Below are positions 1 through 64,000 of a DNA stretch of 64,000 nucleotides, in pieces (the stretch's first letter is position 1; every line of letters begins with the position of its first letter). The stretch covers positions 10,950-74,949 of the IMG/VR virus record IMGVR_UViG_3300009161_006153; one strand, 5' to 3'. The notes beneath the pieces are model-generated. The model ran no database searches. It had not been told where the DNA came from and saw nothing but the letters and a program-made list of their open reading frames with translations. This DNA comes from a virus. The translations under genes were made by a program, and so were the position numbers.

Positions 1-2
1 TT

Positions 3-443
3 TTTAATGAAATTAAAAGATTGAGAAATTTAGACAGCAGGTATAATAAGGTTGTTATTGTTCATCCGTTTTATTTTAATTCTGTATACAGGAGTAAGTA
101 CTTTTTATTCGGAAAAATATTTGACTCCATAGTGAATAAGAAAAAAATCGAGGTAGGAAATCTCAATTTCTACAGAGATATGGTGCACACTAAATTTCTC
201 GTAAAAAAATCCATAGAACTCGATAAAGATTCAATGCTTGGATCTGGTAAACTTTTTAATGTTAGAGATTTTGTTATAGATCTATATGATAGTTTTGGAA
301 TGAACTATGCTGAGTATGTAAAAGAAAATCCTAATTTAATACCCAACGATAAATTAATTAGAGCTGATGTTAACTGGGATTATTCTTACCAAAATTTATT
401 GGAAGATACTATAGAAGATTTAAAAAATAAGATAAATGGTTAA
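3..443 (+). CDS. NAD-dependent sugar epimerase/dehydratase (Gmd-like), C-terminal part only; begins upstream of the window
   Basis: Frame is open from the window start. IEVGNLNFYRDMVH and GSGKLFNVRDFV resemble the C-terminal half of extended SDR epimerases. It sits in a sugar cluster. Confidence 0.55.
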   Translation, partial: FNEIKRLRNLDSRYNKVVIVHPFYFNSVYRSKYFLFGKIFDSIVNKKKIEVGNLNFYRDMVHTKFLVKKSIELDKDSMLGSGKLFNVRDFVIDLYDSFGMNYAEYVKENPNLIPNDKLIRADVNWDYSYQNLLEDTIEDLKNKING

Positions 444-1182
444 AGATATAGTTAAATGGATCAGTGATTATTCAAAGAATAATAATTTAAGACCTCTCGT
501 GGTAGGTATTTCTGGAGGTATAGACTCAGCGTTAGTCTCAACATTATGTGCTATGACTGGGATCGATACTTTAGTTGTGTCTTTACCTATATACCAAAAG
601 GACGATCAATTATTAAGAGCAAGAAATCACGCTAGATGGCTTTCCAAAAAATATGATAATGTTGAATTTATAGAAAAGGATTTATCTGGATTATTTGAAA
701 ATTTTAAATTTATATTTTCAGAAAACGAGATGAATGAATTATCTCTAGCCAATTCAAGATCCAGATTAAGAATGATTACCTTATATCAGATGGCAGGATC
801 TAAAGGGGGAATGGTTATCGGAACGGGCAATAAGATAGAGGATTTCGGGGTAGGGTTTTTTACTAAATACGGGGATGGGGGAGTAGATATTTCACCTATA
901 GGTGATTTAACTAAAACACAGGTTAGAAACCTGTCGTCGGAATTGGGTATAATAGAGGAAATAATATTAGCAGATCCCACTGATGGGCTGTGGGAGGAAG
1001 ATAGAACCGACGAGCAACAGTTAGGAGCTACATACGAAGAACTTGAATGGGCTATGGAATTTTCAGGGAATCCTATAAATCTTAATAAAAGGCAGAGGGA
1101 TGTTTATGAAATATATAGTAAATTCAATAGAATTAACAAGCATAAAATGATCGGGATACCTGTATTTAAAATTATACAATAA
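436..1182 (+). CDS. nadE: NH3-dependent NAD+ synthetase
   Basis: VVGISGGIDS P-loop, ANSRSRLRM, GTGNKIE, GFFTKYGDGG, PTDGLW and TDE motifs. Confidence 0.93.
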   Translation: MVKDIVKWISDYSKNNNLRPLVVGISGGIDSALVSTLCAMTGIDTLVVSLPIYQKDDQLLRARNHARWLSKKYDNVEFIEKDLSGLFENFKFIFSENEMNELSLANSRSRLRMITLYQMAGSKGGMVIGTGNKIEDFGVGFFTKYGDGGVDISPIGDLTKTQVRNLSSELGIIEEIILADPTDGLWEEDRTDEQQLGATYEELEWAMEFSGNPINLNKRQRDVYEIYSKFNRINKHKMIGIPVFKIIQ

Positions 1183-1183
1183 C

Positions 1184-1996
1184 ATGAAAATAGGGATAAT
1201 CACAATAGCTACTGGGAGATACAATCAATACGTTCCCGAATTATTAGAATCTTGCGAATCTTTCTTCCTCCCTGACCACAAAAAAACTTACTTCGTATTT
1301 ACAGATGGAGACATCGAGTCAAGATCTAATGTAGTAAAAATACATCAGGATAAATTAGGATGGCCGTTTGATTCAATGCTAAGATTTCACATGTTTTTAG
1401 AAATAAAAGAGGAGCTTTTAAAAATGGACTATATCTTCTTTATGAACGCAAATAATCAGGTAGTCAGCACAGTGGATGATTCTATACTTCCTGTAGATTC
1501 AGAGTGCGGAATTGTAGCAACAATACATCCGGGCTTTTTCAATAGAGATAAAATTTCATATTCCTATGAGAGAAGACCGGAATCTTCCCTGTGTGTTAAT
1601 TTCGGGTCAGAAAATAATTATTATCAGGGATGTTTTAATGGGGGAAGATCTAAATCTTTTATAGAAATGTCAGAGTTACTAAAATCAAAAATAGATACAG
1701 ATTTATCAAATAAAATAATACCCATCTGGCATGATGAATCTGCACTAAACTGGTATCTTGTAGATAAAGATCCATTGGTTTTAAATCCTAACTATGCATA
1801 TCCAGAACATTTAACCAAAGATCAGATTATAGATAATTTAGCAGAAAGAGGCATAACTATAGATAATGAGATGAGTTCAGAGATTATTAGTATTACTTCG
1901 GATGATCCTCATTCTTTTGTTAGCCAATTTGGTACTGTGAAGATAATGCAAAGAAACAAAAATAAAGACGGAGGTAAACCCTATTTAAGATCATAG
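1184..1996 (+). CDS. Glycosyltransferase family 6 (alpha-1,3-Gal/GalNAc transferase), NXN type
   Basis: IATGRY, YFVFTD, WP..SMLRF, FMNAN (NXN in place of DXD), HPG, YYQG.F.GG and WHDES.LN motifs. Confidence 0.88.
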   Translation: MKIGIITIATGRYNQYVPELLESCESFFLPDHKKTYFVFTDGDIESRSNVVKIHQDKLGWPFDSMLRFHMFLEIKEELLKMDYIFFMNANNQVVSTVDDSILPVDSECGIVATIHPGFFNRDKISYSYERRPESSLCVNFGSENNYYQGCFNGGRSKSFIEMSELLKSKIDTDLSNKIIPIWHDESALNWYLVDKDPLVLNPNYAYPEHLTKDQIIDNLAERGITIDNEMSSEIISITSDDPHSFVSQFGTVKIMQRNKNKDGGKPYLRS

Positions 1997-2014
1997 TGAA
2001 TAAAAATAAAAACA

Positions 2015-2851
2015 ATGAAGGATTTAACAAAAACAACATTCATAATTCCAATAAAAGTAGAGCATTTCGATAGGTACAGAAATGCTAAGACGGTTCTCAG
2101 TTTTCTTAATCACCATTTCAAAACTAATGTATTTATTTACGAATCATCAGATTCGGGTATTAAATTAGATTTTCTGGATGAGCTTAAATCCCTTAATATC
2201 AAGCATTGGCTGGTTGAACCAGAAGAGATGTTCCACAGAACTAAATATCTCAACATAATGCTAGATGAAGTAGAAACACCGGTGGTTGTTAATTATGATA
2301 TTGATGTTATACTAGATCCTGACTTATATCTAGAATGCCAATCTGATATAATTAATGGCGACTCAGATGTTGTTTATCCATACCATTACGGATATGATTT
2401 TCATGGACAGAAAATGGTTTTGGCAAATATAGACTTAGAAGCCTTCAGGGAGTCAGGATTTAAAACAGATTATATAACGGAAAGGCCAAATGTTTTTAAT
2501 AACTTCTATTCTGAATATGGTCATTGTATATTTTTTAACACCGATGTTTATAAAAAATACGGAGGGGAGAATGAATCTTTTATCAGTTATGGCCCGGAAG
2601 ATAAAGAAAGAGGGGAGAGGTTTTTAAAGCTTGATAAAAAGGTTTTTTGGAAAAAATTCAGATCTGTGTATCACTTTGAACATTTTAGAGGTAATGATAG
2701 CTCTCCTGGAAATAATTACTATACAAATAACTGTAAAGTGTACGAGTCAATATCTTCTTTAAATAGAGAGGGGCTTTTGGTGTATTACTCTACCCAAGAG
2801 TATTTAAAAAAATATAAAACGATAGGTAATGAAAATATTAATAACGGGTGA
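2015..2851 (+). CDS. GT-A fold glycosyltransferase with GT7 (beta-1,4-galactosyltransferase-like) C-terminal motif
   Basis: TFIIP N-terminus, NYDID DXD motif, and GGENESFISYGPEDKER resembling the GT7 C-terminal signature. Confidence 0.75.
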   Translation: MKDLTKTTFIIPIKVEHFDRYRNAKTVLSFLNHHFKTNVFIYESSDSGIKLDFLDELKSLNIKHWLVEPEEMFHRTKYLNIMLDEVETPVVVNYDIDVILDPDLYLECQSDIINGDSDVVYPYHYGYDFHGQKMVLANIDLEAFRESGFKTDYITERPNVFNNFYSEYGHCIFFNTDVYKKYGGENESFISYGPEDKERGERFLKLDKKVFWKKFRSVYHFEHFRGNDSSPGNNYYTNNCKVYESISSLNREGLLVYYSTQEYLKKYKTIGNENINNG

Positions 2852-3644
2852 TAAAGGATTTATAGGGGGTAACTTATCCAAAAGATTTATAGATTTAGAT
2901 GATACTGTATATCAGATTGACATAGATGATTTCTACTCCAACAATGATCAATGGACTAATGAGTTAGTATCCACATTAGATGACATTTGTCCCGATGTCA
3001 TTTTTCATGTAGGAGCGTGTTCAGATACCTTGGAGCAAGACGTTAACCACATGATGGAACTAAATTATGAATCAACAAAGATTATAACGGACTGGTCGAA
3101 ATCTAATTTTAAAAAATTAATATACTCATCCTCCGCAGCTAACTATGGCAGTGGTAATTATCCGTCAAATTTATATGGATGGAGTAAATATGCGGCTGAG
3201 GGTTATGTAATATCTAATGGAGGATTAGCACTAAGATATTTTAATGTTTATGGACCGGGTGAATCACATAAAGGTAAAATGAGCTCTGTTGCTTTTCAGG
3301 CATATCTAAAAAAACAGAAAGGGGATATCGTTAAACTCTTTCCTGGTGAGCCTAAAAGAGACTTTGTGTATATCGAGGATGTTATTTCAGCTAACATATT
3401 TGCTTTAGAAAATTATGAAGTTTTAAAATACAATTGGTACGACGTTGGATCTGAATCTGCTAGAACATTTGAGGATGTTTTAGTTAATATGGGGATTTTA
3501 AATTGGACTTATTATTCAGAATCAGATATACCTAAAGGATACCAATTTTACACAAAAAGCTCTAAATGGATGCCAGGTTGGAGTCCGAAATATAATATAG
3601 AAAAAGGGCTAAAAGAATATATCAAAGTACTAAGCAATGAGTAA
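2829..3644 (+). CDS. hldD: ADP-L-glycero-D-manno-heptose 6-epimerase-like
   Basis: TGDKGFIG, FHVGACSDT, YSSSAANYG, YGWSK and LRYFNVYGPGESHKGKMSSV, the last being typical of HldD/RfaD. Confidence 0.82.
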   Translation: MKILITGDKGFIGGNLSKRFIDLDDTVYQIDIDDFYSNNDQWTNELVSTLDDICPDVIFHVGACSDTLEQDVNHMMELNYESTKIITDWSKSNFKKLIYSSSAANYGSGNYPSNLYGWSKYAAEGYVISNGGLALRYFNVYGPGESHKGKMSSVAFQAYLKKQKGDIVKLFPGEPKRDFVYIEDVISANIFALENYEVLKYNWYDVGSESARTFEDVLVNMGILNWTYYSESDIPKGYQFYTKSSKWMPGWSPKYNIEKGLKEYIKVLSNE

Positions 3645-4548
3645 GATATTAGTAACAGGGGGAAGCGGATTGGTAGGTAGTCAATTCAAGGGTAGCCAAT
3701 TTGAAAGGATCTCAACTAAAAACGGGGATTTGAGGGATAGAAAATTTGTATCACGATTAATGCAAAATTCTAATTATGAAGGGGTAATTCACTGCGCAGG
3801 TAAGGTTGGAGGGGTATTAAGTAATTCTCAAAAACCTGCAGAGTTCTACCATGATAACATTATGATCAATACAAATGTTATTGATCAGTCGATGAAAAAT
3901 GGAATAAAGAAACTTGTGTTTTTTTCTTCTACCTGTGTGTTCCCAGATAAAGTTGAATATCCACTAAGTCCAGATAAAATACAGCTAGGACCACCACACC
4001 CTACTAATTATGCCTATGCATATGCTAAAAGAATGGGACAGGTTCAAATACAAGCATATAAACAACAATACGGGGTTGATTATTTCACGGTAATCCCGTG
4101 TAACATATACGGACCTGGAGATTTTTATAATCTGAATGACGGCCACGTGATTCCGTCTCTGATTCATAAAATGTATCTTGCGCATCAAAATAACAGTGAC
4201 TTTGAAGTTTGGGGTAGTGGAAATCCTTTGAGGGAATTCATATTCTCTGAGGATGTTGCTACTATCACAATGAAACTATATGAAGATTATAAAGGGGAGG
4301 ACCCTGTAATAATATCAACATCAACCGAAATATCCATTAAGGATATAGTTTACACCATGTCTAAAATATTTGGATTTAAGGGGAGAATAGTTTTCGATTC
4401 AAGTAAGCCTGATGGACAGTTAAGAAAACCAAGTGATAACTCAGTACTTAAGTCGATGTATCCAGAATATAAGTTCACGGCATTTGAAGAGGGACTTGAA
4501 AAGTCTATCGACTGGTTTATTAAAAATTACCCAAAAATTAGGATATAA
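3637..4548 (+). CDS. fcl: GDP-L-fucose synthase
   Basis: TGGSGLVG, HCAGKVGG, SSTCVFP, YAYAKR, HVIPSLIHK, VWGSGNPLREF and KPDGQLRK motifs. Confidence 0.92.
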   Translation: MSKILVTGGSGLVGSQFKGSQFERISTKNGDLRDRKFVSRLMQNSNYEGVIHCAGKVGGVLSNSQKPAEFYHDNIMINTNVIDQSMKNGIKKLVFFSSTCVFPDKVEYPLSPDKIQLGPPHPTNYAYAYAKRMGQVQIQAYKQQYGVDYFTVIPCNIYGPGDFYNLNDGHVIPSLIHKMYLAHQNNSDFEVWGSGNPLREFIFSEDVATITMKLYEDYKGEDPVIISTSTEISIKDIVYTMSKIFGFKGRIVFDSSKPDGQLRKPSDNSVLKSMYPEYKFTAFEEGLEKSIDWFIKNYPKIRI

Positions 4549-5126
4549 TGGAAAATAATCAAATTTTTAAAAGAGAATATAGCGAAATCTTAGTTCTAGG
4601 TGATGGGGTAACAGAGGTTATCAATCCAAAAAATTTTTTATGGTTCTCAGATACTATAATAGAAACTGGGACATGTTCGGGAGCAGGAATAGATAGATTT
4701 TTAGAAGCTGGATATGGTGACATAAGGAGCGTAGAACTAGACCGGAATTGGTTTGAAATTTCATCTAACAGATTTAGATCTAATCAAATGGTTAAGATAT
4801 TGTTTGGAGATTCTAGAGAAAAAATGAAAGATATGCTTCCAGATAAACCTGCAGTTGTTCTTCTAGATGCACATCCGGCTGGACCTGGAACTGCGGGGCA
4901 TGAAGATTTCATCAAACATCAGAGTTCTGGTACTTTGGATCAGTGCTCATTTCTACAAGAAAAAATAATATACGAGGAGATCTCTATTGTATCTAAAAGC
5001 GATCATAAGCATTTAATAATAGTGGATGATCAACATTCTACAGATCCTAATATAATTAATCTTTTACCCGGATATCAGTTTGAATTGGTTAATAAAAAAT
5101 ACTTAGTTTGCATCCCTAAAAATTAA
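4548..5126 (+). CDS. Class I SAM-dependent methyltransferase-like protein
   Basis: IIETGTCSGAG, SVELD, FGDS and LLDAH motifs. Confidence 0.6.
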   Translation: MENNQIFKREYSEILVLGDGVTEVINPKNFLWFSDTIIETGTCSGAGIDRFLEAGYGDIRSVELDRNWFEISSNRFRSNQMVKILFGDSREKMKDMLPDKPAVVLLDAHPAGPGTAGHEDFIKHQSSGTLDQCSFLQEKIIYEEISIVSKSDHKHLIIVDDQHSTDPNIINLLPGYQFELVNKKYLVCIPKN

Positions 5127-5130
5127 AAAA

Positions 5131-6114
5131 ATGAATAAAAGAGCTCTTATTACTGGGATTAATGGTCAATCTGGAAGTTATTTAGCTGAGTTCCTCCTTA
5201 AAAAAGGATATGATGTATACGGAACAATAAAGAGAAACTCGGTTTCTGAAAATCAAACATCAAGGCTAGACGAGGTTTATGATCAGATAAAAGGTAATTT
5301 AATATACGCAGATCTTTTGGATGTACCATCGCTTATACATGCTTTAAAGATATCAGATCCACACGAGATCTACAATTTAGCAGCTCAGTCGCATGTTAGA
5401 ATCTCTTTTGATCAGCCGGTTTACACCGCACAATCAACAGGTATAGGTGCCCTTAATTTAATAGAGGCGGTGAGAATCCATAATCCTGAAATCAAAATAT
5501 ATCAGGCATCATCATCAGAGATGTTTGGAAATTCTATAGACCCTGATGGGTATCAAAGGGAGACAACCCCGATGAATCCTGTCTCCCCGTATGGGTGTGC
5601 TAAGGTCTTTGCTTATAACATATCTAGGAATTATAGAAATTCATACAATATGTTTATTAGTAACGGGATTCTATTTAACCACGAATCTCCGCGTAGGGGC
5701 GTTAATTTTGTCACTAACAAAGTAGTAAAGGGAGCGGTAGAGATTAAGATGGGATTATCGGATAAGCTCGTTTTAGGCAATTTAAAAGCGTCTAGAGACT
5801 GGGGACACGCCAGAGACTACGTGAAAGCAATGTGGATGATACTTCAACAGGAAAATCCAGGCGATTTTGTTTGCTCCACCGGGATAAGCCACACTGTAGG
5901 GGATTTAGTTGATTATGTTTTTGATAGATTACAATTAGATCAGAGCAAGCACGTAATTACAGATGAAAAATATCTTAGGCCTGAAGAATTGGAGCATTTA
6001 AAAGGGGACTCAAGTTATTTAAGAAAAGTTACAGGATGGGAACCAGAGTACACTTTTGAATCTATGTTAGATGAGATGATTGATTATTGGGTCTTGTATT
6101 ACTCCACTAAGTAG
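5131..6114 (+). CDS. gmd: GDP-mannose 4,6-dehydratase
   Basis: ALITGINGQSGSYLAE, YNLAAQSHV, YQASSSEMFG, SPYGCAK, NGILFNHESPRRG and RDWGHARDYV motifs. Confidence 0.95.
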   Translation: MNKRALITGINGQSGSYLAEFLLKKGYDVYGTIKRNSVSENQTSRLDEVYDQIKGNLIYADLLDVPSLIHALKISDPHEIYNLAAQSHVRISFDQPVYTAQSTGIGALNLIEAVRIHNPEIKIYQASSSEMFGNSIDPDGYQRETTPMNPVSPYGCAKVFAYNISRNYRNSYNMFISNGILFNHESPRRGVNFVTNKVVKGAVEIKMGLSDKLVLGNLKASRDWGHARDYVKAMWMILQQENPGDFVCSTGISHTVGDLVDYVFDRLQLDQSKHVITDEKYLRPEELEHLKGDSSYLRKVTGWEPEYTFESMLDEMIDYWVLYYSTK

Positions 6115-6133
6115 AAAGAATTCATACAAAGTT

Positions 6134-6161
6134 AAAAAGTCCATTTATATGGACTTTTTTT
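6134..6161 (+). terminator. Rho-independent terminator
   Basis: AAAAAGTCCA-tttata-TGGACTTTTTTT hairpin with T run, after gmd. Confidence 0.85.
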
Positions 6162-6164
6162 GTG

Positions 6165-6172
6165 GATATATA
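6165..6172 (+). promoter_or_regulatory. Putative late promoter (GATATATA)
   Basis: One copy of the recurring RATATATA motif, 18 nt upstream of ATG 6191. Confidence 0.7.
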
Positions 6173-6190
6173 CAAGAAAAAGTTTTTACC

Positions 6191-7456
6191 ATGAAAGTTT
6201 TAGATTTCAGATCTTATCATAGATTGAACGAGGATTTATCCGCTTCTACTGGCGCAGTAGACCAAATTTTAAATCTTTTTTTCCAGGCTTACGGAAGTTT
6301 AGTTACAAAAATAGGTGACTATCCAGATGCAGTTAAGGATTTAATGGATATAGCTAAAGAGAAAGACCCAGCTAAAGCTGGACAGCTTTTCTTGAATACC
6401 TTAAATAAGCTTGCCTCTAAGGTTGATGCCAAGTATAAAGAAGCAGCGGATCAAATAGTCTTGGCTGGTAAGAAAATGAAAGAGGCATACGATTCTGCAC
6501 TGCAAACAGAAGAGGGTAAGAAGGATTTAGAAAAAGTGAAAGAGGGGGTATACGATAGAATTATTGGTTATCTCGATTCACTTAAAAAAGTGGCAGCAGA
6601 AGCACCTAAGCCAAAAGAAGATTCTGCGGATACCAATGAAAGCTGGGAATACGAAGAACAGTCACACCTCTTTCTTTTTGAGAAGAACACCTTCTCTGAA
6701 TCAAGAGAGGAGATAATAGCTGACATAACACCTCAGTTAACTTTAGCTAAGGATTTATCTAAAAATCCTGCAACTTCTGGTCTAGGATCTAAATTCAAAA
6801 AAATAGCTTCTGATCTGGAGAATCTTCAGAAAGAACTTTCACAAGAAAATGAGGTTAGCTGGAAGAAAATGAAGCGTAGAGAAAGAAAGGACAGAATAGA
6901 AGAAATAAGGGATCTAGTTAAAACAGCAAAAGATGATCTGATAGCAACTTCACTTGAAGGTGTAAAGTCTCTAGGAATAGATAAAAACGTTTTGTCAAAA
7001 ATTAAAGAAGCCTCTGATCTTGTAACGGATTCTGTAAAATTAATAGATGCTATAGATAAAGAGGAAGCGGTGAAAAACGAAGAAGAGAAGAAAAAAGAGA
7101 AAGAGAAAGAAGAGGCGGATAAGAAAGATAAAGAGGAGGTAGAAGAAACTTTCACTGAAATTAAAAGTGGAAACTCTGAAAAAGAAAACCTGACTAAAAA
7201 AGGTAAAAACAAAGAGGTTATTATGAAAGCTCAGGAAATGATAAATTCACATCTTCCGGAGAAAGAAAGAATAAAGGCAGATGGCCTTTATGGTAATAAC
7301 ACAGAGAAAGCCATTAAAAAAGTAGCAGATATGTACAGTAATCTTGCTCCTGATTTATTAAAGAGCGTAGATGGTAAATCAATGACCCCTGATTTTCAAA
7401 AATTCCTTTCGAAGATGGAGAAAAACAAGGATAAGGTAAAAGAGCTTTTTAAATAA
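6191..7456 (+). CDS. Probable head-packaged protein with C-terminal peptidoglycan-binding (PG_binding_1-like) domain
   Basis: Start moved to 6191 because the ORF-track start overlaps gmd and its terminator. N-terminus MKVLDFRSYHRLNE. C-terminal VIMKAQEMIN...IKADGLYGNNTEKAIK. Confidence 0.6.
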   Translation: MKVLDFRSYHRLNEDLSASTGAVDQILNLFFQAYGSLVTKIGDYPDAVKDLMDIAKEKDPAKAGQLFLNTLNKLASKVDAKYKEAADQIVLAGKKMKEAYDSALQTEEGKKDLEKVKEGVYDRIIGYLDSLKKVAAEAPKPKEDSADTNESWEYEEQSHLFLFEKNTFSESREEIIADITPQLTLAKDLSKNPATSGLGSKFKKIASDLENLQKELSQENEVSWKKMKRRERKDRIEEIRDLVKTAKDDLIATSLEGVKSLGIDKNVLSKIKEASDLVTDSVKLIDAIDKEEAVKNEEEKKKEKEKEEADKKDKEEVEETFTEIKSGNSEKENLTKKGKNKEVIMKAQEMINSHLPEKERIKADGLYGNNTEKAIKKVADMYSNLAPDLLKSVDGKSMTPDFQKFLSKMEKNKDKVKELFK

Positions 7457-7465
7457 TTATACTTA

Positions 7466-9265
7466 ATGCCTGAGAATATACTTAAATTTAATTCCTTCAC
7501 AAACGGCACTTCTATGTTTATGCTGGAAGAAAACGGGGATAAAAATCCTCGGTCGGATGACTCTGCTTTTTCCTCGCAGGGGCATTCTTTATTTTTTACA
7601 GAGGTATTAAATTCATTAGATTCTTTGTTCTCTATAGTGTTAAGCGTGGAGGAAGATGAGGGCAATAAGCAAAAAGAGATACTAAAGTATTCTAATGCTC
7701 TAAAGGGTTTGGCCACTAAGGCTGATGGGACTTTAGAGGGGATTAAAGAAGTGTGGGATACTATCCAAATTTTAGCTTCAAATATGCTTCCCTCCTCGAG
7801 GAAAAAAATAGAAGGAAGTGGGCCTATACTTACGTTAAGAAAAGAGGTAGATGATTTAAAATCCAAAAAAGATGCTGGAGATATTACGGAGGAGGAATTC
7901 AAGGAATTACTTTCAACAGCTAAAAAAGATGCTATCGAAGCGTCAAAGATGGATCCATCCCTTATAAACTTAAATGATTATGCTCAAGCGAGTAAACTTT
8001 TTGATCAATCAATAAGTAAGTTTAAATCTGGAGCTTTTAAGGAGCTAGAGCGTGTGAAAGAAGCTTCTGAGAAAGATAAAGATTTTTATCTATCACAAAT
8101 ATCAGATTCTATACAAGGAATTTTAAGAAAAGAAAGGTCAGTAGAAACAACTAAGGGAAAAGCAGCGAAAAGAAGATCTGAGGAAAAGGAGAAGGCTAGT
8201 GCAGAAGATAAAAAAGGATCTGGAGATATTCAAAGCTTAATAAAAAGCAAAGGCGGGTCTACAGAAAATAATAAACCAGCAGAAACAATCAAGGAAAAAA
8301 GATTGGTAGAGGATTTTGGTGGATTTCTTCAATCTGCAGGTGGATTTTTAACTGGTGTTAAACAAGGATTAAAAGGCGCGGTAGATAAAACAGTATTCGG
8401 TTCTAATCCTAAAGATGAGGTCACTGCTAATACATTAATCTCAGCTGCTGAGTCGCTTAAGTTTTCAGTTATGGCTATTGCAACTGAAATAGATAATGTT
8501 ATCGCTTTTGAGAAGAATCTCACGAATGAACTTGGCAGCGGGACATCGCAAAGGGAGATCTCTGCTAAAGAAGACGCTAAGGCGATGAGTGATTTTTTAA
8601 GGGAAGTGTTTAAGTATGTTTTACCAGAGAATATTAAGACAGAAATAAAGTCACAGCCATTATCGAAGATTAAGAAAAAAATAGACACTTATTCCAAGGA
8701 TTTACAAATTATGGTTCGTCCAGGGGGTCAGCTCGATCAATTTAAGGATAGGGTAATGGGCAAGAAAAGGGAGTCTGTTATTGCAACAGGATTTCTAGAC
8801 GCAGGTCTTAAATTACAAGGGGAAGCAAAGGGAGTTTTGGCAAAGATCACCGATCGTAAATATTTATTAGACAGAACCAAGGAAAGAGAGCCAGGAAATC
8901 TTATAGGTAGCGCGGTAAAAGCTCTAACAGGTAAAAAGGAAGAGGGTCCAAAAGAAACTCTGATTAAAACAAAGAAACCTAAAGATTATCAAACATTTCC
9001 TGATAATCCAACGGCCAAGGATAAAGATAAGATAAAGGAATTCCAGGATAGACTTCAAAAGATGAAATATCTTAGTGGGTCTTTTAAAGGTGGAGAGTAC
9101 GACCAGCAAACTAAAGATGCCTCAAGTAAAGCTATGCCGTACATATCAAGCATTACCGGAAAAACATACGGGAATGCTGGAGATGCATTTAAGTCATTTC
9201 AACAGGATTTCTCCTTTTATAGCGACAATGAAGATGAGATTAGAAAAAATATTGGGGTAAAATAA
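7466..9265 (+). CDS. Helical hypothetical protein with a degenerate C-terminal peptidoglycan-binding-like domain
   Basis: KIKEFQDRLQKMKYL...GGEYDQQTKDA resembles PG_binding_1. N-terminus ILKFNSF. Confidence 0.5.
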   Translation: MPENILKFNSFTNGTSMFMLEENGDKNPRSDDSAFSSQGHSLFFTEVLNSLDSLFSIVLSVEEDEGNKQKEILKYSNALKGLATKADGTLEGIKEVWDTIQILASNMLPSSRKKIEGSGPILTLRKEVDDLKSKKDAGDITEEEFKELLSTAKKDAIEASKMDPSLINLNDYAQASKLFDQSISKFKSGAFKELERVKEASEKDKDFYLSQISDSIQGILRKERSVETTKGKAAKRRSEEKEKASAEDKKGSGDIQSLIKSKGGSTENNKPAETIKEKRLVEDFGGFLQSAGGFLTGVKQGLKGAVDKTVFGSNPKDEVTANTLISAAESLKFSVMAIATEIDNVIAFEKNLTNELGSGTSQREISAKEDAKAMSDFLREVFKYVLPENIKTEIKSQPLSKIKKKIDTYSKDLQIMVRPGGQLDQFKDRVMGKKRESVIATGFLDAGLKLQGEAKGVLAKITDRKYLLDRTKEREPGNLIGSAVKALTGKKEEGPKETLIKTKKPKDYQTFPDNPTAKDKDKIKEFQDRLQKMKYLSGSFKGGEYDQQTKDASSKAMPYISSITGKTYGNAGDAFKSFQQDFSFYSDNEDEIRKNIGVK

Positions 9266-9283
9266 AAAAATATTGGCATTTCT

Positions 9284-9312
9284 GAAACTTTTCTGCTAAA
9301 ACATGCTAAGAT
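9284..9312 (+). promoter_or_regulatory. Putative middle promoter GAAAC-N18-TAAGAT
   Basis: Matches a motif found upstream of about 11 transcription units. Confidence 0.55.
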
Positions 9313-9408
9313 TATTATCTTAAGGGACCCGGGGGTGAAATCTAATTCTATCTAAGACCCCAAACTTTTAATCTTATTCCCCAATACCCCAGTTTTTAAT
9401 TTCTTAGA

Positions 9409-9416
9409 GATATATA
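9409..9416 (+). promoter_or_regulatory. Putative late promoter GATATATA
   Basis: Recurring motif upstream of ATG 9436. Confidence 0.65.
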
Positions 9417-9435
9417 GGTCAAACAATAACAAGTC

Positions 9436-9903
9436 ATGTTACATTTATTAGAATTTAATTTATTTAGTGGAAGCGCTACCCCAGGCTCTGCACCAGCAGG
9501 GGTTGAAGTTGCACCTCCTATCTTTGGAACTATCGATTTTAGCATGTCAAATGTATCGGATGATGCTATGTCTTTAATAGCTGGATTAATGGCTCAGTCA
9601 GTAATAAACTCTGGTGAAGCTGAGAAAATAGTAATGATGGCTAAGACTAATCCTAATTCCGCAGCTTCCTATCTACAGAATAAAATAGAGGGGATTCTTT
9701 CGCAAGTGCCTGGGACTAAACCAGAGTTTATTCAGCAGGTTAAAGGACAGGGATCAAATCTGGCTAAATATATGATACAGATAATTCCAGGTCTACTTGG
9801 AAATTTAAGCGATCAAGATATTGATTCCCACGAGTTAAAGCAAGATCCATCGAAGGTGACATTCTTCGATAGATTAGAGAAGTTTATTACTCCAGAGCAA
9901 TAA
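9436..9903 (+). CDS. Hypothetical protein, probably virion-associated
   Basis: ORF with a late promoter and a downstream terminator. N-terminus MLHLLEFNLF. Confidence 0.6.
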   Translation: MLHLLEFNLFSGSATPGSAPAGVEVAPPIFGTIDFSMSNVSDDAMSLIAGLMAQSVINSGEAEKIVMMAKTNPNSAASYLQNKIEGILSQVPGTKPEFIQQVKGQGSNLAKYMIQIIPGLLGNLSDQDIDSHELKQDPSKVTFFDRLEKFITPEQ

Positions 9904-9928
9904 GTTACCCATATAATACTCTATAAAT

Positions 9929-9960
9929 AAAAAGGTCCAAATTTACTTGGACCTTTTTTT
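9929..9960 (+). terminator. Rho-independent terminator
   Basis: AAAAAGGTCCAA-atttac-TTGGACCTTTTTTT hairpin. Confidence 0.88.
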
Positions 9961-9974
9961 ATTATCAAATGCTG

Positions 9975-10003
9975 GAAACTAAAGTCATGTTTACAGCTAA
10001 AAG
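9975..10003 (+). promoter_or_regulatory. Putative middle promoter GAAAC-N18-TAAAAG for the uvsX-41-47-46 operon
   Basis: Motif lies between the terminator and the uvsX start. Confidence 0.65.
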
Positions 10004-10027
10004 ATGTGTATAAAACAATTGAATACT

Positions 10028-11224
10028 ATGGCTAAATCTACTAGCGGATTTTCTTTTCTATCTTTAGATAAAGAACTGTCTAAAATAACTGGGTTTGAAA
10101 CTGGGTCTATCCTTGCTAATAATACTTTTAGCGAGGTTGATGAATGGATTCCTACTGGAAATTATCTTCTAAATGCACAGATCTCTGGGACACTTTTCGG
10201 GGGCGTCCCAAATACAAGGTCTTTTGGAGTTATGGGCGATCCAGGAACAGGTAAATCATTCTTCTGTCTCAATGTGGTTAGAGAGGCCCAAAAAATAGGG
10301 TATGATGTTATCTACTGTGACACAGAGGGAGCGATAGATAAAAATAGCGCTGAAAAATTTGGAATAGACCTTCAGAAAATTAGATATCAGCCGATCCAAA
10401 CAGTTTCACAATTCCAAACATTTGTTGCTAATGTTTTGGATATAGTCAAGAAGTCTAAATCTGAGGGGCAAAATCCTAAAATACTATTAGTTCTAGATTC
10501 ACTAGGTATGCTCTCAACGGATAAAGAGCTTAATGATGCTATCAAAGGACATAACGCTGCTGATATGGGGGCTAAAGCGAAGGAGCTTAGAAAACTATTT
10601 AGAGTAATCACACTTGATCTAACCGCTGCTAAAATCCCTCTTATATGCACAAATCACGTTTATGCTGGTGGAGGATATATGCCGACTAAAGAAAGTTCTG
10701 GGGGAGATGGACCTATCTTTGCAATGTCTGTTGTTTCATTTCTTTCAAAGGCTCAATTAAAGGATGGTGCAGGAACTAAAACAGGAATAATTGTTACATC
10801 CACATTAAAGAAAAGTAGATTTACAATACCAGAGCAAGTTAAATTCCATATCTCTTTTTCCCATGGGATGAATCCTTATGTTGGATTACAAGATTACGTT
10901 TCCTGGGAAGCGTGCGGAATAGAGAGAGGTAAATTTGAAGAAGTAAAAAATCCAGAAACAGGTAAAAAAGAATCTATATTCAAACCAAATTCAACAGCAC
11001 AAAGATGGGGAGTTAAGCATTTAGGAAAAACAGTTGCTTCTACTGAATTGTTTACTCCTGAGGTTTTCACAAATGATGTTTTAAAGCAACTTGATGAAAA
11101 AGTAATTAAAAATAAATTCAAGTTACCCGATCTTGTTGATCACTCGGATATCTTGGCCTCTATTGATGATGGAGTTGATTCTAAAAATGAAGATATAGAA
11201 CAAGATGGACCGGAACAAGATTAA
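10028..11224 (+). CDS. uvsX: UvsX/RecA-like recombinase
   Basis: IPTGNYLLNAQISG, Walker A GDPGTGKS, YCDTEGA, LVLDSLG, TNHVY and KKSRF motifs. ATG 10028 preferred as start. Confidence 0.92.
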   Translation: MAKSTSGFSFLSLDKELSKITGFETGSILANNTFSEVDEWIPTGNYLLNAQISGTLFGGVPNTRSFGVMGDPGTGKSFFCLNVVREAQKIGYDVIYCDTEGAIDKNSAEKFGIDLQKIRYQPIQTVSQFQTFVANVLDIVKKSKSEGQNPKILLVLDSLGMLSTDKELNDAIKGHNAADMGAKAKELRKLFRVITLDLTAAKIPLICTNHVYAGGGYMPTKESSGGDGPIFAMSVVSFLSKAQLKDGAGTKTGIIVTSTLKKSRFTIPEQVKFHISFSHGMNPYVGLQDYVSWEACGIERGKFEEVKNPETGKKESIFKPNSTAQRWGVKHLGKTVASTELFTPEVFTNDVLKQLDEKVIKNKFKLPDLVDHSDILASIDDGVDSKNEDIEQDGPEQD

Positions 11225-11486
11225 GCTTAAGTACTTATTAGGAATTTGGAAATCTCTACCAAATTACCCTTGTCATGAGGATGTTATCTACGAAATAAAA
11301 TCCTTTCTGCTTAAAGAGGATAAATCTGGAGGGGAATTCTCTTATCAAAATCTGAAAACAATTTTCGGATCAGACTATGAAAATAAGAATCATGGATTTA
11401 TTATTAAAGAGATGTTACAGTCTGGTGAGATAGAAGAGAAGATAAAGGGTCAGCAAAATAAGATCTGGTATAAATTGAAAAATTAA
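11205..11486 (+). CDS. Hypothetical protein (possible winged helix)
   Basis: ORF coupled between uvsX and the helicase. C-terminal GEIEE...WYKL is wHTH-like. Confidence 0.55.
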   Translation: MDRNKIKLKYLLGIWKSLPNYPCHEDVIYEIKSFLLKEDKSGGEFSYQNLKTIFGSDYENKNHGFIIKEMLQSGEIEEKIKGQQNKIWYKLKN

Positions 11487-11490
11487 GAAT

Positions 11491-12792
11491 ATGGAGTTAT
11501 CACATTCCGAGAATATTATTTTAAGATATGTAGTAAATAGTGCGGAATATCTAGAGTCGTGCAAACCTCATTTTTTCAAAAACGAGTCATTAGGTGAGAT
11601 CCTCGATTTAGTTAAGGATTTCTGGGATAAGTATCACGAAATTCCCACTCCAGATCAGATAATAGAATCTTCTAAAATACTAGGAAAAGATGGAAGGATT
11701 AGTAATTTAGAGATAAGAAGCATTTATGAAATAGATTTAACTAAATACGAGGAGGATTGGCTTAAAGAAACCACAGAGTTTTTTATAGAGTATAAAAATC
11801 TTACAAAATCTGCTATTGATGCTGTAAAGTATTTACAAACAACCTCTGTCTCTTCTGAGAATATTAAAAGTGTTATAGATACTTTCAAAAATATTATCAT
11901 TGAAAGAAATAACATAGATTTCTCTTTTGATGAGGGATTGGATTTTTTTAAACCAGATAGTCATAAACAATTAACATCTAGCACTTTTTCGAGTGGATAT
12001 CCTTTTATAGACACAGTTCTAGGAGGAGGATTTTCTGCTAAAGCACTTTATGTTTTTATGGGAATGCCAAAGGTTGGAAAATCTCTATGGCTAGGAAATC
12101 TTGCCGCACAGGCTGTTAAAACAGGTCACAATGTTGCAGTCATATCTTTAGAGATGGGTGATAGAAAGTATGTGAAAAGAATGGGCTCTAATTTATTAGG
12201 TATATCAATCTCCGATTACAATGAAACGTCTAGGGATGAGCAATCAATAAAGAAGAAAATAAATTCTATAACATTTGATAATCTGAGAGTACCTGGACAT
12301 TTATTAATTAAAGAATTTCCAACCTCTCAGGCTTCTGTAAACGATGTAGAGAGATATCTTAAAAAAGTTGAGGAGATAAGGGGCATTAAATTCAAAGTGG
12401 TAATAGTGGATTATATTAATATCATGAAGAATTGGAGAAATCCAAATACAGAGAATACCTATATGAAAATCAAGCAAATTGCTGAGGATCTACGAGGTTC
12501 AGCTATGTCTAATAATTGGTCTATTATCACAGCAACACAAACAAAACAAGGTGATTTCGATGCATCGGATTTAAGTATAAACTCTGCAGCTGAATCATCA
12601 GGTCTTGTTGCAACTGTTGATGGAATGTTTGGTATTATCCAAGACCCCATCATGTATGCAAACAAGGAATACAAACTAAAGATCTTAGCTAACAGAGATG
12701 ATGGTTACAAGAATGCACATAAGATATTTAATGTTGATTATAGATATATGAGAATAATGGAGGACTCTTCTATTCCCATGCACATAGAATAA
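11491..12792 (+). CDS. gp41: Replicative DNA helicase (T4 gp41/DnaB-like)
   Basis: GMPKVGKS Walker A, ISLEM, IVDYINI, IKQIAEDLRG, TATQT and AESSGL motifs. Confidence 0.93.
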   Translation: MELSHSENIILRYVVNSAEYLESCKPHFFKNESLGEILDLVKDFWDKYHEIPTPDQIIESSKILGKDGRISNLEIRSIYEIDLTKYEEDWLKETTEFFIEYKNLTKSAIDAVKYLQTTSVSSENIKSVIDTFKNIIIERNNIDFSFDEGLDFFKPDSHKQLTSSTFSSGYPFIDTVLGGGFSAKALYVFMGMPKVGKSLWLGNLAAQAVKTGHNVAVISLEMGDRKYVKRMGSNLLGISISDYNETSRDEQSIKKKINSITFDNLRVPGHLLIKEFPTSQASVNDVERYLKKVEEIRGIKFKVVIVDYINIMKNWRNPNTENTYMKIKQIAEDLRGSAMSNNWSIITATQTKQGDFDASDLSINSAAESSGLVATVDGMFGIIQDPIMYANKEYKLKILANRDDGYKNAHKIFNVDYRYMRIMEDSSIPMHIE

Positions 12793-12804
12793 AATCCATA
12801 AAAA

Positions 12805-13283
12805 ATGCAAGAAAAAAAGAAGACAAGAAGGAAGATAAGAAGGAAGATAAGAAAGTCTTAGGTGATAAAATATTTGGAGCTCATAATAATCCCACTAAGG
12901 AAAACGAATATAGTGAGAATTTTGAAGTAGATGATAGAAATAGAATAATCCAGGAATCCTATGATGAACAGGATTATCTCTATAAGAAGAAATTAGAGGA
13001 AATGGTGTATGATGCTTTCCAAACATCGAGATGGTTTCCATTGAGTTATAAGAAGAAAATTCCGAAAGATCTCATTCCCCATATTTTTCAAGAAGTTCTA
13101 GAAAAACTAGAAAACACTGAATACACCTTTTCAGAGAAATTTGTTTCAATCTGTGATTATATCCAAGTACCATATTCAAAGGCTTATGAGATAACCCCGA
13201 TAAAATATAAGGAGTTAATTATTAACGAGCTCGAGGTAAAATTTCAAATACTTTCAAAGAAAAAAATAAAGAGGCTTTTTTAA
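12805..13283 (+). CDS. Hypothetical protein, probably starting at ATG 12805 through a -1 frameshift (or a 1-nt sequence error) at A_AAA_AAG
   Basis: The frame of ORF 13002..13283 stays open for about 65 more codons upstream without an ATG. ATG 12805 is in the +1 frame and is followed by GAA AAA AAG. Confidence 0.55.
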
Positions 13284-14395
13284 TGTTAACCACTTCTGAT
13301 AATAATATACTAATTAATGATAGTGCAAGAAGAATTTGGTTTATTACAGATACCCATTTTGGTGTAAGAAATAATTCTAATGACTGGATAGATATTATGA
13401 GAGATTATTTCGAGAAATGGTTTATCCCTATGGTCGAAGAAAATTATAAACCTGGGGATATCCTGATTCATTTAGGTGATGTTTATGATTCAAGACAAAG
13501 CTTAAATATAAAGGTCTTAAATCTCGGTGTTTCTATATTTGAAAGCTTATCTAAAATTTTTAAAGATGGTATCTATGTTATAGCGGGGAATCACGATTTA
13601 TGGGGTAAAAATTCAAATGAAGTTAATTCACTTAAATCTATTAAGTGGATACCGATGGTTAATGTTATAGAAAATCCGCTAACTTTAAAAATCGGGGATA
13701 AGAATTTATTCATGATGCCATGGAGAGCAAACCACGAAGAGGAAGCACAAACACTCGAAACTGTTGATCCCCATGATATTCTTTGCTGCCATGCTGATAT
13801 AAGAGGATTGAAATTTAATAAATACACCACTGTTGAGGAGGGTGCATCTGTTGAGAAATTAAAAAAGTTTAAATTAGTTTATTCTGGTCATATCCATTAC
13901 TCCCAGAAAACTCAGAATATTAGAATGCTAGGTTCACCCTACGAGTTAACTAGATCTGATATAGATAATCCTAAATTTATTCTCCTTCTAGATCTTGAAA
14001 ATCTTGAGGAGAAAGTTTTTGTAAACGAGTTTTCTCCAAAGTTTAAAAAATTATATTTTAATGATATAATAGAAAAAACCCCGGAAGAGCTACTACCTGT
14101 TTTTAATAACAATTTCATTGATATTATGATAGATCCTTCGATGTCAATGAAAACACAGTTAAGCTTATTAACTGAGATTATCACTTCTTATAAGACCCTT
14201 AATTTTCATCCGTGGGATCCAAATCAAGCTACAACTTTATCAGACCAAATGTTTGATTCCGAGGGTAAGCAATTTGACGTTCTTGATTTTATTAAAGATT
14301 ACATATCATGCTTAGACGAAGAGTCCGCAGTTAAGGATAAGATGATAACTAGTCTTTCAAAACTATATTCCATAGTCATAAACCAAGAGAATTAA
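13283..14395 (+). CDS. gp47: Recombination endonuclease subunit (T4 gp47/Mre11/SbcD-like)
   Basis: DTHFG, LGDVYDSR, GNHD and SGHIH metallophosphoesterase motifs. Confidence 0.92.
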   Translation: MLTTSDNNILINDSARRIWFITDTHFGVRNNSNDWIDIMRDYFEKWFIPMVEENYKPGDILIHLGDVYDSRQSLNIKVLNLGVSIFESLSKIFKDGIYVIAGNHDLWGKNSNEVNSLKSIKWIPMVNVIENPLTLKIGDKNLFMMPWRANHEEEAQTLETVDPHDILCCHADIRGLKFNKYTTVEEGASVEKLKKFKLVYSGHIHYSQKTQNIRMLGSPYELTRSDIDNPKFILLLDLENLEEKVFVNEFSPKFKKLYFNDIIEKTPEELLPVFNNNFIDIMIDPSMSMKTQLSLLTEIITSYKTLNFHPWDPNQATTLSDQMFDSEGKQFDVLDFIKDYISCLDEESAVKDKMITSLSKLYSIVINQEN

Positions 14396-14399
14396 TTTA

Positions 14400-16064
14400 A
14401 TGAAGATAATAAAGGTTGAATGGAAAAACTTCGGTTCGTACGGTAATAGAAAGCAAGTATTAGAATTTCCTGAAGAATCCAAATTATATCAGGTTGTTGG
14501 AAATAACGGGGTTGGAAAAACAACAATATCCCAGGTTATATCTTTTTGCCTATTTGGAAAGGTAGAGGGAAAAAAACTTGGTGATATTCCAAATAGAATT
14601 AACGGTCATGCTTGGACTAAAATAGAATTTGAGAGCAGAGGCAGAATAGTAACTGTAGAAAGGGGGTTAGAGCCATCTATTTTCAATCTATATCTAGATG
14701 GTGTTATTTATGATCAAGCTGGAAGTAAAAATGTTCAGGATTATCTAGTTGATGAGCTAATAGGTTTACCTTTTTATGTTTTCAACAACACCATATCTTT
14801 ATCCATAAACGACTTCAAGTCTTTTATTAAAATGAGTCCTCAGGATAAAAGAGCTATAGTTGATAAGATATTTGGATTTCATATACTTAATCAAATGAGA
14901 GAGACCCTGAAATCTGAGATGAAAAGAATCAAAGAGGATGCTGACTCATTAAAGGGAAGTCTTTCTTCCCTTGAAAGAAGTATAGAGCAGTCTAATAATG
15001 AAATGAACAGGCTTTTATCTGAAATAGAAACACAGTCTAAAGATGAGATTGAAAAACTTAAGGATTCCCTATTAAAATTTAAAGAGCTTCAAAATGTTCA
15101 TAAAGGAAAAATTGAAGAGTTTATAATAATAGAGAATAATATGAGCTCCCTAGTTTCAGAGGCTAGTAGATCTCTTATACAAACAAGATCAGAAATACAG
15201 GAGTTGGAAAGAAGACTTAAATTATACCAATCTGATAAATGCCCAACATGCGAATCTGATCTTTCTGGTGATTTTCACAACTCGATAAAAGAAGAGCTTG
15301 AATCGGATAAACAAAATAAATCTATAGATCTTAAAAATTTTGATGATAATTTAAGAGATTTAAGATCTGAGGAGAATGAGCTTAGATTAAAAAAATCGGA
15401 TCTCACTGAGAAAGGAAATAAAATATCCGGTAAAATCAGAGAGATAAATTCTCAAATTGATAAGATAAATTCATCTAATCCGGATGCTCAAATAACATCC
15501 CTGAAAAGAATAAACGAGGGACTAAATTCAGATAAATTTAATGTTGAGTCTAAAATGCATTCTAGTCACGAAAGAAGTATCTGGATACAAAAATTAGATT
15601 CTGTTCTTGGTGAAAGGGGGGTAAAACAAATGGCGATTAAAACCATACTACCCTCACTTAATTCAGAAATCACCGATCTCCTCAGAGAAATGAATCTTGA
15701 GTTTCAGATCACATTCGATGATGAATTTAAGGCATCAATTTTTCATATGGGTGCAGAGATACCAGTCCAATCTTTAAGTACAGGTGAGATGAAAAAAGTA
15801 GATTTTGTTGTTCTTATTGCTATTATGAAGCTAATGAAGCTTAAATTCAGCACGATAAACCTTCTTTTTCTTGACGAGTTATTCAGTTCCGTTGACCCCG
15901 AGGGTGTCCATTCTATTTTAAAAATATTAAAAAAGAACTCAAAAAACATGGGCCTTAATATTTTTGTTATTAATCACGCTCAAATGCCCCACGAGATCTT
16001 CGATCTCAAGTTAGATGTTACAAAAACAAATAATTTCTCCTCTATTCAAGTGGATACGTTCTGA
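14400..16064 (+). CDS. gp46: Recombination ATPase subunit (T4 gp46/Rad50/SbcC-like)
   Basis: KNFGSYGN, GNNGVGKT, CPTC zinc hook, LSTGE and LFLDE motifs, with coiled coils. Confidence 0.93.
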   Translation: MKIIKVEWKNFGSYGNRKQVLEFPEESKLYQVVGNNGVGKTTISQVISFCLFGKVEGKKLGDIPNRINGHAWTKIEFESRGRIVTVERGLEPSIFNLYLDGVIYDQAGSKNVQDYLVDELIGLPFYVFNNTISLSINDFKSFIKMSPQDKRAIVDKIFGFHILNQMRETLKSEMKRIKEDADSLKGSLSSLERSIEQSNNEMNRLLSEIETQSKDEIEKLKDSLLKFKELQNVHKGKIEEFIIIENNMSSLVSEASRSLIQTRSEIQELERRLKLYQSDKCPTCESDLSGDFHNSIKEELESDKQNKSIDLKNFDDNLRDLRSEENELRLKKSDLTEKGNKISGKIREINSQIDKINSSNPDAQITSLKRINEGLNSDKFNVESKMHSSHERSIWIQKLDSVLGERGVKQMAIKTILPSLNSEITDLLREMNLEFQITFDDEFKASIFHMGAEIPVQSLSTGEMKKVDFVVLIAIMKLMKLKFSTINLLFLDELFSSVDPEGVHSILKILKKNSKNMGLNIFVINHAQMPHEIFDLKLDVTKTNNFSSIQVDTF

Positions 16065-16076
16065 TTTATGTTTTCA

Positions 16077-16084
16077 AATATATA
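16077..16084 (+). promoter_or_regulatory. Putative late promoter AATATATA
   Basis: Recurring motif upstream of TTG 16098. Confidence 0.6.
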
Positions 16085-16097
16085 GAGGAAAAAAACC

Positions 16098-16991
16098 TTG
16101 AGAAGAAGGCAAAGAGTCCTAGATAGGATTAAAGAGGATTTACAATTATCCCCCAGACAAAAAGATCAGGCGGTAAGACAGGTTTTAAATAGTGTCTCCG
16201 GAATGAGAAATATACCAGCAAATTATGTTGATCCTGATACTATTGGTCAGGGATTACTTGGGACTGGTCTTTTCAAACCCAGACCTAATATAGAGCAAAC
16301 TTATAACGAGCAGATCACAACAAAAGGCAAACCACTTTATATTAATGTTCAGACCTTCTCCCTGTTTTTTGTGGAATACAACAATTCAAATGTTAAAGGT
16401 ATTGGACAATATCTTAAATCATTTGCTGTTATAAGAACATTAAGTCCGATCTCTATTAAAGAATGCTCCAATCTACTAGGTAATCAAGCAAAAAATTTAA
16501 CAGGTTTAACCGAGCAAACTTATCAGAATGGTACTTTTTCTCATCCATCTTATATTAATGACGATGGAACTCCGCTGGTTATTAGGTATGCAGAAATCGG
16601 TATAATAACTCAGAGAACCCCAGGAAGACTTGATAATATTCCTCTTGGATTTCCAGATTTCGATTCTACCCCAGATGGGATTATTACAAGTGTTGGACCG
16701 ATACCTGGTCCTCCTTATGCTAGATTTGTTACCGCAACAGGAGCAACATTTCCCATTCAAACACCCCAAGGTGGTACAGTTTATTATATCGATGCAACTC
16801 CACAAACACCGTGGCAATTTGCTCCTACAGGGTGGGTTTGGGATTTTGGAGCAACTGCTTCGCCATCAGGAAGCACTGCGCAAAACCCGCCTATCGTAAC
16901 ATACTCGACAGCTGGAACTTTCACAGTTTCCCTAACCGCATCAAATGCTTATGGATCAAACACAACAACCAGTTTTGTTGTAGTAACATAA
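16098..16991 (+). CDS. PKD-domain (Ig-like) virion protein
   Basis: C-terminal WVWDFG...STAQNP..VTYSTAGTFTVSLTASNAYGS is a PKD signature. Confidence 0.75.
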   Translation: MRRRQRVLDRIKEDLQLSPRQKDQAVRQVLNSVSGMRNIPANYVDPDTIGQGLLGTGLFKPRPNIEQTYNEQITTKGKPLYINVQTFSLFFVEYNNSNVKGIGQYLKSFAVIRTLSPISIKECSNLLGNQAKNLTGLTEQTYQNGTFSHPSYINDDGTPLVIRYAEIGIITQRTPGRLDNIPLGFPDFDSTPDGIITSVGPIPGPPYARFVTATGATFPIQTPQGGTVYYIDATPQTPWQFAPTGWVWDFGATASPSGSTAQNPPIVTYSTAGTFTVSLTASNAYGSNTTTSFVVVT

Positions 16992-17000
16992 AGAACTATT

Positions 17001-17750
17001 ATGTCAGGATTTTTAGAAAAATACAATACAGATGAGGTGTTCCTCAGAGGTCTTATAGGATCTTTCCTAAGAAGTCTAAATGATAAAGTAAGATACATCC
17101 AAATAAATGATCAGCAGCAAATACTGGAGGTTTTTATTCCTTTCTTTTACTCGATGACAGGTGATGAATCTTTCCTTCAAGATTTCTTTATCCAGTACCG
17201 TAACTGTTTAACTGATCATATTATAGCGGAGGGAAACTATGATGTAATACCTAGAGGAATAGTAACCATGGGTCAATCCCAAATAGACACACAGGCATTG
17301 GCTAACAAGTATACCCGGATGTCATACACCCGGGAAACCACGGAGGGAGAAATGAAAACATTTTCATCATTCACTAATTCGTTACCCTTGAATATAGGCT
17401 TTGATGTAAATATTAAAACTGACACACTCCTTGATGCTTTCAAAATATATCAGGCTGTCATACAAACATTTTATAAAACATACACTTTTAGTTTTGAGTA
17501 TGATGGATTTAGAATACCTTGTCAGGTTGGATTTCCCGAGAGTTATGATATGACAAAGCAATTAGAATTTAGCTATAACAATTCTCCACAGTTTATAGAA
17601 TTTAAATTTTCTGTTCAGATAGAAACATATTTTCCGGAAAAAGATCTTACAACCGAGAGGTTTAGAGGTAATCTCATGCAAGCTGGGATAAAAATGGAGG
17701 ACGTGGTGAGTTTAAGATCTTTACCAAAGAAAGACAACAATATACTTTAA
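17001..17750 (+). CDS. gp15: Tail sheath stabilizer/terminator (T4 gp15-like)
   Basis: VFIPFFY, IPRG, LPLNIGFDVNI and FKFSVQIETYFP patterns, in structural-gene context. Confidence 0.6.
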   Translation: MSGFLEKYNTDEVFLRGLIGSFLRSLNDKVRYIQINDQQQILEVFIPFFYSMTGDESFLQDFFIQYRNCLTDHIIAEGNYDVIPRGIVTMGQSQIDTQALANKYTRMSYTRETTEGEMKTFSSFTNSLPLNIGFDVNIKTDTLLDAFKIYQAVIQTFYKTYTFSFEYDGFRIPCQVGFPESYDMTKQLEFSYNNSPQFIEFKFSVQIETYFPEKDLTTERFRGNLMQAGIKMEDVVSLRSLPKKDNNIL

Positions 17751-17790
17751 TCTTCCCCGCAGTTTAGAATATATAAAGGAAAAAACTAAG

Positions 17791-18087
17791 ATGGCAAACA
17801 TCGACGATGTAAGTATTCCTGGTTTATCCTCCAATATTATAGACGGTAGCACAAGTCAAACTAACGATCAGCTCTATTTTGTGGGGACCGGTAGAAACTA
17901 TGTGAAAAAGGTTGATTCTGCAACAACTGCTTATATCAAACAGACCGGTAATTTCTATCAAAACACAAACCCAGTAGGGAAAGATTTTAGTGACATTTTA
18001 GATGGCGGAAGCTCCAGCAGAAGCACATCACAGTTCTTAGCCCCTATAGTTGGAGGGGTATTTCCAACACAGAAAACAGGAGTATAA
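17791..18087 (+). CDS. Small virion-associated hypothetical protein
   Basis: Late promoter AATATATA at 17768-17775. Precedes the fibre gene. Confidence 0.55.
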   Translation: MANIDDVSIPGLSSNIIDGSTSQTNDQLYFVGTGRNYVKKVDSATTAYIKQTGNFYQNTNPVGKDFSDILDGGSSSRSTSQFLAPIVGGVFPTQKTGV

Positions 18088-18090
18088 CAA

Positions 18091-20325
18091 ATGGCATTTA
18101 GAATACAATTAAGAAGGGACACCTCAGCTTTATGGGAAATAAACAACCCCTTACTTTTACAGGGTGAAGCTGGTTATGAATCAGACACTAGATATTTAAA
18201 AGTTGGTGACGGAATAACATACTGGAATAGTCTGCCTTATTTTGTAGGAATGACAGGCCCACAGGGTTCAACCGGCTCGCAAGGTCCAACCGGGTCACAA
18301 GGACCAACTGGATCTCAGGGCACAACAGGTCAGCAAGGTCCAACTGGACCCGCAGGAGGTGTTATAAATCTCACCACAATAGGAACCTCTGGACCTGCCA
18401 CTTTTTTGAATGATTTTTTAAATATACCGCAGTATCAAAGTGTCATCACTAATCCAATAACAGGAACAGGTTTAACCGGTTACATACCCCGATGGTCTAC
18501 TACCTCCTCTCTTACAAATTCTATTTTATTTGATAATGGTACGAATATAGGCATAGGTACAACAGGTCCTTCTTATAAACTAGATGTTAACGGGGAAATT
18601 AACACTAATATCGGGATAAGAATAGGCACTAATAATGCTAAAACCGGTTTTTATGGTGGAGCTAATATAGTAGATATGTGGGCAGGAAACGAGAAATTAG
18701 CTACATGGGGACTAGCTCCCGCTGGAGGCACACTATATGATCATTTTGCAGGTTGGGTTTTTACTACAGGTAGTACGGGTACTGCATCTTCCGCATTTAG
18801 AATATCCTCTAGCTTAGTATCAACATCTGCAAATAATGCAGGATTAACCCAACTTTTAATCAATCCAGGATATAGCCAGCAAACATTTGGTATAGGTACA
18901 TTAAGAGGCGTATATTACAATCCTAGCTTAGGTAGTGGCGGAATTAACACATCTACCCATATAGCTTTCGAAAATACAAGTGGTGATAATTCTTTTAATT
19001 CAGGTTCAGGTAAAACTACTTTTTTTGGTCAAGATTTACAAATCCGAAAAAATCCATCTGGCTATGCTGGTTTTAATACCATATATTCACAAGTTCCTTT
19101 ATTTACAGGGGGATTAACCAATTTTAGTGATACTACAAACGCATATATTACGCAAGGTGTTTTAGGCGGGAATAATATGGCTACTAACACTGTACTAATA
19201 AGAAACTTACTAGGGGACGTATCACAATCATCTGGCACATATACCAATACACAAATTTTAGGTAGAGTATTAAGTGCAACTGGAAGTCCTGAACATAGAT
19301 TCTTACATATTAATCCCAGTTATGATGACAACCAAGTTCTTAATACATATACAGGAACTATAAGAGGTGTTTATTACAATCTTACCCAAAGTACTTCTTT
19401 TCCAGCCGGGGGTAAAAACATAGCTTTTGAAAATGTAAATGGTGATAACTATTTAAACTCTACATCAGGTTCCACCTTAATAGGATACACATCGGGTGCA
19501 ACCTCTTCCTATGTACTAGATATAAACGGTAGAGCAAGAACTACACTAGCACTACAGGCAGGTTTAACAGGTCCTAGCGATGCAAATATAGCTGCTGGCG
19601 TTTTGTTTGCTTCTAGTGGAATAATAGCGACAACAAACGGCATTAATATAGCTTCTATTACAAGCTCGCCTTTTAATAAAAATGGGATATATCCAACTAG
19701 TAACGGCATGCTTTTTTTCAACGGAAATAACCAAATTGCTAAAATGCAGTTGCTAGTTGGTGTTTCCCCAGCCTATTTTGAGATCAATGCTTCTTTTAAT
19801 CCAGCAAACACGGGTAATACTGGAGACCAGTCAATTTTAAGGATACAGGGAGGAATTCAGCCAGCCGCTAATGTTAACAATTCTACCAATCAAACACAAA
19901 TAATAATAGACCCTACTATAGATCAATTCAACGGTCTTACCGCAGGTGGTACAGGTAGCGGGACTTTAAGAGGAATCTACTACAACCCAACTGTCACAGA
20001 TATAGCTGGATCAGCAAACAAACATGTAGCGATCCAAACCGTGAAAGGTGATGTCCTTTTTGGAACAGGGACATATGCAACAGGGGAGGGTGGATACGTT
20101 GGAATAGGCCAGGGATTTAACCCAACAACAGGAGCCACCGCAGATATGCCACAAAGGCCCTTGCACGTCAGGGATATAATGAGATTACAGTCTAGAAATA
20201 CATTCCCTGCTGGAGCTTCCGCAGGAGATATAATGATGTATACAGATGGATCTAGTAATGTCGATTTATATTATTACGGTGCAACTGCTGGCGTTGGCGG
20301 ATGGAGAAAGGTAAGCTTTATTTAA
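18091..20325 (+). CDS. Tail fibre/adhesin: Mtd-N/hyaluronidase-N-like anchor, collagen-like repeat and three internal beta-rich repeats
   Basis: MAFRIQLRRDT..W...NPLLLQGE.G.E.DT..LKVGDG.T.WNSLPY anchor, a Gly-X-Y run, NIGIGTTGPSYKLDVNG, and GT(L/I)RG(V/I)YYN three times. Confidence 0.8.
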   Translation: MAFRIQLRRDTSALWEINNPLLLQGEAGYESDTRYLKVGDGITYWNSLPYFVGMTGPQGSTGSQGPTGSQGPTGSQGTTGQQGPTGPAGGVINLTTIGTSGPATFLNDFLNIPQYQSVITNPITGTGLTGYIPRWSTTSSLTNSILFDNGTNIGIGTTGPSYKLDVNGEINTNIGIRIGTNNAKTGFYGGANIVDMWAGNEKLATWGLAPAGGTLYDHFAGWVFTTGSTGTASSAFRISSSLVSTSANNAGLTQLLINPGYSQQTFGIGTLRGVYYNPSLGSGGINTSTHIAFENTSGDNSFNSGSGKTTFFGQDLQIRKNPSGYAGFNTIYSQVPLFTGGLTNFSDTTNAYITQGVLGGNNMATNTVLIRNLLGDVSQSSGTYTNTQILGRVLSATGSPEHRFLHINPSYDDNQVLNTYTGTIRGVYYNLTQSTSFPAGGKNIAFENVNGDNYLNSTSGSTLIGYTSGATSSYVLDINGRARTTLALQAGLTGPSDANIAAGVLFASSGIIATTNGINIASITSSPFNKNGIYPTSNGMLFFNGNNQIAKMQLLVGVSPAYFEINASFNPANTGNTGDQSILRIQGGIQPAANVNNSTNQTQIIIDPTIDQFNGLTAGGTGSGTLRGIYYNPTVTDIAGSANKHVAIQTVKGDVLFGTGTYATGEGGYVGIGQGFNPTTGATADMPQRPLHVRDIMRLQSRNTFPAGASAGDIMMYTDGSSNVDLYYYGATAGVGGWRKVSFI
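18247..18360 (+). repeat. Collagen-like Gly-X-Y repeat
   Basis: GMTGPQGSTGSQGPTGSQGPTGSQGTTGQQGPTGPAG. Confidence 0.9.
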
Positions 20326-20383
20326 TTAAAAATAGTAATAAAAATTAACTGGTTATAATTAAAATATCATATAAATCTATAAA

Positions 20384-20950
20384 ATGGCATTCAGAGTACA
20401 AGTTAGAAGAGATACAGGTCAGAGATGGAGTTTAAATAATCCAATTTTGCTTAATGGTGAAATGGGATTCAACACTGACACCAACCAATTTAAGATAGGT
20501 AACGGTACAACCACGTGGAACTCCCTTTCCTATTGGACTGGAGGTGTAGGACCAACTGGACCAACAGGTCCTATAGGTCTTATAGGCCCAACCGGCCCAA
20601 CCGGACCTGGAAGTTCAGTTAGTTATAAAGTGTATACTGCTTTATTAACACAAACAGGTCAAGATGCTCCTGTAGCTATTGTATTAGAAAATACTATTGG
20701 GACTATTGTATGGACAAGAAACAGCGCGGGCTCTTACACAGGAACGTTAAATAACTCATTTCCTGAAAATAAAACATTTATCACATATACCCATGATGGT
20801 ATTAACGGAAACACAGGATATCCTGGAGGCGTTAGATGGAACAACAACGAGGTTGAGTTATCGTTTAATGATGGTATTATGAACCCTGGGCAGTTCATTG
20901 ATATAGGAGACGATGCTATTGAATCAATAGAAATAAGAGTTTACAATTAA
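20384..20950 (+). CDS. Short fibre protein: same N-terminal anchor as 18091, collagen repeat, different C-terminal domain
   Basis: MAFRVQVRRDT..W...NPILLNGE.G...DT..FKIGNG.T.WNSLSY anchor, GPT repeats, then YKVYTALLTQTG...IEIRVYN. Confidence 0.75.
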   Translation: MAFRVQVRRDTGQRWSLNNPILLNGEMGFNTDTNQFKIGNGTTTWNSLSYWTGGVGPTGPTGPIGLIGPTGPTGPGSSVSYKVYTALLTQTGQDAPVAIVLENTIGTIVWTRNSAGSYTGTLNNSFPENKTFITYTHDGINGNTGYPGGVRWNNNEVELSFNDGIMNPGQFIDIGDDAIESIEIRVYN

Positions 20951-21015
20951 ATTAGTTTAAACTGTCAATACCAAATAGACAAATAGAGTGTGCTAAAGAG
21001 ATTAAATAAAGGAAA

Positions 21016-21044
21016 GAAACAACTTTTATATTACCCTATATAAG
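21016..21044 (+). promoter_or_regulatory. Putative middle promoter GAAAC-N18-TATAAG
   Basis: Recurring motif upstream of the GT9/sulfotransferase unit. Confidence 0.6.
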
Positions 21045-21081
21045 TATCTGAAAACTTATAATCAAAACAAATATTCTCTAG

Positions 21082-21963
21082 ATGAATTTAATTTTTCAGA
21101 TCTCAGGAGGAATAGGTAAATGTGTCATGGCTACTGCAATTTGCGAAGCTATGAAGAAGAAATATCCAAATTCTAACCTTATTGTAATATCAGGATACCC
21201 TGAGGTTTTTCTAAATAATAAACATGTACATCGGTCTTATTCATTTAATAACCTAAGTTATTTCTACGAGGAGTATATCGAGGATAAGGAGATCAAAGTT
21301 TTTGCTCATGATCCTTATCTTGAAACAAGCCACATCAAATCAGAGAAACATTGCATAGAAACTTGGTGCGATCTATTTGGACTGGAATATTCTGGCGAAG
21401 TTCCACAGATTTATCTAACAGATAGAGAGCTTAATTTCTTTGGAAATAGATTCGTTTCAGATAAACCTATTTTTCTTATTCAGTCTAACGGAGGAGCTCA
21501 GAGCGATCTCAAATATTCATGGGCTAGAGATATACCTAGATCAGTGGTTGAATCTGTGATAGAAGAATTCAGGGAAACCCATAATATAGTACACATAAAA
21601 AGGGAGGATCAGCTAGGATTTCAATTCACCACAGCTGTTTCTGATTCTTTCAGAGCCCTTTGTGTTTTAATTATGATGAGCGATAAGAGACTAATGATGG
21701 ATAGTTTTGGGCAACACGCAGCTTTTGCATTAAACAAGCCTTCTGTTGTTTGCTGGGTCTCTAATAAGCCAAACGTTTTTGGTTACCCAATACACACAAA
21801 TATAGTTTGTAATCCATTTACGGTAAAACCTGAATTAAGAAGTTCAGTTTTTTCTAAATTTAATATAAGTGGAGACCTATTAGAATTTCCATATAATAAC
21901 GAAAACGAGATATTTAACACAGAACACATCATTGGATCATTGAAAAATTTAAATAATGGTTGA
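21082..21963 (+). CDS. Glycosyltransferase family 9-like (heptosyltransferase fold)
   Basis: GGIGKCVMAT..EAMKKKYPNS.LIV N-terminus and DSFGQHAAFALNKP.VV.W C-terminus. Confidence 0.72.
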   Translation: MNLIFQISGGIGKCVMATAICEAMKKKYPNSNLIVISGYPEVFLNNKHVHRSYSFNNLSYFYEEYIEDKEIKVFAHDPYLETSHIKSEKHCIETWCDLFGLEYSGEVPQIYLTDRELNFFGNRFVSDKPIFLIQSNGGAQSDLKYSWARDIPRSVVESVIEEFRETHNIVHIKREDQLGFQFTTAVSDSFRALCVLIMMSDKRLMMDSFGQHAAFALNKPSVVCWVSNKPNVFGYPIHTNIVCNPFTVKPELRSSVFSKFNISGDLLEFPYNNENEIFNTEHIIGSLKNLNNG

Positions 21964-22777
21964 TAAAATATTCTATCAAAGCAGCCTTCCTAGATCGGGA
22001 TCAACACTTTTACAAAACATACTTGGACAAAACCCAGATTTCTATGTCACACCAACATCCGGTGTTTTAGAACTTGTGTTTGCTGCCAGAGGTAATTACA
22101 CAAACTCCCCAGAATTCAAGGCACAGGATACAGGACAAATGCAAGAAGCTTTTATCTCTTTTTGTCGGGGTGGAATGCAGGGTTATTACAACTCCCTTAC
22201 CGACAGAAAATATGTTATAGATAAAAGTAGAGGATGGGGAATTCACTATGATTTTTTAAACATGGTTTATCCACAGCCTAAGATAATCTGTATGGTCAGA
22301 GATCTCCGTGATGTGTTTGCCTCAATGGAGAATAATTTTAGAAAAAACCCAGATAAACAGGATCCGGTATTAGATTGGTCTAAAATGCAAGGAACCTCTG
22401 TTCCGAAAAGAATTGATATATGGGCTCAAAACCCTCCTGTCGGGATGGCTTTAGAAAGACTCTCAGAGATATTTAGAATGGGTATAGATAAGAAAATGCT
22501 CTTTGTTAAATTTGAGGATCTCTGTTTATATCCTGATACGGAAATGCAGAGGATATATCAATATCTAGATCTCCCTTATTTTGAGCACGATTTTGATAAC
22601 ATAGAGCAAATAACAAAAGAGGATGACGTTGTTTATGGCGTTTTCGGGGATCATAATATTAGAAAAAAATTAGAGCCTGTACAGTCTAAAGCAAAAACAC
22701 TTTTAGGTAAAGATGTCTGTGATTGGGTTTATAATAATTACCGTTGGTTTTTTGATCAATTCAGATATTCAAAATAA
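21956..22777 (+). CDS. PAPS-dependent sulfotransferase
   Basis: 5'-PSB motif LPRSGSTLL, DKSRGW, 3'-PB motif VRDLRDVFAS, and VKFEDLC..P...MQRIY.YL. Confidence 0.9.
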   Translation: MVDKIFYQSSLPRSGSTLLQNILGQNPDFYVTPTSGVLELVFAARGNYTNSPEFKAQDTGQMQEAFISFCRGGMQGYYNSLTDRKYVIDKSRGWGIHYDFLNMVYPQPKIICMVRDLRDVFASMENNFRKNPDKQDPVLDWSKMQGTSVPKRIDIWAQNPPVGMALERLSEIFRMGIDKKMLFVKFEDLCLYPDTEMQRIYQYLDLPYFEHDFDNIEQITKEDDVVYGVFGDHNIRKKLEPVQSKAKTLLGKDVCDWVYNNYRWFFDQFRYSK

Positions 22778-23583
22778 TGAAATCCAAATTTCATACACAA
22801 ATCTACGAGGTAGAAAGGCCTAATCTTTTCCAAATTTTTAAACCACATAGTAGGAAGTACTGCTTATTTCCTAAAGATAATGCGGTCACGAGTTCTCTTA
22901 TAAACGGAACTATATACGAGCCATATCTTTTTTACTTTATCAGAGATAATGATATAAATTTAGAAGGAACTGATATCATAGATATTGGTGCGAATAACGG
23001 TAATTTTACTATAGAATTCTCAGAGATTACAGGTGATACGGGTAGAGTCTTTTCTTTCGAGCCACAAAGAATCGTTTTCCAACAACTCTGCGGTAATGTT
23101 TTCATGAACGGTATCGATAATGTTTTTGCATATAATTTAGCAATAGGAGATACTACGGGTAAAACCCAAATAAATAGGCCTGATTATTTTTCAGATGACT
23201 TTGTTAACTTTGGCGATGTTTCTATAGAGAGCGACAAATCTAAAAATTCTGAATCTGTAGAGGTTAGAGAATTGGATTCTTTTGAATTTAATACCGTTAA
23301 ACTTATAAAGATAGATGTTCAAGGTTACGAGGTTTTAGTTATTAAAGGAGCTATCGAGACCATTAATAAACATAGACCTATTATTTTTATAGAGGTTGAG
23401 GATCACCAGTTAAGAAAGTTTGGACATTCAGAGAGCGATTTATTAAAAACGATAGAAGATCTTGGGTATACTATAAAGAGATTTCAGGAAGGAATTCCTT
23501 ATCAAACATATAGTGGTGAATGTCTAGACTGCGTTTGCATCCCTAATGAGCTACTTCAGAATCAATCCTTTATTATCAGATAG
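22777..23583 (+). CDS. FkbM-family methyltransferase
   Basis: IDIGANNG, VFSFEPQ, LIKIDVQGYE..VIKGA and RPIIFIE motifs. Confidence 0.9.
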   Translation: MKSKFHTQIYEVERPNLFQIFKPHSRKYCLFPKDNAVTSSLINGTIYEPYLFYFIRDNDINLEGTDIIDIGANNGNFTIEFSEITGDTGRVFSFEPQRIVFQQLCGNVFMNGIDNVFAYNLAIGDTTGKTQINRPDYFSDDFVNFGDVSIESDKSKNSESVEVRELDSFEFNTVKLIKIDVQGYEVLVIKGAIETINKHRPIIFIEVEDHQLRKFGHSESDLLKTIEDLGYTIKRFQEGIPYQTYSGECLDCVCIPNELLQNQSFIIR

Positions 23584-23587
23584 GAAA

Positions 23588-23616
23588 GAAACCAAATAAA
23601 GTATTCATAGTATAAT
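23588..23616 (+). promoter_or_regulatory. Putative middle promoter GAAAC-N18-TATAAT
   Basis: Recurring motif immediately upstream of the APS kinase gene. Confidence 0.65.
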
Positions 23617-23621
23617 ACATT

Positions 23622-24065
23622 ATGATTTTAGTATTTTTTGGACAGCCACATAGTGGCAAAACAACATTATCTAATGAGATTTTAAACGACGGGTTTGAAT
23701 TCTCGATAGATGGTGACGATCTTAGAGAAATGTTTTCGAATAAGGATTTTTCTAGAGACGGAAGAATTAAAAATTTAAACAGAGCTAGCGATATAGCAGC
23801 TTTCCTAAATAAAAAAGGTAAAAATGTTGTGATGTCTTTAGTTTATCCTATTAAGGAATGCAGGGATTATTTAAACAGTTTAAACCCAAATGAAGTTAAT
23901 TGGGTGTTTTTAAAATACCAAGGTGAGAGGGGGAGAGAAAAAAACCATGTTATTGATTTTGAATTCCCAGAGGCTAATGAGAAATACCTTGAACTTGATA
24001 CGTCTGAATTATCTATTTCCGAATGCTTAGAAAAAATAAAAGAATTATATGGAAGATCAAAATAA
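23622..24065 (+). CDS. cysC: Adenylylsulfate (APS) kinase
   Basis: GQPHSGKTT P-loop, IDGDDLR and DFSRDGRIKNL.RA motifs. Confidence 0.82.
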   Translation: MILVFFGQPHSGKTTLSNEILNDGFEFSIDGDDLREMFSNKDFSRDGRIKNLNRASDIAAFLNKKGKNVVMSLVYPIKECRDYLNSLNPNEVNWVFLKYQGERGREKNHVIDFEFPEANEKYLELDTSELSISECLEKIKELYGRSK

Positions 24066-24456
24066 ATCTTGGGAAAAAATATACCATATGAAATCATCGA
24101 TGAGTAACTCAGATTCTGGGTTCTCTATGTTTCTAGGAAGATGGCAGCCACTTCATGAGGGTCACAAAGAATTATTTAATCAGGAGTTTAGTTTAGGCAA
24201 GAATGTTTGTATCATGATAAGAGAGATGGACAAAGATTCAAAAAATCCTTTTAGCCCGGAAGATGTAATGAAAAATATCATGGATGAATTCCGTGATTTT
24301 TATGATTCCGGAAGGCTTAAAATTCTAGTAGTTCCAAATATAACTTCTATAAACTTTGGAAGATCAGTCGGATATGATATTATAGAACACGTCCCTCCTC
24401 AAAGTGTAGCAGAAATATCTGCCACTAAGATTAGGGAAAAAATGAAAATAGGTTAG
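24049..24456 (+). CDS. HxGH-family (cytidylyltransferase-like) nucleotidyltransferase
   Basis: FLGRWQPLHEGH, KNPFS and ISATKIRE motifs. Confidence 0.8.
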   Translation: MEDQNKSWEKIYHMKSSMSNSDSGFSMFLGRWQPLHEGHKELFNQEFSLGKNVCIMIREMDKDSKNPFSPEDVMKNIMDEFRDFYDSGRLKILVVPNITSINFGRSVGYDIIEHVPPQSVAEISATKIREKMKIG

Positions 24457-24457
24457 A

Positions 24458-24685
24458 ATGTCTAAAGTAAAAATACAAAGACATATTTATAAAAGCATAT
24501 CCTATAGGATTATAGGGACACTTCAGACTTGTATCATTGGCTATATTCTCACTGGGAATTACAAGATAGCTTCATCACTTGGAATAATAGAGCTAGTTGT
24601 AAAACCGATTATTTATTTTTTTCATGAAAGAATATGGTATAAATGGATAAAAATTGGTATAATAAAAGACGAAAATAAAAAATAA
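24458..24685 (+). CDS. DUF2061-like small membrane protein
   Basis: RHIYKSISYRIIGT...YFFHERIW pattern. Confidence 0.75.
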   Translation: MSKVKIQRHIYKSISYRIIGTLQTCIIGYILTGNYKIASSLGIIELVVKPIIYFFHERIWYKWIKIGIIKDENKK

Positions 24686-24693
24686 AAAAAAAC

Positions 24694-24969
24694 ATGGAAA
24701 ATCAAACCAAACTACCAGAAGAACTATTGCTTGAAATTCAACAGCTTAGAGATGAATTAACAGAGAATGTTTTAAAAATCGGGAGGCTTAACGTGCAGGT
24801 CTCTTTTTATGAGAAAGACTTAGAGATCTTCAGAAATGAGCTTAAAAAATTATACGAAGAGGCCGCTAAGATATCTATCAAAGAGGAGGAGATGCAGAAT
24901 AAGGTTACTAAAGAATACGGAAACGGTAAACTTGATTTTGAGACTGGGTTATTCCATTTGAATAGCTAA
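24694..24969 (+). CDS. Small coiled-coil hypothetical protein
   Basis: Heptad pattern ending in KEYGNGKLDFETG. Confidence 0.65.
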   Translation: MENQTKLPEELLLEIQQLRDELTENVLKIGRLNVQVSFYEKDLEIFRNELKKLYEEAAKISIKEEEMQNKVTKEYGNGKLDFETGLFHLNS

Positions 24970-24991
24970 GTTTTATAATCAATTAGTTACG

Positions 24992-25019
24992 AAAAGCTAC
25001 CATATCAGGTAGCTTTTTT
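24992..25019 (+). terminator. Rho-independent terminator
   Basis: AAAAGCTACC-atatca-GGTAGCTTTTTT hairpin. Confidence 0.85.
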
Positions 25020-25071
25020 GTTGATTTTAGGCTCTATCCTACTTCGATATATAAATGAAAAAGAAATTAAC

Positions 25072-27555
25072 TTGTCTTTTTATCCAGAAAATAAATTCCC
25101 AAAAACAGGAACGCCAGTTTTTAATGGCAACGGGGAGCAGTATGATCTAAGTGATCCTAGATATAATTATCACGACGGATTACAAAACACTCAAAAATTT
25201 CCAGAATCCTCTGTTGGCAATTTATTCTCTACAAAAGAAGCTGCACAGGCCAGATCCCTTCAAATAGGTTGCGGGGGTTACCACTCTGTAACTATTGATG
25301 GTGAAATTTTTTACAAACCTTGTGAAACTGCAGAATACTACTCAGTAAGGATTGAGCAATTAGATAGCGCTTTAAACTTCACATATATTGGAAGTTATCG
25401 TGTCTTAACTTGGGATAAGCCATATTTGGATGTAGAGGTGTGTAACGGGTGGATTATAGATGCAGCAAATAGTTTAAACATAGGTTCCCCCTTAAATGGT
25501 GATATCTCTATTGATTTTAGATATAGCATAGATGGAAAAACATGGTCTCTTTGGTCTAATGTTGGATCTGTAAAAAACGGTCTAACCGGTCAGGGAGCGG
25601 AGATTTTTCCTATAAATTTAAATCCGCAGAATAAATTTTATCCTGAATTTAGATTCACTTCTGTCCTCGTAAATGATAACGGCACACTTATTTATAACAC
25701 AGATGAACCTATAGATCCAAACGTAGTTATTGTTGATTTTCAGCTAGATCTTGAATATGGTGATCCAATCGAAGTAAAAATAGTAGCTCCAGCCCCGGTT
25801 TGTTCTAACGAGGTATCAACACGTCCAGTAATATTTTCTGATTGCAAATTCACATTTAACCCATACGCTGTTAATAAAGCTTTAAATCTTTATCAGGATT
25901 TAAGTCTCATTGTCAATAAAGTATTTGGACTTGAATCAAATTATTATTCTGTACAACCACAGGGAAGAGGGAAAGATGTGATACTCAAGGAATACACACT
26001 CTTCAATGTTGTAGCAGAAAAATGTGTAAAGATACTAGTACCACAAAATCAATTTCCTGATAATAAAATCAACTTCGACCCGTTTGGATTACAGTTCGAG
26101 GAGCCATTTGAAATACAAATAGACAAAAGATATTTTGAAAGCATTTTTGGAAAGGGATCACAGCCAAGAAAAAGAGATATACTTTATTTTCCAATATCAA
26201 ATAGAATTTATGAAATAAACTCAACTTACCTCTTTAGGGATTTCATGAATTCTCCTGTTTATTTCAAGGTAGAGCTCAGAAAATATTCTCCAAAAAGCAA
26301 CACTTACTTCTTGGATCCTGAATACAAAGAGCAATTAGACGGAATTGCATTGACCACCCCTGAACTTTTTGGTGAAGAGGTTAAAGCAGAGGAAGAGAAA
26401 TATTCTAAGCCTCAGCAATTTGCTACAACAATAACACAATTGATTCAGGATCCAATTAGATCTTATATCTACACAGGCTTACCTATCATAGGGTATGACT
26501 TAAACAACAACTGGACTATCGTCCTGAATAATTATTATGATTTATCAGCAGCATTCGATGAAGTCTCTGAATTCCAACAGGAGCAGCAGAGGTATAGAAA
26601 TGCAATAAGATACAAGGTTTTACCATTATTAACTTCAACCGGAGAACTTTCATTTACTTGTTGGTTTAATTTGAGAGATTTTTACGACCCGGCCAAGCTT
26701 GTTCCAAAACCCTTTTCTGTTATTAATATCACTTTAGAGTCTTACGATAGTAATTATATAATTTTTAGTTCGTACCCAGCAAAGCATAAATTGCAGGTTT
26801 GGGCATCGTACGCTTCAAACCCAGAGGGATATGTTTCAATACAAGGTGATTTCAATCACTCTGGTGGATACACAGTGGAGGAAGTGATAGACGAGTATAG
26901 ATTTAAAATAAAGAATTTAAATACAACATTTTCTGAAGGGACCATCGTTTGGAAAATGCAAAAGGCACAAGCACGTAATCTGATAAGTGGCCTATATGAG
27001 GAGTTTTATGAAACCTATGGATTTAGAGTTGATCTCGTGCATTCCGGTGTCACCGACTCTGACGGAAATCTATTCATCCAGCAAGGAAGTTTTATAGTTA
27101 GAATAAACAATGATATAATAAATTCAAAATTACAGTTCACCCCTGTTGACGGGGATTGGTATGGATTCGTTGTTAACGTATCAAATGTTTACAAACAGAT
27201 ATCAATAAATGCTTGGGGCCTAACTTATGACCCTACAAATCCTTCCGATCAGTCATCTAATTTACAAAAACTCCATGAGGATATTAGATTCTTTGATACG
27301 GTGAAAGTATTCTCCGCCCCTGCTGATGAGGAAACCGATCCTAATAATATTTTTTACGGTACAGACAATAACTCATATAAGATATTTACAGGTCCTGCTT
27401 TCTTAAGTAACGTCAGATTGTTCAAAAACATGATAGATATAGATAATCAATCAATAGTTCTGAATCAGAACATAGTTAGGGATAACCAACTTGCTTACAT
27501 AATAGACAATGCTAAGCCATTACTTAACACTCCAAAATTCGCTAGAAATAGATAA
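25072..27555 (+). CDS. Neck/head-closure protein (T4 gp14-like core) with accessory beta domains
   Basis: FG..FEEPFEIQI.K..FE..FG...PRKRDILYFP..NRIYEI gp14-like core. In-frame TTG 25072 chosen because late promoter GATATATA lies at 25046-25053. Confidence 0.6.
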   Translation: MSFYPENKFPKTGTPVFNGNGEQYDLSDPRYNYHDGLQNTQKFPESSVGNLFSTKEAAQARSLQIGCGGYHSVTIDGEIFYKPCETAEYYSVRIEQLDSALNFTYIGSYRVLTWDKPYLDVEVCNGWIIDAANSLNIGSPLNGDISIDFRYSIDGKTWSLWSNVGSVKNGLTGQGAEIFPINLNPQNKFYPEFRFTSVLVNDNGTLIYNTDEPIDPNVVIVDFQLDLEYGDPIEVKIVAPAPVCSNEVSTRPVIFSDCKFTFNPYAVNKALNLYQDLSLIVNKVFGLESNYYSVQPQGRGKDVILKEYTLFNVVAEKCVKILVPQNQFPDNKINFDPFGLQFEEPFEIQIDKRYFESIFGKGSQPRKRDILYFPISNRIYEINSTYLFRDFMNSPVYFKVELRKYSPKSNTYFLDPEYKEQLDGIALTTPELFGEEVKAEEEKYSKPQQFATTITQLIQDPIRSYIYTGLPIIGYDLNNNWTIVLNNYYDLSAAFDEVSEFQQEQQRYRNAIRYKVLPLLTSTGELSFTCWFNLRDFYDPAKLVPKPFSVINITLESYDSNYIIFSSYPAKHKLQVWASYASNPEGYVSIQGDFNHSGGYTVEEVIDEYRFKIKNLNTTFSEGTIVWKMQKAQARNLISGLYEEFYETYGFRVDLVHSGVTDSDGNLFIQQGSFIVRINNDIINSKLQFTPVDGDWYGFVVNVSNVYKQISINAWGLTYDPTNPSDQSSNLQKLHEDIRFFDTVKVFSAPADEETDPNNIFYGTDNNSYKIFTGPAFLSNVRLFKNMIDIDNQSIVLNQNIVRDNQLAYIIDNAKPLLNTPKFARNR

Positions 27556-27558
27556 TTT

Positions 27559-28344
27559 ATGCCCAGAAGAAAACCAAAACCTGAAAAAGTAATCCAGGAA
27601 AAAATAAAGGAAAGCTTGGACTCTATTATTATGGAGGAGTCTTTAGATTCTTTAGTTCTGAACACTGATGAGCTACCAAGATTAAAGACGACTGAAATGA
27701 TGAATTTCCTGGAGGAGAAAACAACAGCTTTAGCAGATGCACAGGCTCTTCTTGATTCTATATCTAAATTTTACGTGGATCCTGATGTTTATGGAAACAC
27801 TAGTCATATTGATCTGAAGAAGAAAATAGATGCTACTAATTTATCTGCAATGATGTTCCAATTAAAATCTGCACAGCATGCTATCGTAAAGCTCTTAGAG
27901 GAAATAGATCTGGGTAATGTACAACCAAGATTATTTGAAGTTCTAGCACAGTTGCAATCGCAGATCATGCAAATGCCTAAAGACCTCCAGCAGTACCTTG
28001 ATAAAATGGAGGGAAGCTATAAGAAAACAAAAATGGAGGTTGAGGAGAAAAGACTCTCCGGTGGTGTGGTAATGGAGCAGGAAGGATCTGATGGAAACTT
28101 CTCACCCGGAAAGATCTCAAATGTACCAGGCGGATTAAAATCTAGAGGAACTAAGGGACTGATGGAGGGATTGAGAGATATATTGGGGTCTGAAATAGTA
28201 GACGTAAAGCCATTAGAGGAAAATCCTAATTCAATAGTAAACGCCAGATTAAAAAAAGAGATGAATCAAACCAAAGAATCTGACTATGATAACGATGATA
28301 ACGGAACTTCAGATTTTACCTTAGAAGATGAAATTTTAGAATAA
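27559..28344 (+). CDS. Hypothetical protein, possibly terminase small subunit
   Basis: Coupled directly upstream of terL. Helical, with QPRLFEVLAQL resembling the T4 gp16 PR.(F/Y)EV motif. Confidence 0.5.
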   Translation: MPRRKPKPEKVIQEKIKESLDSIIMEESLDSLVLNTDELPRLKTTEMMNFLEEKTTALADAQALLDSISKFYVDPDVYGNTSHIDLKKKIDATNLSAMMFQLKSAQHAIVKLLEEIDLGNVQPRLFEVLAQLQSQIMQMPKDLQQYLDKMEGSYKKTKMEVEEKRLSGGVVMEQEGSDGNFSPGKISNVPGGLKSRGTKGLMEGLRDILGSEIVDVKPLEENPNSIVNARLKKEMNQTKESDYDNDDNGTSDFTLEDEILE

Positions 28345-30194
28345 TGCAAGATTTTTTAGAAGAAGAAATAGAATACTCTCAGGATTCCAGTTACTGGTCA
28401 ACCGAGAGAATTGACGATTTACTCAGAAGAGTTGACGAGGAGGGACTCGATTATAAAAGCGTAGAGAATCCTTTTTACGATAACAATCCTGATTTAAAAA
28501 GAGCAAATCTTTTATGGGAGTACACTAGTGAGGAGATAATAGAAATGAAGAAATGCGCTCAGGACGTAATATATTTTTCTAAGTATTGTCAAGTGATGAC
28601 CGATAACGGGCTCAACTTTTTAGACCTTAGAGACTACCAGCAATCTGTTCTTAGAGAATATCAATCCCATAGATTCAATGTTTTCCTTGCTCCTAGACAA
28701 GTAGGTAAATCGATAATATCCTCAGTTTTTCTAGTTTGGTATTTACTCTTCAATCACGATAAAAACGCTATGATCCTTGCAAACGTCGGGGACACCGCTG
28801 AAGAGCTAATGGACAAAATTAAAACAATAATAAAGGGATTGCCATTTTTTCTCAAACCGGGGATGCTTGTGAATAACGTGATGTCTATGAGATTTGATAA
28901 CGGGTGTAGAATATTAGCTAAAACAACAACTAAAACATCTGGTATTGGTTTTACCATCCATTTTTTGTACATGGATGAGTTTGCTCACATCAATCCAAAT
29001 TTTATAGAGGCTTTTTTCAGATCAACATACCCCACGGTGTCTTCGTCTAAGGTTTCTCGGATTATTGTAACATCTACACCTAATGGGTTAAATAAATTTT
29101 ATGAGATCTATCAAGGTGCTCTAGATTCGACTAACACGTTCAACCCAATACGTGTTGATTGGTGGCAAGTTCCAGGAAGGGATGAAGCATGGAAACAGGC
29201 AGAGATCGGAAACCTTGGAAGTGAGGAGCTTTTTAATCAAGAATATGGTAATCAATTCCTTAGCTCCTCCTCTTTGTTATTAGGATCAAACGAGCTTAAG
29301 AAAATAAAGTCAATAGAAACTGAATATTTCTGGAGAGAGCTAAGTCCCCTACATGATCTCGATCTCAACTATGAAAATCTTATTTGGCACCCTAAGTTTC
29401 AAATAGATCTTGCTAATTCTGGTGGTAAAAAATTTGTGTTGAGCATAGATCTGAGCGGGGGAGGAAAAGGTGATTTCACTGTGATTAATATTTTCAAAGC
29501 AACACCACTTCCGATGTCGATAATTGAAAAAATAACAACTTTCGATAATGAGACTGATTTTTTTGGCCTTGTGCAGGTAGGTGTTTTTAGAGACAATGAG
29601 ATCAAATTAGAGAATTTAGTAGAACTTGTAAATTCCTTAGTAGTAGACGTTCTTGGCTTAGAAAGAACAAAGCTTGTAATAGAGATGAACTATAAAGGAG
29701 AACTCCTTTATGATAAGTTGTGTCAGAATGATGATTTTTTTGACGGGATGTTTCTGTTTACGAAACACACAGAAAGCGCAAAAACATTAAAACCTGGTAT
29801 TAAGTACAACCAAAAAAACAAAATGCAGTATTGCGAATTGCTAAGAGGCCTAGTGAAAGAAAATAGGATCATGGTGAATGAAAAAAAATGGACAGTCCCT
29901 GAATTATTTACTTTTGGCTTAAATAATAGTGGAACCTACTCAAGCCAAACTGGACATGATGATGTGGCTATGACTCTAGTTAATCTATCGCCCTTATTTG
30001 AAGGTAGGGACTTTTCAGATTTAGTTGGGGAGCTTTATGATGAAATGGAGGGACCTTATAAAGAATTAATGCAGAAGAAAATAGAAGGAAGCGACCAATC
30101 TAATTCAGGATATAATCCAATGGATCCTTTTTCTAGAAGAAGTGTATCAACAAAAGAGGGAAAAAGCTATACAGATTTCAGTAAGCTCATTTAG
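28344..30194 (+). CDS. terL: Terminase large subunit (T4 gp17-like)
   Basis: LRDYQ, PRQVGKS, YMDEFAH, STPNG.N.FY, FNQEYG, IDLSGG..GDF and HDD.AM motifs. Confidence 0.95.
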   Translation: MQDFLEEEIEYSQDSSYWSTERIDDLLRRVDEEGLDYKSVENPFYDNNPDLKRANLLWEYTSEEIIEMKKCAQDVIYFSKYCQVMTDNGLNFLDLRDYQQSVLREYQSHRFNVFLAPRQVGKSIISSVFLVWYLLFNHDKNAMILANVGDTAEELMDKIKTIIKGLPFFLKPGMLVNNVMSMRFDNGCRILAKTTTKTSGIGFTIHFLYMDEFAHINPNFIEAFFRSTYPTVSSSKVSRIIVTSTPNGLNKFYEIYQGALDSTNTFNPIRVDWWQVPGRDEAWKQAEIGNLGSEELFNQEYGNQFLSSSSLLLGSNELKKIKSIETEYFWRELSPLHDLDLNYENLIWHPKFQIDLANSGGKKFVLSIDLSGGGKGDFTVINIFKATPLPMSIIEKITTFDNETDFFGLVQVGVFRDNEIKLENLVELVNSLVVDVLGLERTKLVIEMNYKGELLYDKLCQNDDFFDGMFLFTKHTESAKTLKPGIKYNQKNKMQYCELLRGLVKENRIMVNEKKWTVPELFTFGLNNSGTYSSQTGHDDVAMTLVNLSPLFEGRDFSDLVGELYDEMEGPYKELMQKKIEGSDQSNSGYNPMDPFSRRSVSTKEGKSYTDFSKLI

Positions 30195-30234
30195 AAGTAT
30201 CCCAAATCTCCCCCAATATTCATCTAGGTATTTT

Positions 30235-30242
30235 GATATATA
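30235..30242 (+). promoter_or_regulatory. Putative late promoter GATATATA
   Basis: Recurring motif upstream of the sheath gene. Confidence 0.7.
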
Positions 30243-30273
30243 CTTTAAGAAGAAAAAAACATCTTGAGTAATA

Positions 30274-33200
30274 ATGGCAAATAAGATAAAGATAGACTAT
30301 TCCCAGTTTAAAGCATCTGGTGTCTACACGCTTGAGTTTGATGCCTCGCAAAATGTCATCCTGACATCACAGACTATTAGACTAGTCGTAGGATTTTCAA
30401 ACAAAGGACCGTTTAACACACCTGTTTACATCCCAGACGCAACAACTCTGTTACAAGTCTACGGTGACATTGATCGGTCACTTGAAAATATGGGAAGCTT
30501 TTTCCAGAGATCAATCCTAACCTGTTTAAATACTGGACCTGTTTTTGGACTTAATTTATTGAAATTAAATGACGATTTAGATTCTTCTAATCCCGATATA
30601 GACACATATTTTTCATACTCATTAGATACTGAGCAGTCTAATGGTGTTTTAACAGAAGTACTTTATTCATCTTTCTATAATAAGGAAAGATTCTGGTTTG
30701 CTGACCCTAAGTATTTTTTAGCAACATTAAGCGTTCCTGATACAGGAAGATTGTTTAGCTTAACTAATTTAGGAAGAACCTCTGTAAGTGTTATTACTAG
30801 GAAATCAACCGATTCTTCTAGACCTCTTACTGGCTTTGATATCTTTGCTATAGATTGGTATGGTGCGGATAATGTTCCTACTTTTATGCACCCCTATGAT
30901 TACATATCAGATTACTTTATTGATGTGATAGCAGTATCAGGTAATTGGACAGACTACGCCTCTTTATCTGTTGATCCAAAGTGGGCATTTTGGTTTACCC
31001 CTAATGGTTTTATAAAAGACAGGATCGATTCCTTTTTAAATCAACAAGATGTGAATATAATCGCATCTGTTACGGGGTGTATCATTCCTGATTTCGTTAA
31101 CTTAAATGGTGTTAATCAGTATATCCAAACACTTGTAAATGCTCAGACCCCAACAACTGGATTATTCTGCGCTATAGACGAAAACGCTTTTGAAGACATT
31201 TGTAACAATCCTTTCAAGATAGATCTAGTTGGAAATAATCTAATTGATGAGCTTTCTGGGGATCGTGATTTAGCTAACCCGCAGCTTAATTTCTTAAGCT
31301 ACGATCAACCCCTTGTAACTGACCAATTATACACACAGAATGTGATAGGTGTAACAGGAAGTACTGGATACATCAGCCCTAATGGTGCCTCTGGATCCTA
31401 TTCAGGCGGTAAAGTCGGTACGCTCTTCACTATAAATTCAGGAGCCACAGCTGGTGTTATATACCAATCATTTCTGCCGTATAACTCCTCTTTATTTGAT
31501 GGGGGATTACACTATTTAGAGACAAGCGGTACTACCTCTGCAAATGGTGGTATATCTTCTGCTGCTCAAAAAAATGAGCTTAAATCATTTCTTACAGTAA
31601 ACACATCATCTGATCAAAAGTTTGTTTTAGGGGTAGTTACTGGACTTTCTGGAGCAACTGGATCTTTAATATCCCAGTTTTCTGAATATGATTTGGTAAA
31701 GCTTAAAGTAACAGGAACAAGAGATGTTAGTGGTGAGCTTAGAATTATTTGGAGTCATCCTTTAGATACGGCAACATACAGAGCTCAAGGAATTGTTATC
31801 GCTCCTACATATACATTGACTTCTTATAATACAGGTGCATCGGGAAGTAACAAGCCATTCTGGACGGATGCTTATCAATTTGGAGACTCTGACTTTGTTG
31901 ATGTAGTAAACACACAAACACCAGCAGGGGTAACTGGACCTAATGCTCCTATAGGTTATTCAAATGTTTTACAAGGGTATATCAATACGACACTATACTC
32001 TGATGTTGAATATGAGGTTTTAGCTGACGGCGATGAGATTTGGCTGAATTCTGCCGGGTCATCAGTTCAGTATTTAAGTTTTGAAAAACAAGTAGATAAG
32101 GATCAGTTTAACTATGTAAACTCAAGAGCTCATACAAGTAACTCTCTAACAGGTGTTTCCATCACTAACGTACCTTCTTTTGGGTCGATGTACGCAAGTG
32201 ACAACATAGGATTCACGGTGTCATATAATAAATTTGATATTGTTTCTGCTAACGGTAATATAAACGATTTTATAGATTGTACAAGAGAGGATGTTACAAC
32301 CTTCTTAGTAAGCGAGCTTCCTGATGGATCAGTACCTTTCTCTGTTGGCGATTTGGTTGTTTCTACCGATTTAAACATATGTACTCCAACTACAGGAAAT
32401 AGACAAAACAGATTAGCTAAAATTACCGTAGTTTCAAGAACAACAACTTCTGGAGTTTATAGAGTAATATCAGCTAGACCTGTTTTATACTACTCTGGAG
32501 ATGGCGGGGGATTAAGAGTTCAGAAATTTTTCTCTATTGCTCAATTTACAAGATCTTTTGATTTCACATACCTTGCTGGATTTACCTTGCAAGATACACA
32601 CAAGCCAAATGGATCGGATGCTAGAGTTGAACAGATCTTAGATGTTCTTTATGATACAAATCTTGCTAAGACCCTTGCACAGAAGGATGTTATCTCCTTC
32701 CGCTACATAATAGATTCGTTTAACGGAATAATCGGGCCTAGCTCTAAATTCCAATATAGCAGATTGGCACAATTGAGACAACAGGCTTTGGCAATAATAA
32801 ATGCTCCATCTATGGCACAGTTCCAGGAGAGCACAGATCCTAGATTTACAAATGCACCTACTGCGACGAATCCGTACCCTACTTTAAACACAGCCTACAT
32901 AGCCTCTGGCGGTAATCTTTCACTAAATCCAAGCTATACCTTTAGTTTACCTACAGAAGGCGATGGAGCTAAGTTTGCAGCCTTTTATGCACCCTACATA
33001 ACTATCAGGGAGAATAATAAAAACATAAACGTTCCTCCTTCGGCTTACGTTTCGAACAACTTCGTAAGAAAATTTGCTAACGGAGAACCTTATGCAATTG
33101 TTGCAGGGCAGAAAAGAGGAGCTATAAGCGGGGGAAGTATAGTAGGACTTGAATATGATTTTAGCACAGAAGATAGAGAAAATTTAGAGCCTTTTGGAAT

Positions 33201-33618
33201 AAATCCAATCATTAAGAAGAGAGGTATAGGAGTAGTTATCTTTGGAAATCAGACAGCATACCAAACTGTAAATTCTGCTTTCAATCTTGTTCATGTTAGA
33301 GATTTATTGATAAGCATTGAAAGTGATGTTGAAACGATATTGGCTAACTATTTGTTTGATTTTAACGATGACTCAATTAGACTTGAAATTAAAACACTTG
33401 TTGATAATTATCTAGATGGTGTAAGATCGGGAGGGGGAGTTTACGCCTACCAAACAATAATGGATGCATCTAATAATACCCCTGCTATCATTGATATGAA
33501 TATGGGTGTAATCGATGTAATAATAGAACCAGCTAGAGGAATACAGAAGTTCATAAACAGAGTAACAGTAACAAGAACTGGGGGAATAGCAGCGGGTGGA
33601 TTCGTACAGTTCGTTTAA
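30274..33618 (+). CDS. gp18: Contractile tail sheath protein (gp18-like) with a large insertion
   Basis: SGVYTLEFD, GFSNKGPFNTPV, VPPSAYV, GINPI, GNQT and HVRDLL motifs. Confidence 0.92.
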   Translation: MANKIKIDYSQFKASGVYTLEFDASQNVILTSQTIRLVVGFSNKGPFNTPVYIPDATTLLQVYGDIDRSLENMGSFFQRSILTCLNTGPVFGLNLLKLNDDLDSSNPDIDTYFSYSLDTEQSNGVLTEVLYSSFYNKERFWFADPKYFLATLSVPDTGRLFSLTNLGRTSVSVITRKSTDSSRPLTGFDIFAIDWYGADNVPTFMHPYDYISDYFIDVIAVSGNWTDYASLSVDPKWAFWFTPNGFIKDRIDSFLNQQDVNIIASVTGCIIPDFVNLNGVNQYIQTLVNAQTPTTGLFCAIDENAFEDICNNPFKIDLVGNNLIDELSGDRDLANPQLNFLSYDQPLVTDQLYTQNVIGVTGSTGYISPNGASGSYSGGKVGTLFTINSGATAGVIYQSFLPYNSSLFDGGLHYLETSGTTSANGGISSAAQKNELKSFLTVNTSSDQKFVLGVVTGLSGATGSLISQFSEYDLVKLKVTGTRDVSGELRIIWSHPLDTATYRAQGIVIAPTYTLTSYNTGASGSNKPFWTDAYQFGDSDFVDVVNTQTPAGVTGPNAPIGYSNVLQGYINTTLYSDVEYEVLADGDEIWLNSAGSSVQYLSFEKQVDKDQFNYVNSRAHTSNSLTGVSITNVPSFGSMYASDNIGFTVSYNKFDIVSANGNINDFIDCTREDVTTFLVSELPDGSVPFSVGDLVVSTDLNICTPTTGNRQNRLAKITVVSRTTTSGVYRVISARPVLYYSGDGGGLRVQKFFSIAQFTRSFDFTYLAGFTLQDTHKPNGSDARVEQILDVLYDTNLAKTLAQKDVISFRYIIDSFNGIIGPSSKFQYSRLAQLRQQALAIINAPSMAQFQESTDPRFTNAPTATNPYPTLNTAYIASGGNLSLNPSYTFSLPTEGDGAKFAAFYAPYITIRENNKNINVPPSAYVSNNFVRKFANGEPYAIVAGQKRGAISGGSIVGLEYDFSTEDRENLEPFGINPIIKKRGIGVVIFGNQTAYQTVNSAFNLVHVRDLLISIESDVETILANYLFDFNDDSIRLEIKTLVDNYLDGVRSGGGVYAYQTIMDASNNTPAIIDMNMGVIDVIIEPARGIQKFINRVTVTRTGGIAAGGFVQFV

Positions 33619-33658
33619 TCGAATTTTATAAATCTAGAGACAAAAGATAAATAAACAA

Positions 33659-34213
33659 ATGGCAGGCTTACCACACTATCAAAATTCGCTATCAGCGATT
33701 AATAAATTTGAACCGGTTTATTTAAACCAGTTCGAGATTACTATCTTACCCCCAGCTGCTGTTGTTGGTGGTGAGATTCTTTTGCAACATGTTACAAAGG
33801 TTAGTGGTCTTTCTCTAGATAAAAATCCAGGTTTAGCTACTCAGAAATACAAATTTGCCAAAAGAAATTATGCTGGGGCTAAACCAGATAACACATACAT
33901 GGATTTAAGTTTAACTTTTACCGTTAACTTGAACGATGCCAACTCTATGTATGTCTTTAAAACATTAAGACAATGGTCTGATTTGGTCTACAATCCTTTA
34001 ACTGGTGCTATGGGCTTAAAAACGGATTACACTGGAACTATAGTGGTCTCGATATTTAATAAGACCGGCGACGTTTTTAGAAGAATAACTTGCAGGGACA
34101 CTTATCCGACCAAACCGATAACAGCGATGAACCTTAATTATACCTCGGCAGATATTTTTAAGATAACTGATATGGTCTGGGCAGTAGATTACTGGGATGA
34201 TCAATTCCTTTAA
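33659..34213 (+). CDS. gp19: Tail tube protein (gp19-like), paralog 1
   Basis: Follows the sheath gene. EPVYLNQFE, LRQWSDLVYNPLTG.MGLKTDY and DYW motifs. Late promoter GATAAATA at 33646. Confidence 0.78.
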   Translation: MAGLPHYQNSLSAINKFEPVYLNQFEITILPPAAVVGGEILLQHVTKVSGLSLDKNPGLATQKYKFAKRNYAGAKPDNTYMDLSLTFTVNLNDANSMYVFKTLRQWSDLVYNPLTGAMGLKTDYTGTIVVSIFNKTGDVFRRITCRDTYPTKPITAMNLNYTSADIFKITDMVWAVDYWDDQFL

Positions 34214-34229
34214 AAAAGCAATATAAAAA

Positions 34230-34805
34230 ATGGCTGGTTTACCACATTATACAAATTCTAGGGCAGCAATAAACAACTTCGAACCTGTTTATTTAAATCA
34301 ATTTGAGGTTTTAATAAACCCTCCCTCTGGCATCGTAGATTCTAGTTTATCCTTTAGAGGTGAACAGATCTTAACCCAACAGGTGAAAAGTATAACTGGT
34401 TTAGCTGTTGATATCTTACCAAATGATTCAGTTACTCAGAATTATAAATTTGCATCTAGACGTTATGCAGGGGGTGAACCATCTACATCTGATATGACCC
34501 TAGCTATTGAGTTTGAGATAAATCTAAATGATGCAAACTCGATGACTGTTTATAAAATTTTAAGGCAATGGTCTGATTTAATATACAATCCTCTAACTGG
34601 TGCAATGGGACTAAAAACAGATTATGTTGGTTCAATGCTCATCTCGATTTTCAATAAAAGAGGGGACGTTTTTAGAAGGATCAGAATACCTTCTTGTTTT
34701 TTAAGCCAGGCCATAAATTCCATGGAGCTCGACTATGAGAATGCTGGAATCTATACAGTAACAGGTAATTGGATCTGTGACTACTGGGAAGATACTTTTC
34801 TCTAA
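34230..34805 (+). CDS. Tail tube protein (gp19-like), paralog 2
   Basis: Strongly similar to the upstream ORF (MAGLPHY, EPVYLNQFE, LRQWSDL.YNPLTGAMGLKTDY). Confidence 0.75.
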   Translation: MAGLPHYTNSRAAINNFEPVYLNQFEVLINPPSGIVDSSLSFRGEQILTQQVKSITGLAVDILPNDSVTQNYKFASRRYAGGEPSTSDMTLAIEFEINLNDANSMTVYKILRQWSDLIYNPLTGAMGLKTDYVGSMLISIFNKRGDVFRRIRIPSCFLSQAINSMELDYENAGIYTVTGNWICDYWEDTFL

Positions 34806-34856
34806 TTTTTGACTACTTTTCCATTTTTTGGTATATAATACATAAAATCTAAATTT

Positions 34857-35924
34857 ATGTACGACAATTTTTTGTCCCCCGAAGAGATTCTAAGAAAAAA
34901 AGAAATGGACGGAGGATTTATTTACGATGATTTATCCGAGGATAAATCACAAGGATCTGCCAATGATGAAACCTCGCAAGATCCTGTAAAAAATAATCTG
35001 GGTAACCCTGATCCTAAACCTTTGATTAAGGAGAAGCAAATACCAAATCTAGGTAAGGCAGTTTCTGCAGCACCACACATAGCATCTGATGGCGGGTGGA
35101 AAAATCTACCTATTAGTATTATACCTACTGGTGGAATTTTTTATCCTGATGAAACAACTATGGCTATACGAGCTGCAGAGGTTAGGGAGATAAGGCATTT
35201 CTCCACCGTTGATGAGGACGATCTATTAGACCTTGAAGAAAAATTAAGTTTTATATTAGACCGATGTTTAAGAATTAAATTTCCAAACGAGGGAGTTTTA
35301 TCTTATAAAGACCTGAAACAGGAGGATAGGTTTTTTATCATTATGGCTATCAGAGATTTGACCTTTGTGAAAGGTGAAAATTCTATATTACTTAAATCTA
35401 AGAAAGGATGTAATACAGCGGATTGTCCATTTAAAGATGGAATAGAATTAAGGACTGGTGTATTAACATCGTACAAATTGGACGAAAAAATTCTTACTTG
35501 CTATAATAAAAATTCTCTCTGCTTTGATTTCACAATTAAAAAGACAGGCAAAACTGTAAAAATGTTTATTCCTAGTATTGGTGTAACCCAAGAAATCACT
35601 AAGTACATAAAGGAAGCATCGAAGAAAAATATTCAGCTTGATGATGGATTTTTAAGAATAGCACCTTTCATTTTCGAAGATTGGAGGGATTTAACTTTTG
35701 AATCATTTGTAAACAGAATGAGGGAAAGCGATTACTGGAGTAAGGAAGAATACAACGTTTACTTTGAGCTTTCAGAGAGGATAAAAGTTGGAACTAAAAT
35801 GCATGTCAGTCAAATCTGTCAAGTGTGCGGTGGAACGGAGGTCACCGCAGATATAACATTTCCCGGAGGGATCAGATCTCTTTTCCTTGTTTCAGATATC
35901 TTTGGGGAACTTCTTCGACCTTAA
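34857..35924 (+). CDS. Baseplate hub/tail assembly chaperone (gp26-like)
   Basis: IPT.G.FYP, IRAA.V.EI, DRFFI..AIR.LT, zinc-type CxxxxC and CxxC motifs. Lies between the tube genes and the tape-measure-like gene. Confidence 0.6.
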   Translation: MYDNFLSPEEILRKKEMDGGFIYDDLSEDKSQGSANDETSQDPVKNNLGNPDPKPLIKEKQIPNLGKAVSAAPHIASDGGWKNLPISIIPTGGIFYPDETTMAIRAAEVREIRHFSTVDEDDLLDLEEKLSFILDRCLRIKFPNEGVLSYKDLKQEDRFFIIMAIRDLTFVKGENSILLKSKKGCNTADCPFKDGIELRTGVLTSYKLDEKILTCYNKNSLCFDFTIKKTGKTVKMFIPSIGVTQEITKYIKEASKKNIQLDDGFLRIAPFIFEDWRDLTFESFVNRMRESDYWSKEEYNVYFELSERIKVGTKMHVSQICQVCGGTEVTADITFPGGIRSLFLVSDIFGELLRP

Positions 35925-36099
35925 ATTTAGGCTCTGGAACGAGCACGGGTTAAATCCCGATTGGATTGAAAGTATTCCTTTTTATGAATATCAAATTTGG
36001 ATAGAGAAGCTTAATGATGTTATAGAAAAACAAAACGAGGAATCCCTTGAGGGCGAGGGTAAAAAACAACTTTTCAGTTTTAGTAAGAAGGGAAGGTAA
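35887..36099 (+). CDS. Small tail assembly chaperone partner (gp51-like), possibly made by frameshift from the upstream ORF
   Basis: IESIPFYEYQIWIEKL motif. Overlaps the upstream ORF in the +1 frame and has only a weak TTG start. Confidence 0.55.
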   Translation: MFQISLGNFFDLKFRLWNEHGLNPDWIESIPFYEYQIWIEKLNDVIEKQNEESLEGEGKKQLFSFSKKGR

Positions 36100-36126
36100 A
36101 TATATACAAAAAGACTTTAAACATAG

Positions 36127-37842
36127 ATGGCCAGTGATATCAATTCTAAAGTTGCTTCACAATTATTAGATCTTAATAGAAATTTAGATAAGCTTACTGC
36201 TGAGGTAAAGAAAAACACACAGGCTACAAAAGAATATGCTACACAGCAGGAAGGAACCCCACCAGAGAATGAAAATATTAAATCCATTGCAGATTCTCTT
36301 AAAGGATTAGATGGTTTAAAGGAAATAGCGGATAATTTAAAAAAATTAGATTTGGCTGGTATATCTGAGAAGTTATCTGGTATACCTAAATCCTTTGATA
36401 ATATTTTAGGAGGTGGTAAATTTAATCTAGGCGATATAGCCCAAAAATTTACAGAAAATAAAAAATCAGGATTTGATGTTAATAAGATACTTGGTGCATT
36501 TGCTGAAGGTGGTGTAGCAAAGAAAGAAGGGAATTATCTTGTTGGTGAGAAAGGTCCGGAGATAGTGAAACTTGATGCTGGCTCAGCTGTTATACCTTTA
36601 GATTCTAAAGATCTGATCAATGGTCTTTCTGAGATTCCTGAGATTGCAAAGTCTATAAAATCTAAGGAGATCAATCTTTTCGGGGATCTGGATAAACCTG
36701 GAATTATTCTCGGTGGAATAGAGAATATTAAAAATAGAATTTCGCTAAATAAGCTTAGAGAAAAATACGAGGAGGATTTAATAGACCAAGAGGGGTTAGA
36801 AAAAGATAAGCAAAATCCAGAGGTGCTTAAGAAGCTTGAGAAACAAAATGATATTATACAAAAAATAATAGATTATAGTGGTAATAAAGTTCAGAATGAA
36901 CTAAACGCTACTAATAAAGAGTATTACGATTTATACAAAAAAGAACTGCCGAATGGACTATCGAAAGATGATCTAGTGTCTTTTAATAAAATATGGGATT
37001 CGATTTTAGGAGGATTGCCCCCTGGATCTGTAAACGATCTAACCACATCTAAGGGCCGTTTATTAGCAACCAAGATGCTTCTCAATGACAAGAAAAATGC
37101 ATCTTCCTCTGTGGAATCCTCCGATGGTTCTACGGCTAAAGGTCAGCTTGGTGACAAATCAGAAGACACGAAAAAAAGCTCAGGTGATGTTTTACCTGGT
37201 GGGGAATCTGCAGTTAAAAATACTCCCGACGGACTTTTAAAATCTGAAAAGATTGTTACTGGTGGGGTACCCAAAGTTTCTTCACCAGAGCAAGGGGATT
37301 CGTCTTCCCCTAAAAAAACTGGTTCAGATATAATCTCAGATTCTGGTGGTAATGAGGCAGGTGATTCCCTTAAATCTATAGTAAAAGGTCAAGCTGACAA
37401 ATTGATTTCTAAAATAATTCCAGGTGAAAAAACAAGAGGAATTGTCTCTGGAGGTTTAGATGAGCTACTTTCATCTGGAGGTTCAGAAAATAAGAAGAGT
37501 CTAACCAATCTTGCCACAAAAGCACCTTCTCCAAAACCACCAGATCTATCTGGTGATCTTAAAGGCCTGACTAGTGAAATATCTGGTCTTGTCAAGTCAA
37601 ATGTAGAAACAGTGAAATCTAAAATTTCAGATAAAGTTTCGGGATTGGGCGGAAAAATATCTGAGAAAATTTCGGGGGGATCGAAACAAAATGTTTCGGA
37701 GGGAGATACAACTCCTATGAACTTAAACGAATCGATGGAGCAAATAAAAAGCTTACTTTCTAGAATGGCTGTTTCTTTAGAAGGGCCTTTAGAAGTAACC
37801 CCGTTAGATTCTCCTTTTAGACCAAATTCAAGAAAGGTTTAA
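36127..37842 (+). CDS. Tape-measure/baseplate-hub-like protein
   Basis: FAEGGV....NYLVGEKGPEIV motif typical of tape measure proteins. Follows the chaperone pair. Late promoter at 36099. Confidence 0.55.
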   Translation: MASDINSKVASQLLDLNRNLDKLTAEVKKNTQATKEYATQQEGTPPENENIKSIADSLKGLDGLKEIADNLKKLDLAGISEKLSGIPKSFDNILGGGKFNLGDIAQKFTENKKSGFDVNKILGAFAEGGVAKKEGNYLVGEKGPEIVKLDAGSAVIPLDSKDLINGLSEIPEIAKSIKSKEINLFGDLDKPGIILGGIENIKNRISLNKLREKYEEDLIDQEGLEKDKQNPEVLKKLEKQNDIIQKIIDYSGNKVQNELNATNKEYYDLYKKELPNGLSKDDLVSFNKIWDSILGGLPPGSVNDLTTSKGRLLATKMLLNDKKNASSSVESSDGSTAKGQLGDKSEDTKKSSGDVLPGGESAVKNTPDGLLKSEKIVTGGVPKVSSPEQGDSSSPKKTGSDIISDSGGNEAGDSLKSIVKGQADKLISKIIPGEKTRGIVSGGLDELLSSGGSENKKSLTNLATKAPSPKPPDLSGDLKGLTSEISGLVKSNVETVKSKISDKVSGLGGKISEKISGGSKQNVSEGDTTPMNLNESMEQIKSLLSRMAVSLEGPLEVTPLDSPFRPNSRKV

Positions 37843-37898
37843 AAAAAGATTTTTTTAGTTCAAATTTTTTTTTTACATTTATTTCTTAATCCCTAAGA

Positions 37899-38525
37899 AT
37901 GTCATTTTCCCCAGCTTCAGGAAGCATTTATTTATCAATTTCTGATTTTTTGGATAATATATCCGGTCATGATTTTTCTAAATTTTTAGAATTTAGAAAT
38001 TGGAGAATTCAACAAATTTATAATACTCAGAATGACACTAATGACATATTAATTTCTTGGGATAAATCAGAATTAAATAAAGATTCAGAATTTTTCTATA
38101 CCAATTCCAAGGATCAGAGAATGGATTCCATTTATCTTAGAATGGCAAAGGTGTGGGGAGAGAATTCCTATTGCACAAGAATGAAAGTCGGATGTCTTGT
38201 TGTTAATCAAAAATCTATAATATCGGACGGATATAACGGATCCCCATCTGGATTTCTTAATCAATGTGAGAGCGAGGATAATATTACCCTCCCCCATATA
38301 TTACATGCAGAAGCTAATGCTATAACAAAAATTGCAAAAAGTACACAGAGCTCTTACGGATCAACTTTATATGTTACTCTTTCCCCTTGTTTTGAGTGTT
38401 CAAAACTTATAATTCAATCGGGCATAAAAAGGGTGGTTTTTAACGAACTTTATAGAAAAACAGATTCAATTCCCTTTTTAGTCAGAGGAGGGGTTGAGAT
38501 CTTAAAAATTGAACCAATGGAGTAG
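37899..38525 (+). CDS. dCMP deaminase with an N-terminal extension
   Basis: SYC.R.KVGC, GYNG.PSG, HAEANAI and PCFEC motifs. Confidence 0.9.
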   Translation: MSFSPASGSIYLSISDFLDNISGHDFSKFLEFRNWRIQQIYNTQNDTNDILISWDKSELNKDSEFFYTNSKDQRMDSIYLRMAKVWGENSYCTRMKVGCLVVNQKSIISDGYNGSPSGFLNQCESEDNITLPHILHAEANAITKIAKSTQSSYGSTLYVTLSPCFECSKLIIQSGIKRVVFNELYRKTDSIPFLVRGGVEILKIEPME

Positions 38526-38539
38526 AATAATAGTAAAAA
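38511..38539 (+). promoter_or_regulatory. Putative middle promoter variant GAACC-N18-TAAAAA upstream of the sigma gene
   Basis: Same spacing as the GAAAC motif. Confidence 0.45.
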
Positions 38540-38554
38540 ACAAAAAGAAATATA

Positions 38555-39166
38555 ATGCTGAAACAAAAAGAAAAAAACATCCAGAATCTGGCAGAGGACT
38601 TTATTGTCAAAAAATGCGACATCTCCTTCAAAAAACTCTTCGAAAGACTAAAGCCAGGAGTCTCAAATCATTGTTTACTTATTCTCAAAGATCCAGATCT
38701 TGCAGAAGATGCTTTCCTTAACACCATGTCTAAGATCTGGACTAAAATAGATCAGTATGATATGGAGAGAGGAAACTTCTCTACCTGGTGTTATAATATC
38801 GCCAGAAATGAATCTCTCCTTTTAATAAAATCAAGAAAGAAAGTTCTAAGCTTTTCTGACAGTGATTTAGAATTTCTATGCTCCACCAATTCTCTAGGTG
38901 ATTACGGGGGTAATTATCAAATGGATGATGATCCATCATTTAATTTATTTTGTGAAAAAAATAAAACCGATGACGTTTACGAATTGGTTTTAGAAGAAAT
39001 CAAAGCTCTACCCGAATTATATAGAGATATAATGATTGATCGGGAAATCAATGGAATGAAATACAAGGATATTGCTGAGAAGTATAATATCAAAAAAAGA
39101 TCAATTGCTACTCGGATTAGAAGAGCAAGGGGTAGGATACGTAAAAAAATGAGTGGGAAACAATAA
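38555..39166 (+). CDS. RNA polymerase sigma-70 family factor, ECF-like
   Basis: Region 2 AEDAF...IW.KIDQYD..RGNFSTWCYNIARN. Region 4 ALPELYR...GMKYKDIAEKY......IATRIRRAR. Confidence 0.9.
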   Translation: MLKQKEKNIQNLAEDFIVKKCDISFKKLFERLKPGVSNHCLLILKDPDLAEDAFLNTMSKIWTKIDQYDMERGNFSTWCYNIARNESLLLIKSRKKVLSFSDSDLEFLCSTNSLGDYGGNYQMDDDPSFNLFCEKNKTDDVYELVLEEIKALPELYRDIMIDREINGMKYKDIAEKYNIKKRSIATRIRRARGRIRKKMSGKQ

Positions 39167-39193
39167 TACTAATTTTTAATATAAAAAAAGATT

Positions 39194-39622
39194 ATGCTCA
39201 GATTATTTAAAGTCTTAAGGGAAATTAAGGTATATCGGGACTATTTAAAAATTGTCAAAAACGAGTCTTTAAACTCCCCTCTGTGGACTAGAAGAAATTT
39301 AAGGAGTGATTGGGTTGGCCGGATTTATACTGTTATAAATTTACCCCCACAAGTTACTCAATCCCCAGATCTTCCTAGAGAGGCTAGACCTTCTTTTGTT
39401 GTTAATGAGATTAAGCCTATAAATGACTATTTAAAATCTTTAAATCTCGAGGAGATTATTACAGTAGGGATTAAACCTGTTGAAGGCACAACGGAGGAAT
39501 CCTATCTGGTTGTTTATCAATATGTTTTCAAGCATCTTACCCTGCTTTGGATTCTGAGATTTATTGTTGAGGTGGTTGCTTTAACCCTAATCTCTATTAA
39601 ATTGTATAATTACTTTATATAA
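39194..39622 (+). CDS. Hypothetical membrane protein
   Basis: C-terminal hydrophobic helix. GAAAC-N18-TATAAA promoter at 39157-39185. Confidence 0.6.
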   Translation: MLRLFKVLREIKVYRDYLKIVKNESLNSPLWTRRNLRSDWVGRIYTVINLPPQVTQSPDLPREARPSFVVNEIKPINDYLKSLNLEEIITVGIKPVEGTTEESYLVVYQYVFKHLTLLWILRFIVEVVALTLISIKLYNYFI

Positions 39623-39626
39623 AAAT

Positions 39627-40430
39627 ATGCGTGATGCTTTAGAATTATATAAGATTGATATAGATGAAAAATTAAAGATTTTTTCAGATCCCAAATTCGT
39701 TTTTCATTCGGATGCCCATATTTATGAGTATGATGGTAGAAAATTCGAATCTGTAACTACCTTTATAAAAAATTTCAAGATCCCGTTTGATCGTGAATAT
39801 TGGTCTAGAAAAAAAGCTATAGAAAGAGGAGTTGATCCCTCTGTGATACTTGAGGAATGGAACCAAAAATCATCTAAATCTTTAGTCTTAGGTAGAGAAG
39901 TTCATAAATATATTGAAGATTTTTGGATGGGACAAAATCCAGAAATGCCACAGGATGAAACTATAAAAGAAAGAGTCGAAAAATTTTTGGATTTCTATGA
40001 AAAGAAGTTAAAATATTTTTTACCCCTTAAATCAGAGCTTAAGATATTTTCAAAAAAATGGAGGATCTCTGGAACTATAGACCAGCCTTTCCTTTTTTGG
40101 GATGAAAAACAAAATCTTCCTCTCCTTGTGATTGGTGATTGGAAGACGAATGGCGAGTTTAAAGATGACGAGCATCCCAAAGGCAGATATAAAAAACTTC
40201 TTAGGCCTTTTTCACATCTCTGGGAAAACAGCCATAATGAATATTCAATACAGGTTAGCCTATATAGACTTATTTTGGAGGAGGAAGCTAATATAGTAAC
40301 AGGCGGAGGATTTCTTTGCCATATTGGACCGGACGGACCTGCAAAATTTTACCCTGCTAAGGATTTAAGAGAGCCGCTTAGGGCATACCTCGAAAATAAC
40401 AGATCAGAATCCGATATCTTTGATATTTAA
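39627..40430 (+). CDS. PD-(D/E)XK nuclease superfamily protein
   Basis: SVTT, G..VH.YIE, SELKI, GTID, GDWKT and YSIQVSLY motifs. Confidence 0.8.
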   Translation: MRDALELYKIDIDEKLKIFSDPKFVFHSDAHIYEYDGRKFESVTTFIKNFKIPFDREYWSRKKAIERGVDPSVILEEWNQKSSKSLVLGREVHKYIEDFWMGQNPEMPQDETIKERVEKFLDFYEKKLKYFLPLKSELKIFSKKWRISGTIDQPFLFWDEKQNLPLLVIGDWKTNGEFKDDEHPKGRYKKLLRPFSHLWENSHNEYSIQVSLYRLILEEEANIVTGGGFLCHIGPDGPAKFYPAKDLREPLRAYLENNRSESDIFDI

Positions 40431-40473
40431 TAGGGAACAAAAAGATATAAACAAACTAAAAAAAATAAAAAAT

Positions 40474-41022
40474 ATGTCAATTCAAAAAGTTAATCAAGAA
40501 GAAATTATTTTATCTGGTCCAGAATCATCTGATGTCACAGATTTTGAAACACAAGAGACAACAGAAGTTCCTGAGAGTGATTTTATGTCTACGATTGATC
40601 AAGCAAAAATATCTGAGATCGAGTCTAAAATTCAGGAGAAGAAAGAGGAGATCAAGAATAAGGTTTATGCAGTTAATATGTCAGAGGCCACTTTTAATAA
40701 ATTTTGTGATTTTATGTCAACCAAAGCAGAATGGTCTGGCACAGAGGCATTGGGTATTAAAGAGGTGAATAAGCAGCTTGAAAAAATTAACAAGGATGGT
40801 GGTGTTAAAAATTCTGTTATATACTTAGGAGCTTTACCCCTTGAAGCTAGCCACTATTTCCTTTCTAAATCAAAAGGAGCTGGCTTAAAATCGGCTGAGG
40901 ATTTTCTAACCATATATAAAGCTCTAGATCAAGCTCTAAACGATGCTAAAAACGACGCGGTAGAGATAAAGAATTTAGAGAAGGAATTAAATGCATCTCT
41001 TCAAGGTATAGACCTTGCGTAG
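40474..41022 (+). CDS. Hypothetical coiled-coil protein
   Basis: ATG 40474 follows an A-rich leader and GGAAC-N18-TAAAAA (40434-40462). Confidence 0.65.
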   Translation: MSIQKVNQEEIILSGPESSDVTDFETQETTEVPESDFMSTIDQAKISEIESKIQEKKEEIKNKVYAVNMSEATFNKFCDFMSTKAEWSGTEALGIKEVNKQLEKINKDGGVKNSVIYLGALPLEASHYFLSKSKGAGLKSAEDFLTIYKALDQALNDAKNDAVEIKNLEKELNASLQGIDLA

Positions 41023-41046
41023 TAATAACCTCTATTAAAAATACTG

Positions 41047-41071
41047 GCCAGGATAATTCCTGGCTTTTTTT
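41047..41071 (+). terminator. Rho-independent terminator
   Basis: GCCAGGA-taat-TCCTGGC-TTTTTTT hairpin. Confidence 0.85.
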
Positions 41072-41111
41072 GTAGTTTGTTTTCAAATATATATAGATAA
41101 ATCATTTAGCT

Positions 41112-41423
41112 ATGAAGATAATTGAAAAAATGCAACAAAACATTTGGGCCATCTTGCTTTTCTTTGTTATTGTTGTATTTCTTAAGCAATGCTCTATAAC
41201 TAGAGAGCAGAATAAAATATCAAAGGATATCAAGTCCATAAGAACACAAATAGACTCATTAGCGAGTAAGAGAGATGTTATAAGGGAAATCAAAATTGAA
41301 GGCCTAAAAACGTCAAAAAGAACATTGTACGATTGGAATTCTGTCATAAGGACAACAACTAGACCCGATGATAGAATGAATGAATATGACAAAGAAATAG
41401 AGGTGTTAGAAAAAACTAAATAA
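41112..41423 (+). CDS. Membrane-anchored coiled-coil protein (spanin-like candidate)
   Basis: N-terminal TM helix ending LKQC, then coiled coil. Late promoter at 41086. Confidence 0.45.
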   Translation: MKIIEKMQQNIWAILLFFVIVVFLKQCSITREQNKISKDIKSIRTQIDSLASKRDVIREIKIEGLKTSKRTLYDWNSVIRTTTRPDDRMNEYDKEIEVLEKTK

Positions 41424-41428
41424 ATTAG

Positions 41429-42163
41429 ATGAAAAAAGGGTTAGTCCATTGGTTTATAATTTCCACATTTATCTCGTTGTATTTGATAGTTTCGATTATC
41501 TCTACAATACACGTTATTGAATTTTTTAGTCTTTCAAATCCATATTGGTTATCAGTTTCCCTAGCTATAGCTTTCGAGGTTGGAGCTGCTGCATCCCTAG
41601 CATCTCTTATAGTCTTGGATAAAATGAATAAACTGTTAGTTTGGGTACTTTTTATCACCCTGACTTTTATGCAGGCAATGGGAAATACCTACTATGCTTT
41701 CACCAATCTACACGATTACCAATCATGGATAGAATTATTTGGATTGGTTGACGAGGATGTAATATACCAAAAAAGAATGCTTTCCCTTATAAGCGGTGCT
41801 ATACTTCCTCTTATAGCACTAGGTTTTATAAAATCATTAGTTGATTATATAAAACCATCGTCTGAGATTTTAGAAAAAAGTAAAGATGCACAGAAAAATG
41901 TAGAAATCTCGGACAATGAAACTGAAAAATCTGAAACACCTGTTTTTATTGAGAATCCCGGACGTGAAGAAAAACAGGAGAACGCCGTGATTGAAGATTT
42001 TAAACCCGATGAAATATCCGATCCCTTTGTAATCCAAGAAGATCTATCCCAGATTAATGATCAAAGTATCGGGGGGAACCAAATACAACCTGGGATACAG
42101 CACATTAATATGAAAAGAATAGAAGACCCAGTCTTACGTTATAGAGAGTCTCTAAAAAAATAA
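41429..42163 (+). CDS. Multi-pass membrane protein with an acidic tail (lysis candidate)
   Basis: About four hydrophobic helices in the first 140 aa. Confidence 0.55.
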   Translation: MKKGLVHWFIISTFISLYLIVSIISTIHVIEFFSLSNPYWLSVSLAIAFEVGAAASLASLIVLDKMNKLLVWVLFITLTFMQAMGNTYYAFTNLHDYQSWIELFGLVDEDVIYQKRMLSLISGAILPLIALGFIKSLVDYIKPSSEILEKSKDAQKNVEISDNETEKSETPVFIENPGREEKQENAVIEDFKPDEISDPFVIQEDLSQINDQSIGGNQIQPGIQHINMKRIEDPVLRYRESLKK

Positions 42164-42173
42164 TATAAATTAA

Positions 42174-42860
42174 TTGAACGAGCAAGACCCAAATATATCT
42201 AACACCTTAAATTTTGACGGTGGAAATTCTTTAGGTGGTGGCATAGATTTACCCGGGGGTAATTCAACCTATGCGCAAAACCCTCTTCAGGGATCACCGA
42301 CTGGTGGATTGTTTATTACCCAATACACAAATATAGCTAGGACCCAAGCTCAATTCACAAGAATAAATGCAACTTTTAGGGACTTTAATATCCAGCCTTC
42401 CCTCAGATTTTCTGGGGAAAAAATAAGGGTTACACAAAGGGCTGAAACTTTGGACTTTCTCGACCTTGCTTCTTTTTTTCATCCTATACAATCTTTTTCA
42501 GAGTTTCAAAAACAGACTTTCGTTATTAACCCAAGAAGTACCATTAATTTAGATCCTTTTAGTTTTACGACAACTAACGGGGAAGTATCTTTAATAATGG
42601 CTAGAGCATACTATCTTCCTGAGGCAACCCCGGAGTCAATGCTTCTTTTCTGGGATTATCAAGGGAATGATAGAAATGTTATGGGACAAATAATGGTCCT
42701 TAGTGGAGCTGTGAAAAACAGCTCAGCCTGGGAGGGATGGGACCTAAATCCTTTTACCGATGTAAATCACACTGATCCGGCAAACATCTCATTAGGTGGA
42801 TTATCTTTTACTAATCCAACTGATCTGAATGTCAAGCTTTCAATATTAGTTTCTAGCTAA
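42174..42860 (+). CDS. Hypothetical beta-rich virion protein, paralog of the next ORF
   Basis: Shares G(Q/E)....LSG...EGW.L...GG....NP with 42861. Confidence 0.6.
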   Translation: MNEQDPNISNTLNFDGGNSLGGGIDLPGGNSTYAQNPLQGSPTGGLFITQYTNIARTQAQFTRINATFRDFNIQPSLRFSGEKIRVTQRAETLDFLDLASFFHPIQSFSEFQKQTFVINPRSTINLDPFSFTTTNGEVSLIMARAYYLPEATPESMLLFWDYQGNDRNVMGQIMVLSGAVKNSSAWEGWDLNPFTDVNHTDPANISLGGLSFTNPTDLNVKLSILVSS

Positions 42861-43346
42861 ATGGCAACACAACCAATTATATGCCCGTATGAAGAGGTAC
42901 CTGGATTTAGATTTTTCAGGGGTAATCTTGTTCTTGATGATGGGAAAACATCATCACCCCCAGTTTACATGTATCTCTCTGATATAATTTCTGAGGTTAC
43001 CTCCTTTTCAAAATCTAGCGTGACAGTAAGGCCGAGTTCTTGTATACTTTTATCCCAAACAGATATAGGTGATAGTTTAGGTTATGTGAGCTTTATAGCT
43101 ATCAGAGCTAATTTTGTCGGAGCTGGATACGAGACTAAAAAATATTACAACTGGACGTACGACGAGGTAACCTATACTTCCGGGGAGTTGCTAATACTTT
43201 CAGGCCCAAGCCTTTCAGCAACAACATCAATTTACGAAGGATGGTTTTTATCTAAGCCTGGGGTCTATTCACAGAGCGGGGGTATTCTATTATGCAATCC
43301 ACATACCGATATTACTATAAAAATGGAAATTCTGGTTGCTCTTTAA
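42861..43346 (+). CDS. Hypothetical beta-rich virion protein, paralog of the previous ORF
   Basis: GELLILSG..YEGWFL..GGILLCNPH. Confidence 0.6.
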   Translation: MATQPIICPYEEVPGFRFFRGNLVLDDGKTSSPPVYMYLSDIISEVTSFSKSSVTVRPSSCILLSQTDIGDSLGYVSFIAIRANFVGAGYETKKYYNWTYDEVTYTSGELLILSGPSLSATTSIYEGWFLSKPGVYSQSGGILLCNPHTDITIKMEILVAL

Positions 43347-43424
43347 TTTATTGGGCTACCGTTAAATATATACATAAAAGTTAGTCCGGAAAAGATATAT
43401 AACTAGTTAAAAAAATACGAAACC

Positions 43425-45854
43425 ATGGATCTTATAAATCAAGTTAGACTTTTAAAGCAGCAAACTAATTCGGAGGAGGTCAAAAACCTATGTGAAAGTT
43501 TTCTGAAAGGTGAAATTCAAATTTCAGAAAGTCAACTAAACGAGATGACTTCCGATCTTCAAAATATTGGGGCATCTTACAACCCTCCTAAGGACCTAAG
43601 AGAGCAAATCAGAGACGAGGAGATTTCAGCATCCAAGAGAATAGCTGAATCTTTGATGAACAATTGGGAGGTAGGTAAAATTAAATCCCTTAACAACTCA
43701 GGCTCATATCTTTCATTGGAAAAGGAGATAAAGGAAAATGAATCAAACCTAGTTGAGTCACTGTCTCAGCATATATCTGATCCTAGTGCAAGATCCTTTG
43801 TTGAAACACAGGGACTAAACAATCTTGGAATACTTGAAGGATTGGATACCTTAAAAGGATGCGGGATAAATCAGCATCCAGGTTTTAAAATGATGGCTGA
43901 AAAATATTCCGGCTTAATCAAATATAAAAATATACCAGAAACGAGATTAATCCATGGATTTATTCACGAGTGCTCTGCTTTCAAATGGGACAGCGACGTA
44001 GAACAAGTTGTTGAATCAATTCAGAATAGGGCTGAGAAATACTCAAGAGAAATAGAGATAATCAAAGTTTTAGAATCAATACAAAATAGCGCTAATAGAT
44101 CTTTTTATTCTGAACTTAGCGATTCTTTGAACGAGTGGATAGTTTCAAATGATAAATCCTCGGCTCTTTTAGCAAAAAATATTCAAAAATGGTCTTTTAA
44201 TCCAGTTGTTAAAAACCTAATTAATTTTTTAACAATAAACGAATCAAAGGGAACAGGAAAACTTGAACTTCCTATTGTAAATCAGGGAGAATCTAGAGTG
44301 GAAAGAATTTATACTGCGGCTCACATCTCTGAAGGAGTTTCTATTTTCTTAATAGGAAACACCCTTTTTGAAATGAGCGACAACGGCTTAACAAAATTAG
44401 GATCTAACGGCATTAAAGGTCTTCCCAATGATTATGTAAATTTAATTTCAGCTCTAGCCAAGACTTATGTAAAAGTAAATGAGGATGGAGTTTTTGTAAA
44501 TCTAGGAAGAAGCACAGTTAGATTAATAGAAGAGGATTTAGAAAAAAGTGTTTATTTTAATAATAAAAAAATTAAATTCAATACTTTAAATGAGCTTGGA
44601 AAATACCTCTCAATGGAAATCGGTTCTTTTATTGGAGGTGTGAATGAAAATGCAGTGGTTAAGGATGTTATTGAAATTTACAAAGGACTAGAAAACATCG
44701 TGGAACTTGATTTTGCTAAATCGATAGTTTCTAATATTTATGAAGGTGTTAGTATAAATCTTTTAAAGCACAATAATGAAATATACTTAAACCGCGTTAA
44801 CGAATCAATGAGAGAGAATTCACTGTATAAAGTGAACGGAACTCAGGCTGTTCAAGCGGTGAAAGAATTTTTAAGATACGATATCTCTGAAGGATTAACC
44901 GAGTTTTTAGAAGGAGATCATAAGGTAAAATCAATAATGGTTAACGATAGAACCAAGGTTTTAGAAAATATCTCTAAGGTTGAATTAGAGATTGATAAGA
45001 TAGAGTCATTGATAGAGTCAAGCACAGAATATGCACAATCAGAACAAATAAAATCTGCTCACAGATTGCTAAGTAATGAATTGGGCATTCTTAAAGAGAA
45101 GTGGAATCAAATAAATAACGAATTAAAAAAATTAGATTTCGGCATATCTCAATCTTGTGATTTGAACGAGGATAGCGCTTTTGATATTGGAGACTATATA
45201 AAAGTTAAAGAATCTGGTGAAACCGGAAAAATCATTTCGATCGACGGAACCTCTGGAAGATATACTGTTTTGTTAGATAATGGAAAAACATCTGATTTTA
45301 TCGTAAATGAAATAGTTGATTTGGATACTGCTTTAAGTCAAGCAGCAGATAAAAATTCAGAAGAAAATCCAGAAGATTATGATGGTGAAGAGGAAGTTAA
45401 AGAGAATACTTTGAACAAATCAACTCTGTCTGTGGAAGAGCAGGTGAAGATATTAAAAAATCTTGCTAGCGGTCATGGATTCTCAAAAGCTCCTGGAACG
45501 AAAAAAGGAGATATAGATATTAAGGTAAATGATCTTCAGGGTTACAACCTAACAATGAATGAAACTTCAAAGAAGGAAGCAAGTTCTCAAGATACCTATG
45601 CTAAAGCACCAGGGGATAGCAAAATGGGAAGCCAAAAAAATGCTAATCCTAAAGGAAACCTATCATCTGCTCCGGTAGCTAAGGGAATGGTAAATGGAAA
45701 AACTGAGGGTAAAGATTCATTCCCAACAAATGCGCCAGAAACTAAGGGTAAATCTGATTTTGAAGCGGGAGATGAAACTGGATCTGACTATGAAACAGGA
45801 TACAATTTAAGAGAGGGAAACATTGACGAGGATAACGATTTAAAAAAAAACTAA
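43425..45854 (+). CDS. Large probable prohead-core/internal head protein; a -1 frameshift would extend it to 46015
   Basis: Two late promoters (43365, 43394), many (L/I/V)xE sites, SH3/KOW-like FDIGDYIKV, and C-terminal xxAP repeats. Ends T TTA AAA AAA AAC TAA. Confidence 0.65.
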   Translation: MDLINQVRLLKQQTNSEEVKNLCESFLKGEIQISESQLNEMTSDLQNIGASYNPPKDLREQIRDEEISASKRIAESLMNNWEVGKIKSLNNSGSYLSLEKEIKENESNLVESLSQHISDPSARSFVETQGLNNLGILEGLDTLKGCGINQHPGFKMMAEKYSGLIKYKNIPETRLIHGFIHECSAFKWDSDVEQVVESIQNRAEKYSREIEIIKVLESIQNSANRSFYSELSDSLNEWIVSNDKSSALLAKNIQKWSFNPVVKNLINFLTINESKGTGKLELPIVNQGESRVERIYTAAHISEGVSIFLIGNTLFEMSDNGLTKLGSNGIKGLPNDYVNLISALAKTYVKVNEDGVFVNLGRSTVRLIEEDLEKSVYFNNKKIKFNTLNELGKYLSMEIGSFIGGVNENAVVKDVIEIYKGLENIVELDFAKSIVSNIYEGVSINLLKHNNEIYLNRVNESMRENSLYKVNGTQAVQAVKEFLRYDISEGLTEFLEGDHKVKSIMVNDRTKVLENISKVELEIDKIESLIESSTEYAQSEQIKSAHRLLSNELGILKEKWNQINNELKKLDFGISQSCDLNEDSAFDIGDYIKVKESGETGKIISIDGTSGRYTVLLDNGKTSDFIVNEIVDLDTALSQAADKNSEENPEDYDGEEEVKENTLNKSTLSVEEQVKILKNLASGHGFSKAPGTKKGDIDIKVNDLQGYNLTMNETSKKEASSQDTYAKAPGDSKMGSQKNANPKGNLSSAPVAKGMVNGKTEGKDSFPTNAPETKGKSDFEAGDETGSDYETGYNLREGNIDEDNDLKKN

Positions 45855-46031
45855 GTCGTAACTTTTACTTTGCTCCAAAGGCTGAGAATCAGAACGAGCC
45901 AGGAAAGAAATTTATAGATTCTCCTGACGGAAAATTTAGTAAAGCACCAACAGGTCAAAGTCCAATAAAGAAATATACAGAATACCAGGGGGAAGAGGAA
46001 GAGGAGTCTAAATAGGGAAAAAACAATACAC

Positions 46032-46064
46032 AAAAAGAACACTATTCGTAGTGTTCTTTTTTTT
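46032..46064 (+). terminator. Rho-independent terminator
   Basis: AAAAAGAACACTA-ttcg-TAGTGTTCTTTTTTTT hairpin. Confidence 0.9.
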
Positions 46065-46093
46065 GAAATATTATCATACATCTAATCTAAAAA
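46065..46093 (+). promoter_or_regulatory. Putative middle promoter GAAAT-N18-TAAAAA upstream of gp55
   Basis: Motif variant directly after the terminator. Confidence 0.55.
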
Positions 46094-46122
46094 GAATATC
46101 ATTCCAAATAACCCAAAACTAA

Positions 46123-46482
46123 ATGGCAAAAGACTATGTAAGAAATCCGGACCTCCTTGTGGCGGTAAAAGAATCCAAAAATCAAGGTAAGTTAACCCCT
46201 GAAACAATAAGGATGTTTAATTTAATGATACAAGGTATTTCAAAAAAAATGGCTTACAAAGATCAAGATGACAAAGACGATTGCATGGCTTTTGCAATGG
46301 AGGATCTTTGTAAATACTGGGATAGATTCAATCCTGAGAAATCTAATAACCCGTTTGCGTATTTCACTCAAATAGCTAAAAATGGTTTTGCAAAAGGATG
46401 GAAAAAGCTCCATCCCCCGAAAAATCCAAAGACTATTCCTTTTAGTTACATAACTGGCGATGATAACAGCTATAATGTTTAA
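46123..46482 (+). CDS. gp55: Late transcription sigma factor (T4 gp55-like)
   Basis: YVRN.DLL and KYWDRFNPEKSNNPFAYFTQIA.N.F motifs. Confidence 0.85.
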   Translation: MAKDYVRNPDLLVAVKESKNQGKLTPETIRMFNLMIQGISKKMAYKDQDDKDDCMAFAMEDLCKYWDRFNPEKSNNPFAYFTQIAKNGFAKGWKKLHPPKNPKTIPFSYITGDDNSYNV

Positions 46483-46490
46483 TCATTACC

Positions 46491-46976
46491 ATGACAGATA
46501 TAAAAAAAATAAAGCCTAGTGGCGAGTATAAATCTGGAAAATTTGAGCCTAGCAATCCCCAAAAATATATTGGAGACATCCACAATATAATTTACAGATC
46601 TTCGTGGGAGTACAGATTTTGTGTCTATTGTGATACAAATGAAAGCATACTAAAATGGTCCTCCGAGCCAATTGCTATAAAATACGTTAATCCCTTGGAT
46701 AAAAAGGAGCATGATTATAATGTCGATTTTTATATAAAGGTTCAAGCTATCTCAGAGATCCAAGAGTGGATTATAGAGATCAAGCCTGAAAAACAAACTA
46801 AAAAACCTATATTCGAAGGGTCCAATGCAACACTACAAAAGCTAAAATCTTATAACAGGAACATGCAGATCTGGATAACGAATCAAGCTAAATTTAAAGC
46901 AGCAAAACACTGGGCGGAAAAAAGAGGTTTTAAATTCGGTGTAGTTGGTGAAAATTTTCTATTTAGAAGTAAATAA
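46491..46976 (+). CDS. gp4: Head completion nuclease (T4 gp4/TnsA-like)
   Basis: GKF.P.NP.KY.GD..NIIYRSSWE, WSSE, Y..DF, IEIKP and NQAK..AA motifs. Confidence 0.88.
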   Translation: MTDIKKIKPSGEYKSGKFEPSNPQKYIGDIHNIIYRSSWEYRFCVYCDTNESILKWSSEPIAIKYVNPLDKKEHDYNVDFYIKVQAISEIQEWIIEIKPEKQTKKPIFEGSNATLQKLKSYNRNMQIWITNQAKFKAAKHWAEKRGFKFGVVGENFLFRSK

Positions 46977-47575
46977 TGAGCTATAAATCACTAGTAGAAT
47001 CTTATAAGAATGAGTTTAAAAGCCAAGCTGATCTGGTTAAATCCACGGATAAAACATTCATGGACAAATATTCTAATGGGGATTCAGGATTTAGACCACC
47101 TTTCATTACTGGAACAATTTATTACTTTAAATACAATACTACAACAGAAATATCTAAGGATCGTAGTTTTATTAACAGGAATCCCCTTTTACTTTGCACA
47201 GATTATATGAGAGGAAGTAATGGAACTATAGTAATTGGGATAGATCTTATTACCGTGCCACCTTTTGAGAGAATAGAGATAATTTCTAGGGTTTATGATA
47301 CCTTTAATAATACTATAGAATCTAACGAGAGCTCTTTAAATAAAGGGGGAAAGCAAACCCCTATCCAGTTTAGAAATGGTGTACTGGAGAGGTTGATGCG
47401 GGGGACTGGATATTCTAAATCCTTATTCGGATTTAAACTTGATTTTATAGATTCTGTTGTTGAGATAAAACTAGAGGATTGGTCTAAAATACCTTATTTA
47501 AGATCATCCTCCATAGAAGGGAAGAGCGTAGAAGAAATATATAAAGAATATAAAGTGAAATTAAAAGGCACATAG
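46976..47575 (+). CDS. DNA end protector-like protein (T4 gp2-like)
   Basis: G.IYYFKY, R.PLL and GIDL..VPP..R motifs. Lies next to gp4. Confidence 0.55.
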   Translation: MSYKSLVESYKNEFKSQADLVKSTDKTFMDKYSNGDSGFRPPFITGTIYYFKYNTTTEISKDRSFINRNPLLLCTDYMRGSNGTIVIGIDLITVPPFERIEIISRVYDTFNNTIESNESSLNKGGKQTPIQFRNGVLERLMRGTGYSKSLFGFKLDFIDSVVEIKLEDWSKIPYLRSSSIEGKSVEEIYKEYKVKLKGT

Positions 47576-47593
47576 TGACTAAAAACATTTAAA

Positions 47594-49189
47594 ATGGCAG
47601 GTTTTAACGATAGCACACCACAAGGATCTCCTGTAGTACAGAGGATAAGGGACTCCCTTAAAAGAATTAGTACTTTTGGAATGAAATATGACGATATGGT
47701 CATAAGAAATTCGCAGGCTGTTGGTGTAACGGAGGCTGCTTTTCTAAACAAAAATAAATCCAATGTAGAGGACGAGGCTATGCTTTGGACTCTTGCCAAG
47801 CAGGATATTGCAACAAAGCAATTTATCTCTTACTTTGATAAGGATTATAAGGGTAAACGTGATTATCTCAGAAAATTTTCACTTAATCCCGAAATAGAAT
47901 GGGTTCTTGATACCTTATGTGACGAATCAGTTTCATACGATCCATCTAATTTCTTTGCATACCCTGATTTTTTAGACCTAACAGATATCAACGAAAAAAT
48001 AAGGGATGAGATAAATGACACGTACAAGAGGATTTATGATATCTGGGGATTCACAGATGATATTACGGCTTGGCAATATTTTAGACAATTTCTTGTTGAC
48101 GGATTTCTTTGCTTTGAAATAATTTACAATAATATTGGTGATGAAATTATAGGGTTCAAAGAGCTTGACCCCGTAACTATTATACCGTCAGTAGAAAAAC
48201 AAGCAGATGGGTCTTTTCTTAGCACATGGATGCAATATCCTCAAGATCCTAGGAGAAGAAGAGTTCTATATGATCCCCAGATTATCTACATATCTTATGC
48301 AAAGGGTAACTCTGTTTCCCGTGTAAGTTATGTTGAAAGACTGATTAGACCTTATAATATACTTAGAATCATAGAATACACGAGAGTGATCTGGTCTGTT
48401 ATGAATGCATCTTTTAAAATGAAGATGACCGTTCCGATAGGAACTAAATCACAACAGAAGGGAATGCAAACTCTAGGTGAACTGATGAGTATCTATAAAG
48501 AGGATATCCAGATGAACGATGACACCGGTGAATTGCTAGTTGATGGTAGACCCAAAATACAGTTCTATAAAAATTATTTAATGCCTTCAGGAGTAAACGG
48601 TACTCCACAGATAGAACCACTTACTATGGATGGTCCAAATTTGAACGATACAACTCCATTGAACTATTTCTTTGATAAATTCGTTCAAGAATCTAAAGTC
48701 CCAGCTTCTAGATTTCACGGACCTGACGGGGGAAATACATCAACTTACACTAATGCTGGGGACGGGTTAGATAAGGAGGAGATAAGATTTCAAAAATTTA
48801 TTTCTAGGCTTAGATCTATATTTCAAGAGGTAATGACAAAGCCTCTTTGGATACAAATGATAAAAAAACATCCGAGCTTAGAAAAAGATTTCATGTTTAA
48901 AAGTCAGCTTGGTCTAAAATACTTTTCAGATAATCCATTTAAACTTAATCAAGAAATGGACATCATTAATAACAGGAAAGAATCACTTACCTCTATGATT
49001 TCACTAACTGGTGATGAGGATAAGCCTTATTTTTCAGTTCCTTTTCTTGTTGAAAACTTCTTAGGAATATCTCGACAGGATTTAACAGCAAATGCAGAAG
49101 CTATTAAAAGAAAGAAGAAAGAGAAAGAAAAGGAAGAGAAGAAAGGAAAGGGTAAGGATAAAAAAGACGAAGGTGAAATAACTTTATAA
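47594..49189 (+). CDS. gp20: Portal vertex protein (gp20-like), paralog 1
   Basis: PEIE..LD.LCDE, FRQFLVDG, ELDP, SYVERLIRPYN.LRIIE, ESKVPASRF and EEIRF.KFI.RLR..F motifs. Confidence 0.9.
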   Translation: MAGFNDSTPQGSPVVQRIRDSLKRISTFGMKYDDMVIRNSQAVGVTEAAFLNKNKSNVEDEAMLWTLAKQDIATKQFISYFDKDYKGKRDYLRKFSLNPEIEWVLDTLCDESVSYDPSNFFAYPDFLDLTDINEKIRDEINDTYKRIYDIWGFTDDITAWQYFRQFLVDGFLCFEIIYNNIGDEIIGFKELDPVTIIPSVEKQADGSFLSTWMQYPQDPRRRRVLYDPQIIYISYAKGNSVSRVSYVERLIRPYNILRIIEYTRVIWSVMNASFKMKMTVPIGTKSQQKGMQTLGELMSIYKEDIQMNDDTGELLVDGRPKIQFYKNYLMPSGVNGTPQIEPLTMDGPNLNDTTPLNYFFDKFVQESKVPASRFHGPDGGNTSTYTNAGDGLDKEEIRFQKFISRLRSIFQEVMTKPLWIQMIKKHPSLEKDFMFKSQLGLKYFSDNPFKLNQEMDIINNRKESLTSMISLTGDEDKPYFSVPFLVENFLGISRQDLTANAEAIKRKKKEKEKEEKKGKGKDKKDEGEITL

Positions 49190-49193
49190 AAAA

Positions 49194-50843
49194 ATGGCAG
49201 GATTTTTAGATGGGTTTAAACCCAATCAATCAGCGTTAGGTAACATCTTAAGAAGTTTGGGAAAAATCTCAAAGTTTGGGATGGAGTATGATGACATGGT
49301 TGTAAGAAACTCCCAAGCCATTGGAAAAAGCGAATCCCAATTTTTCAACCAGCAGGGAACTGGGTTTACTGAAAATGATGCTTTTTATTGGACCCTTTCC
49401 TATCAGGACACGAGAGTAAGAAAATACATTGCATACTTCGACAAAGATTATATTGAGAAAAGGAATTACCTCAGAAAATTTTCATTGAACGGAGAGATTG
49501 AATTTATACTTGACACAATAACTGACGAGTGTGTATCGTATAGTGATCGTAATTTTTTTGCTACACCCTCTTTTGTAAATATAGGGGACATGAAGGATAA
49601 AGTGAAAGAAAAAATTACTGAACATTATAATAGAATTTATAACGTTTTTGGATTTCAAAATACTATTCTAGCTTGGCAAGTATTTAAGCAATTCTTAATA
49701 GACGGCTTTCTTTCTTACGAGATAATTTATGACAGCAAGGGAAAGGAAATAATAGGTTTCAAGGAATTAGATCCAACATCACTTCAACCAGCTGTAGAGA
49801 AGATAAGTGAAACTGAATATAAGCAATTCTGGATTCAGTATCCTAAAAACCCACAAATGACAAGAAGACTCACTAATGAGCAGGTCATTTATATTTCGTA
49901 TGCAAAAGGAAATGCTGTTTCAAGGGTTAGCTATGTCGAAAGATTAATAAGGTCTTATAACATACTTAGGATAATGGAAAATTCTAGGGTTATCTGGAAT
50001 GTTATGAATGCTTCTTTTAGATTAAAATTTATTATCCCTACAGGAACACAATCACCACAAAAAGCTCTTCAAACTCTTGGTCAGATAATGTCTAACTACA
50101 AAGAGGAGTATTCTATTAATGATACATCTGGCGAATTAACTATAAACGGAAGGCCAAAAATACAGTTCTATAAAAATTATTTATTTCCTGAGCAAAACGG
50201 GCAAAGCCCAGAGGTATCTACCTTAAATCCAAGTGGTCCTGATTTTAATGTCATGGATAACGTTCTGTATTTTTTTAATAAGCTCAAAATGGATTCAAAA
50301 ATACCTTATGCGAGGTTTGCATCTAGAGGAGCAACGCCAATTAATTCTCAGATTAGTATAGATGCATTGGAAAGAGACGAGATTAGATTTGAGAAGTTTT
50401 TAAGAAGACTTAGATCTATTTTTCAGGAGATATTAGTTAAGCCTCTCTATATCCAAATGTGTCTCGAATTCCCTGAATTATCAAAGGATAGAGCTTTTAA
50501 AACTAATCTTGGACTTGATTTTTATAGGGAGAGCGAATTTGAAGAACTCGTTCAACTTTCAAATTATAAAAAGAGAGCAGACTTTGTTACTGGACTAGGC
50601 GAATATAAAATGAAAATAGGTGAAGAAGAGGTACCATATTTTGACAAGGATTTCTTGGTTCAAAGGTTTATGCAATTAAGTCCGGACCAATTCAAACAAA
50701 ATGCAGATTACAAAAAGAAAGAATCTGCAGAGGCGGAAAAAGCATCTAAAGAAAAAGAAGGTGGTGAAGAAGGTGGAGCGGAGGGAGCAGAGGGAGCAGC
50801 GGGAGCAGCTGAGGGGGAAAAAGAAGGCGGAGTAACACTATAA
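49194..50843 (+). CDS. gp20: Portal vertex protein (gp20-like), paralog 2
   Basis: Same motifs as the upstream ORF, full length, with SKIPYARF and RDEIRFEKFLRRLRSIF. Confidence 0.9.
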   Translation: MAGFLDGFKPNQSALGNILRSLGKISKFGMEYDDMVVRNSQAIGKSESQFFNQQGTGFTENDAFYWTLSYQDTRVRKYIAYFDKDYIEKRNYLRKFSLNGEIEFILDTITDECVSYSDRNFFATPSFVNIGDMKDKVKEKITEHYNRIYNVFGFQNTILAWQVFKQFLIDGFLSYEIIYDSKGKEIIGFKELDPTSLQPAVEKISETEYKQFWIQYPKNPQMTRRLTNEQVIYISYAKGNAVSRVSYVERLIRSYNILRIMENSRVIWNVMNASFRLKFIIPTGTQSPQKALQTLGQIMSNYKEEYSINDTSGELTINGRPKIQFYKNYLFPEQNGQSPEVSTLNPSGPDFNVMDNVLYFFNKLKMDSKIPYARFASRGATPINSQISIDALERDEIRFEKFLRRLRSIFQEILVKPLYIQMCLEFPELSKDRAFKTNLGLDFYRESEFEELVQLSNYKKRADFVTGLGEYKMKIGEEEVPYFDKDFLVQRFMQLSPDQFKQNADYKKKESAEAEKASKEKEGGEEGGAEGAEGAAGAAEGEKEGGVTL

Positions 50844-50904
50844 TTCCAAAAACCTAAATCATTTATAACCAAGAGGAAAGTATATTTCTCCAAAATTTTT
50901 AAAA

Positions 50905-51912
50905 GTGGAAAAGAAAGTAAAGGATCTTTTAGCTGAAAGAAACCATTTTTCAGATATCAGAATTCTAGTTATTGGAGATGTTATGTTGGATCATTATCTC
51001 TACGGTAATGTTGAAAGGATTTCCCCGGAGGCTCCTGTACCTGTAGTTGTAAAATCCGATGAAAAGTTTTTCTTAGGTGGTGCGGGTAATGTTTTCTCTA
51101 ATATTATTTCTTTAGGCGGAAAATGTGATTTGATATCTGCTCTAGGTGAAGATCAGAATTCTAGTTATATTAAAGATCTCGTGGTAAAGCATAGCTCTGG
51201 TAGTTTTTTATTCCTAGACTCATCAAGAATAACTACTGTAAAACAAAGGGTGATGTCGGGTCACCACCAGTTATTAAGAGTAGACTCTGAAACGACCCTC
51301 GATATAGATGGGTCGGTACAATCAAACATAATTCAGAAGGTAAAAGAAATAGCTAAAAAATATGACTGCATAATATTGTCTGATTATAACAAAGGAGTTT
51401 TAACCCCAGAAGTTATAAGGACTGTAATAATGGAATGCAGAGAATTAAATATACCTGTTATAGCAGACCCGAAGATTAAATATCTTGATTTTTATTCAGG
51501 ATGTACTATCATAAAACCTAATTTTAAAGAATTTTTAAATCTGTGTGAAACCACTATCTCTCCTGACGATTTAGATTCGATAAGATCTTATGCAATAAAA
51601 ATAAAAGATAGGTTCAGACTGGAAGCGGTTGTTATAACACTTTCTGATAGGGGAATATTTTATCTAGACCAGAATGAAAATTTCATGGGAGAAGCTTTTA
51701 AAATACCAGTCTCGGATGTTTCTGGCGCTGGTGATACTGTCCTTGCAGTGCTTGCACTTTGCTATTCTATAGGATTAGAAAAATCTTTTACTGTGGATCT
51801 GTGTAACATCGCCGGGTCTATTGCTTGTCAAAGAGTAGGATCAGCTTGTGTTACCCTGGATGATCTCAATTCACATCCTCATCTGAGAGAGAAATATTCA
51901 TTCAAAAAATAA
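50905..51912 (+). CDS. hldE: D-glycero-beta-D-manno-heptose-7-phosphate kinase (HldE/RfaE kinase domain, PfkB family)
   Basis: VIGDVMLDHYLYG.VERISPEAPVPVV, GGAGNV, LSDYNKGVL, DPK and DVSGAGDTV motifs. No adenylyltransferase domain is present. Confidence 0.88.
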   Translation: MEKKVKDLLAERNHFSDIRILVIGDVMLDHYLYGNVERISPEAPVPVVVKSDEKFFLGGAGNVFSNIISLGGKCDLISALGEDQNSSYIKDLVVKHSSGSFLFLDSSRITTVKQRVMSGHHQLLRVDSETTLDIDGSVQSNIIQKVKEIAKKYDCIILSDYNKGVLTPEVIRTVIMECRELNIPVIADPKIKYLDFYSGCTIIKPNFKEFLNLCETTISPDDLDSIRSYAIKIKDRFRLEAVVITLSDRGIFYLDQNENFMGEAFKIPVSDVSGAGDTVLAVLALCYSIGLEKSFTVDLCNIAGSIACQRVGSACVTLDDLNSHPHLREKYSFKK

Positions 51913-51987
51913 TCTTTTCGAGATTAATTTTATTTCCATCCGTTTTCCTAGGATATTTTTTTTAATTTTAGTTCTATAATTATTTTT

Positions 51988-53319
51988 ATGCTATCAGAAT
52001 TAAAATTTCTCAGAACTCTTGAATCTTTAACTGGCGAAGGATCGCAGAAAAAGAAATCTTCAATGCTTAAGGATTGTCTAAATCATAGATTAGAATACAT
52101 CCTTGATATTTGTTTTAATCCCTTTGTAACAACTAAATTACATAAGATTTCTATTCCAGGAACAAGCACCGATTATACAGGTGATATCTGGGAGGATTTT
52201 AAACAACTATTAGAGGAATTAAAAAAAGCTCCAGCTGCAACATTATTATTGAGGGAAAGGGCAGAGAGATTGCTCTCTGTAAAACTAACTGATAACCCTG
52301 AGGAAGATCTGGAGTTAAGAAAAACTCTTATGAAGATTCTAACTAAAAGAATGAATATAGGGATCGGGGCTAAAATTATAAACAAAGCTATCGGGAGAGA
52401 GCTGATCCCAGACCCATCTTTAATGCTTGCTACTGATGATCCGGATACCCTTAATTTGTGGAGTGAAATATTCTGTGAAGAGAAATACGATGGCGTGAGA
52501 GTGATAGCTCTTTACAAAAACGGGGAGATCTCTTATTTTACTAGAGCTTTTAATGAATTAGATTCATCATGCTTCCCTAAAATAAGCTTTGATCTTAAAA
52601 CTTGTATGATAAATAGCGGACTTAAGGGTGATTGGTTTTTTGATGGCGAACTTACTGATCTAAACCGAAAATCTGTTAGTGGTAAGGTTACCCAGATTCT
52701 TAAAGGAACAGTTGATGAAAAAATAGAATCTGGAATAATTTTTAATGTTTTCGATTTAGAGGAAGCTGAAACACTTAATAACAAAATAGGGTTAATTAAA
52801 TATCTGGATAGAAGACAAAATTTAGAATCTGTTTGCAGATATCTCCCAGGAGGATCCCCCGTCCAAATAGCTAGAATGTGGCAGCTTGATGAACCCTCAC
52901 AGATAACTCCAATTTACAAGAATATAGTAAATCTAGGCGGTGAAGGTGTTATATGCAAAAACAACTCCCCGTATGAGTGTAAAAGATCTAAATCATGGGT
53001 TAAATTTAAAGAGGTGTCTGAGTGTGATCTTGTTATTACCGGATGGTTTCCAGGTGAAGGGAAGAGAGAAGGATTTATAGGAGGACTAATTTGCTCAGAT
53101 CTTTCAGGAACACTACAAGTTAGAATAGGTGCTGGATTTACTGATGAGGATCTAAGGACACTCAGTAAAGATCCTGATTCTTTAATCTCTAAAATTACAT
53201 CGGTTGAGTATAATGTTCCAATCACCGATAAAAATGGAAACCGGTCTTTATTTTTACCAAGATTTGTTGTCGTAAGGGAGGATAAAAAAACTCCAGATGA
53301 TCTTTCCCCTCTGTTTTAA
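51988..53319 (+). CDS. lig: ATP-dependent DNA ligase (T4 gp30-like)
   Basis: EEKYDGVR, FDGEL, FNVFD, GEGVICK, KRS..WVKFK and LFLPRF motifs. Confidence 0.93.
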   Translation: MLSELKFLRTLESLTGEGSQKKKSSMLKDCLNHRLEYILDICFNPFVTTKLHKISIPGTSTDYTGDIWEDFKQLLEELKKAPAATLLLRERAERLLSVKLTDNPEEDLELRKTLMKILTKRMNIGIGAKIINKAIGRELIPDPSLMLATDDPDTLNLWSEIFCEEKYDGVRVIALYKNGEISYFTRAFNELDSSCFPKISFDLKTCMINSGLKGDWFFDGELTDLNRKSVSGKVTQILKGTVDEKIESGIIFNVFDLEEAETLNNKIGLIKYLDRRQNLESVCRYLPGGSPVQIARMWQLDEPSQITPIYKNIVNLGGEGVICKNNSPYECKRSKSWVKFKEVSECDLVITGWFPGEGKREGFIGGLICSDLSGTLQVRIGAGFTDEDLRTLSKDPDSLISKITSVEYNVPITDKNGNRSLFLPRFVVVREDKKTPDDLSPLF

Positions 53320-53352
53320 GAAACTCTATTATTTTTTTCTATAAAATCTTAT

Positions 53353-54297
53353 ATGATACAAGAACTTTTAACCGAAAAATTAAGACCTAAGGAATTAAAA
53401 CATATGATTTTACCTCCTAGGATCTTTAAACTTTTTGAACAAGGATTAGGTCAAAACGTTTTACTCTGTGGATCCCCCGGATGTGGTAAGACTACGCTTG
53501 CTAAGATCCTAGCAAGTCCATTTCCTAGTCTTTTTATAAATGTTTCTGACGAGAGCTCTGTTGATACCATAAGGACGAAAATAAATGATTTTTGTTCTAC
53601 CATATCTGTACTCGATGGAAAATCTTCGAAGAAAGTTGTTATTCTAGACGAGTTTGATGGAGCTTCAGATCAATTCTATAAAGCTCTCCGTGGAACTATT
53701 GAAAAATTTGCTTCTAATGCAAGATTTATAGCTACCTGTAACTATATCAATAAAGTTCCTGACGCTATACAAAGTAGATTTGAGGTTATTGATTTTAATC
53801 CTGTTTCTTCAGAGGAGGAGAACATGCTTAGTGACGAGTGGGTAAAAAGGATCAAGCTCATACTTTCTAAGCTTCAGATCCAATTTGATGACCAAGCCAT
53901 AGAGGATTTTAAAAAATCTTTTTTTCCTGATTTTAGGTCTGCATTAATAAAAATACAGGCTTGGACTATAGAGGGTGTTAAGGTAATAGACTCGAATAAA
54001 ATAAAAGAGATTGGATGGTCTTATGAGGATCTTTATAATTTGATTATATCTTCTAAGGATCCAGTTAAGAACTATCAAACAATTTGCGGGGAATATCAGG
54101 GAAAGGTTGAAGATGTCATGCAGGCTCTTGGCGATGAATTTATTAATTGGATTATCAATAATAAACCGGATCATAAAAAGATTATACCAGGAGTTATCAT
54201 TTTAGTAGCAGAACATCAAGCTCAGAGAACACAAGTTATAGATCCTATGATATCCCTACTTTCCCTTGTCTTCCAAATACAAAAAATGATAGATTAA
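53353..54297 (+). CDS. gp44: Clamp loader large subunit (T4 gp44/RFC-like)
   Basis: EKLRP, GSPGCGKTT, VILDEFD, ALRG.IE, TCNY and SRF motifs. Promoter GAAAC-N17-TAAAAT at 53320-53347. Confidence 0.92.
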   Translation: MIQELLTEKLRPKELKHMILPPRIFKLFEQGLGQNVLLCGSPGCGKTTLAKILASPFPSLFINVSDESSVDTIRTKINDFCSTISVLDGKSSKKVVILDEFDGASDQFYKALRGTIEKFASNARFIATCNYINKVPDAIQSRFEVIDFNPVSSEEENMLSDEWVKRIKLILSKLQIQFDDQAIEDFKKSFFPDFRSALIKIQAWTIEGVKVIDSNKIKEIGWSYEDLYNLIISSKDPVKNYQTICGEYQGKVEDVMQALGDEFINWIINNKPDHKKIIPGVIILVAEHQAQRTQVIDPMISLLSLVFQIQKMID

Positions 54298-54299
54298 AA

Positions 54300-54833
54300 A
54301 TGAATGGAAAGAAAATAAAGAGGATCATTATAGCAGGAAAGGGAGCTTCAGGAAAGGACTATCTGAGAAAATCTATGGAGTCTAAAGGATTTAAATATTG
54401 TATTTCCCATACGACAAGACCTAGAAGAAATGATGAAATTGAGGGTGTCGATTATTATTTCATAAATGATAACAGAGCTTCTGAAATGTGTGACAACTCA
54501 GAATTTTATGAACATGTTGTATTTAACGGATGGCTATACGGGACATCTAAGGAAGAATTTAATAAATCAAACCTTTTCATAATGACCCCGAAGGGGATAA
54601 GCGGATTAAAAAAAGACGACAGGGAGAATTCATTTATTGTTTATATCGATATTGAAGATACGGTTAGAACTAAAAGGTTATCTGAAAGAAATGATGTGGA
54701 CATTGTGGAAAGAAGGGTAAAAGCAGATTTTTTAGATTTTTGTGATTTTGAAGACTATGATTTCAAAATAAAAGATCCAGAATTCAGACCAGATTATGAG
54801 TGGTGTAATTTAAAAATAATTGATAATGACTAA
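54300..54833 (+). CDS. gmk: Guanylate kinase-like
   Basis: GKGASGKD, SHTTRPRR..EIEGVDYYF and GWLYGTS motifs. Confidence 0.88.
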   Translation: MNGKKIKRIIIAGKGASGKDYLRKSMESKGFKYCISHTTRPRRNDEIEGVDYYFINDNRASEMCDNSEFYEHVVFNGWLYGTSKEEFNKSNLFIMTPKGISGLKKDDRENSFIVYIDIEDTVRTKRLSERNDVDIVERRVKADFLDFCDFEDYDFKIKDPEFRPDYEWCNLKIIDND

Positions 54834-55959
54834 TATTTGTATAGACGGTAACTATTTTTTTTACAAGACCTTCGGGGTTTTTACTGGATTTGATAAAGAT
54901 ACAGACCCTTCGAAAATACTTTCTGAGTATTCTCAAAGAAGTACTCTTATAAGAAAAGTAGCTACCGATCTCTGTTCATCTCTGAAAGAACTTCCAACCA
55001 GTGGAAGATTGATTTTCACTATGGATAGTCGAAGTTGGAGAAAAAACGTAGAAATAGAGGGTGGTGGATATAAATCAGCCAGGCATAAGAACGAGGAAGT
55101 TGACTGGAGCTCTTTTTTTGATCTTCTTAGAGAATTTGGTAATCATTTGGAGAAGAAAGGATTTATTTTTTCTAAAGTTGATAACTCTGAAGGGGATGAT
55201 CTTGTAGCTTTCTGGGTTAATAAGTTTAGAGAAATAGGGGAGAATACTATTATAATCTCAGGGGATCAAGATTTACATCAACTGATTTATCAGGATGAAA
55301 ATTCGTGGACATCCGTATGGAATAGCAATTCTAAAAGGAATATTTTATCCGTTGATGAGAATTGGAAAATACCTTCTGGGGTAAGTAAAAGAGTTGCAAG
55401 TGTTTTTGACATGGCATTTACTCTTTCTTCAGAGGCAGATAGACTTTCCGTATTACTTAAAAAATCACAAGTACAAAAAATAAACACCAAGGAATTTATT
55501 TTCAAAAAAATACTACTCGGAGATACTGGAGATTCTGTCCCAAGTGTTTGGGAGTATGAAAAAGAAAATAAAAAGGTAAGATTCACTGAGAAAAAAGTAG
55601 ACCAATTATATTCTTTCTATTTAGAAAGTAAATGGGCAAATTTAGAATTTTCTGAGATTTTAGAGGATAAAGAATTTTTACAATGGGTCAGTAGCATGGT
55701 GCTTAAAATTTCAAAGGATATTGATAGCTCAGAAAAAAGGGAGAAGGTTGAAAAAAATTATTTAAGGAATGTTTCCCTTATGTGGCTTAATAAGAAAGTT
55801 ATACCGAGTCATGTTACTGAAGGATGCCTTTTAGAAATAGATAGAGGAATGGCCTTGCCAAAAAAATCATTGATTTTTGATATGGTAAAAATTTTAGAGG
55901 GAAGTGACTGGATCACCCCTGGATTTGCACCAAAAGGATTCAACCCATTCGAAATATAA
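54826..55959 (+). CDS. rnh: RNase H / 5'-3' flap exonuclease (T4 rnh-like)
   Basis: IDGN, SWRK, YK..R, EGDD, SGDQDL.QL and GDTGDSVP motifs. Confidence 0.85.
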   Translation: MTNICIDGNYFFYKTFGVFTGFDKDTDPSKILSEYSQRSTLIRKVATDLCSSLKELPTSGRLIFTMDSRSWRKNVEIEGGGYKSARHKNEEVDWSSFFDLLREFGNHLEKKGFIFSKVDNSEGDDLVAFWVNKFREIGENTIIISGDQDLHQLIYQDENSWTSVWNSNSKRNILSVDENWKIPSGVSKRVASVFDMAFTLSSEADRLSVLLKKSQVQKINTKEFIFKKILLGDTGDSVPSVWEYEKENKKVRFTEKKVDQLYSFYLESKWANLEFSEILEDKEFLQWVSSMVLKISKDIDSSEKREKVEKNYLRNVSLMWLNKKVIPSHVTEGCLLEIDRGMALPKKSLIFDMVKILEGSDWITPGFAPKGFNPFEI

Positions 55960-55963
55960 TTTT

Positions 55964-56383
55964 ATGGAATTATTTGATATAGTTAAAAAAATATTTATTC
56001 AGAGTCAATCTGAATGGGATAAGGTTTCAAAGAATGACAAAAACCGAAATTTTTTCATGCTGAATCGGATTATGGGAATACAGTTCCCTGTTCAGGCGAA
56101 TCAATTTAATAAGTTGAAGGTAAATCCTCACCCAGTTATCGATTGGTGGCATGACAGTCTTTCACATAGATATAGTAAAACACCACCTTGGATTTTTACT
56201 AAAACCAACAAAAAAGAATCTTCTAAAGGGTCCTCATCTATAAAAGAGGAGGAAACGGAAAGATTTCTGATGCAATCCTTATCGATATCATCCCGTGATT
56301 TAGATTTACTTAAAAAATTTTATCCTGAGAGATATTCAAAATGGATAGATGACGTAAAAGATCAGATAGGTTTAAAAAAATAG
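55964..56383 (+). CDS. Probable clamp loader small subunit (gp62-like)
   Basis: MELFD, FMLNR.M, AN.FN and PW..K pattern resembles T4-like gp62. ATG 55964 used as start. Confidence 0.5.
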   Translation: MELFDIVKKIFIQSQSEWDKVSKNDKNRNFFMLNRIMGIQFPVQANQFNKLKVNPHPVIDWWHDSLSHRYSKTPPWIFTKTNKKESSKGSSSIKEEETERFLMQSLSISSRDLDLLKKFYPERYSKWIDDVKDQIGLKK

Positions 56384-56396
56384 AATATATAAGCTG

Positions 56397-56945
56397 ATGG
56401 ATAAGAAGTATACAAAAATAGTGGATAAGGTAATCTCTGGGTTAGACTGGGATGCAATTTTTGAGGTCAACAAGTCTTTTAAAATAGGTGTTGGCGAGGG
56501 GACACAAGCAATCGGTGGTATAAAAAGAAAAGCGTTTAGCCCTGGTATAACAAAGAATGATTACAAAGCTGAGTTAAAACATCTGCTCAAGCATGTAATA
56601 GAGAATGATATTGCTGAACTTTTTTATGGTACCTGGATGATATTTTGGACAAATTCTGATTGGGTACAGATAGAGAGCGATATAACTTTCGATGATTCAA
56701 GCGAGGATGACGGGATCCCACAGATACAGTTTGAAATAGATTCAACCCTGGAGGTAATATTCTCACCTCAAAGGATCATGGTTTTAGAAAATTCAAGCAA
56801 AGGTGGCACGATCAACGAGGATAGTGATGTCAATCGTTTGGAATCCATGCTTAAAAAAGCATTAGACCAAGAAAAATACGAACTTGCATCTAAAATCAGG
56901 GATATTATCATCCTACAAAAAGGAGAGCCCTACGAAGATAAATAG
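56397..56945 (+). CDS. Hypothetical protein with a C-terminal UvrB/UvrC (UVR) coiled-coil motif
   Basis: LESMLKKALDQEKYELASKIRDII. Late promoter at 56384. Confidence 0.65.
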   Translation: MDKKYTKIVDKVISGLDWDAIFEVNKSFKIGVGEGTQAIGGIKRKAFSPGITKNDYKAELKHLLKHVIENDIAELFYGTWMIFWTNSDWVQIESDITFDDSSEDDGIPQIQFEIDSTLEVIFSPQRIMVLENSSKGGTINEDSDVNRLESMLKKALDQEKYELASKIRDIIILQKGEPYEDK

Positions 56946-56949
56946 AGGT

Positions 56950-57435
56950 ATGAAGCATATTAAATCTATTAACGAGTATTTTGACCCTGGTGTTTTTGGT
57001 GACACCTATGGTTACGGTGGGGCAAATGGTATCTTAAAAATAAATTATAAACCATTTAATGACCTCTCTGTCTCAGTTGGGCAGGATCCAAATATAGAAA
57101 CCGATGTCAAAGGATCCGAGTTCAAGATTGGTGATGTTGTAATAGCGCAACCACTGAATGATAAGAAAAAACTTATCGGTGTAATAGTAAGGTCGTTCCG
57201 TGAACCAGGAAATAAGCAATATAGGTACTTTATTCAGGTCTATAACAAGGGAGCTAAAACCGAAAGAGTTATAGAGGTAAAGTCAGATTCCATTGACTTT
57301 GCAGAAGGCGGAGATCATGGTAATATGCAACAGAAATCTAGGGATAAATTTAATGAAATCCCACCAAAAGATTCCTACAATTCTAAGACAGTTTATAATT
57401 CATCTGAACTTGGGATAGAGACTACTGGGGGATAA
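56950..57435 (+). CDS. Probable head-packaged protein with an SH3/KOW-like domain
   Basis: MKHIKSINEYF N-terminus after late promoter GATAAATA (56937). FKIGDVVIA...GVIV. Confidence 0.6.
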   Translation: MKHIKSINEYFDPGVFGDTYGYGGANGILKINYKPFNDLSVSVGQDPNIETDVKGSEFKIGDVVIAQPLNDKKKLIGVIVRSFREPGNKQYRYFIQVYNKGAKTERVIEVKSDSIDFAEGGDHGNMQQKSRDKFNEIPPKDSYNSKTVYNSSELGIETTGG

Positions 57436-57464
57436 GAAACTATAGACATCCTTGTATCTAGAAT
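57436..57464 (+). promoter_or_regulatory. Putative middle promoter GAAAC-N18-TAGAAT
   Basis: Recurring motif upstream of 57472. Confidence 0.6.
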
Positions 57465-57471
57465 AATAAAG

Positions 57472-58377
57472 ATGCCTATGATTTTTGGATTTAACCCGCC
57501 ACGTGTTTCTTATATAGGTCCGAATTCAACTATTCTAAGTCCTATCTTAATAGCTAGCCAATTGGAGCTAGTTAACCTTATTGTAAGTTGTGTAGACTTT
57601 AATAAAAAACTAGGATTATCTCTAACGTGTATTGATTTCTCAGAAATACAATTCTCCCCTGATTTTTTTACATCTAGCTTAAATGAGGAGATTCCTGATG
57701 TTTATCAATCTTTAACTACTGCCCAGGAATTGATTGCAAGATCTGAATCTAGACTATGTCTCTTCATTCCAAAAAATTATTTCCTTGGATCACAGATACA
57801 AGAAATAAGGGATAAAACCTTTCAAATCATTTCTAAAACCTCTGAGATTTTAGAAGCTCTTGGAATAAACTACCCGTCTATAATAATCAGAGTTGGATCT
57901 GCTTACGGTAATAGGAAAAAAACATTAGCGTCTTTTTGCTCTTCAGTAAGAAATCTAGGTAAGGGTACTATCTCTAGAATTAGCATCATGAATGACGATA
58001 AGCCAAGTCTATTTTCAATCACTGATCTTTTGACTGGGGTCTTTTATGAAACTGGGATACCCTTAACATTTAGGATTCTTCCGCACCAATTCAATGATGG
58101 GGGTTTATCTATAAGGGAAGCCCTATTTTTATCTTGCTCAACATGGGTTGATAAAACTAAACCTTTATTCATTTACTCTGAATCGATGGATTACGACACA
58201 AACGGAATTCCTGTAACTTCGAAAGTTTCCGGGCATATTTCTCATAGAATTCCGACTTTTGGGATATCCCTTGATGTTATAATAGAGTCATCATTAAAAG
58301 AAGATGCATGTCTTAAGTATATGATGAATCATAAATCTCTTACACCCATAATAATTAACAGGATTAATACGAAATAA
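57472..58377 (+). CDS. UV-damage endonuclease (UvsE/UVDE)-like TIM barrel, apparently degenerate
   Basis: I.VG.AYG, NDDKPSLFS, GIPLTF, STW....P...YSES and D.IIE...KE.A motifs, but the His ligands are substituted. Confidence 0.7.
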   Translation: MPMIFGFNPPRVSYIGPNSTILSPILIASQLELVNLIVSCVDFNKKLGLSLTCIDFSEIQFSPDFFTSSLNEEIPDVYQSLTTAQELIARSESRLCLFIPKNYFLGSQIQEIRDKTFQIISKTSEILEALGINYPSIIIRVGSAYGNRKKTLASFCSSVRNLGKGTISRISIMNDDKPSLFSITDLLTGVFYETGIPLTFRILPHQFNDGGLSIREALFLSCSTWVDKTKPLFIYSESMDYDTNGIPVTSKVSGHISHRIPTFGISLDVIIESSLKEDACLKYMMNHKSLTPIIINRINTK

Positions 58378-58413
58378 TTAATTATTTTTATAGGATATTT
58401 TAAAAATTAAAAG

Positions 58414-59127
58414 ATGTTTACAAAATCTGAAATTTCAAAATTTTTATATCTAGACATAGAAACCGCGTGTTGTTTTCCCAGTATTTCAGAATTAGAAAAG
58501 GACAACAAAAGATTATACGATCTCTGGAAAAAAAGGGATTCCTACTACAGAGGGGCATACCCGGAGATGAAGGACAAAACATGTGATGAAGTTTTTAAAT
58601 CTAAAGCTGGTTTAGAACCTGAATTTTCTAAAATAGTTTGCATTTCTTTTGGTAGTTTTTCAGAGGGAATGGAGCCAAGACTAATCTCGTTTAATGGAGG
58701 TCCTGATGATGAGCTTGATATACTTTCTAAATCTCACAAGGTAATAAGTAATGCAGCGGCTAAAAATTGGAAACTGTGTGGTCATAATATCAAGGGATTC
58801 GATATACCTTTTATTGCAAGAAAATTAGTTTATAATAGCATTAAGCTACCTCAAAATTTAGAAATATGGAATAAAAAACCATGGGAGGTAGGAGTTATAG
58901 ATACCAGCGAAATATTCTCTTTTGGTAGCTGGATGCATCAAAAATACCTCAGTCTAGATCTCTTATCTTGTTCTTTAAGTATAGAGTCACCCAAAGAAAT
59001 AATGGATGGATCTTTGGTGAATGATTCATTTTGGGTCGATAAGGACTACGATAAAATAAAGATGTACTGTGAGTCAGATGTTTCTACGGTCATGAAAATA
59101 ATGAAGCATATAACCTTCGACCTTTAG
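58414..59127 (+). CDS. 3'-5' exonuclease (PolB proofreading-like, DEDDy)
   Basis: LDIET, PEFSKIVCIS, GHNIKGFDIPFI and YCESDV motifs. Confidence 0.87.
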   Translation: MFTKSEISKFLYLDIETACCFPSISELEKDNKRLYDLWKKRDSYYRGAYPEMKDKTCDEVFKSKAGLEPEFSKIVCISFGSFSEGMEPRLISFNGGPDDELDILSKSHKVISNAAAKNWKLCGHNIKGFDIPFIARKLVYNSIKLPQNLEIWNKKPWEVGVIDTSEIFSFGSWMHQKYLSLDLLSCSLSIESPKEIMDGSLVNDSFWVDKDYDKIKMYCESDVSTVMKIMKHITFDL

Positions 59128-59171
59128 TCTTTAGCCTTTAAGATCCGATATATAGAAAAAACATATCGGAT

Positions 59172-59957
59172 TTGAATTTCCCCGTTAAAAATTACCTCAA
59201 TTTTCTTTTAGAGTCAGATTCTGAAAGTTTTACTAGTGAGTATGAAAGCTTATCTGGTCCCTTTTGGACTAAGAATGAAAAAGGGTCAGTATTCTTAAAT
59301 GGTGATGTTTCGCGGAAGATCCTAGCACTTGTTGATGATTTAAAAATATCACTGCCATCAGAATTACATTCAAAAGAAATCAAAGATGTCCATTTAACCG
59401 GATCCCACCCAAGCTATGAAAATAGCGAAAATCCAGAAGCTGATATAGTGGTAATCCTCGATCTTTCTAATTTTGATGACTATGAAAAAAAAGACATCAA
59501 ACAAAGAATTGATAGGCAAAGAAAAAAATGGAATATAAAAAACAAACCAAAAATAGATGGGGTTTTTCTGGATTTTGATATACATGACGATAACGATCCT
59601 CATGATGATTCTGCTCTATATTCCATAAAAAATAATTCTTGGATTAAAAGTCCTGATTCTGAAAACATTTACATAGACGACAAGGATGTTATAAAAAAAT
59701 ACTCAAGACTAACCTCCGAGATAGATCATTTGATAGACTCCCTAGAAACACCAGATCTTGGAAAGGATGAAAAATCGCAATATGTCTCTTATCTGAGACA
59801 TATCTTAAATAGATTGGTCATAATGAGACAGGATTCCTCAAAAAGTAAGGATTTCCCACACATAGGAAATTTGTGTTATCGAAAGCTTAAAAAAGAAGGA
59901 TATATAAAAAAATTAATCGGAGCTTTAGTTGATAATTCAAAATATCTTACAAAATAA
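59172..59957 (+). CDS. Pol beta-like nucleotidyltransferase, probably virion-packaged
   Basis: IKDVHLTGS......EADIVV, ALYSI..NSWIK.P and GNL.YRKL..EGY motifs. Late promoter at 59147. Confidence 0.6.
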   Translation: MNFPVKNYLNFLLESDSESFTSEYESLSGPFWTKNEKGSVFLNGDVSRKILALVDDLKISLPSELHSKEIKDVHLTGSHPSYENSENPEADIVVILDLSNFDDYEKKDIKQRIDRQRKKWNIKNKPKIDGVFLDFDIHDDNDPHDDSALYSIKNNSWIKSPDSENIYIDDKDVIKKYSRLTSEIDHLIDSLETPDLGKDEKSQYVSYLRHILNRLVIMRQDSSKSKDFPHIGNLCYRKLKKEGYIKKLIGALVDNSKYLTK

Positions 59958-59960
59958 AAA

Positions 59961-62555
59961 ATGATTCTTTTATACCCATCACAGACTGAATATAAAATAG
60001 GATCTGACTTTCCTTTTTTAACTATACCCCTTGACCAAGCTAATGCTCAAACGGAATCTCTAGAGGATTTTCAATGGTGGGCATACTCTGATGATTTCCA
60101 AAAATGGTTAAAAGCTAATCCTAGACAATGGGTAGCAGATAGCGTTGACACATCCGGATATAAAAGCGAGACTGAACTTCTTGAAAGTTATCTCTCATTG
60201 AATCAAATCCCAGAGGAGGGCAAATCAAGCCTAAAGGTGAAATACACTTCCTTTGATGATTTTGTCCAAGCAATGAATGAGATCTCCGAGCCAACATCAG
60301 AACAACCTGCAGGAGCCAAACAAGGGGGAGATAAACAAAATTCTGCTGATGCTGCTTATGGTAAGGAAGCTGTGAAATTTCACTTTGCGTATAATAAGCT
60401 CCTATCCGATGGAAAGATCAAGGATGGCCTAAAATTTTCAAGTGTTGGTGCGGGTAACGATATAGCAGTTTTTATTGTTGTTGAGGATCCACAGACAGGA
60501 GCTAGTGTTGATGAAACATTAAAGGCTTTCAGAATGATTCCTAAAGAATCAAGCGGAGGATCTAAGATTATTTTAGTCGAAACGAATGAAACACTCCCTG
60601 GAGGTGCATTACCTGAGAACTCTGACTCTGAAAGCGTTTTTAAAAATGTAGTTCAAGATGGGTTTAAAGTTGCTGCTTACTCTGCAGCGGGCATTACACT
60701 TTTTGGTGTTTTAAAATGGGTTGGTGGAGGATTACTCGCAAGGAACGGTCTTAAAACAATACAAAAGTTCAGTCCAAAATCTCTGCTCAAGACATCAAAA
60801 CCAAGCGTCAACATTTTAAAGCCATTGGCAGGAGGTGTAAAGAGTCTTTGGGGCGGGATTAGAAGTATGGCCACATTGAAAACCACACGTGATGTTTTAA
60901 AAACAGGCTCTGAATTTGTTAAGATTGGTAGAATGTATAAAACAGGTAACGCTGTTAAAAATTTTACGATGGGAGCAAAATTCGCTCTGAAGGGTAGTGC
61001 AAAGACAGGATCTAAATTGATACCTTTCGTGGGTGAGGTCCTCATGGTCATAGATGCTGTAGGATCTATTTGGAATTGGTATAGTAATAACCAAGCGCCA
61101 AGATATGGTGAACTTGAGGATTATAGCTGGATTAAGGCTGAATTTGACCCTAAATCTGTGGCGATAGGAAAACCGATTACCATTTGCTGGTCTCAACCTG
61201 CTGGCGGAACTTGGGGAGGAATAACCTCATTCTTATTCAATAATGAGACAAGAACCACAATGGAGCTTATCAAAGTGGCAGAGGAGAAGGGAGATTCTAT
61301 TTTTATTTTAACTCAGGTAAATTCAAAAGATGTTCAAAAGCAAATTGCTGGTCATGAATTAACACTAGTTGCATTCAGTAACTCCGATGTTGTGGAAAGA
61401 GGCATCATAGATAACGAGGATCTGGAGTTTAAAATTTCTTACGTTGATGGAATTTCTAAGATTGCTTCCCAATTTAATTTCCAAGGGTATTGTGGATGGG
61501 ACGAACTTCTTTCTGAGTATCAACAATCATCAGACCAGCTGATTATATCTGATCCATCGGCGCCTGGAGAATATTCTTTTAACTTCAAGGATTCTGAAGA
61601 TAATGTGATTAATGTAGTTGGGGAAAAAGTAACTGATCAGCAATTAGAAAAATACAGCGATCAAGATCTTATTAATATATTCGGGGTTGATCCGGTTAAA
61701 AGTGAGCTTTCTCCAACTTCCTCTAAAAACGAGTCAGAGGAATTCACACAATCAGCTAGTGTTATCACTTTCTCAGATTTCCACAATCTTAATATGTTCG
61801 AGGAAGGGACTTCGGCTGTTAGTAAACCTGTAGCAAAAGCGGACGCAGCAGGTAGCGGTGCATCTTCTATTGCTGATCTATCGCCTGAACAAAAATCAAC
61901 TCCAGCGGAATTAGCCATATACTTAGTCACAAACAAAGAATATGCTAACCCCCAGTTAAGGGGAAAATTCGGGACAGGAAAATTTACAAATTTTATTGTT
62001 GACCCTGAAGAATATACTGCTCAAGAAGGAACACCAATAACGGTTGAAATTAATAGCGACGAGCTACTTCCTAGTACTAAAGCTGGTATTTACACCTACC
62101 AAGAATCTGCAGAGGTAACGGAGCCAAGAAAGAAGGAGGAGAAGGAGCCTAAAAAAGAGGAGCCTAAAAAAGGAGAGGATGAAGGTGATATAGTTGAGGA
62201 GGATCCAACAAAACGCAAAGACTATTACGTTTCAACTTCCCCTGAAGACGTGGTGATTAAAAATAAAAGACACGCTTTAATTATAAGGGACAGATCCGAC
62301 GATAGCGGGATTAATATCTTTGATAAATTCCTGACAGACAAAGATAAAGAGGTGCTTAAAATAGAGAACTGGAAAAGCATATCATCAGCCAAGGAAGTGT
62401 TTGACTCTAGAGGGGATGTTACAAAGGTTAAGCTCTGGAATAGATACGCCCCATGGGGGGATAGGAAAAGAGTCTATACTGTAACTGACGGTGAGTCTTT
62501 TGAGCTGGCAAAGAAATTTGCAGAGGAGGTAAAAGATAGAATAAAATACGATTAA
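59961..62555 (+). CDS. Large hypothetical virion protein with a Gly/Ala-rich membrane-inserting region
   Basis: Hydrophobic segments VAAYSAAGITLFGVLKWVGGG and LIPFVGEVLMVIDAVGSIW. Internal FDDF..MNE and FSDF...FEE motifs. Confidence 0.55.
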   Translation: MILLYPSQTEYKIGSDFPFLTIPLDQANAQTESLEDFQWWAYSDDFQKWLKANPRQWVADSVDTSGYKSETELLESYLSLNQIPEEGKSSLKVKYTSFDDFVQAMNEISEPTSEQPAGAKQGGDKQNSADAAYGKEAVKFHFAYNKLLSDGKIKDGLKFSSVGAGNDIAVFIVVEDPQTGASVDETLKAFRMIPKESSGGSKIILVETNETLPGGALPENSDSESVFKNVVQDGFKVAAYSAAGITLFGVLKWVGGGLLARNGLKTIQKFSPKSLLKTSKPSVNILKPLAGGVKSLWGGIRSMATLKTTRDVLKTGSEFVKIGRMYKTGNAVKNFTMGAKFALKGSAKTGSKLIPFVGEVLMVIDAVGSIWNWYSNNQAPRYGELEDYSWIKAEFDPKSVAIGKPITICWSQPAGGTWGGITSFLFNNETRTTMELIKVAEEKGDSIFILTQVNSKDVQKQIAGHELTLVAFSNSDVVERGIIDNEDLEFKISYVDGISKIASQFNFQGYCGWDELLSEYQQSSDQLIISDPSAPGEYSFNFKDSEDNVINVVGEKVTDQQLEKYSDQDLINIFGVDPVKSELSPTSSKNESEEFTQSASVITFSDFHNLNMFEEGTSAVSKPVAKADAAGSGASSIADLSPEQKSTPAELAIYLVTNKEYANPQLRGKFGTGKFTNFIVDPEEYTAQEGTPITVEINSDELLPSTKAGIYTYQESAEVTEPRKKEEKEPKKEEPKKGEDEGDIVEEDPTKRKDYYVSTSPEDVVIKNKRHALIIRDRSDDSGINIFDKFLTDKDKEVLKIENWKSISSAKEVFDSRGDVTKVKLWNRYAPWGDRKRVYTVTDGESFELAKKFAEEVKDRIKYD

Positions 62556-62580
62556 AATCAAAAAATTAGAAAGGGTTTTT

Positions 62581-62588
62581 GATATATA
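62581..62588 (+). promoter_or_regulatory. Putative late promoter GATATATA
   Basis: Recurring motif upstream of ATG 62614. Confidence 0.7.
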
Positions 62589-62613
62589 AACAATAATAAA
62601 AAATAAACTGAAG

Positions 62614-64000
62614 ATGTTTAAAAACAACAGTGATATCTTACTAAACGAACAAATGGTTTTCATGGTTGAAAAGCAGGAGTTTTTTTTAGAGTCTAAAAAA
62701 GAGTCATCGAGTGGAGATTACGTCCTTGAGGGGATAGCAGCTGTTTTTGGGAAAGTTAACAATAACAATAGAATCTACGAGGAAGCTGAGTATTTGCCAC
62801 ATCTCGATTATCTTAAAGACAAGATCAATCAAAAGAGGCTTTTGGGTGAATTAGATCATCCTGAAAAGTTTGACGTTTCTCTTAAGAATATCTCTCACAT
62901 GATAACCGATCTTAATTACGATAAATCTGGTCGTAAATTATTGATCAAAGTGCAACTGCTTGATACACCAGCTGGACAAATTGCTAAAAATCTAGTTGAT
63001 GCTGGGGTACCTCTTTCCATCTCTTCTAGAGCTGCTGGTCAGGTTGGTCCAGATAAGAAGGTGCAGATCAAAAAGATCTTCACCTATGATCTTGTTGCTG
63101 ATCCTGGATTTGAGAATGCTCAGCTTAAAAGAGTTTATGAAAGTGCTGGTTTTACAGAGGATGAATTTAAGACCTACCAGTCTAATAGTATACTAAATAA
63201 TTTAGAGTGTTTAAACGAATCATTCGGTCTAGAAAATGAATCGGCATTGAAGATATATAAAGTTGATAACAATGAGGAGTTTATCAATCTTATTAACAAA
63301 ACAGAAATTAAAAATAAAAATTTCCTTATGGAAAATAATGAATTTGTAACATCTAACGAGCTCAATCAATATTCAATTCTTTTGAAAAAAGAAATTGATT
63401 CTATCAAGTCTTCTATCACAGATATTAAGAAAGAAAAAATAGAATTGAGCGAATCAGATTCCAAGCATTCTTCTGAGAATGAAATGAAGCTTCAAGAGAG
63501 AGTAGAAAAATTAGAAAAGTATGCGGAGTACTTATCTGAGAATCTTCAGAATTCTATAAGTTATGGGGAATACCTTGCTGAGAATTTGGATAATTCAATC
63601 TCTTATAGCAAGTATTTGGCTGAGAACCTAGATAAGAACATATCTTATTCTAAGTACCTAGCTGAGAATGTTGATAAATCTATTTCTTATTCTGAGTATG
63701 TTGCAGAGAATGTTGATAAGAATATAGAATACTCTAAATACTTAGCGGAAAAATTGGACAATAACATTTCATACTCTGAGTATCTAGCTGAGAATTTAGA
63801 TAATGGTATTGCTTACAGCGAATACATTGCAGAAAATCTAGACAAAGGGATAGCTTACAGCGAATACATTGCTGAGAATTTAGAAAAAGGAATATCTTAT
63901 ACTGAATATGTTGCTGAAAAAGTTAATAACGGTATAGAGTATACTGAATACGTTGCTGAAAATCTGAACAAAAACATCGAATATTCTGATTATCTTGCTG
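62614..64000 (+). CDS. gp21: Prohead core protease (T4 gp21-like) fused to a scaffold-like repeat region; runs off the window end
   Basis: Absent from the ORF track because it has no stop in the window. Manual translation gives LEGIAAVFG..NNNNRIY, LLGELDHP, LLDTPAG.IAK.LVDAG, ISSRAAG and YDLVADPGF. Confidence 0.92.
   Translation, partial: MFKNNSDILLNEQMVFMVEKQEFFLESKKESSSGDYVLEGIAAVFGKVNNNNRIYEEAEYLPHLDYLKDKINQKRLLGELDHPEKFDVSLKNISHMITDLNYDKSGRKLLIKVQLLDTPAGQIAKNLVDAGVPLSISSRAAGQVGPDKKVQIKKIFTYDLVADPGFENAQLKRVYESAGFTEDEFKTYQSNSILNNLECLNESFGLENESALKIYKVDNNEEFINLINKTEIKNKNFLMENNEFVTSNELNQYSILLKKEIDSIKSSITDIKKEKIELSESDSKHSSENEMKLQERVEKLEKYAEYLSENLQNSISYGEYLAENLDNSISYSKYLAENLDKNISYSKYLAENVDKSISYSEYVAENVDKNIEYSKYLAEKLDNNISYSEYLAENLDNGIAYSEYIAENLDKGIAYSEYIAENLEKGISYTEYVAEKVNNGIEYTEYVAENLNKNIEYSDYLA
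63520..64000 (+). repeat. 42-bp (14-aa) tandem repeat, consensus Y(S/T)EY(L/V/I)AENLDKxIx, at least 11 copies
   Basis: YAEYLSENLQNSIS-YGEYLAENLDNSIS-YSKYLAENLDKNIS-YSKYLAENVDKSIS and so on, continuing to the window end. Confidence 0.92.

Follow-up and report, generated by a model that had tools for sequence, protein, structure and literature searches.

Few features of tailed phages and herpesviruses vary as little as the homo-dodecameric portal, which underlies current models of prohead nucleation, of the portal's symmetry mismatch with capsid and packaging motor, and of DNA gating. A single portal gene is present in phage T4 and in all of its characterised relatives, and its product (in T4 gp20; Pfam Portal_T4, PF07230; PDB entries 3JA7, 6UZC, 9MKB and 9LU6/9LU7) assembles into a homo-dodecamer. 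To our knowledge, every portal with a solved structure is a homo-oligomer. There are also huge phages from the same radiation as the virus described here that carry one portal gene and one tail-tube gene per genome, namely LR756500 (462 kb), the Lak megaphages and P0001-like IMG/VR contigs.

T4-like heads offer a precedent for a duplicated structural protein in gp23 and gp24, whose copies occupy distinct adjacent positions in the shell. However, gp24 fills a geometrically different site (the pentons), whereas the twelve positions of a portal ring are equivalent, such that a paired portal would lower the symmetry and fill no new lattice site. Mixed rings that arose from a duplicated homomeric subunit include the thermosome (alpha/beta), eukaryotic MCM2-7, the V-ATPase proteolipid ring and the alpha/beta dodecamers of CaMKII. 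After duplication of a ring subunit, mixed assembly is the default outcome.

The window analysed here is a stretch of 64,000 nucleotides from an IMG/VR virus record, and it carries two portal genes in tandem, hereafter A and B:

47594..49189, + strand, portal paralog A (531 amino acids, gp20-type), invariably the upstream member of the pair
49190..49193, + strand, A-B spacer of 4 nucleotides, from the stop codon of A to the start codon (ATG) of B, as read from the sequence
49194..50843, + strand, portal paralog B (549 amino acids, gp20-type), invariably the downstream member of the pair

Both genes begin with ATG on the + strand and lack internal stop codons. Their products are 49% identical (69% positives) over 517 residues (BLASTP, 514 bits), and the identical blocks originally quoted as common to the two proteins are found in both. 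Protein A matches PF07230 over profile positions 7-432 of 433 (E 5.3e-58, 197.2 bits) and protein B over positions 3-433 (E 1.9e-66, 225 bits), both far above the cut-off of 22.9 bits, and each also matches PHROG 213 (portal). Coordinates, start codons and profile matches therefore all agree with the original prediction of two intact, adjacent gp20-like ORFs. The AF2 model of A (pLDDT 76.6, pTM 0.72) has T4 gp20 as its best superposition partner: the best 13 Foldseek matches are gp20 chains (E 4e-19 to 7e-15, TM no higher than 0.70), with 9MKB, 6UZC, 9LU7 and 3JA7 at the top of the list, and the wing, stem helices, clip, tunnel loop and crown of the portal fold are all present. Protein B aligns with 3JA7 over its residues 94-518 (phmmer, E 1.9e-21). 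In both proteins the wing, stem, clip, tunnel-loop and crown elements come in the order known from gp20. For B this order of secondary structure elements is also seen in a fused A-B model predicted by AF2 from a natural in-frame A-TAA-B read-through (translation table 6) with 31 paired rows, although this model has low confidence (pLDDT 53.9, pTM 0.35) and is too poor to reveal an A-B interface. Thus, A and B are T4-gp20-type portal proteins. They differ from gp20 in that A's model shares only 16-18% identity with it in structural alignments, and in that each protein adds a conserved 80-residue N-terminal extension starting with MAGF and carries a low-complexity charged tail.

There are 160 related IMG/VR loci in the comparison set. 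The A-then-B order is found in all of them except four that are cut at a contig end and one in which A is split, and this split copy is the only disrupted portal gene among the 160 loci. Both genes are complete in 138 loci, giving 139 pairs with the window's own; apart from the split case, loci without a complete pair are those in which one copy runs off the end of the contig. Five relatives could be searched whole and have two full-length portal genes, with exactly two in each of the three that are complete genomes (349-430 kb). This departs from the one portal gene per genome that is usual, but not strictly defining, for T4-type portals. Absence of the second copy from relatives had been named as an outcome that would refute the original reading of a heteromeric (6+6) portal or two portal vertices, and the copy is present in every locus with enough DNA. 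Among the 138 complete pairs, the spacer between A and B measures 1-22 nucleotides. Both proteins keep a length of 524-580 amino acids across the relatives, with no domain lost or gained in either. Orthologs in clade 1 are 69-86% identical for A and 65-83% for B; the values for clade 2 are 51-55% and 48-56%, respectively. The MAGF N-terminus is kept by both copies, and many also keep a (V/F/I)(T/K)(L/I) C-terminus. The phage itself is an uncultured freshwater giant, and its clade of 350-430 kb freshwater phages is large and environmentally widespread. At least 568 stretches in IMG/VR match the pair, runs X1-X10 are metagenomes from freshwater, and no cultured relative was found in the phage collection that was searched.

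The junction between A and B is spanned in independent assemblies, by contigs from four other sequencing runs, in keeping with the original view that the pair is not a product of assembly. One of these bridging contigs is 47 kb long and comes from a different study; it covers positions 46100-51000 and differs there by 33 substitutions, without any indel. Most of these strain differences are synonymous. An assembly artefact is thereby ruled out as the source of the second portal gene.

The closest relatives outside the clade are the single-portal huge phages introduced above, whose portals are 42-47% identical to both A and B. They share the MAGF start, the type of gene neighbourhood and the large genome size, and the nearest outgroups have one portal gene each. 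In the phylogeny of both copies, the A genes of the two clades group together (support 100/99), as do the B genes (99/97), A and B are united with support of 100/99, and the two subtrees mirror each other. Both genes therefore descend from one gp20-type portal gene that was duplicated in tandem, once and long ago, before two deep clades split, as had been suspected when an old, retained duplication was proposed. These clades are now about 52% identical, and the pair has been kept since before they separated. A candidate for an independent portal duplication, in the 735-kb LR756501, was rejected, as its second portal is only a 101-amino acid fragment.

Both copies are under strong and equal purifying selection (omega 0.019 for A and 0.023 for B), with no sign of the relaxation that had been named as evidence against a functional second copy. 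Total tree lengths of 4.45 (A) and 4.67 (B) indicate equal overall rates, and constraint extends along the whole length of both proteins, including the clip tip, stem and wing. Of the residues at 104 ancestral sites conserved in the outgroups, 74 survive in both copies, 7 in A alone and 10 in B alone. These sites give no clear sign that A and B lost ancestral residues in a complementary way, which would make the copies interdependent, and this line of support for co-dependence was dropped. Protein B is slightly nearer to the ancestral sequence than A in the clip and channel loop (G336, N318, K278, R276 and P349 are kept in B and variable in A). The branch rates of A and B covary (ERC) with r 0.65, which ranks first among 21 gene pairs and stays within 0.55-0.70 across all subsets, whereas other adjacent gene pairs reach r values of 0.40 at most. 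This covariation could also arise from homologs answering to the same partners, or from the shared recombination history of adjacent genes.

Similarity between A and B is unevenly distributed along the proteins. The most similar regions are stem helix alpha-5 (identity 0.80) and the clip (0.61), and alpha-5 and the clip beta-sheet are the inter-subunit contact parts in T4 gp20. The clip-tip helix, which binds terminase and neck in T4, is also common to A and B. The most diverged regions are the channel loop (0.25), the crown (0.29) and the tunnel loop (0.32), which line or cap the DNA channel.

The C-terminal tails, taken as the residues beyond the last conserved Asn, had drawn attention because that of A appeared Lys-rich and that of B acidic. 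This contrast holds in the window, where basic residues outnumber acidic ones by 13 to 9 in the A tail (net +4) and acidic residues outnumber basic ones by 13 to 7 in the B tail (net -6); their endings, ITL for A and VTL for B, are also as described. Across the clade, however, A tails are usually net acidic as well. Among 102 distinct pairs, the median net charge is -1 to -3 for A and -5 to -7 for B, and the window's A tail is the most basic of all. Lys/Arg content is higher in A than in B in 94 of these pairs. We therefore do not regard opposite tail charges as a functional signature, since across orthologs they amount to a weak trend of which the window is an extreme.

The portal genes are preceded by a conserved gene block, and further head and packaging genes lie elsewhere in the window:

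28344..30194, + strand, large terminase, single copy (PHROG 5989, E 4.2e-57)
46123..46482, + strand, gp55-like late sigma factor (PHROG 234, E 5.7e-15, Sigma70_r2), found in 139 of 160 loci
46491..46976, + strand, gp4-like head completion/head closure protein (PHROG 218, E 1.5e-47), found in 147 of 160 loci
46976..47575, + strand, gp2-like DNA end protector (PHROG 429, E 1.3e-5), found in 132 of 160 loci
62614..63999, + strand, prohead maturation protease, single copy (PHROG 207, E 4.9e-41), running off the window at its 3' end

The gene for the gp55-like late sigma factor opens the block, and the gp2-like gene is located directly 5' of portal A. In complete relatives, a gp23-like capsid protein is encoded some 14 kb further downstream. 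As in T4, the portal genes thus reside in a module with gp55, gp4, gp2, terminase, prohead protease and a gp23-like capsid protein, and the terminase, protease and HK97-fold capsid protein that accompany a T4-type portal are all present. Large terminase, prohead protease and large capsid protein are each encoded once per complete genome: the terminase, which is the portal's packaging partner, is present as one full-length copy in each of the three complete relatives, and the protease profile PF03420 gives one match per genome. We draw no operon boundaries from transcription signals. No RNA run containing positions 46100-51000 was found. No terminator-like site was detected on the + strand between positions 45800 and 52000, matches to the T4 late promoter TATAAATA number 3 against 11 expected, and the scans for sigma-70-like promoters and terminators gave chance-level results.

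The conserved pair suggests a DNA-entry ring made of two kinds of subunit. In our judgement the chances are about even that A and B co-assemble into one mixed (heteromeric) portal ring at a single portal vertex. The two proteins would be produced together late in infection, as the 1-22 nucleotide spacing suggests, and both would be working portal subunits that join in one ring, most simply an alternating A6B6 assembly with 6-fold rather than 12-fold symmetry. Co-assembly is proposed because, when the gene for a homomeric ring subunit duplicates, its two products can mix from the outset. The contact-forming parts would have stayed alike and the loops lining the channel would have diverged, and this divergence in the DNA-channel parts would therefore equip the ring with two alternating sets of DNA-contacting loops. 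Like the subunits of the thermosome, MCM2-7, V-ATPase and CaMKII rings, A and B are co-retained paralogs of a self-assembling ring subunit with similar size and fold; they are kept together across the clade under similar constraint, and their evolutionary rates are coupled. For those rings, however, mixing has been proven by experiment, whereas for A and B it is inferred. We found no reports of two-portal or heteromeric-portal phages in the literature covered, which was mainly open-access.

The homo-oligomeric state of all solved portals sets a structural prior against a mixed ring, and it favours a different arrangement in which A and B each form a homo-dodecamer of their own and the two rings do different jobs. 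Perhaps each ring nucleates its own particle or head-size class, or a packaging portal is accompanied by a second portal-like ring, either at another vertex or stacked within the head. Each protein is a complete portal by every test, the marked dissimilarity of channel loop, tunnel loop and crown could reflect distinct DNA-handling roles, and the composition of the tails differs as a trend. Nevertheless, the single terminase, protease and capsid protein per genome argue against two separate head or portal systems, and the clip tips stay alike as if they faced identical partners. In addition, the contact regions are the most similar of all, and co-made proteins from such closely spaced genes would mix unless exclusion had evolved. 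The very high rate covariation is also more easily explained by contact, and we consider separate rings possible but rather unlikely. More improbable still is that one copy is the structural portal and the other a portal-fold accessory, such as a membrane assembly initiator or chaperone, a protein that joins the prohead only transiently, or one that is internal or ejected. Portal assembly in T4 does require helper proteins, A has changed slightly more than B at the ancestral sites of clip and channel loop, and B outscores A on the Pfam model. But in a protein with an accessory role, the surface that binds terminase and neck should be under relaxed constraint, and both copies are constrained over their full length; steady lengths, unchanged domains and equal overall rates also speak against it. 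The view that the second copy has no function of its own, as a redundant or decaying duplicate or an artefact, draws on nothing except the general rarity of duplicated portal genes. It is extremely improbable and is refuted by the contigs that span the junction, by the retention of the pair since before the clades diverged, by omega values near 0.02 for both genes, and by the scarcity of disrupted copies. Overall, the data lean towards A and B both acting at one portal vertex because of the shared clip-tip helix, the single terminase and protease, and the strength of the rate covariation between the two genes.

The window carries a second tandem pair of structural genes:

33659..34213, + strand, tail tube paralog 1 (184 amino acids; PHROG 32623, E 2.7e-38; tail tube PHROG 3629)
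34230..34805, + strand, tail tube paralog 2 (191 amino acids; PHROG 32623, E 3.2e-31; tail tube PHROGs 45 and 3629)

These two proteins are 56% identical, and the tandem tail-tube pair is found in all six of the two-portal genomes and in none of five one-portal genomes. This parallel duplication suggests that the entire DNA conduit was rebuilt using paired subunits. We tentatively propose, at rather less than an even chance, that the conduit of this clade comprises an A6B6 portal joined to a two-protein tube, and that both duplications occurred on the same stem lineage.

If true, the paired-conduit reading would provide the first known heteromeric portal in any tailed phage or herpesvirus. A clade with two portal genes and two tube genes provides a natural test of the need for a homomeric ring. 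Moreover, because A and B differ most in the channel-lining loops, their divergence can help to tell the functions of these loops apart.

Both of the tandem portal genes proposed from the sequence alone are present as intact ORFs of the T4 gp20 type, and are referred to here as A and B. The window is 64 kb out of a 74,949-base IMG/VR viral contig with an estimated completeness of 24%. Its GC content is ~34% and all of its long ORFs lie on the + strand.

47594-49189, + strand: portal A, intact ORF of 531 aa (Pfam Portal_T4, E 5.3e-58; PHROG 213, portal)
49194-50843, + strand: portal B, intact ORF of 549 aa (Pfam Portal_T4, E 1.9e-66; PHROG 213, portal)

A and B are 49% identical across 517 residues, and each matches the Portal_T4 profile over nearly its full length. 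B aligns with T4 gp20 (3JA7, 6UZC, 9LU6; E ~2e-21), and T4 gp20 chains are the best structural matches (E 4e-19 to 7e-15) to an AF2 model of A that was built from a 146-row alignment (pLDDT 76.6, pTM 0.72). The view that the pair is not an assembly duplication is borne out by independent contigs from four other sequencing runs that cover the region. One of these, 47 kb long and assembled in another study, runs through all of 46100-51000 and differs by 33 substitutions but no indels, and shorter contigs in three further runs bridge the A/B junction. The strain differences listed are mostly synonymous in either gene. No cultured relative of this phage was found in the phage collection searched.

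Searching IMG/VR with the A/B alignment gave 384 related stretches. Among the best 80 of these 384 loci, A is followed by B, both intact, wherever the locus has enough DNA, and thus the second copy is not absent from relatives; orthologs are 69-86% identical for A and 65-83% for B. There are three complete relatives (373, 430 and 349 kb, two of them with terminal repeats), each with exactly two portal genes in tandem. Beyond these closer relatives (clade 1), a deeper set (clade 2) was reached via the library representative P0003. Its A-like copies are 51-55% and its B-like copies 48-56% identical, and the tandem arrangement is found in 80/80 loci, with A split in two in one of them. A single portal is found in contigs like that of the library representative P0001, in contigs of 173-254 kb searched whole, and in the huge phages LR756500 and LR756501. 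In addition to that one portal gene, the 735-kb LR756501.1 carries a 101-aa open frame (15166-15351), whose match is confined to positions 374-431, at the end of the portal profile.

A careful IQ-TREE run with 64 sequences groups A of both clades (100/99), B of both clades (99/97) and all A and B together (100/99), with the branching inside A mirroring that inside B. A quick tree of 135 rows agrees. The ancient, retained duplication anticipated for the pair is therefore recovered, and its history is one duplication on the clade's stem followed by co-inheritance without gene conversion.

Relaxed selection on the second copy, which would have refuted the original prediction, is not seen, because omega is 0.019 in A against 0.023 in B (Nei-Gojobori, 54 ortholog pairs, dS 0.05-1) and total lengths on a fixed 58-genome tree are 4.45 and 4.67. 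Of seven neighbouring genes, A, B and gp55 evolve slowest. When branch lengths of these seven genes were re-estimated on one tree and regressed on the other genes, A-B had the highest rate covariation of 21 gene pairs (r = 0.65), followed by ligase-clamp loader (0.40); gp2-A, gp4-gp2 and gp55-gp4, all of them adjacent pairs, reach 0.26, 0.14 and 0.05. A-B also ranks first in each clade, and on terminal or internal branches alone (r 0.55-0.70).

Domain boundaries of T4 gp20 (PMC4493910) were carried over via the 3JA7 alignment. Within genomes, A and B resemble each other most in stem helix alpha-5 (identity 0.80), followed by the clip (0.61) and wing (0.54-0.57), and least in the channel loop (0.25), crown (0.29) and tunnel loop (0.32). 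A clip-tip helix is common to both. In T4, adjacent subunits share a clip beta-sheet, tunnel loops touch neighbours, and the clip tip is where first the terminase and then the neck bind (PMC4493910). At 104 sites conserved in 99 outgroup portals, the ancestral residue is kept by both copies at 74, by A only at 7, by B only at 10 and by neither at 13, so there is no marked complementary degeneration at these sites. B is slightly more ancestral than A in the clip and channel loop.

A, B and the outgroups share a MAGF N-terminus, and the C-terminal tails of A and B are of low complexity. The A tail has a Lys/Glu block followed by an acidic Gly/Ala/Pro-rich stretch, and the basic block of B is shorter. 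The proposed contrast between a basic A tail and an acidic B tail survives only as a trend: basic residues are more numerous in A than in B in 94 of 102 distinct pairs, yet the net charge of both tails is usually negative, and the A tail of the window (+4) is the extreme. The ending (V/F/I)(T/K)(L/I) occurs in 79/102 A and 46/102 B sequences. More generally, the portal tails of this entire radiation (49090-49189, 50700-50843 and those of the representatives P0001-P0025) are acidic and Gly-rich with a mostly hydrophobic last residue, as in FTL, VTL, FGL and GDMF, single-copy outgroups included. They are reminiscent of a flexible acidic arm that carries a short docking motif.

The A-B spacer is 1-22 nt in 138 complete pairs (4 nt in the window), and no terminator-like site was found on the + strand of 45800-52000. 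Among RNA sequencing runs, none was found to contain the region 46100-51000. In 77 of these 138 pairs (loci L003-L163), A and B lie in the same reading frame with one stop codon between them (76 TAA, 1 TAG) and 0-6 sense codons; because many loci are near-duplicates, the count does not show an excess over one third. Stop read-through, if it occurs, would yield an A-B fusion of ~1090 aa. The fusion encoded at one natural A-TAA-B locus, modelled with AF2, came out at low confidence (pLDDT 53.9, pTM 0.35) and gives no information on an A-B interface. An A-rich start context (AAAATGGCAGG) is identical for A and B, and no Shine-Dalgarno sequence precedes either start (47580-47600, 49185-49200). Such starts would fit a non-SD host, such as Bacteroidota. 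Among cultured phages, the nearest portals are those of Prevotella, Tenacibaculum and Chryseobacterium phages.

The gene neighbourhood is T4-like. A gp55-like late sigma factor, a gp4-like head completion protein and a gp2-like DNA end protector are encoded upstream of the pair, and genes for a PfkB kinase, an ATP-dependent ligase and a gp44-like clamp loader follow it downstream. Large terminase, sheath, tail tube and prohead protease genes lie elsewhere in the window, as do some of the following.

18091-20325 and 20384-20950: adjacent tail-fibre-like proteins
23622-24065: APS-kinase-like ORF
24049-24456: cytidylyltransferase-like ORF
33659-34213 and 34230-34805, + strand: tandem tail tube genes, 56% identical
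38555-39166 and 46123-46482: two sigma-like factors, the first of the sigma-70 family and the second gp55-like
43425-45854, + strand: 809-aa protein with no assigned function, whose C-terminal third is charged and of low complexity; its gene closely precedes the gp55-gp4-gp2-portal block
50905-51912, + strand: PfkB-family sugar kinase with a GTG start, between portal B and the ligase

The PfkB kinase is present in just 17/160 related loci and is thus a variable insertion into a block that is conserved apart from it. The 809-aa protein is found in just 53/160. The window has 3 matches to the T4 late-promoter motif TATAAATA, fewer than the 11 expected by chance, and a neck protein has only a weak sub-threshold match there (845-aa ORF at 25018).

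There are just three paralog pairs within the window: the portals, the tail-fibre-like proteins and the tail tube genes. The fibre-like proteins share ~110 N-terminal residues (40% identity), a region with matches to many tail fibre and collagen-like PHROGs. The tail tube pair is found in 6/6 two-portal and 0/5 one-portal genomes examined, a distribution that places its duplication, it seems, on the stem lineage on which the portal duplication also lies. This counts as a single co-occurrence and not a statistical association.

These data establish a portal that is functional, ancient and obligately paired; they do not establish its architecture. Full-text literature searches turned up no account of a portal that is duplicated or heteromeric. 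A neutral or artefactual duplicate is refuted by omega values of ~0.02 in both copies, the independent contigs and retention across two clades. One possibility is that A and B form two separate homomeric rings, which we consider rather unlikely; nothing in the complete relatives points to a second system for the head or for packaging, and they encode one each of a full-length large terminase, prohead protease, large gp23-like capsid protein and small gp23-like protein, with a weak, partial second large-terminase match in one. That one copy is an accessory factor appears improbable; every portal domain is kept in both.

We favour a mixed ring of A and B, and give it an even chance of being correct. 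Paralogs of a self-assembling ring are able to mix from birth, and these two proteins are very probably made together. The mixed ring is also favoured because A and B have remained similar in the regions that form contacts and in the clip tip that binds partners, but have diverged in the loops lining the channel, because their evolutionary rates are tightly coupled, and because the rest of the head machinery is present in one copy. The T4 neck is where 12-fold symmetry gives way to 6-fold, at the interface of gp13 (12 copies) and gp14 (6 copies) (PMC12929587). By contrast, an alternating A6B6 portal, if this is what these phages build, would shift this change into the portal itself.
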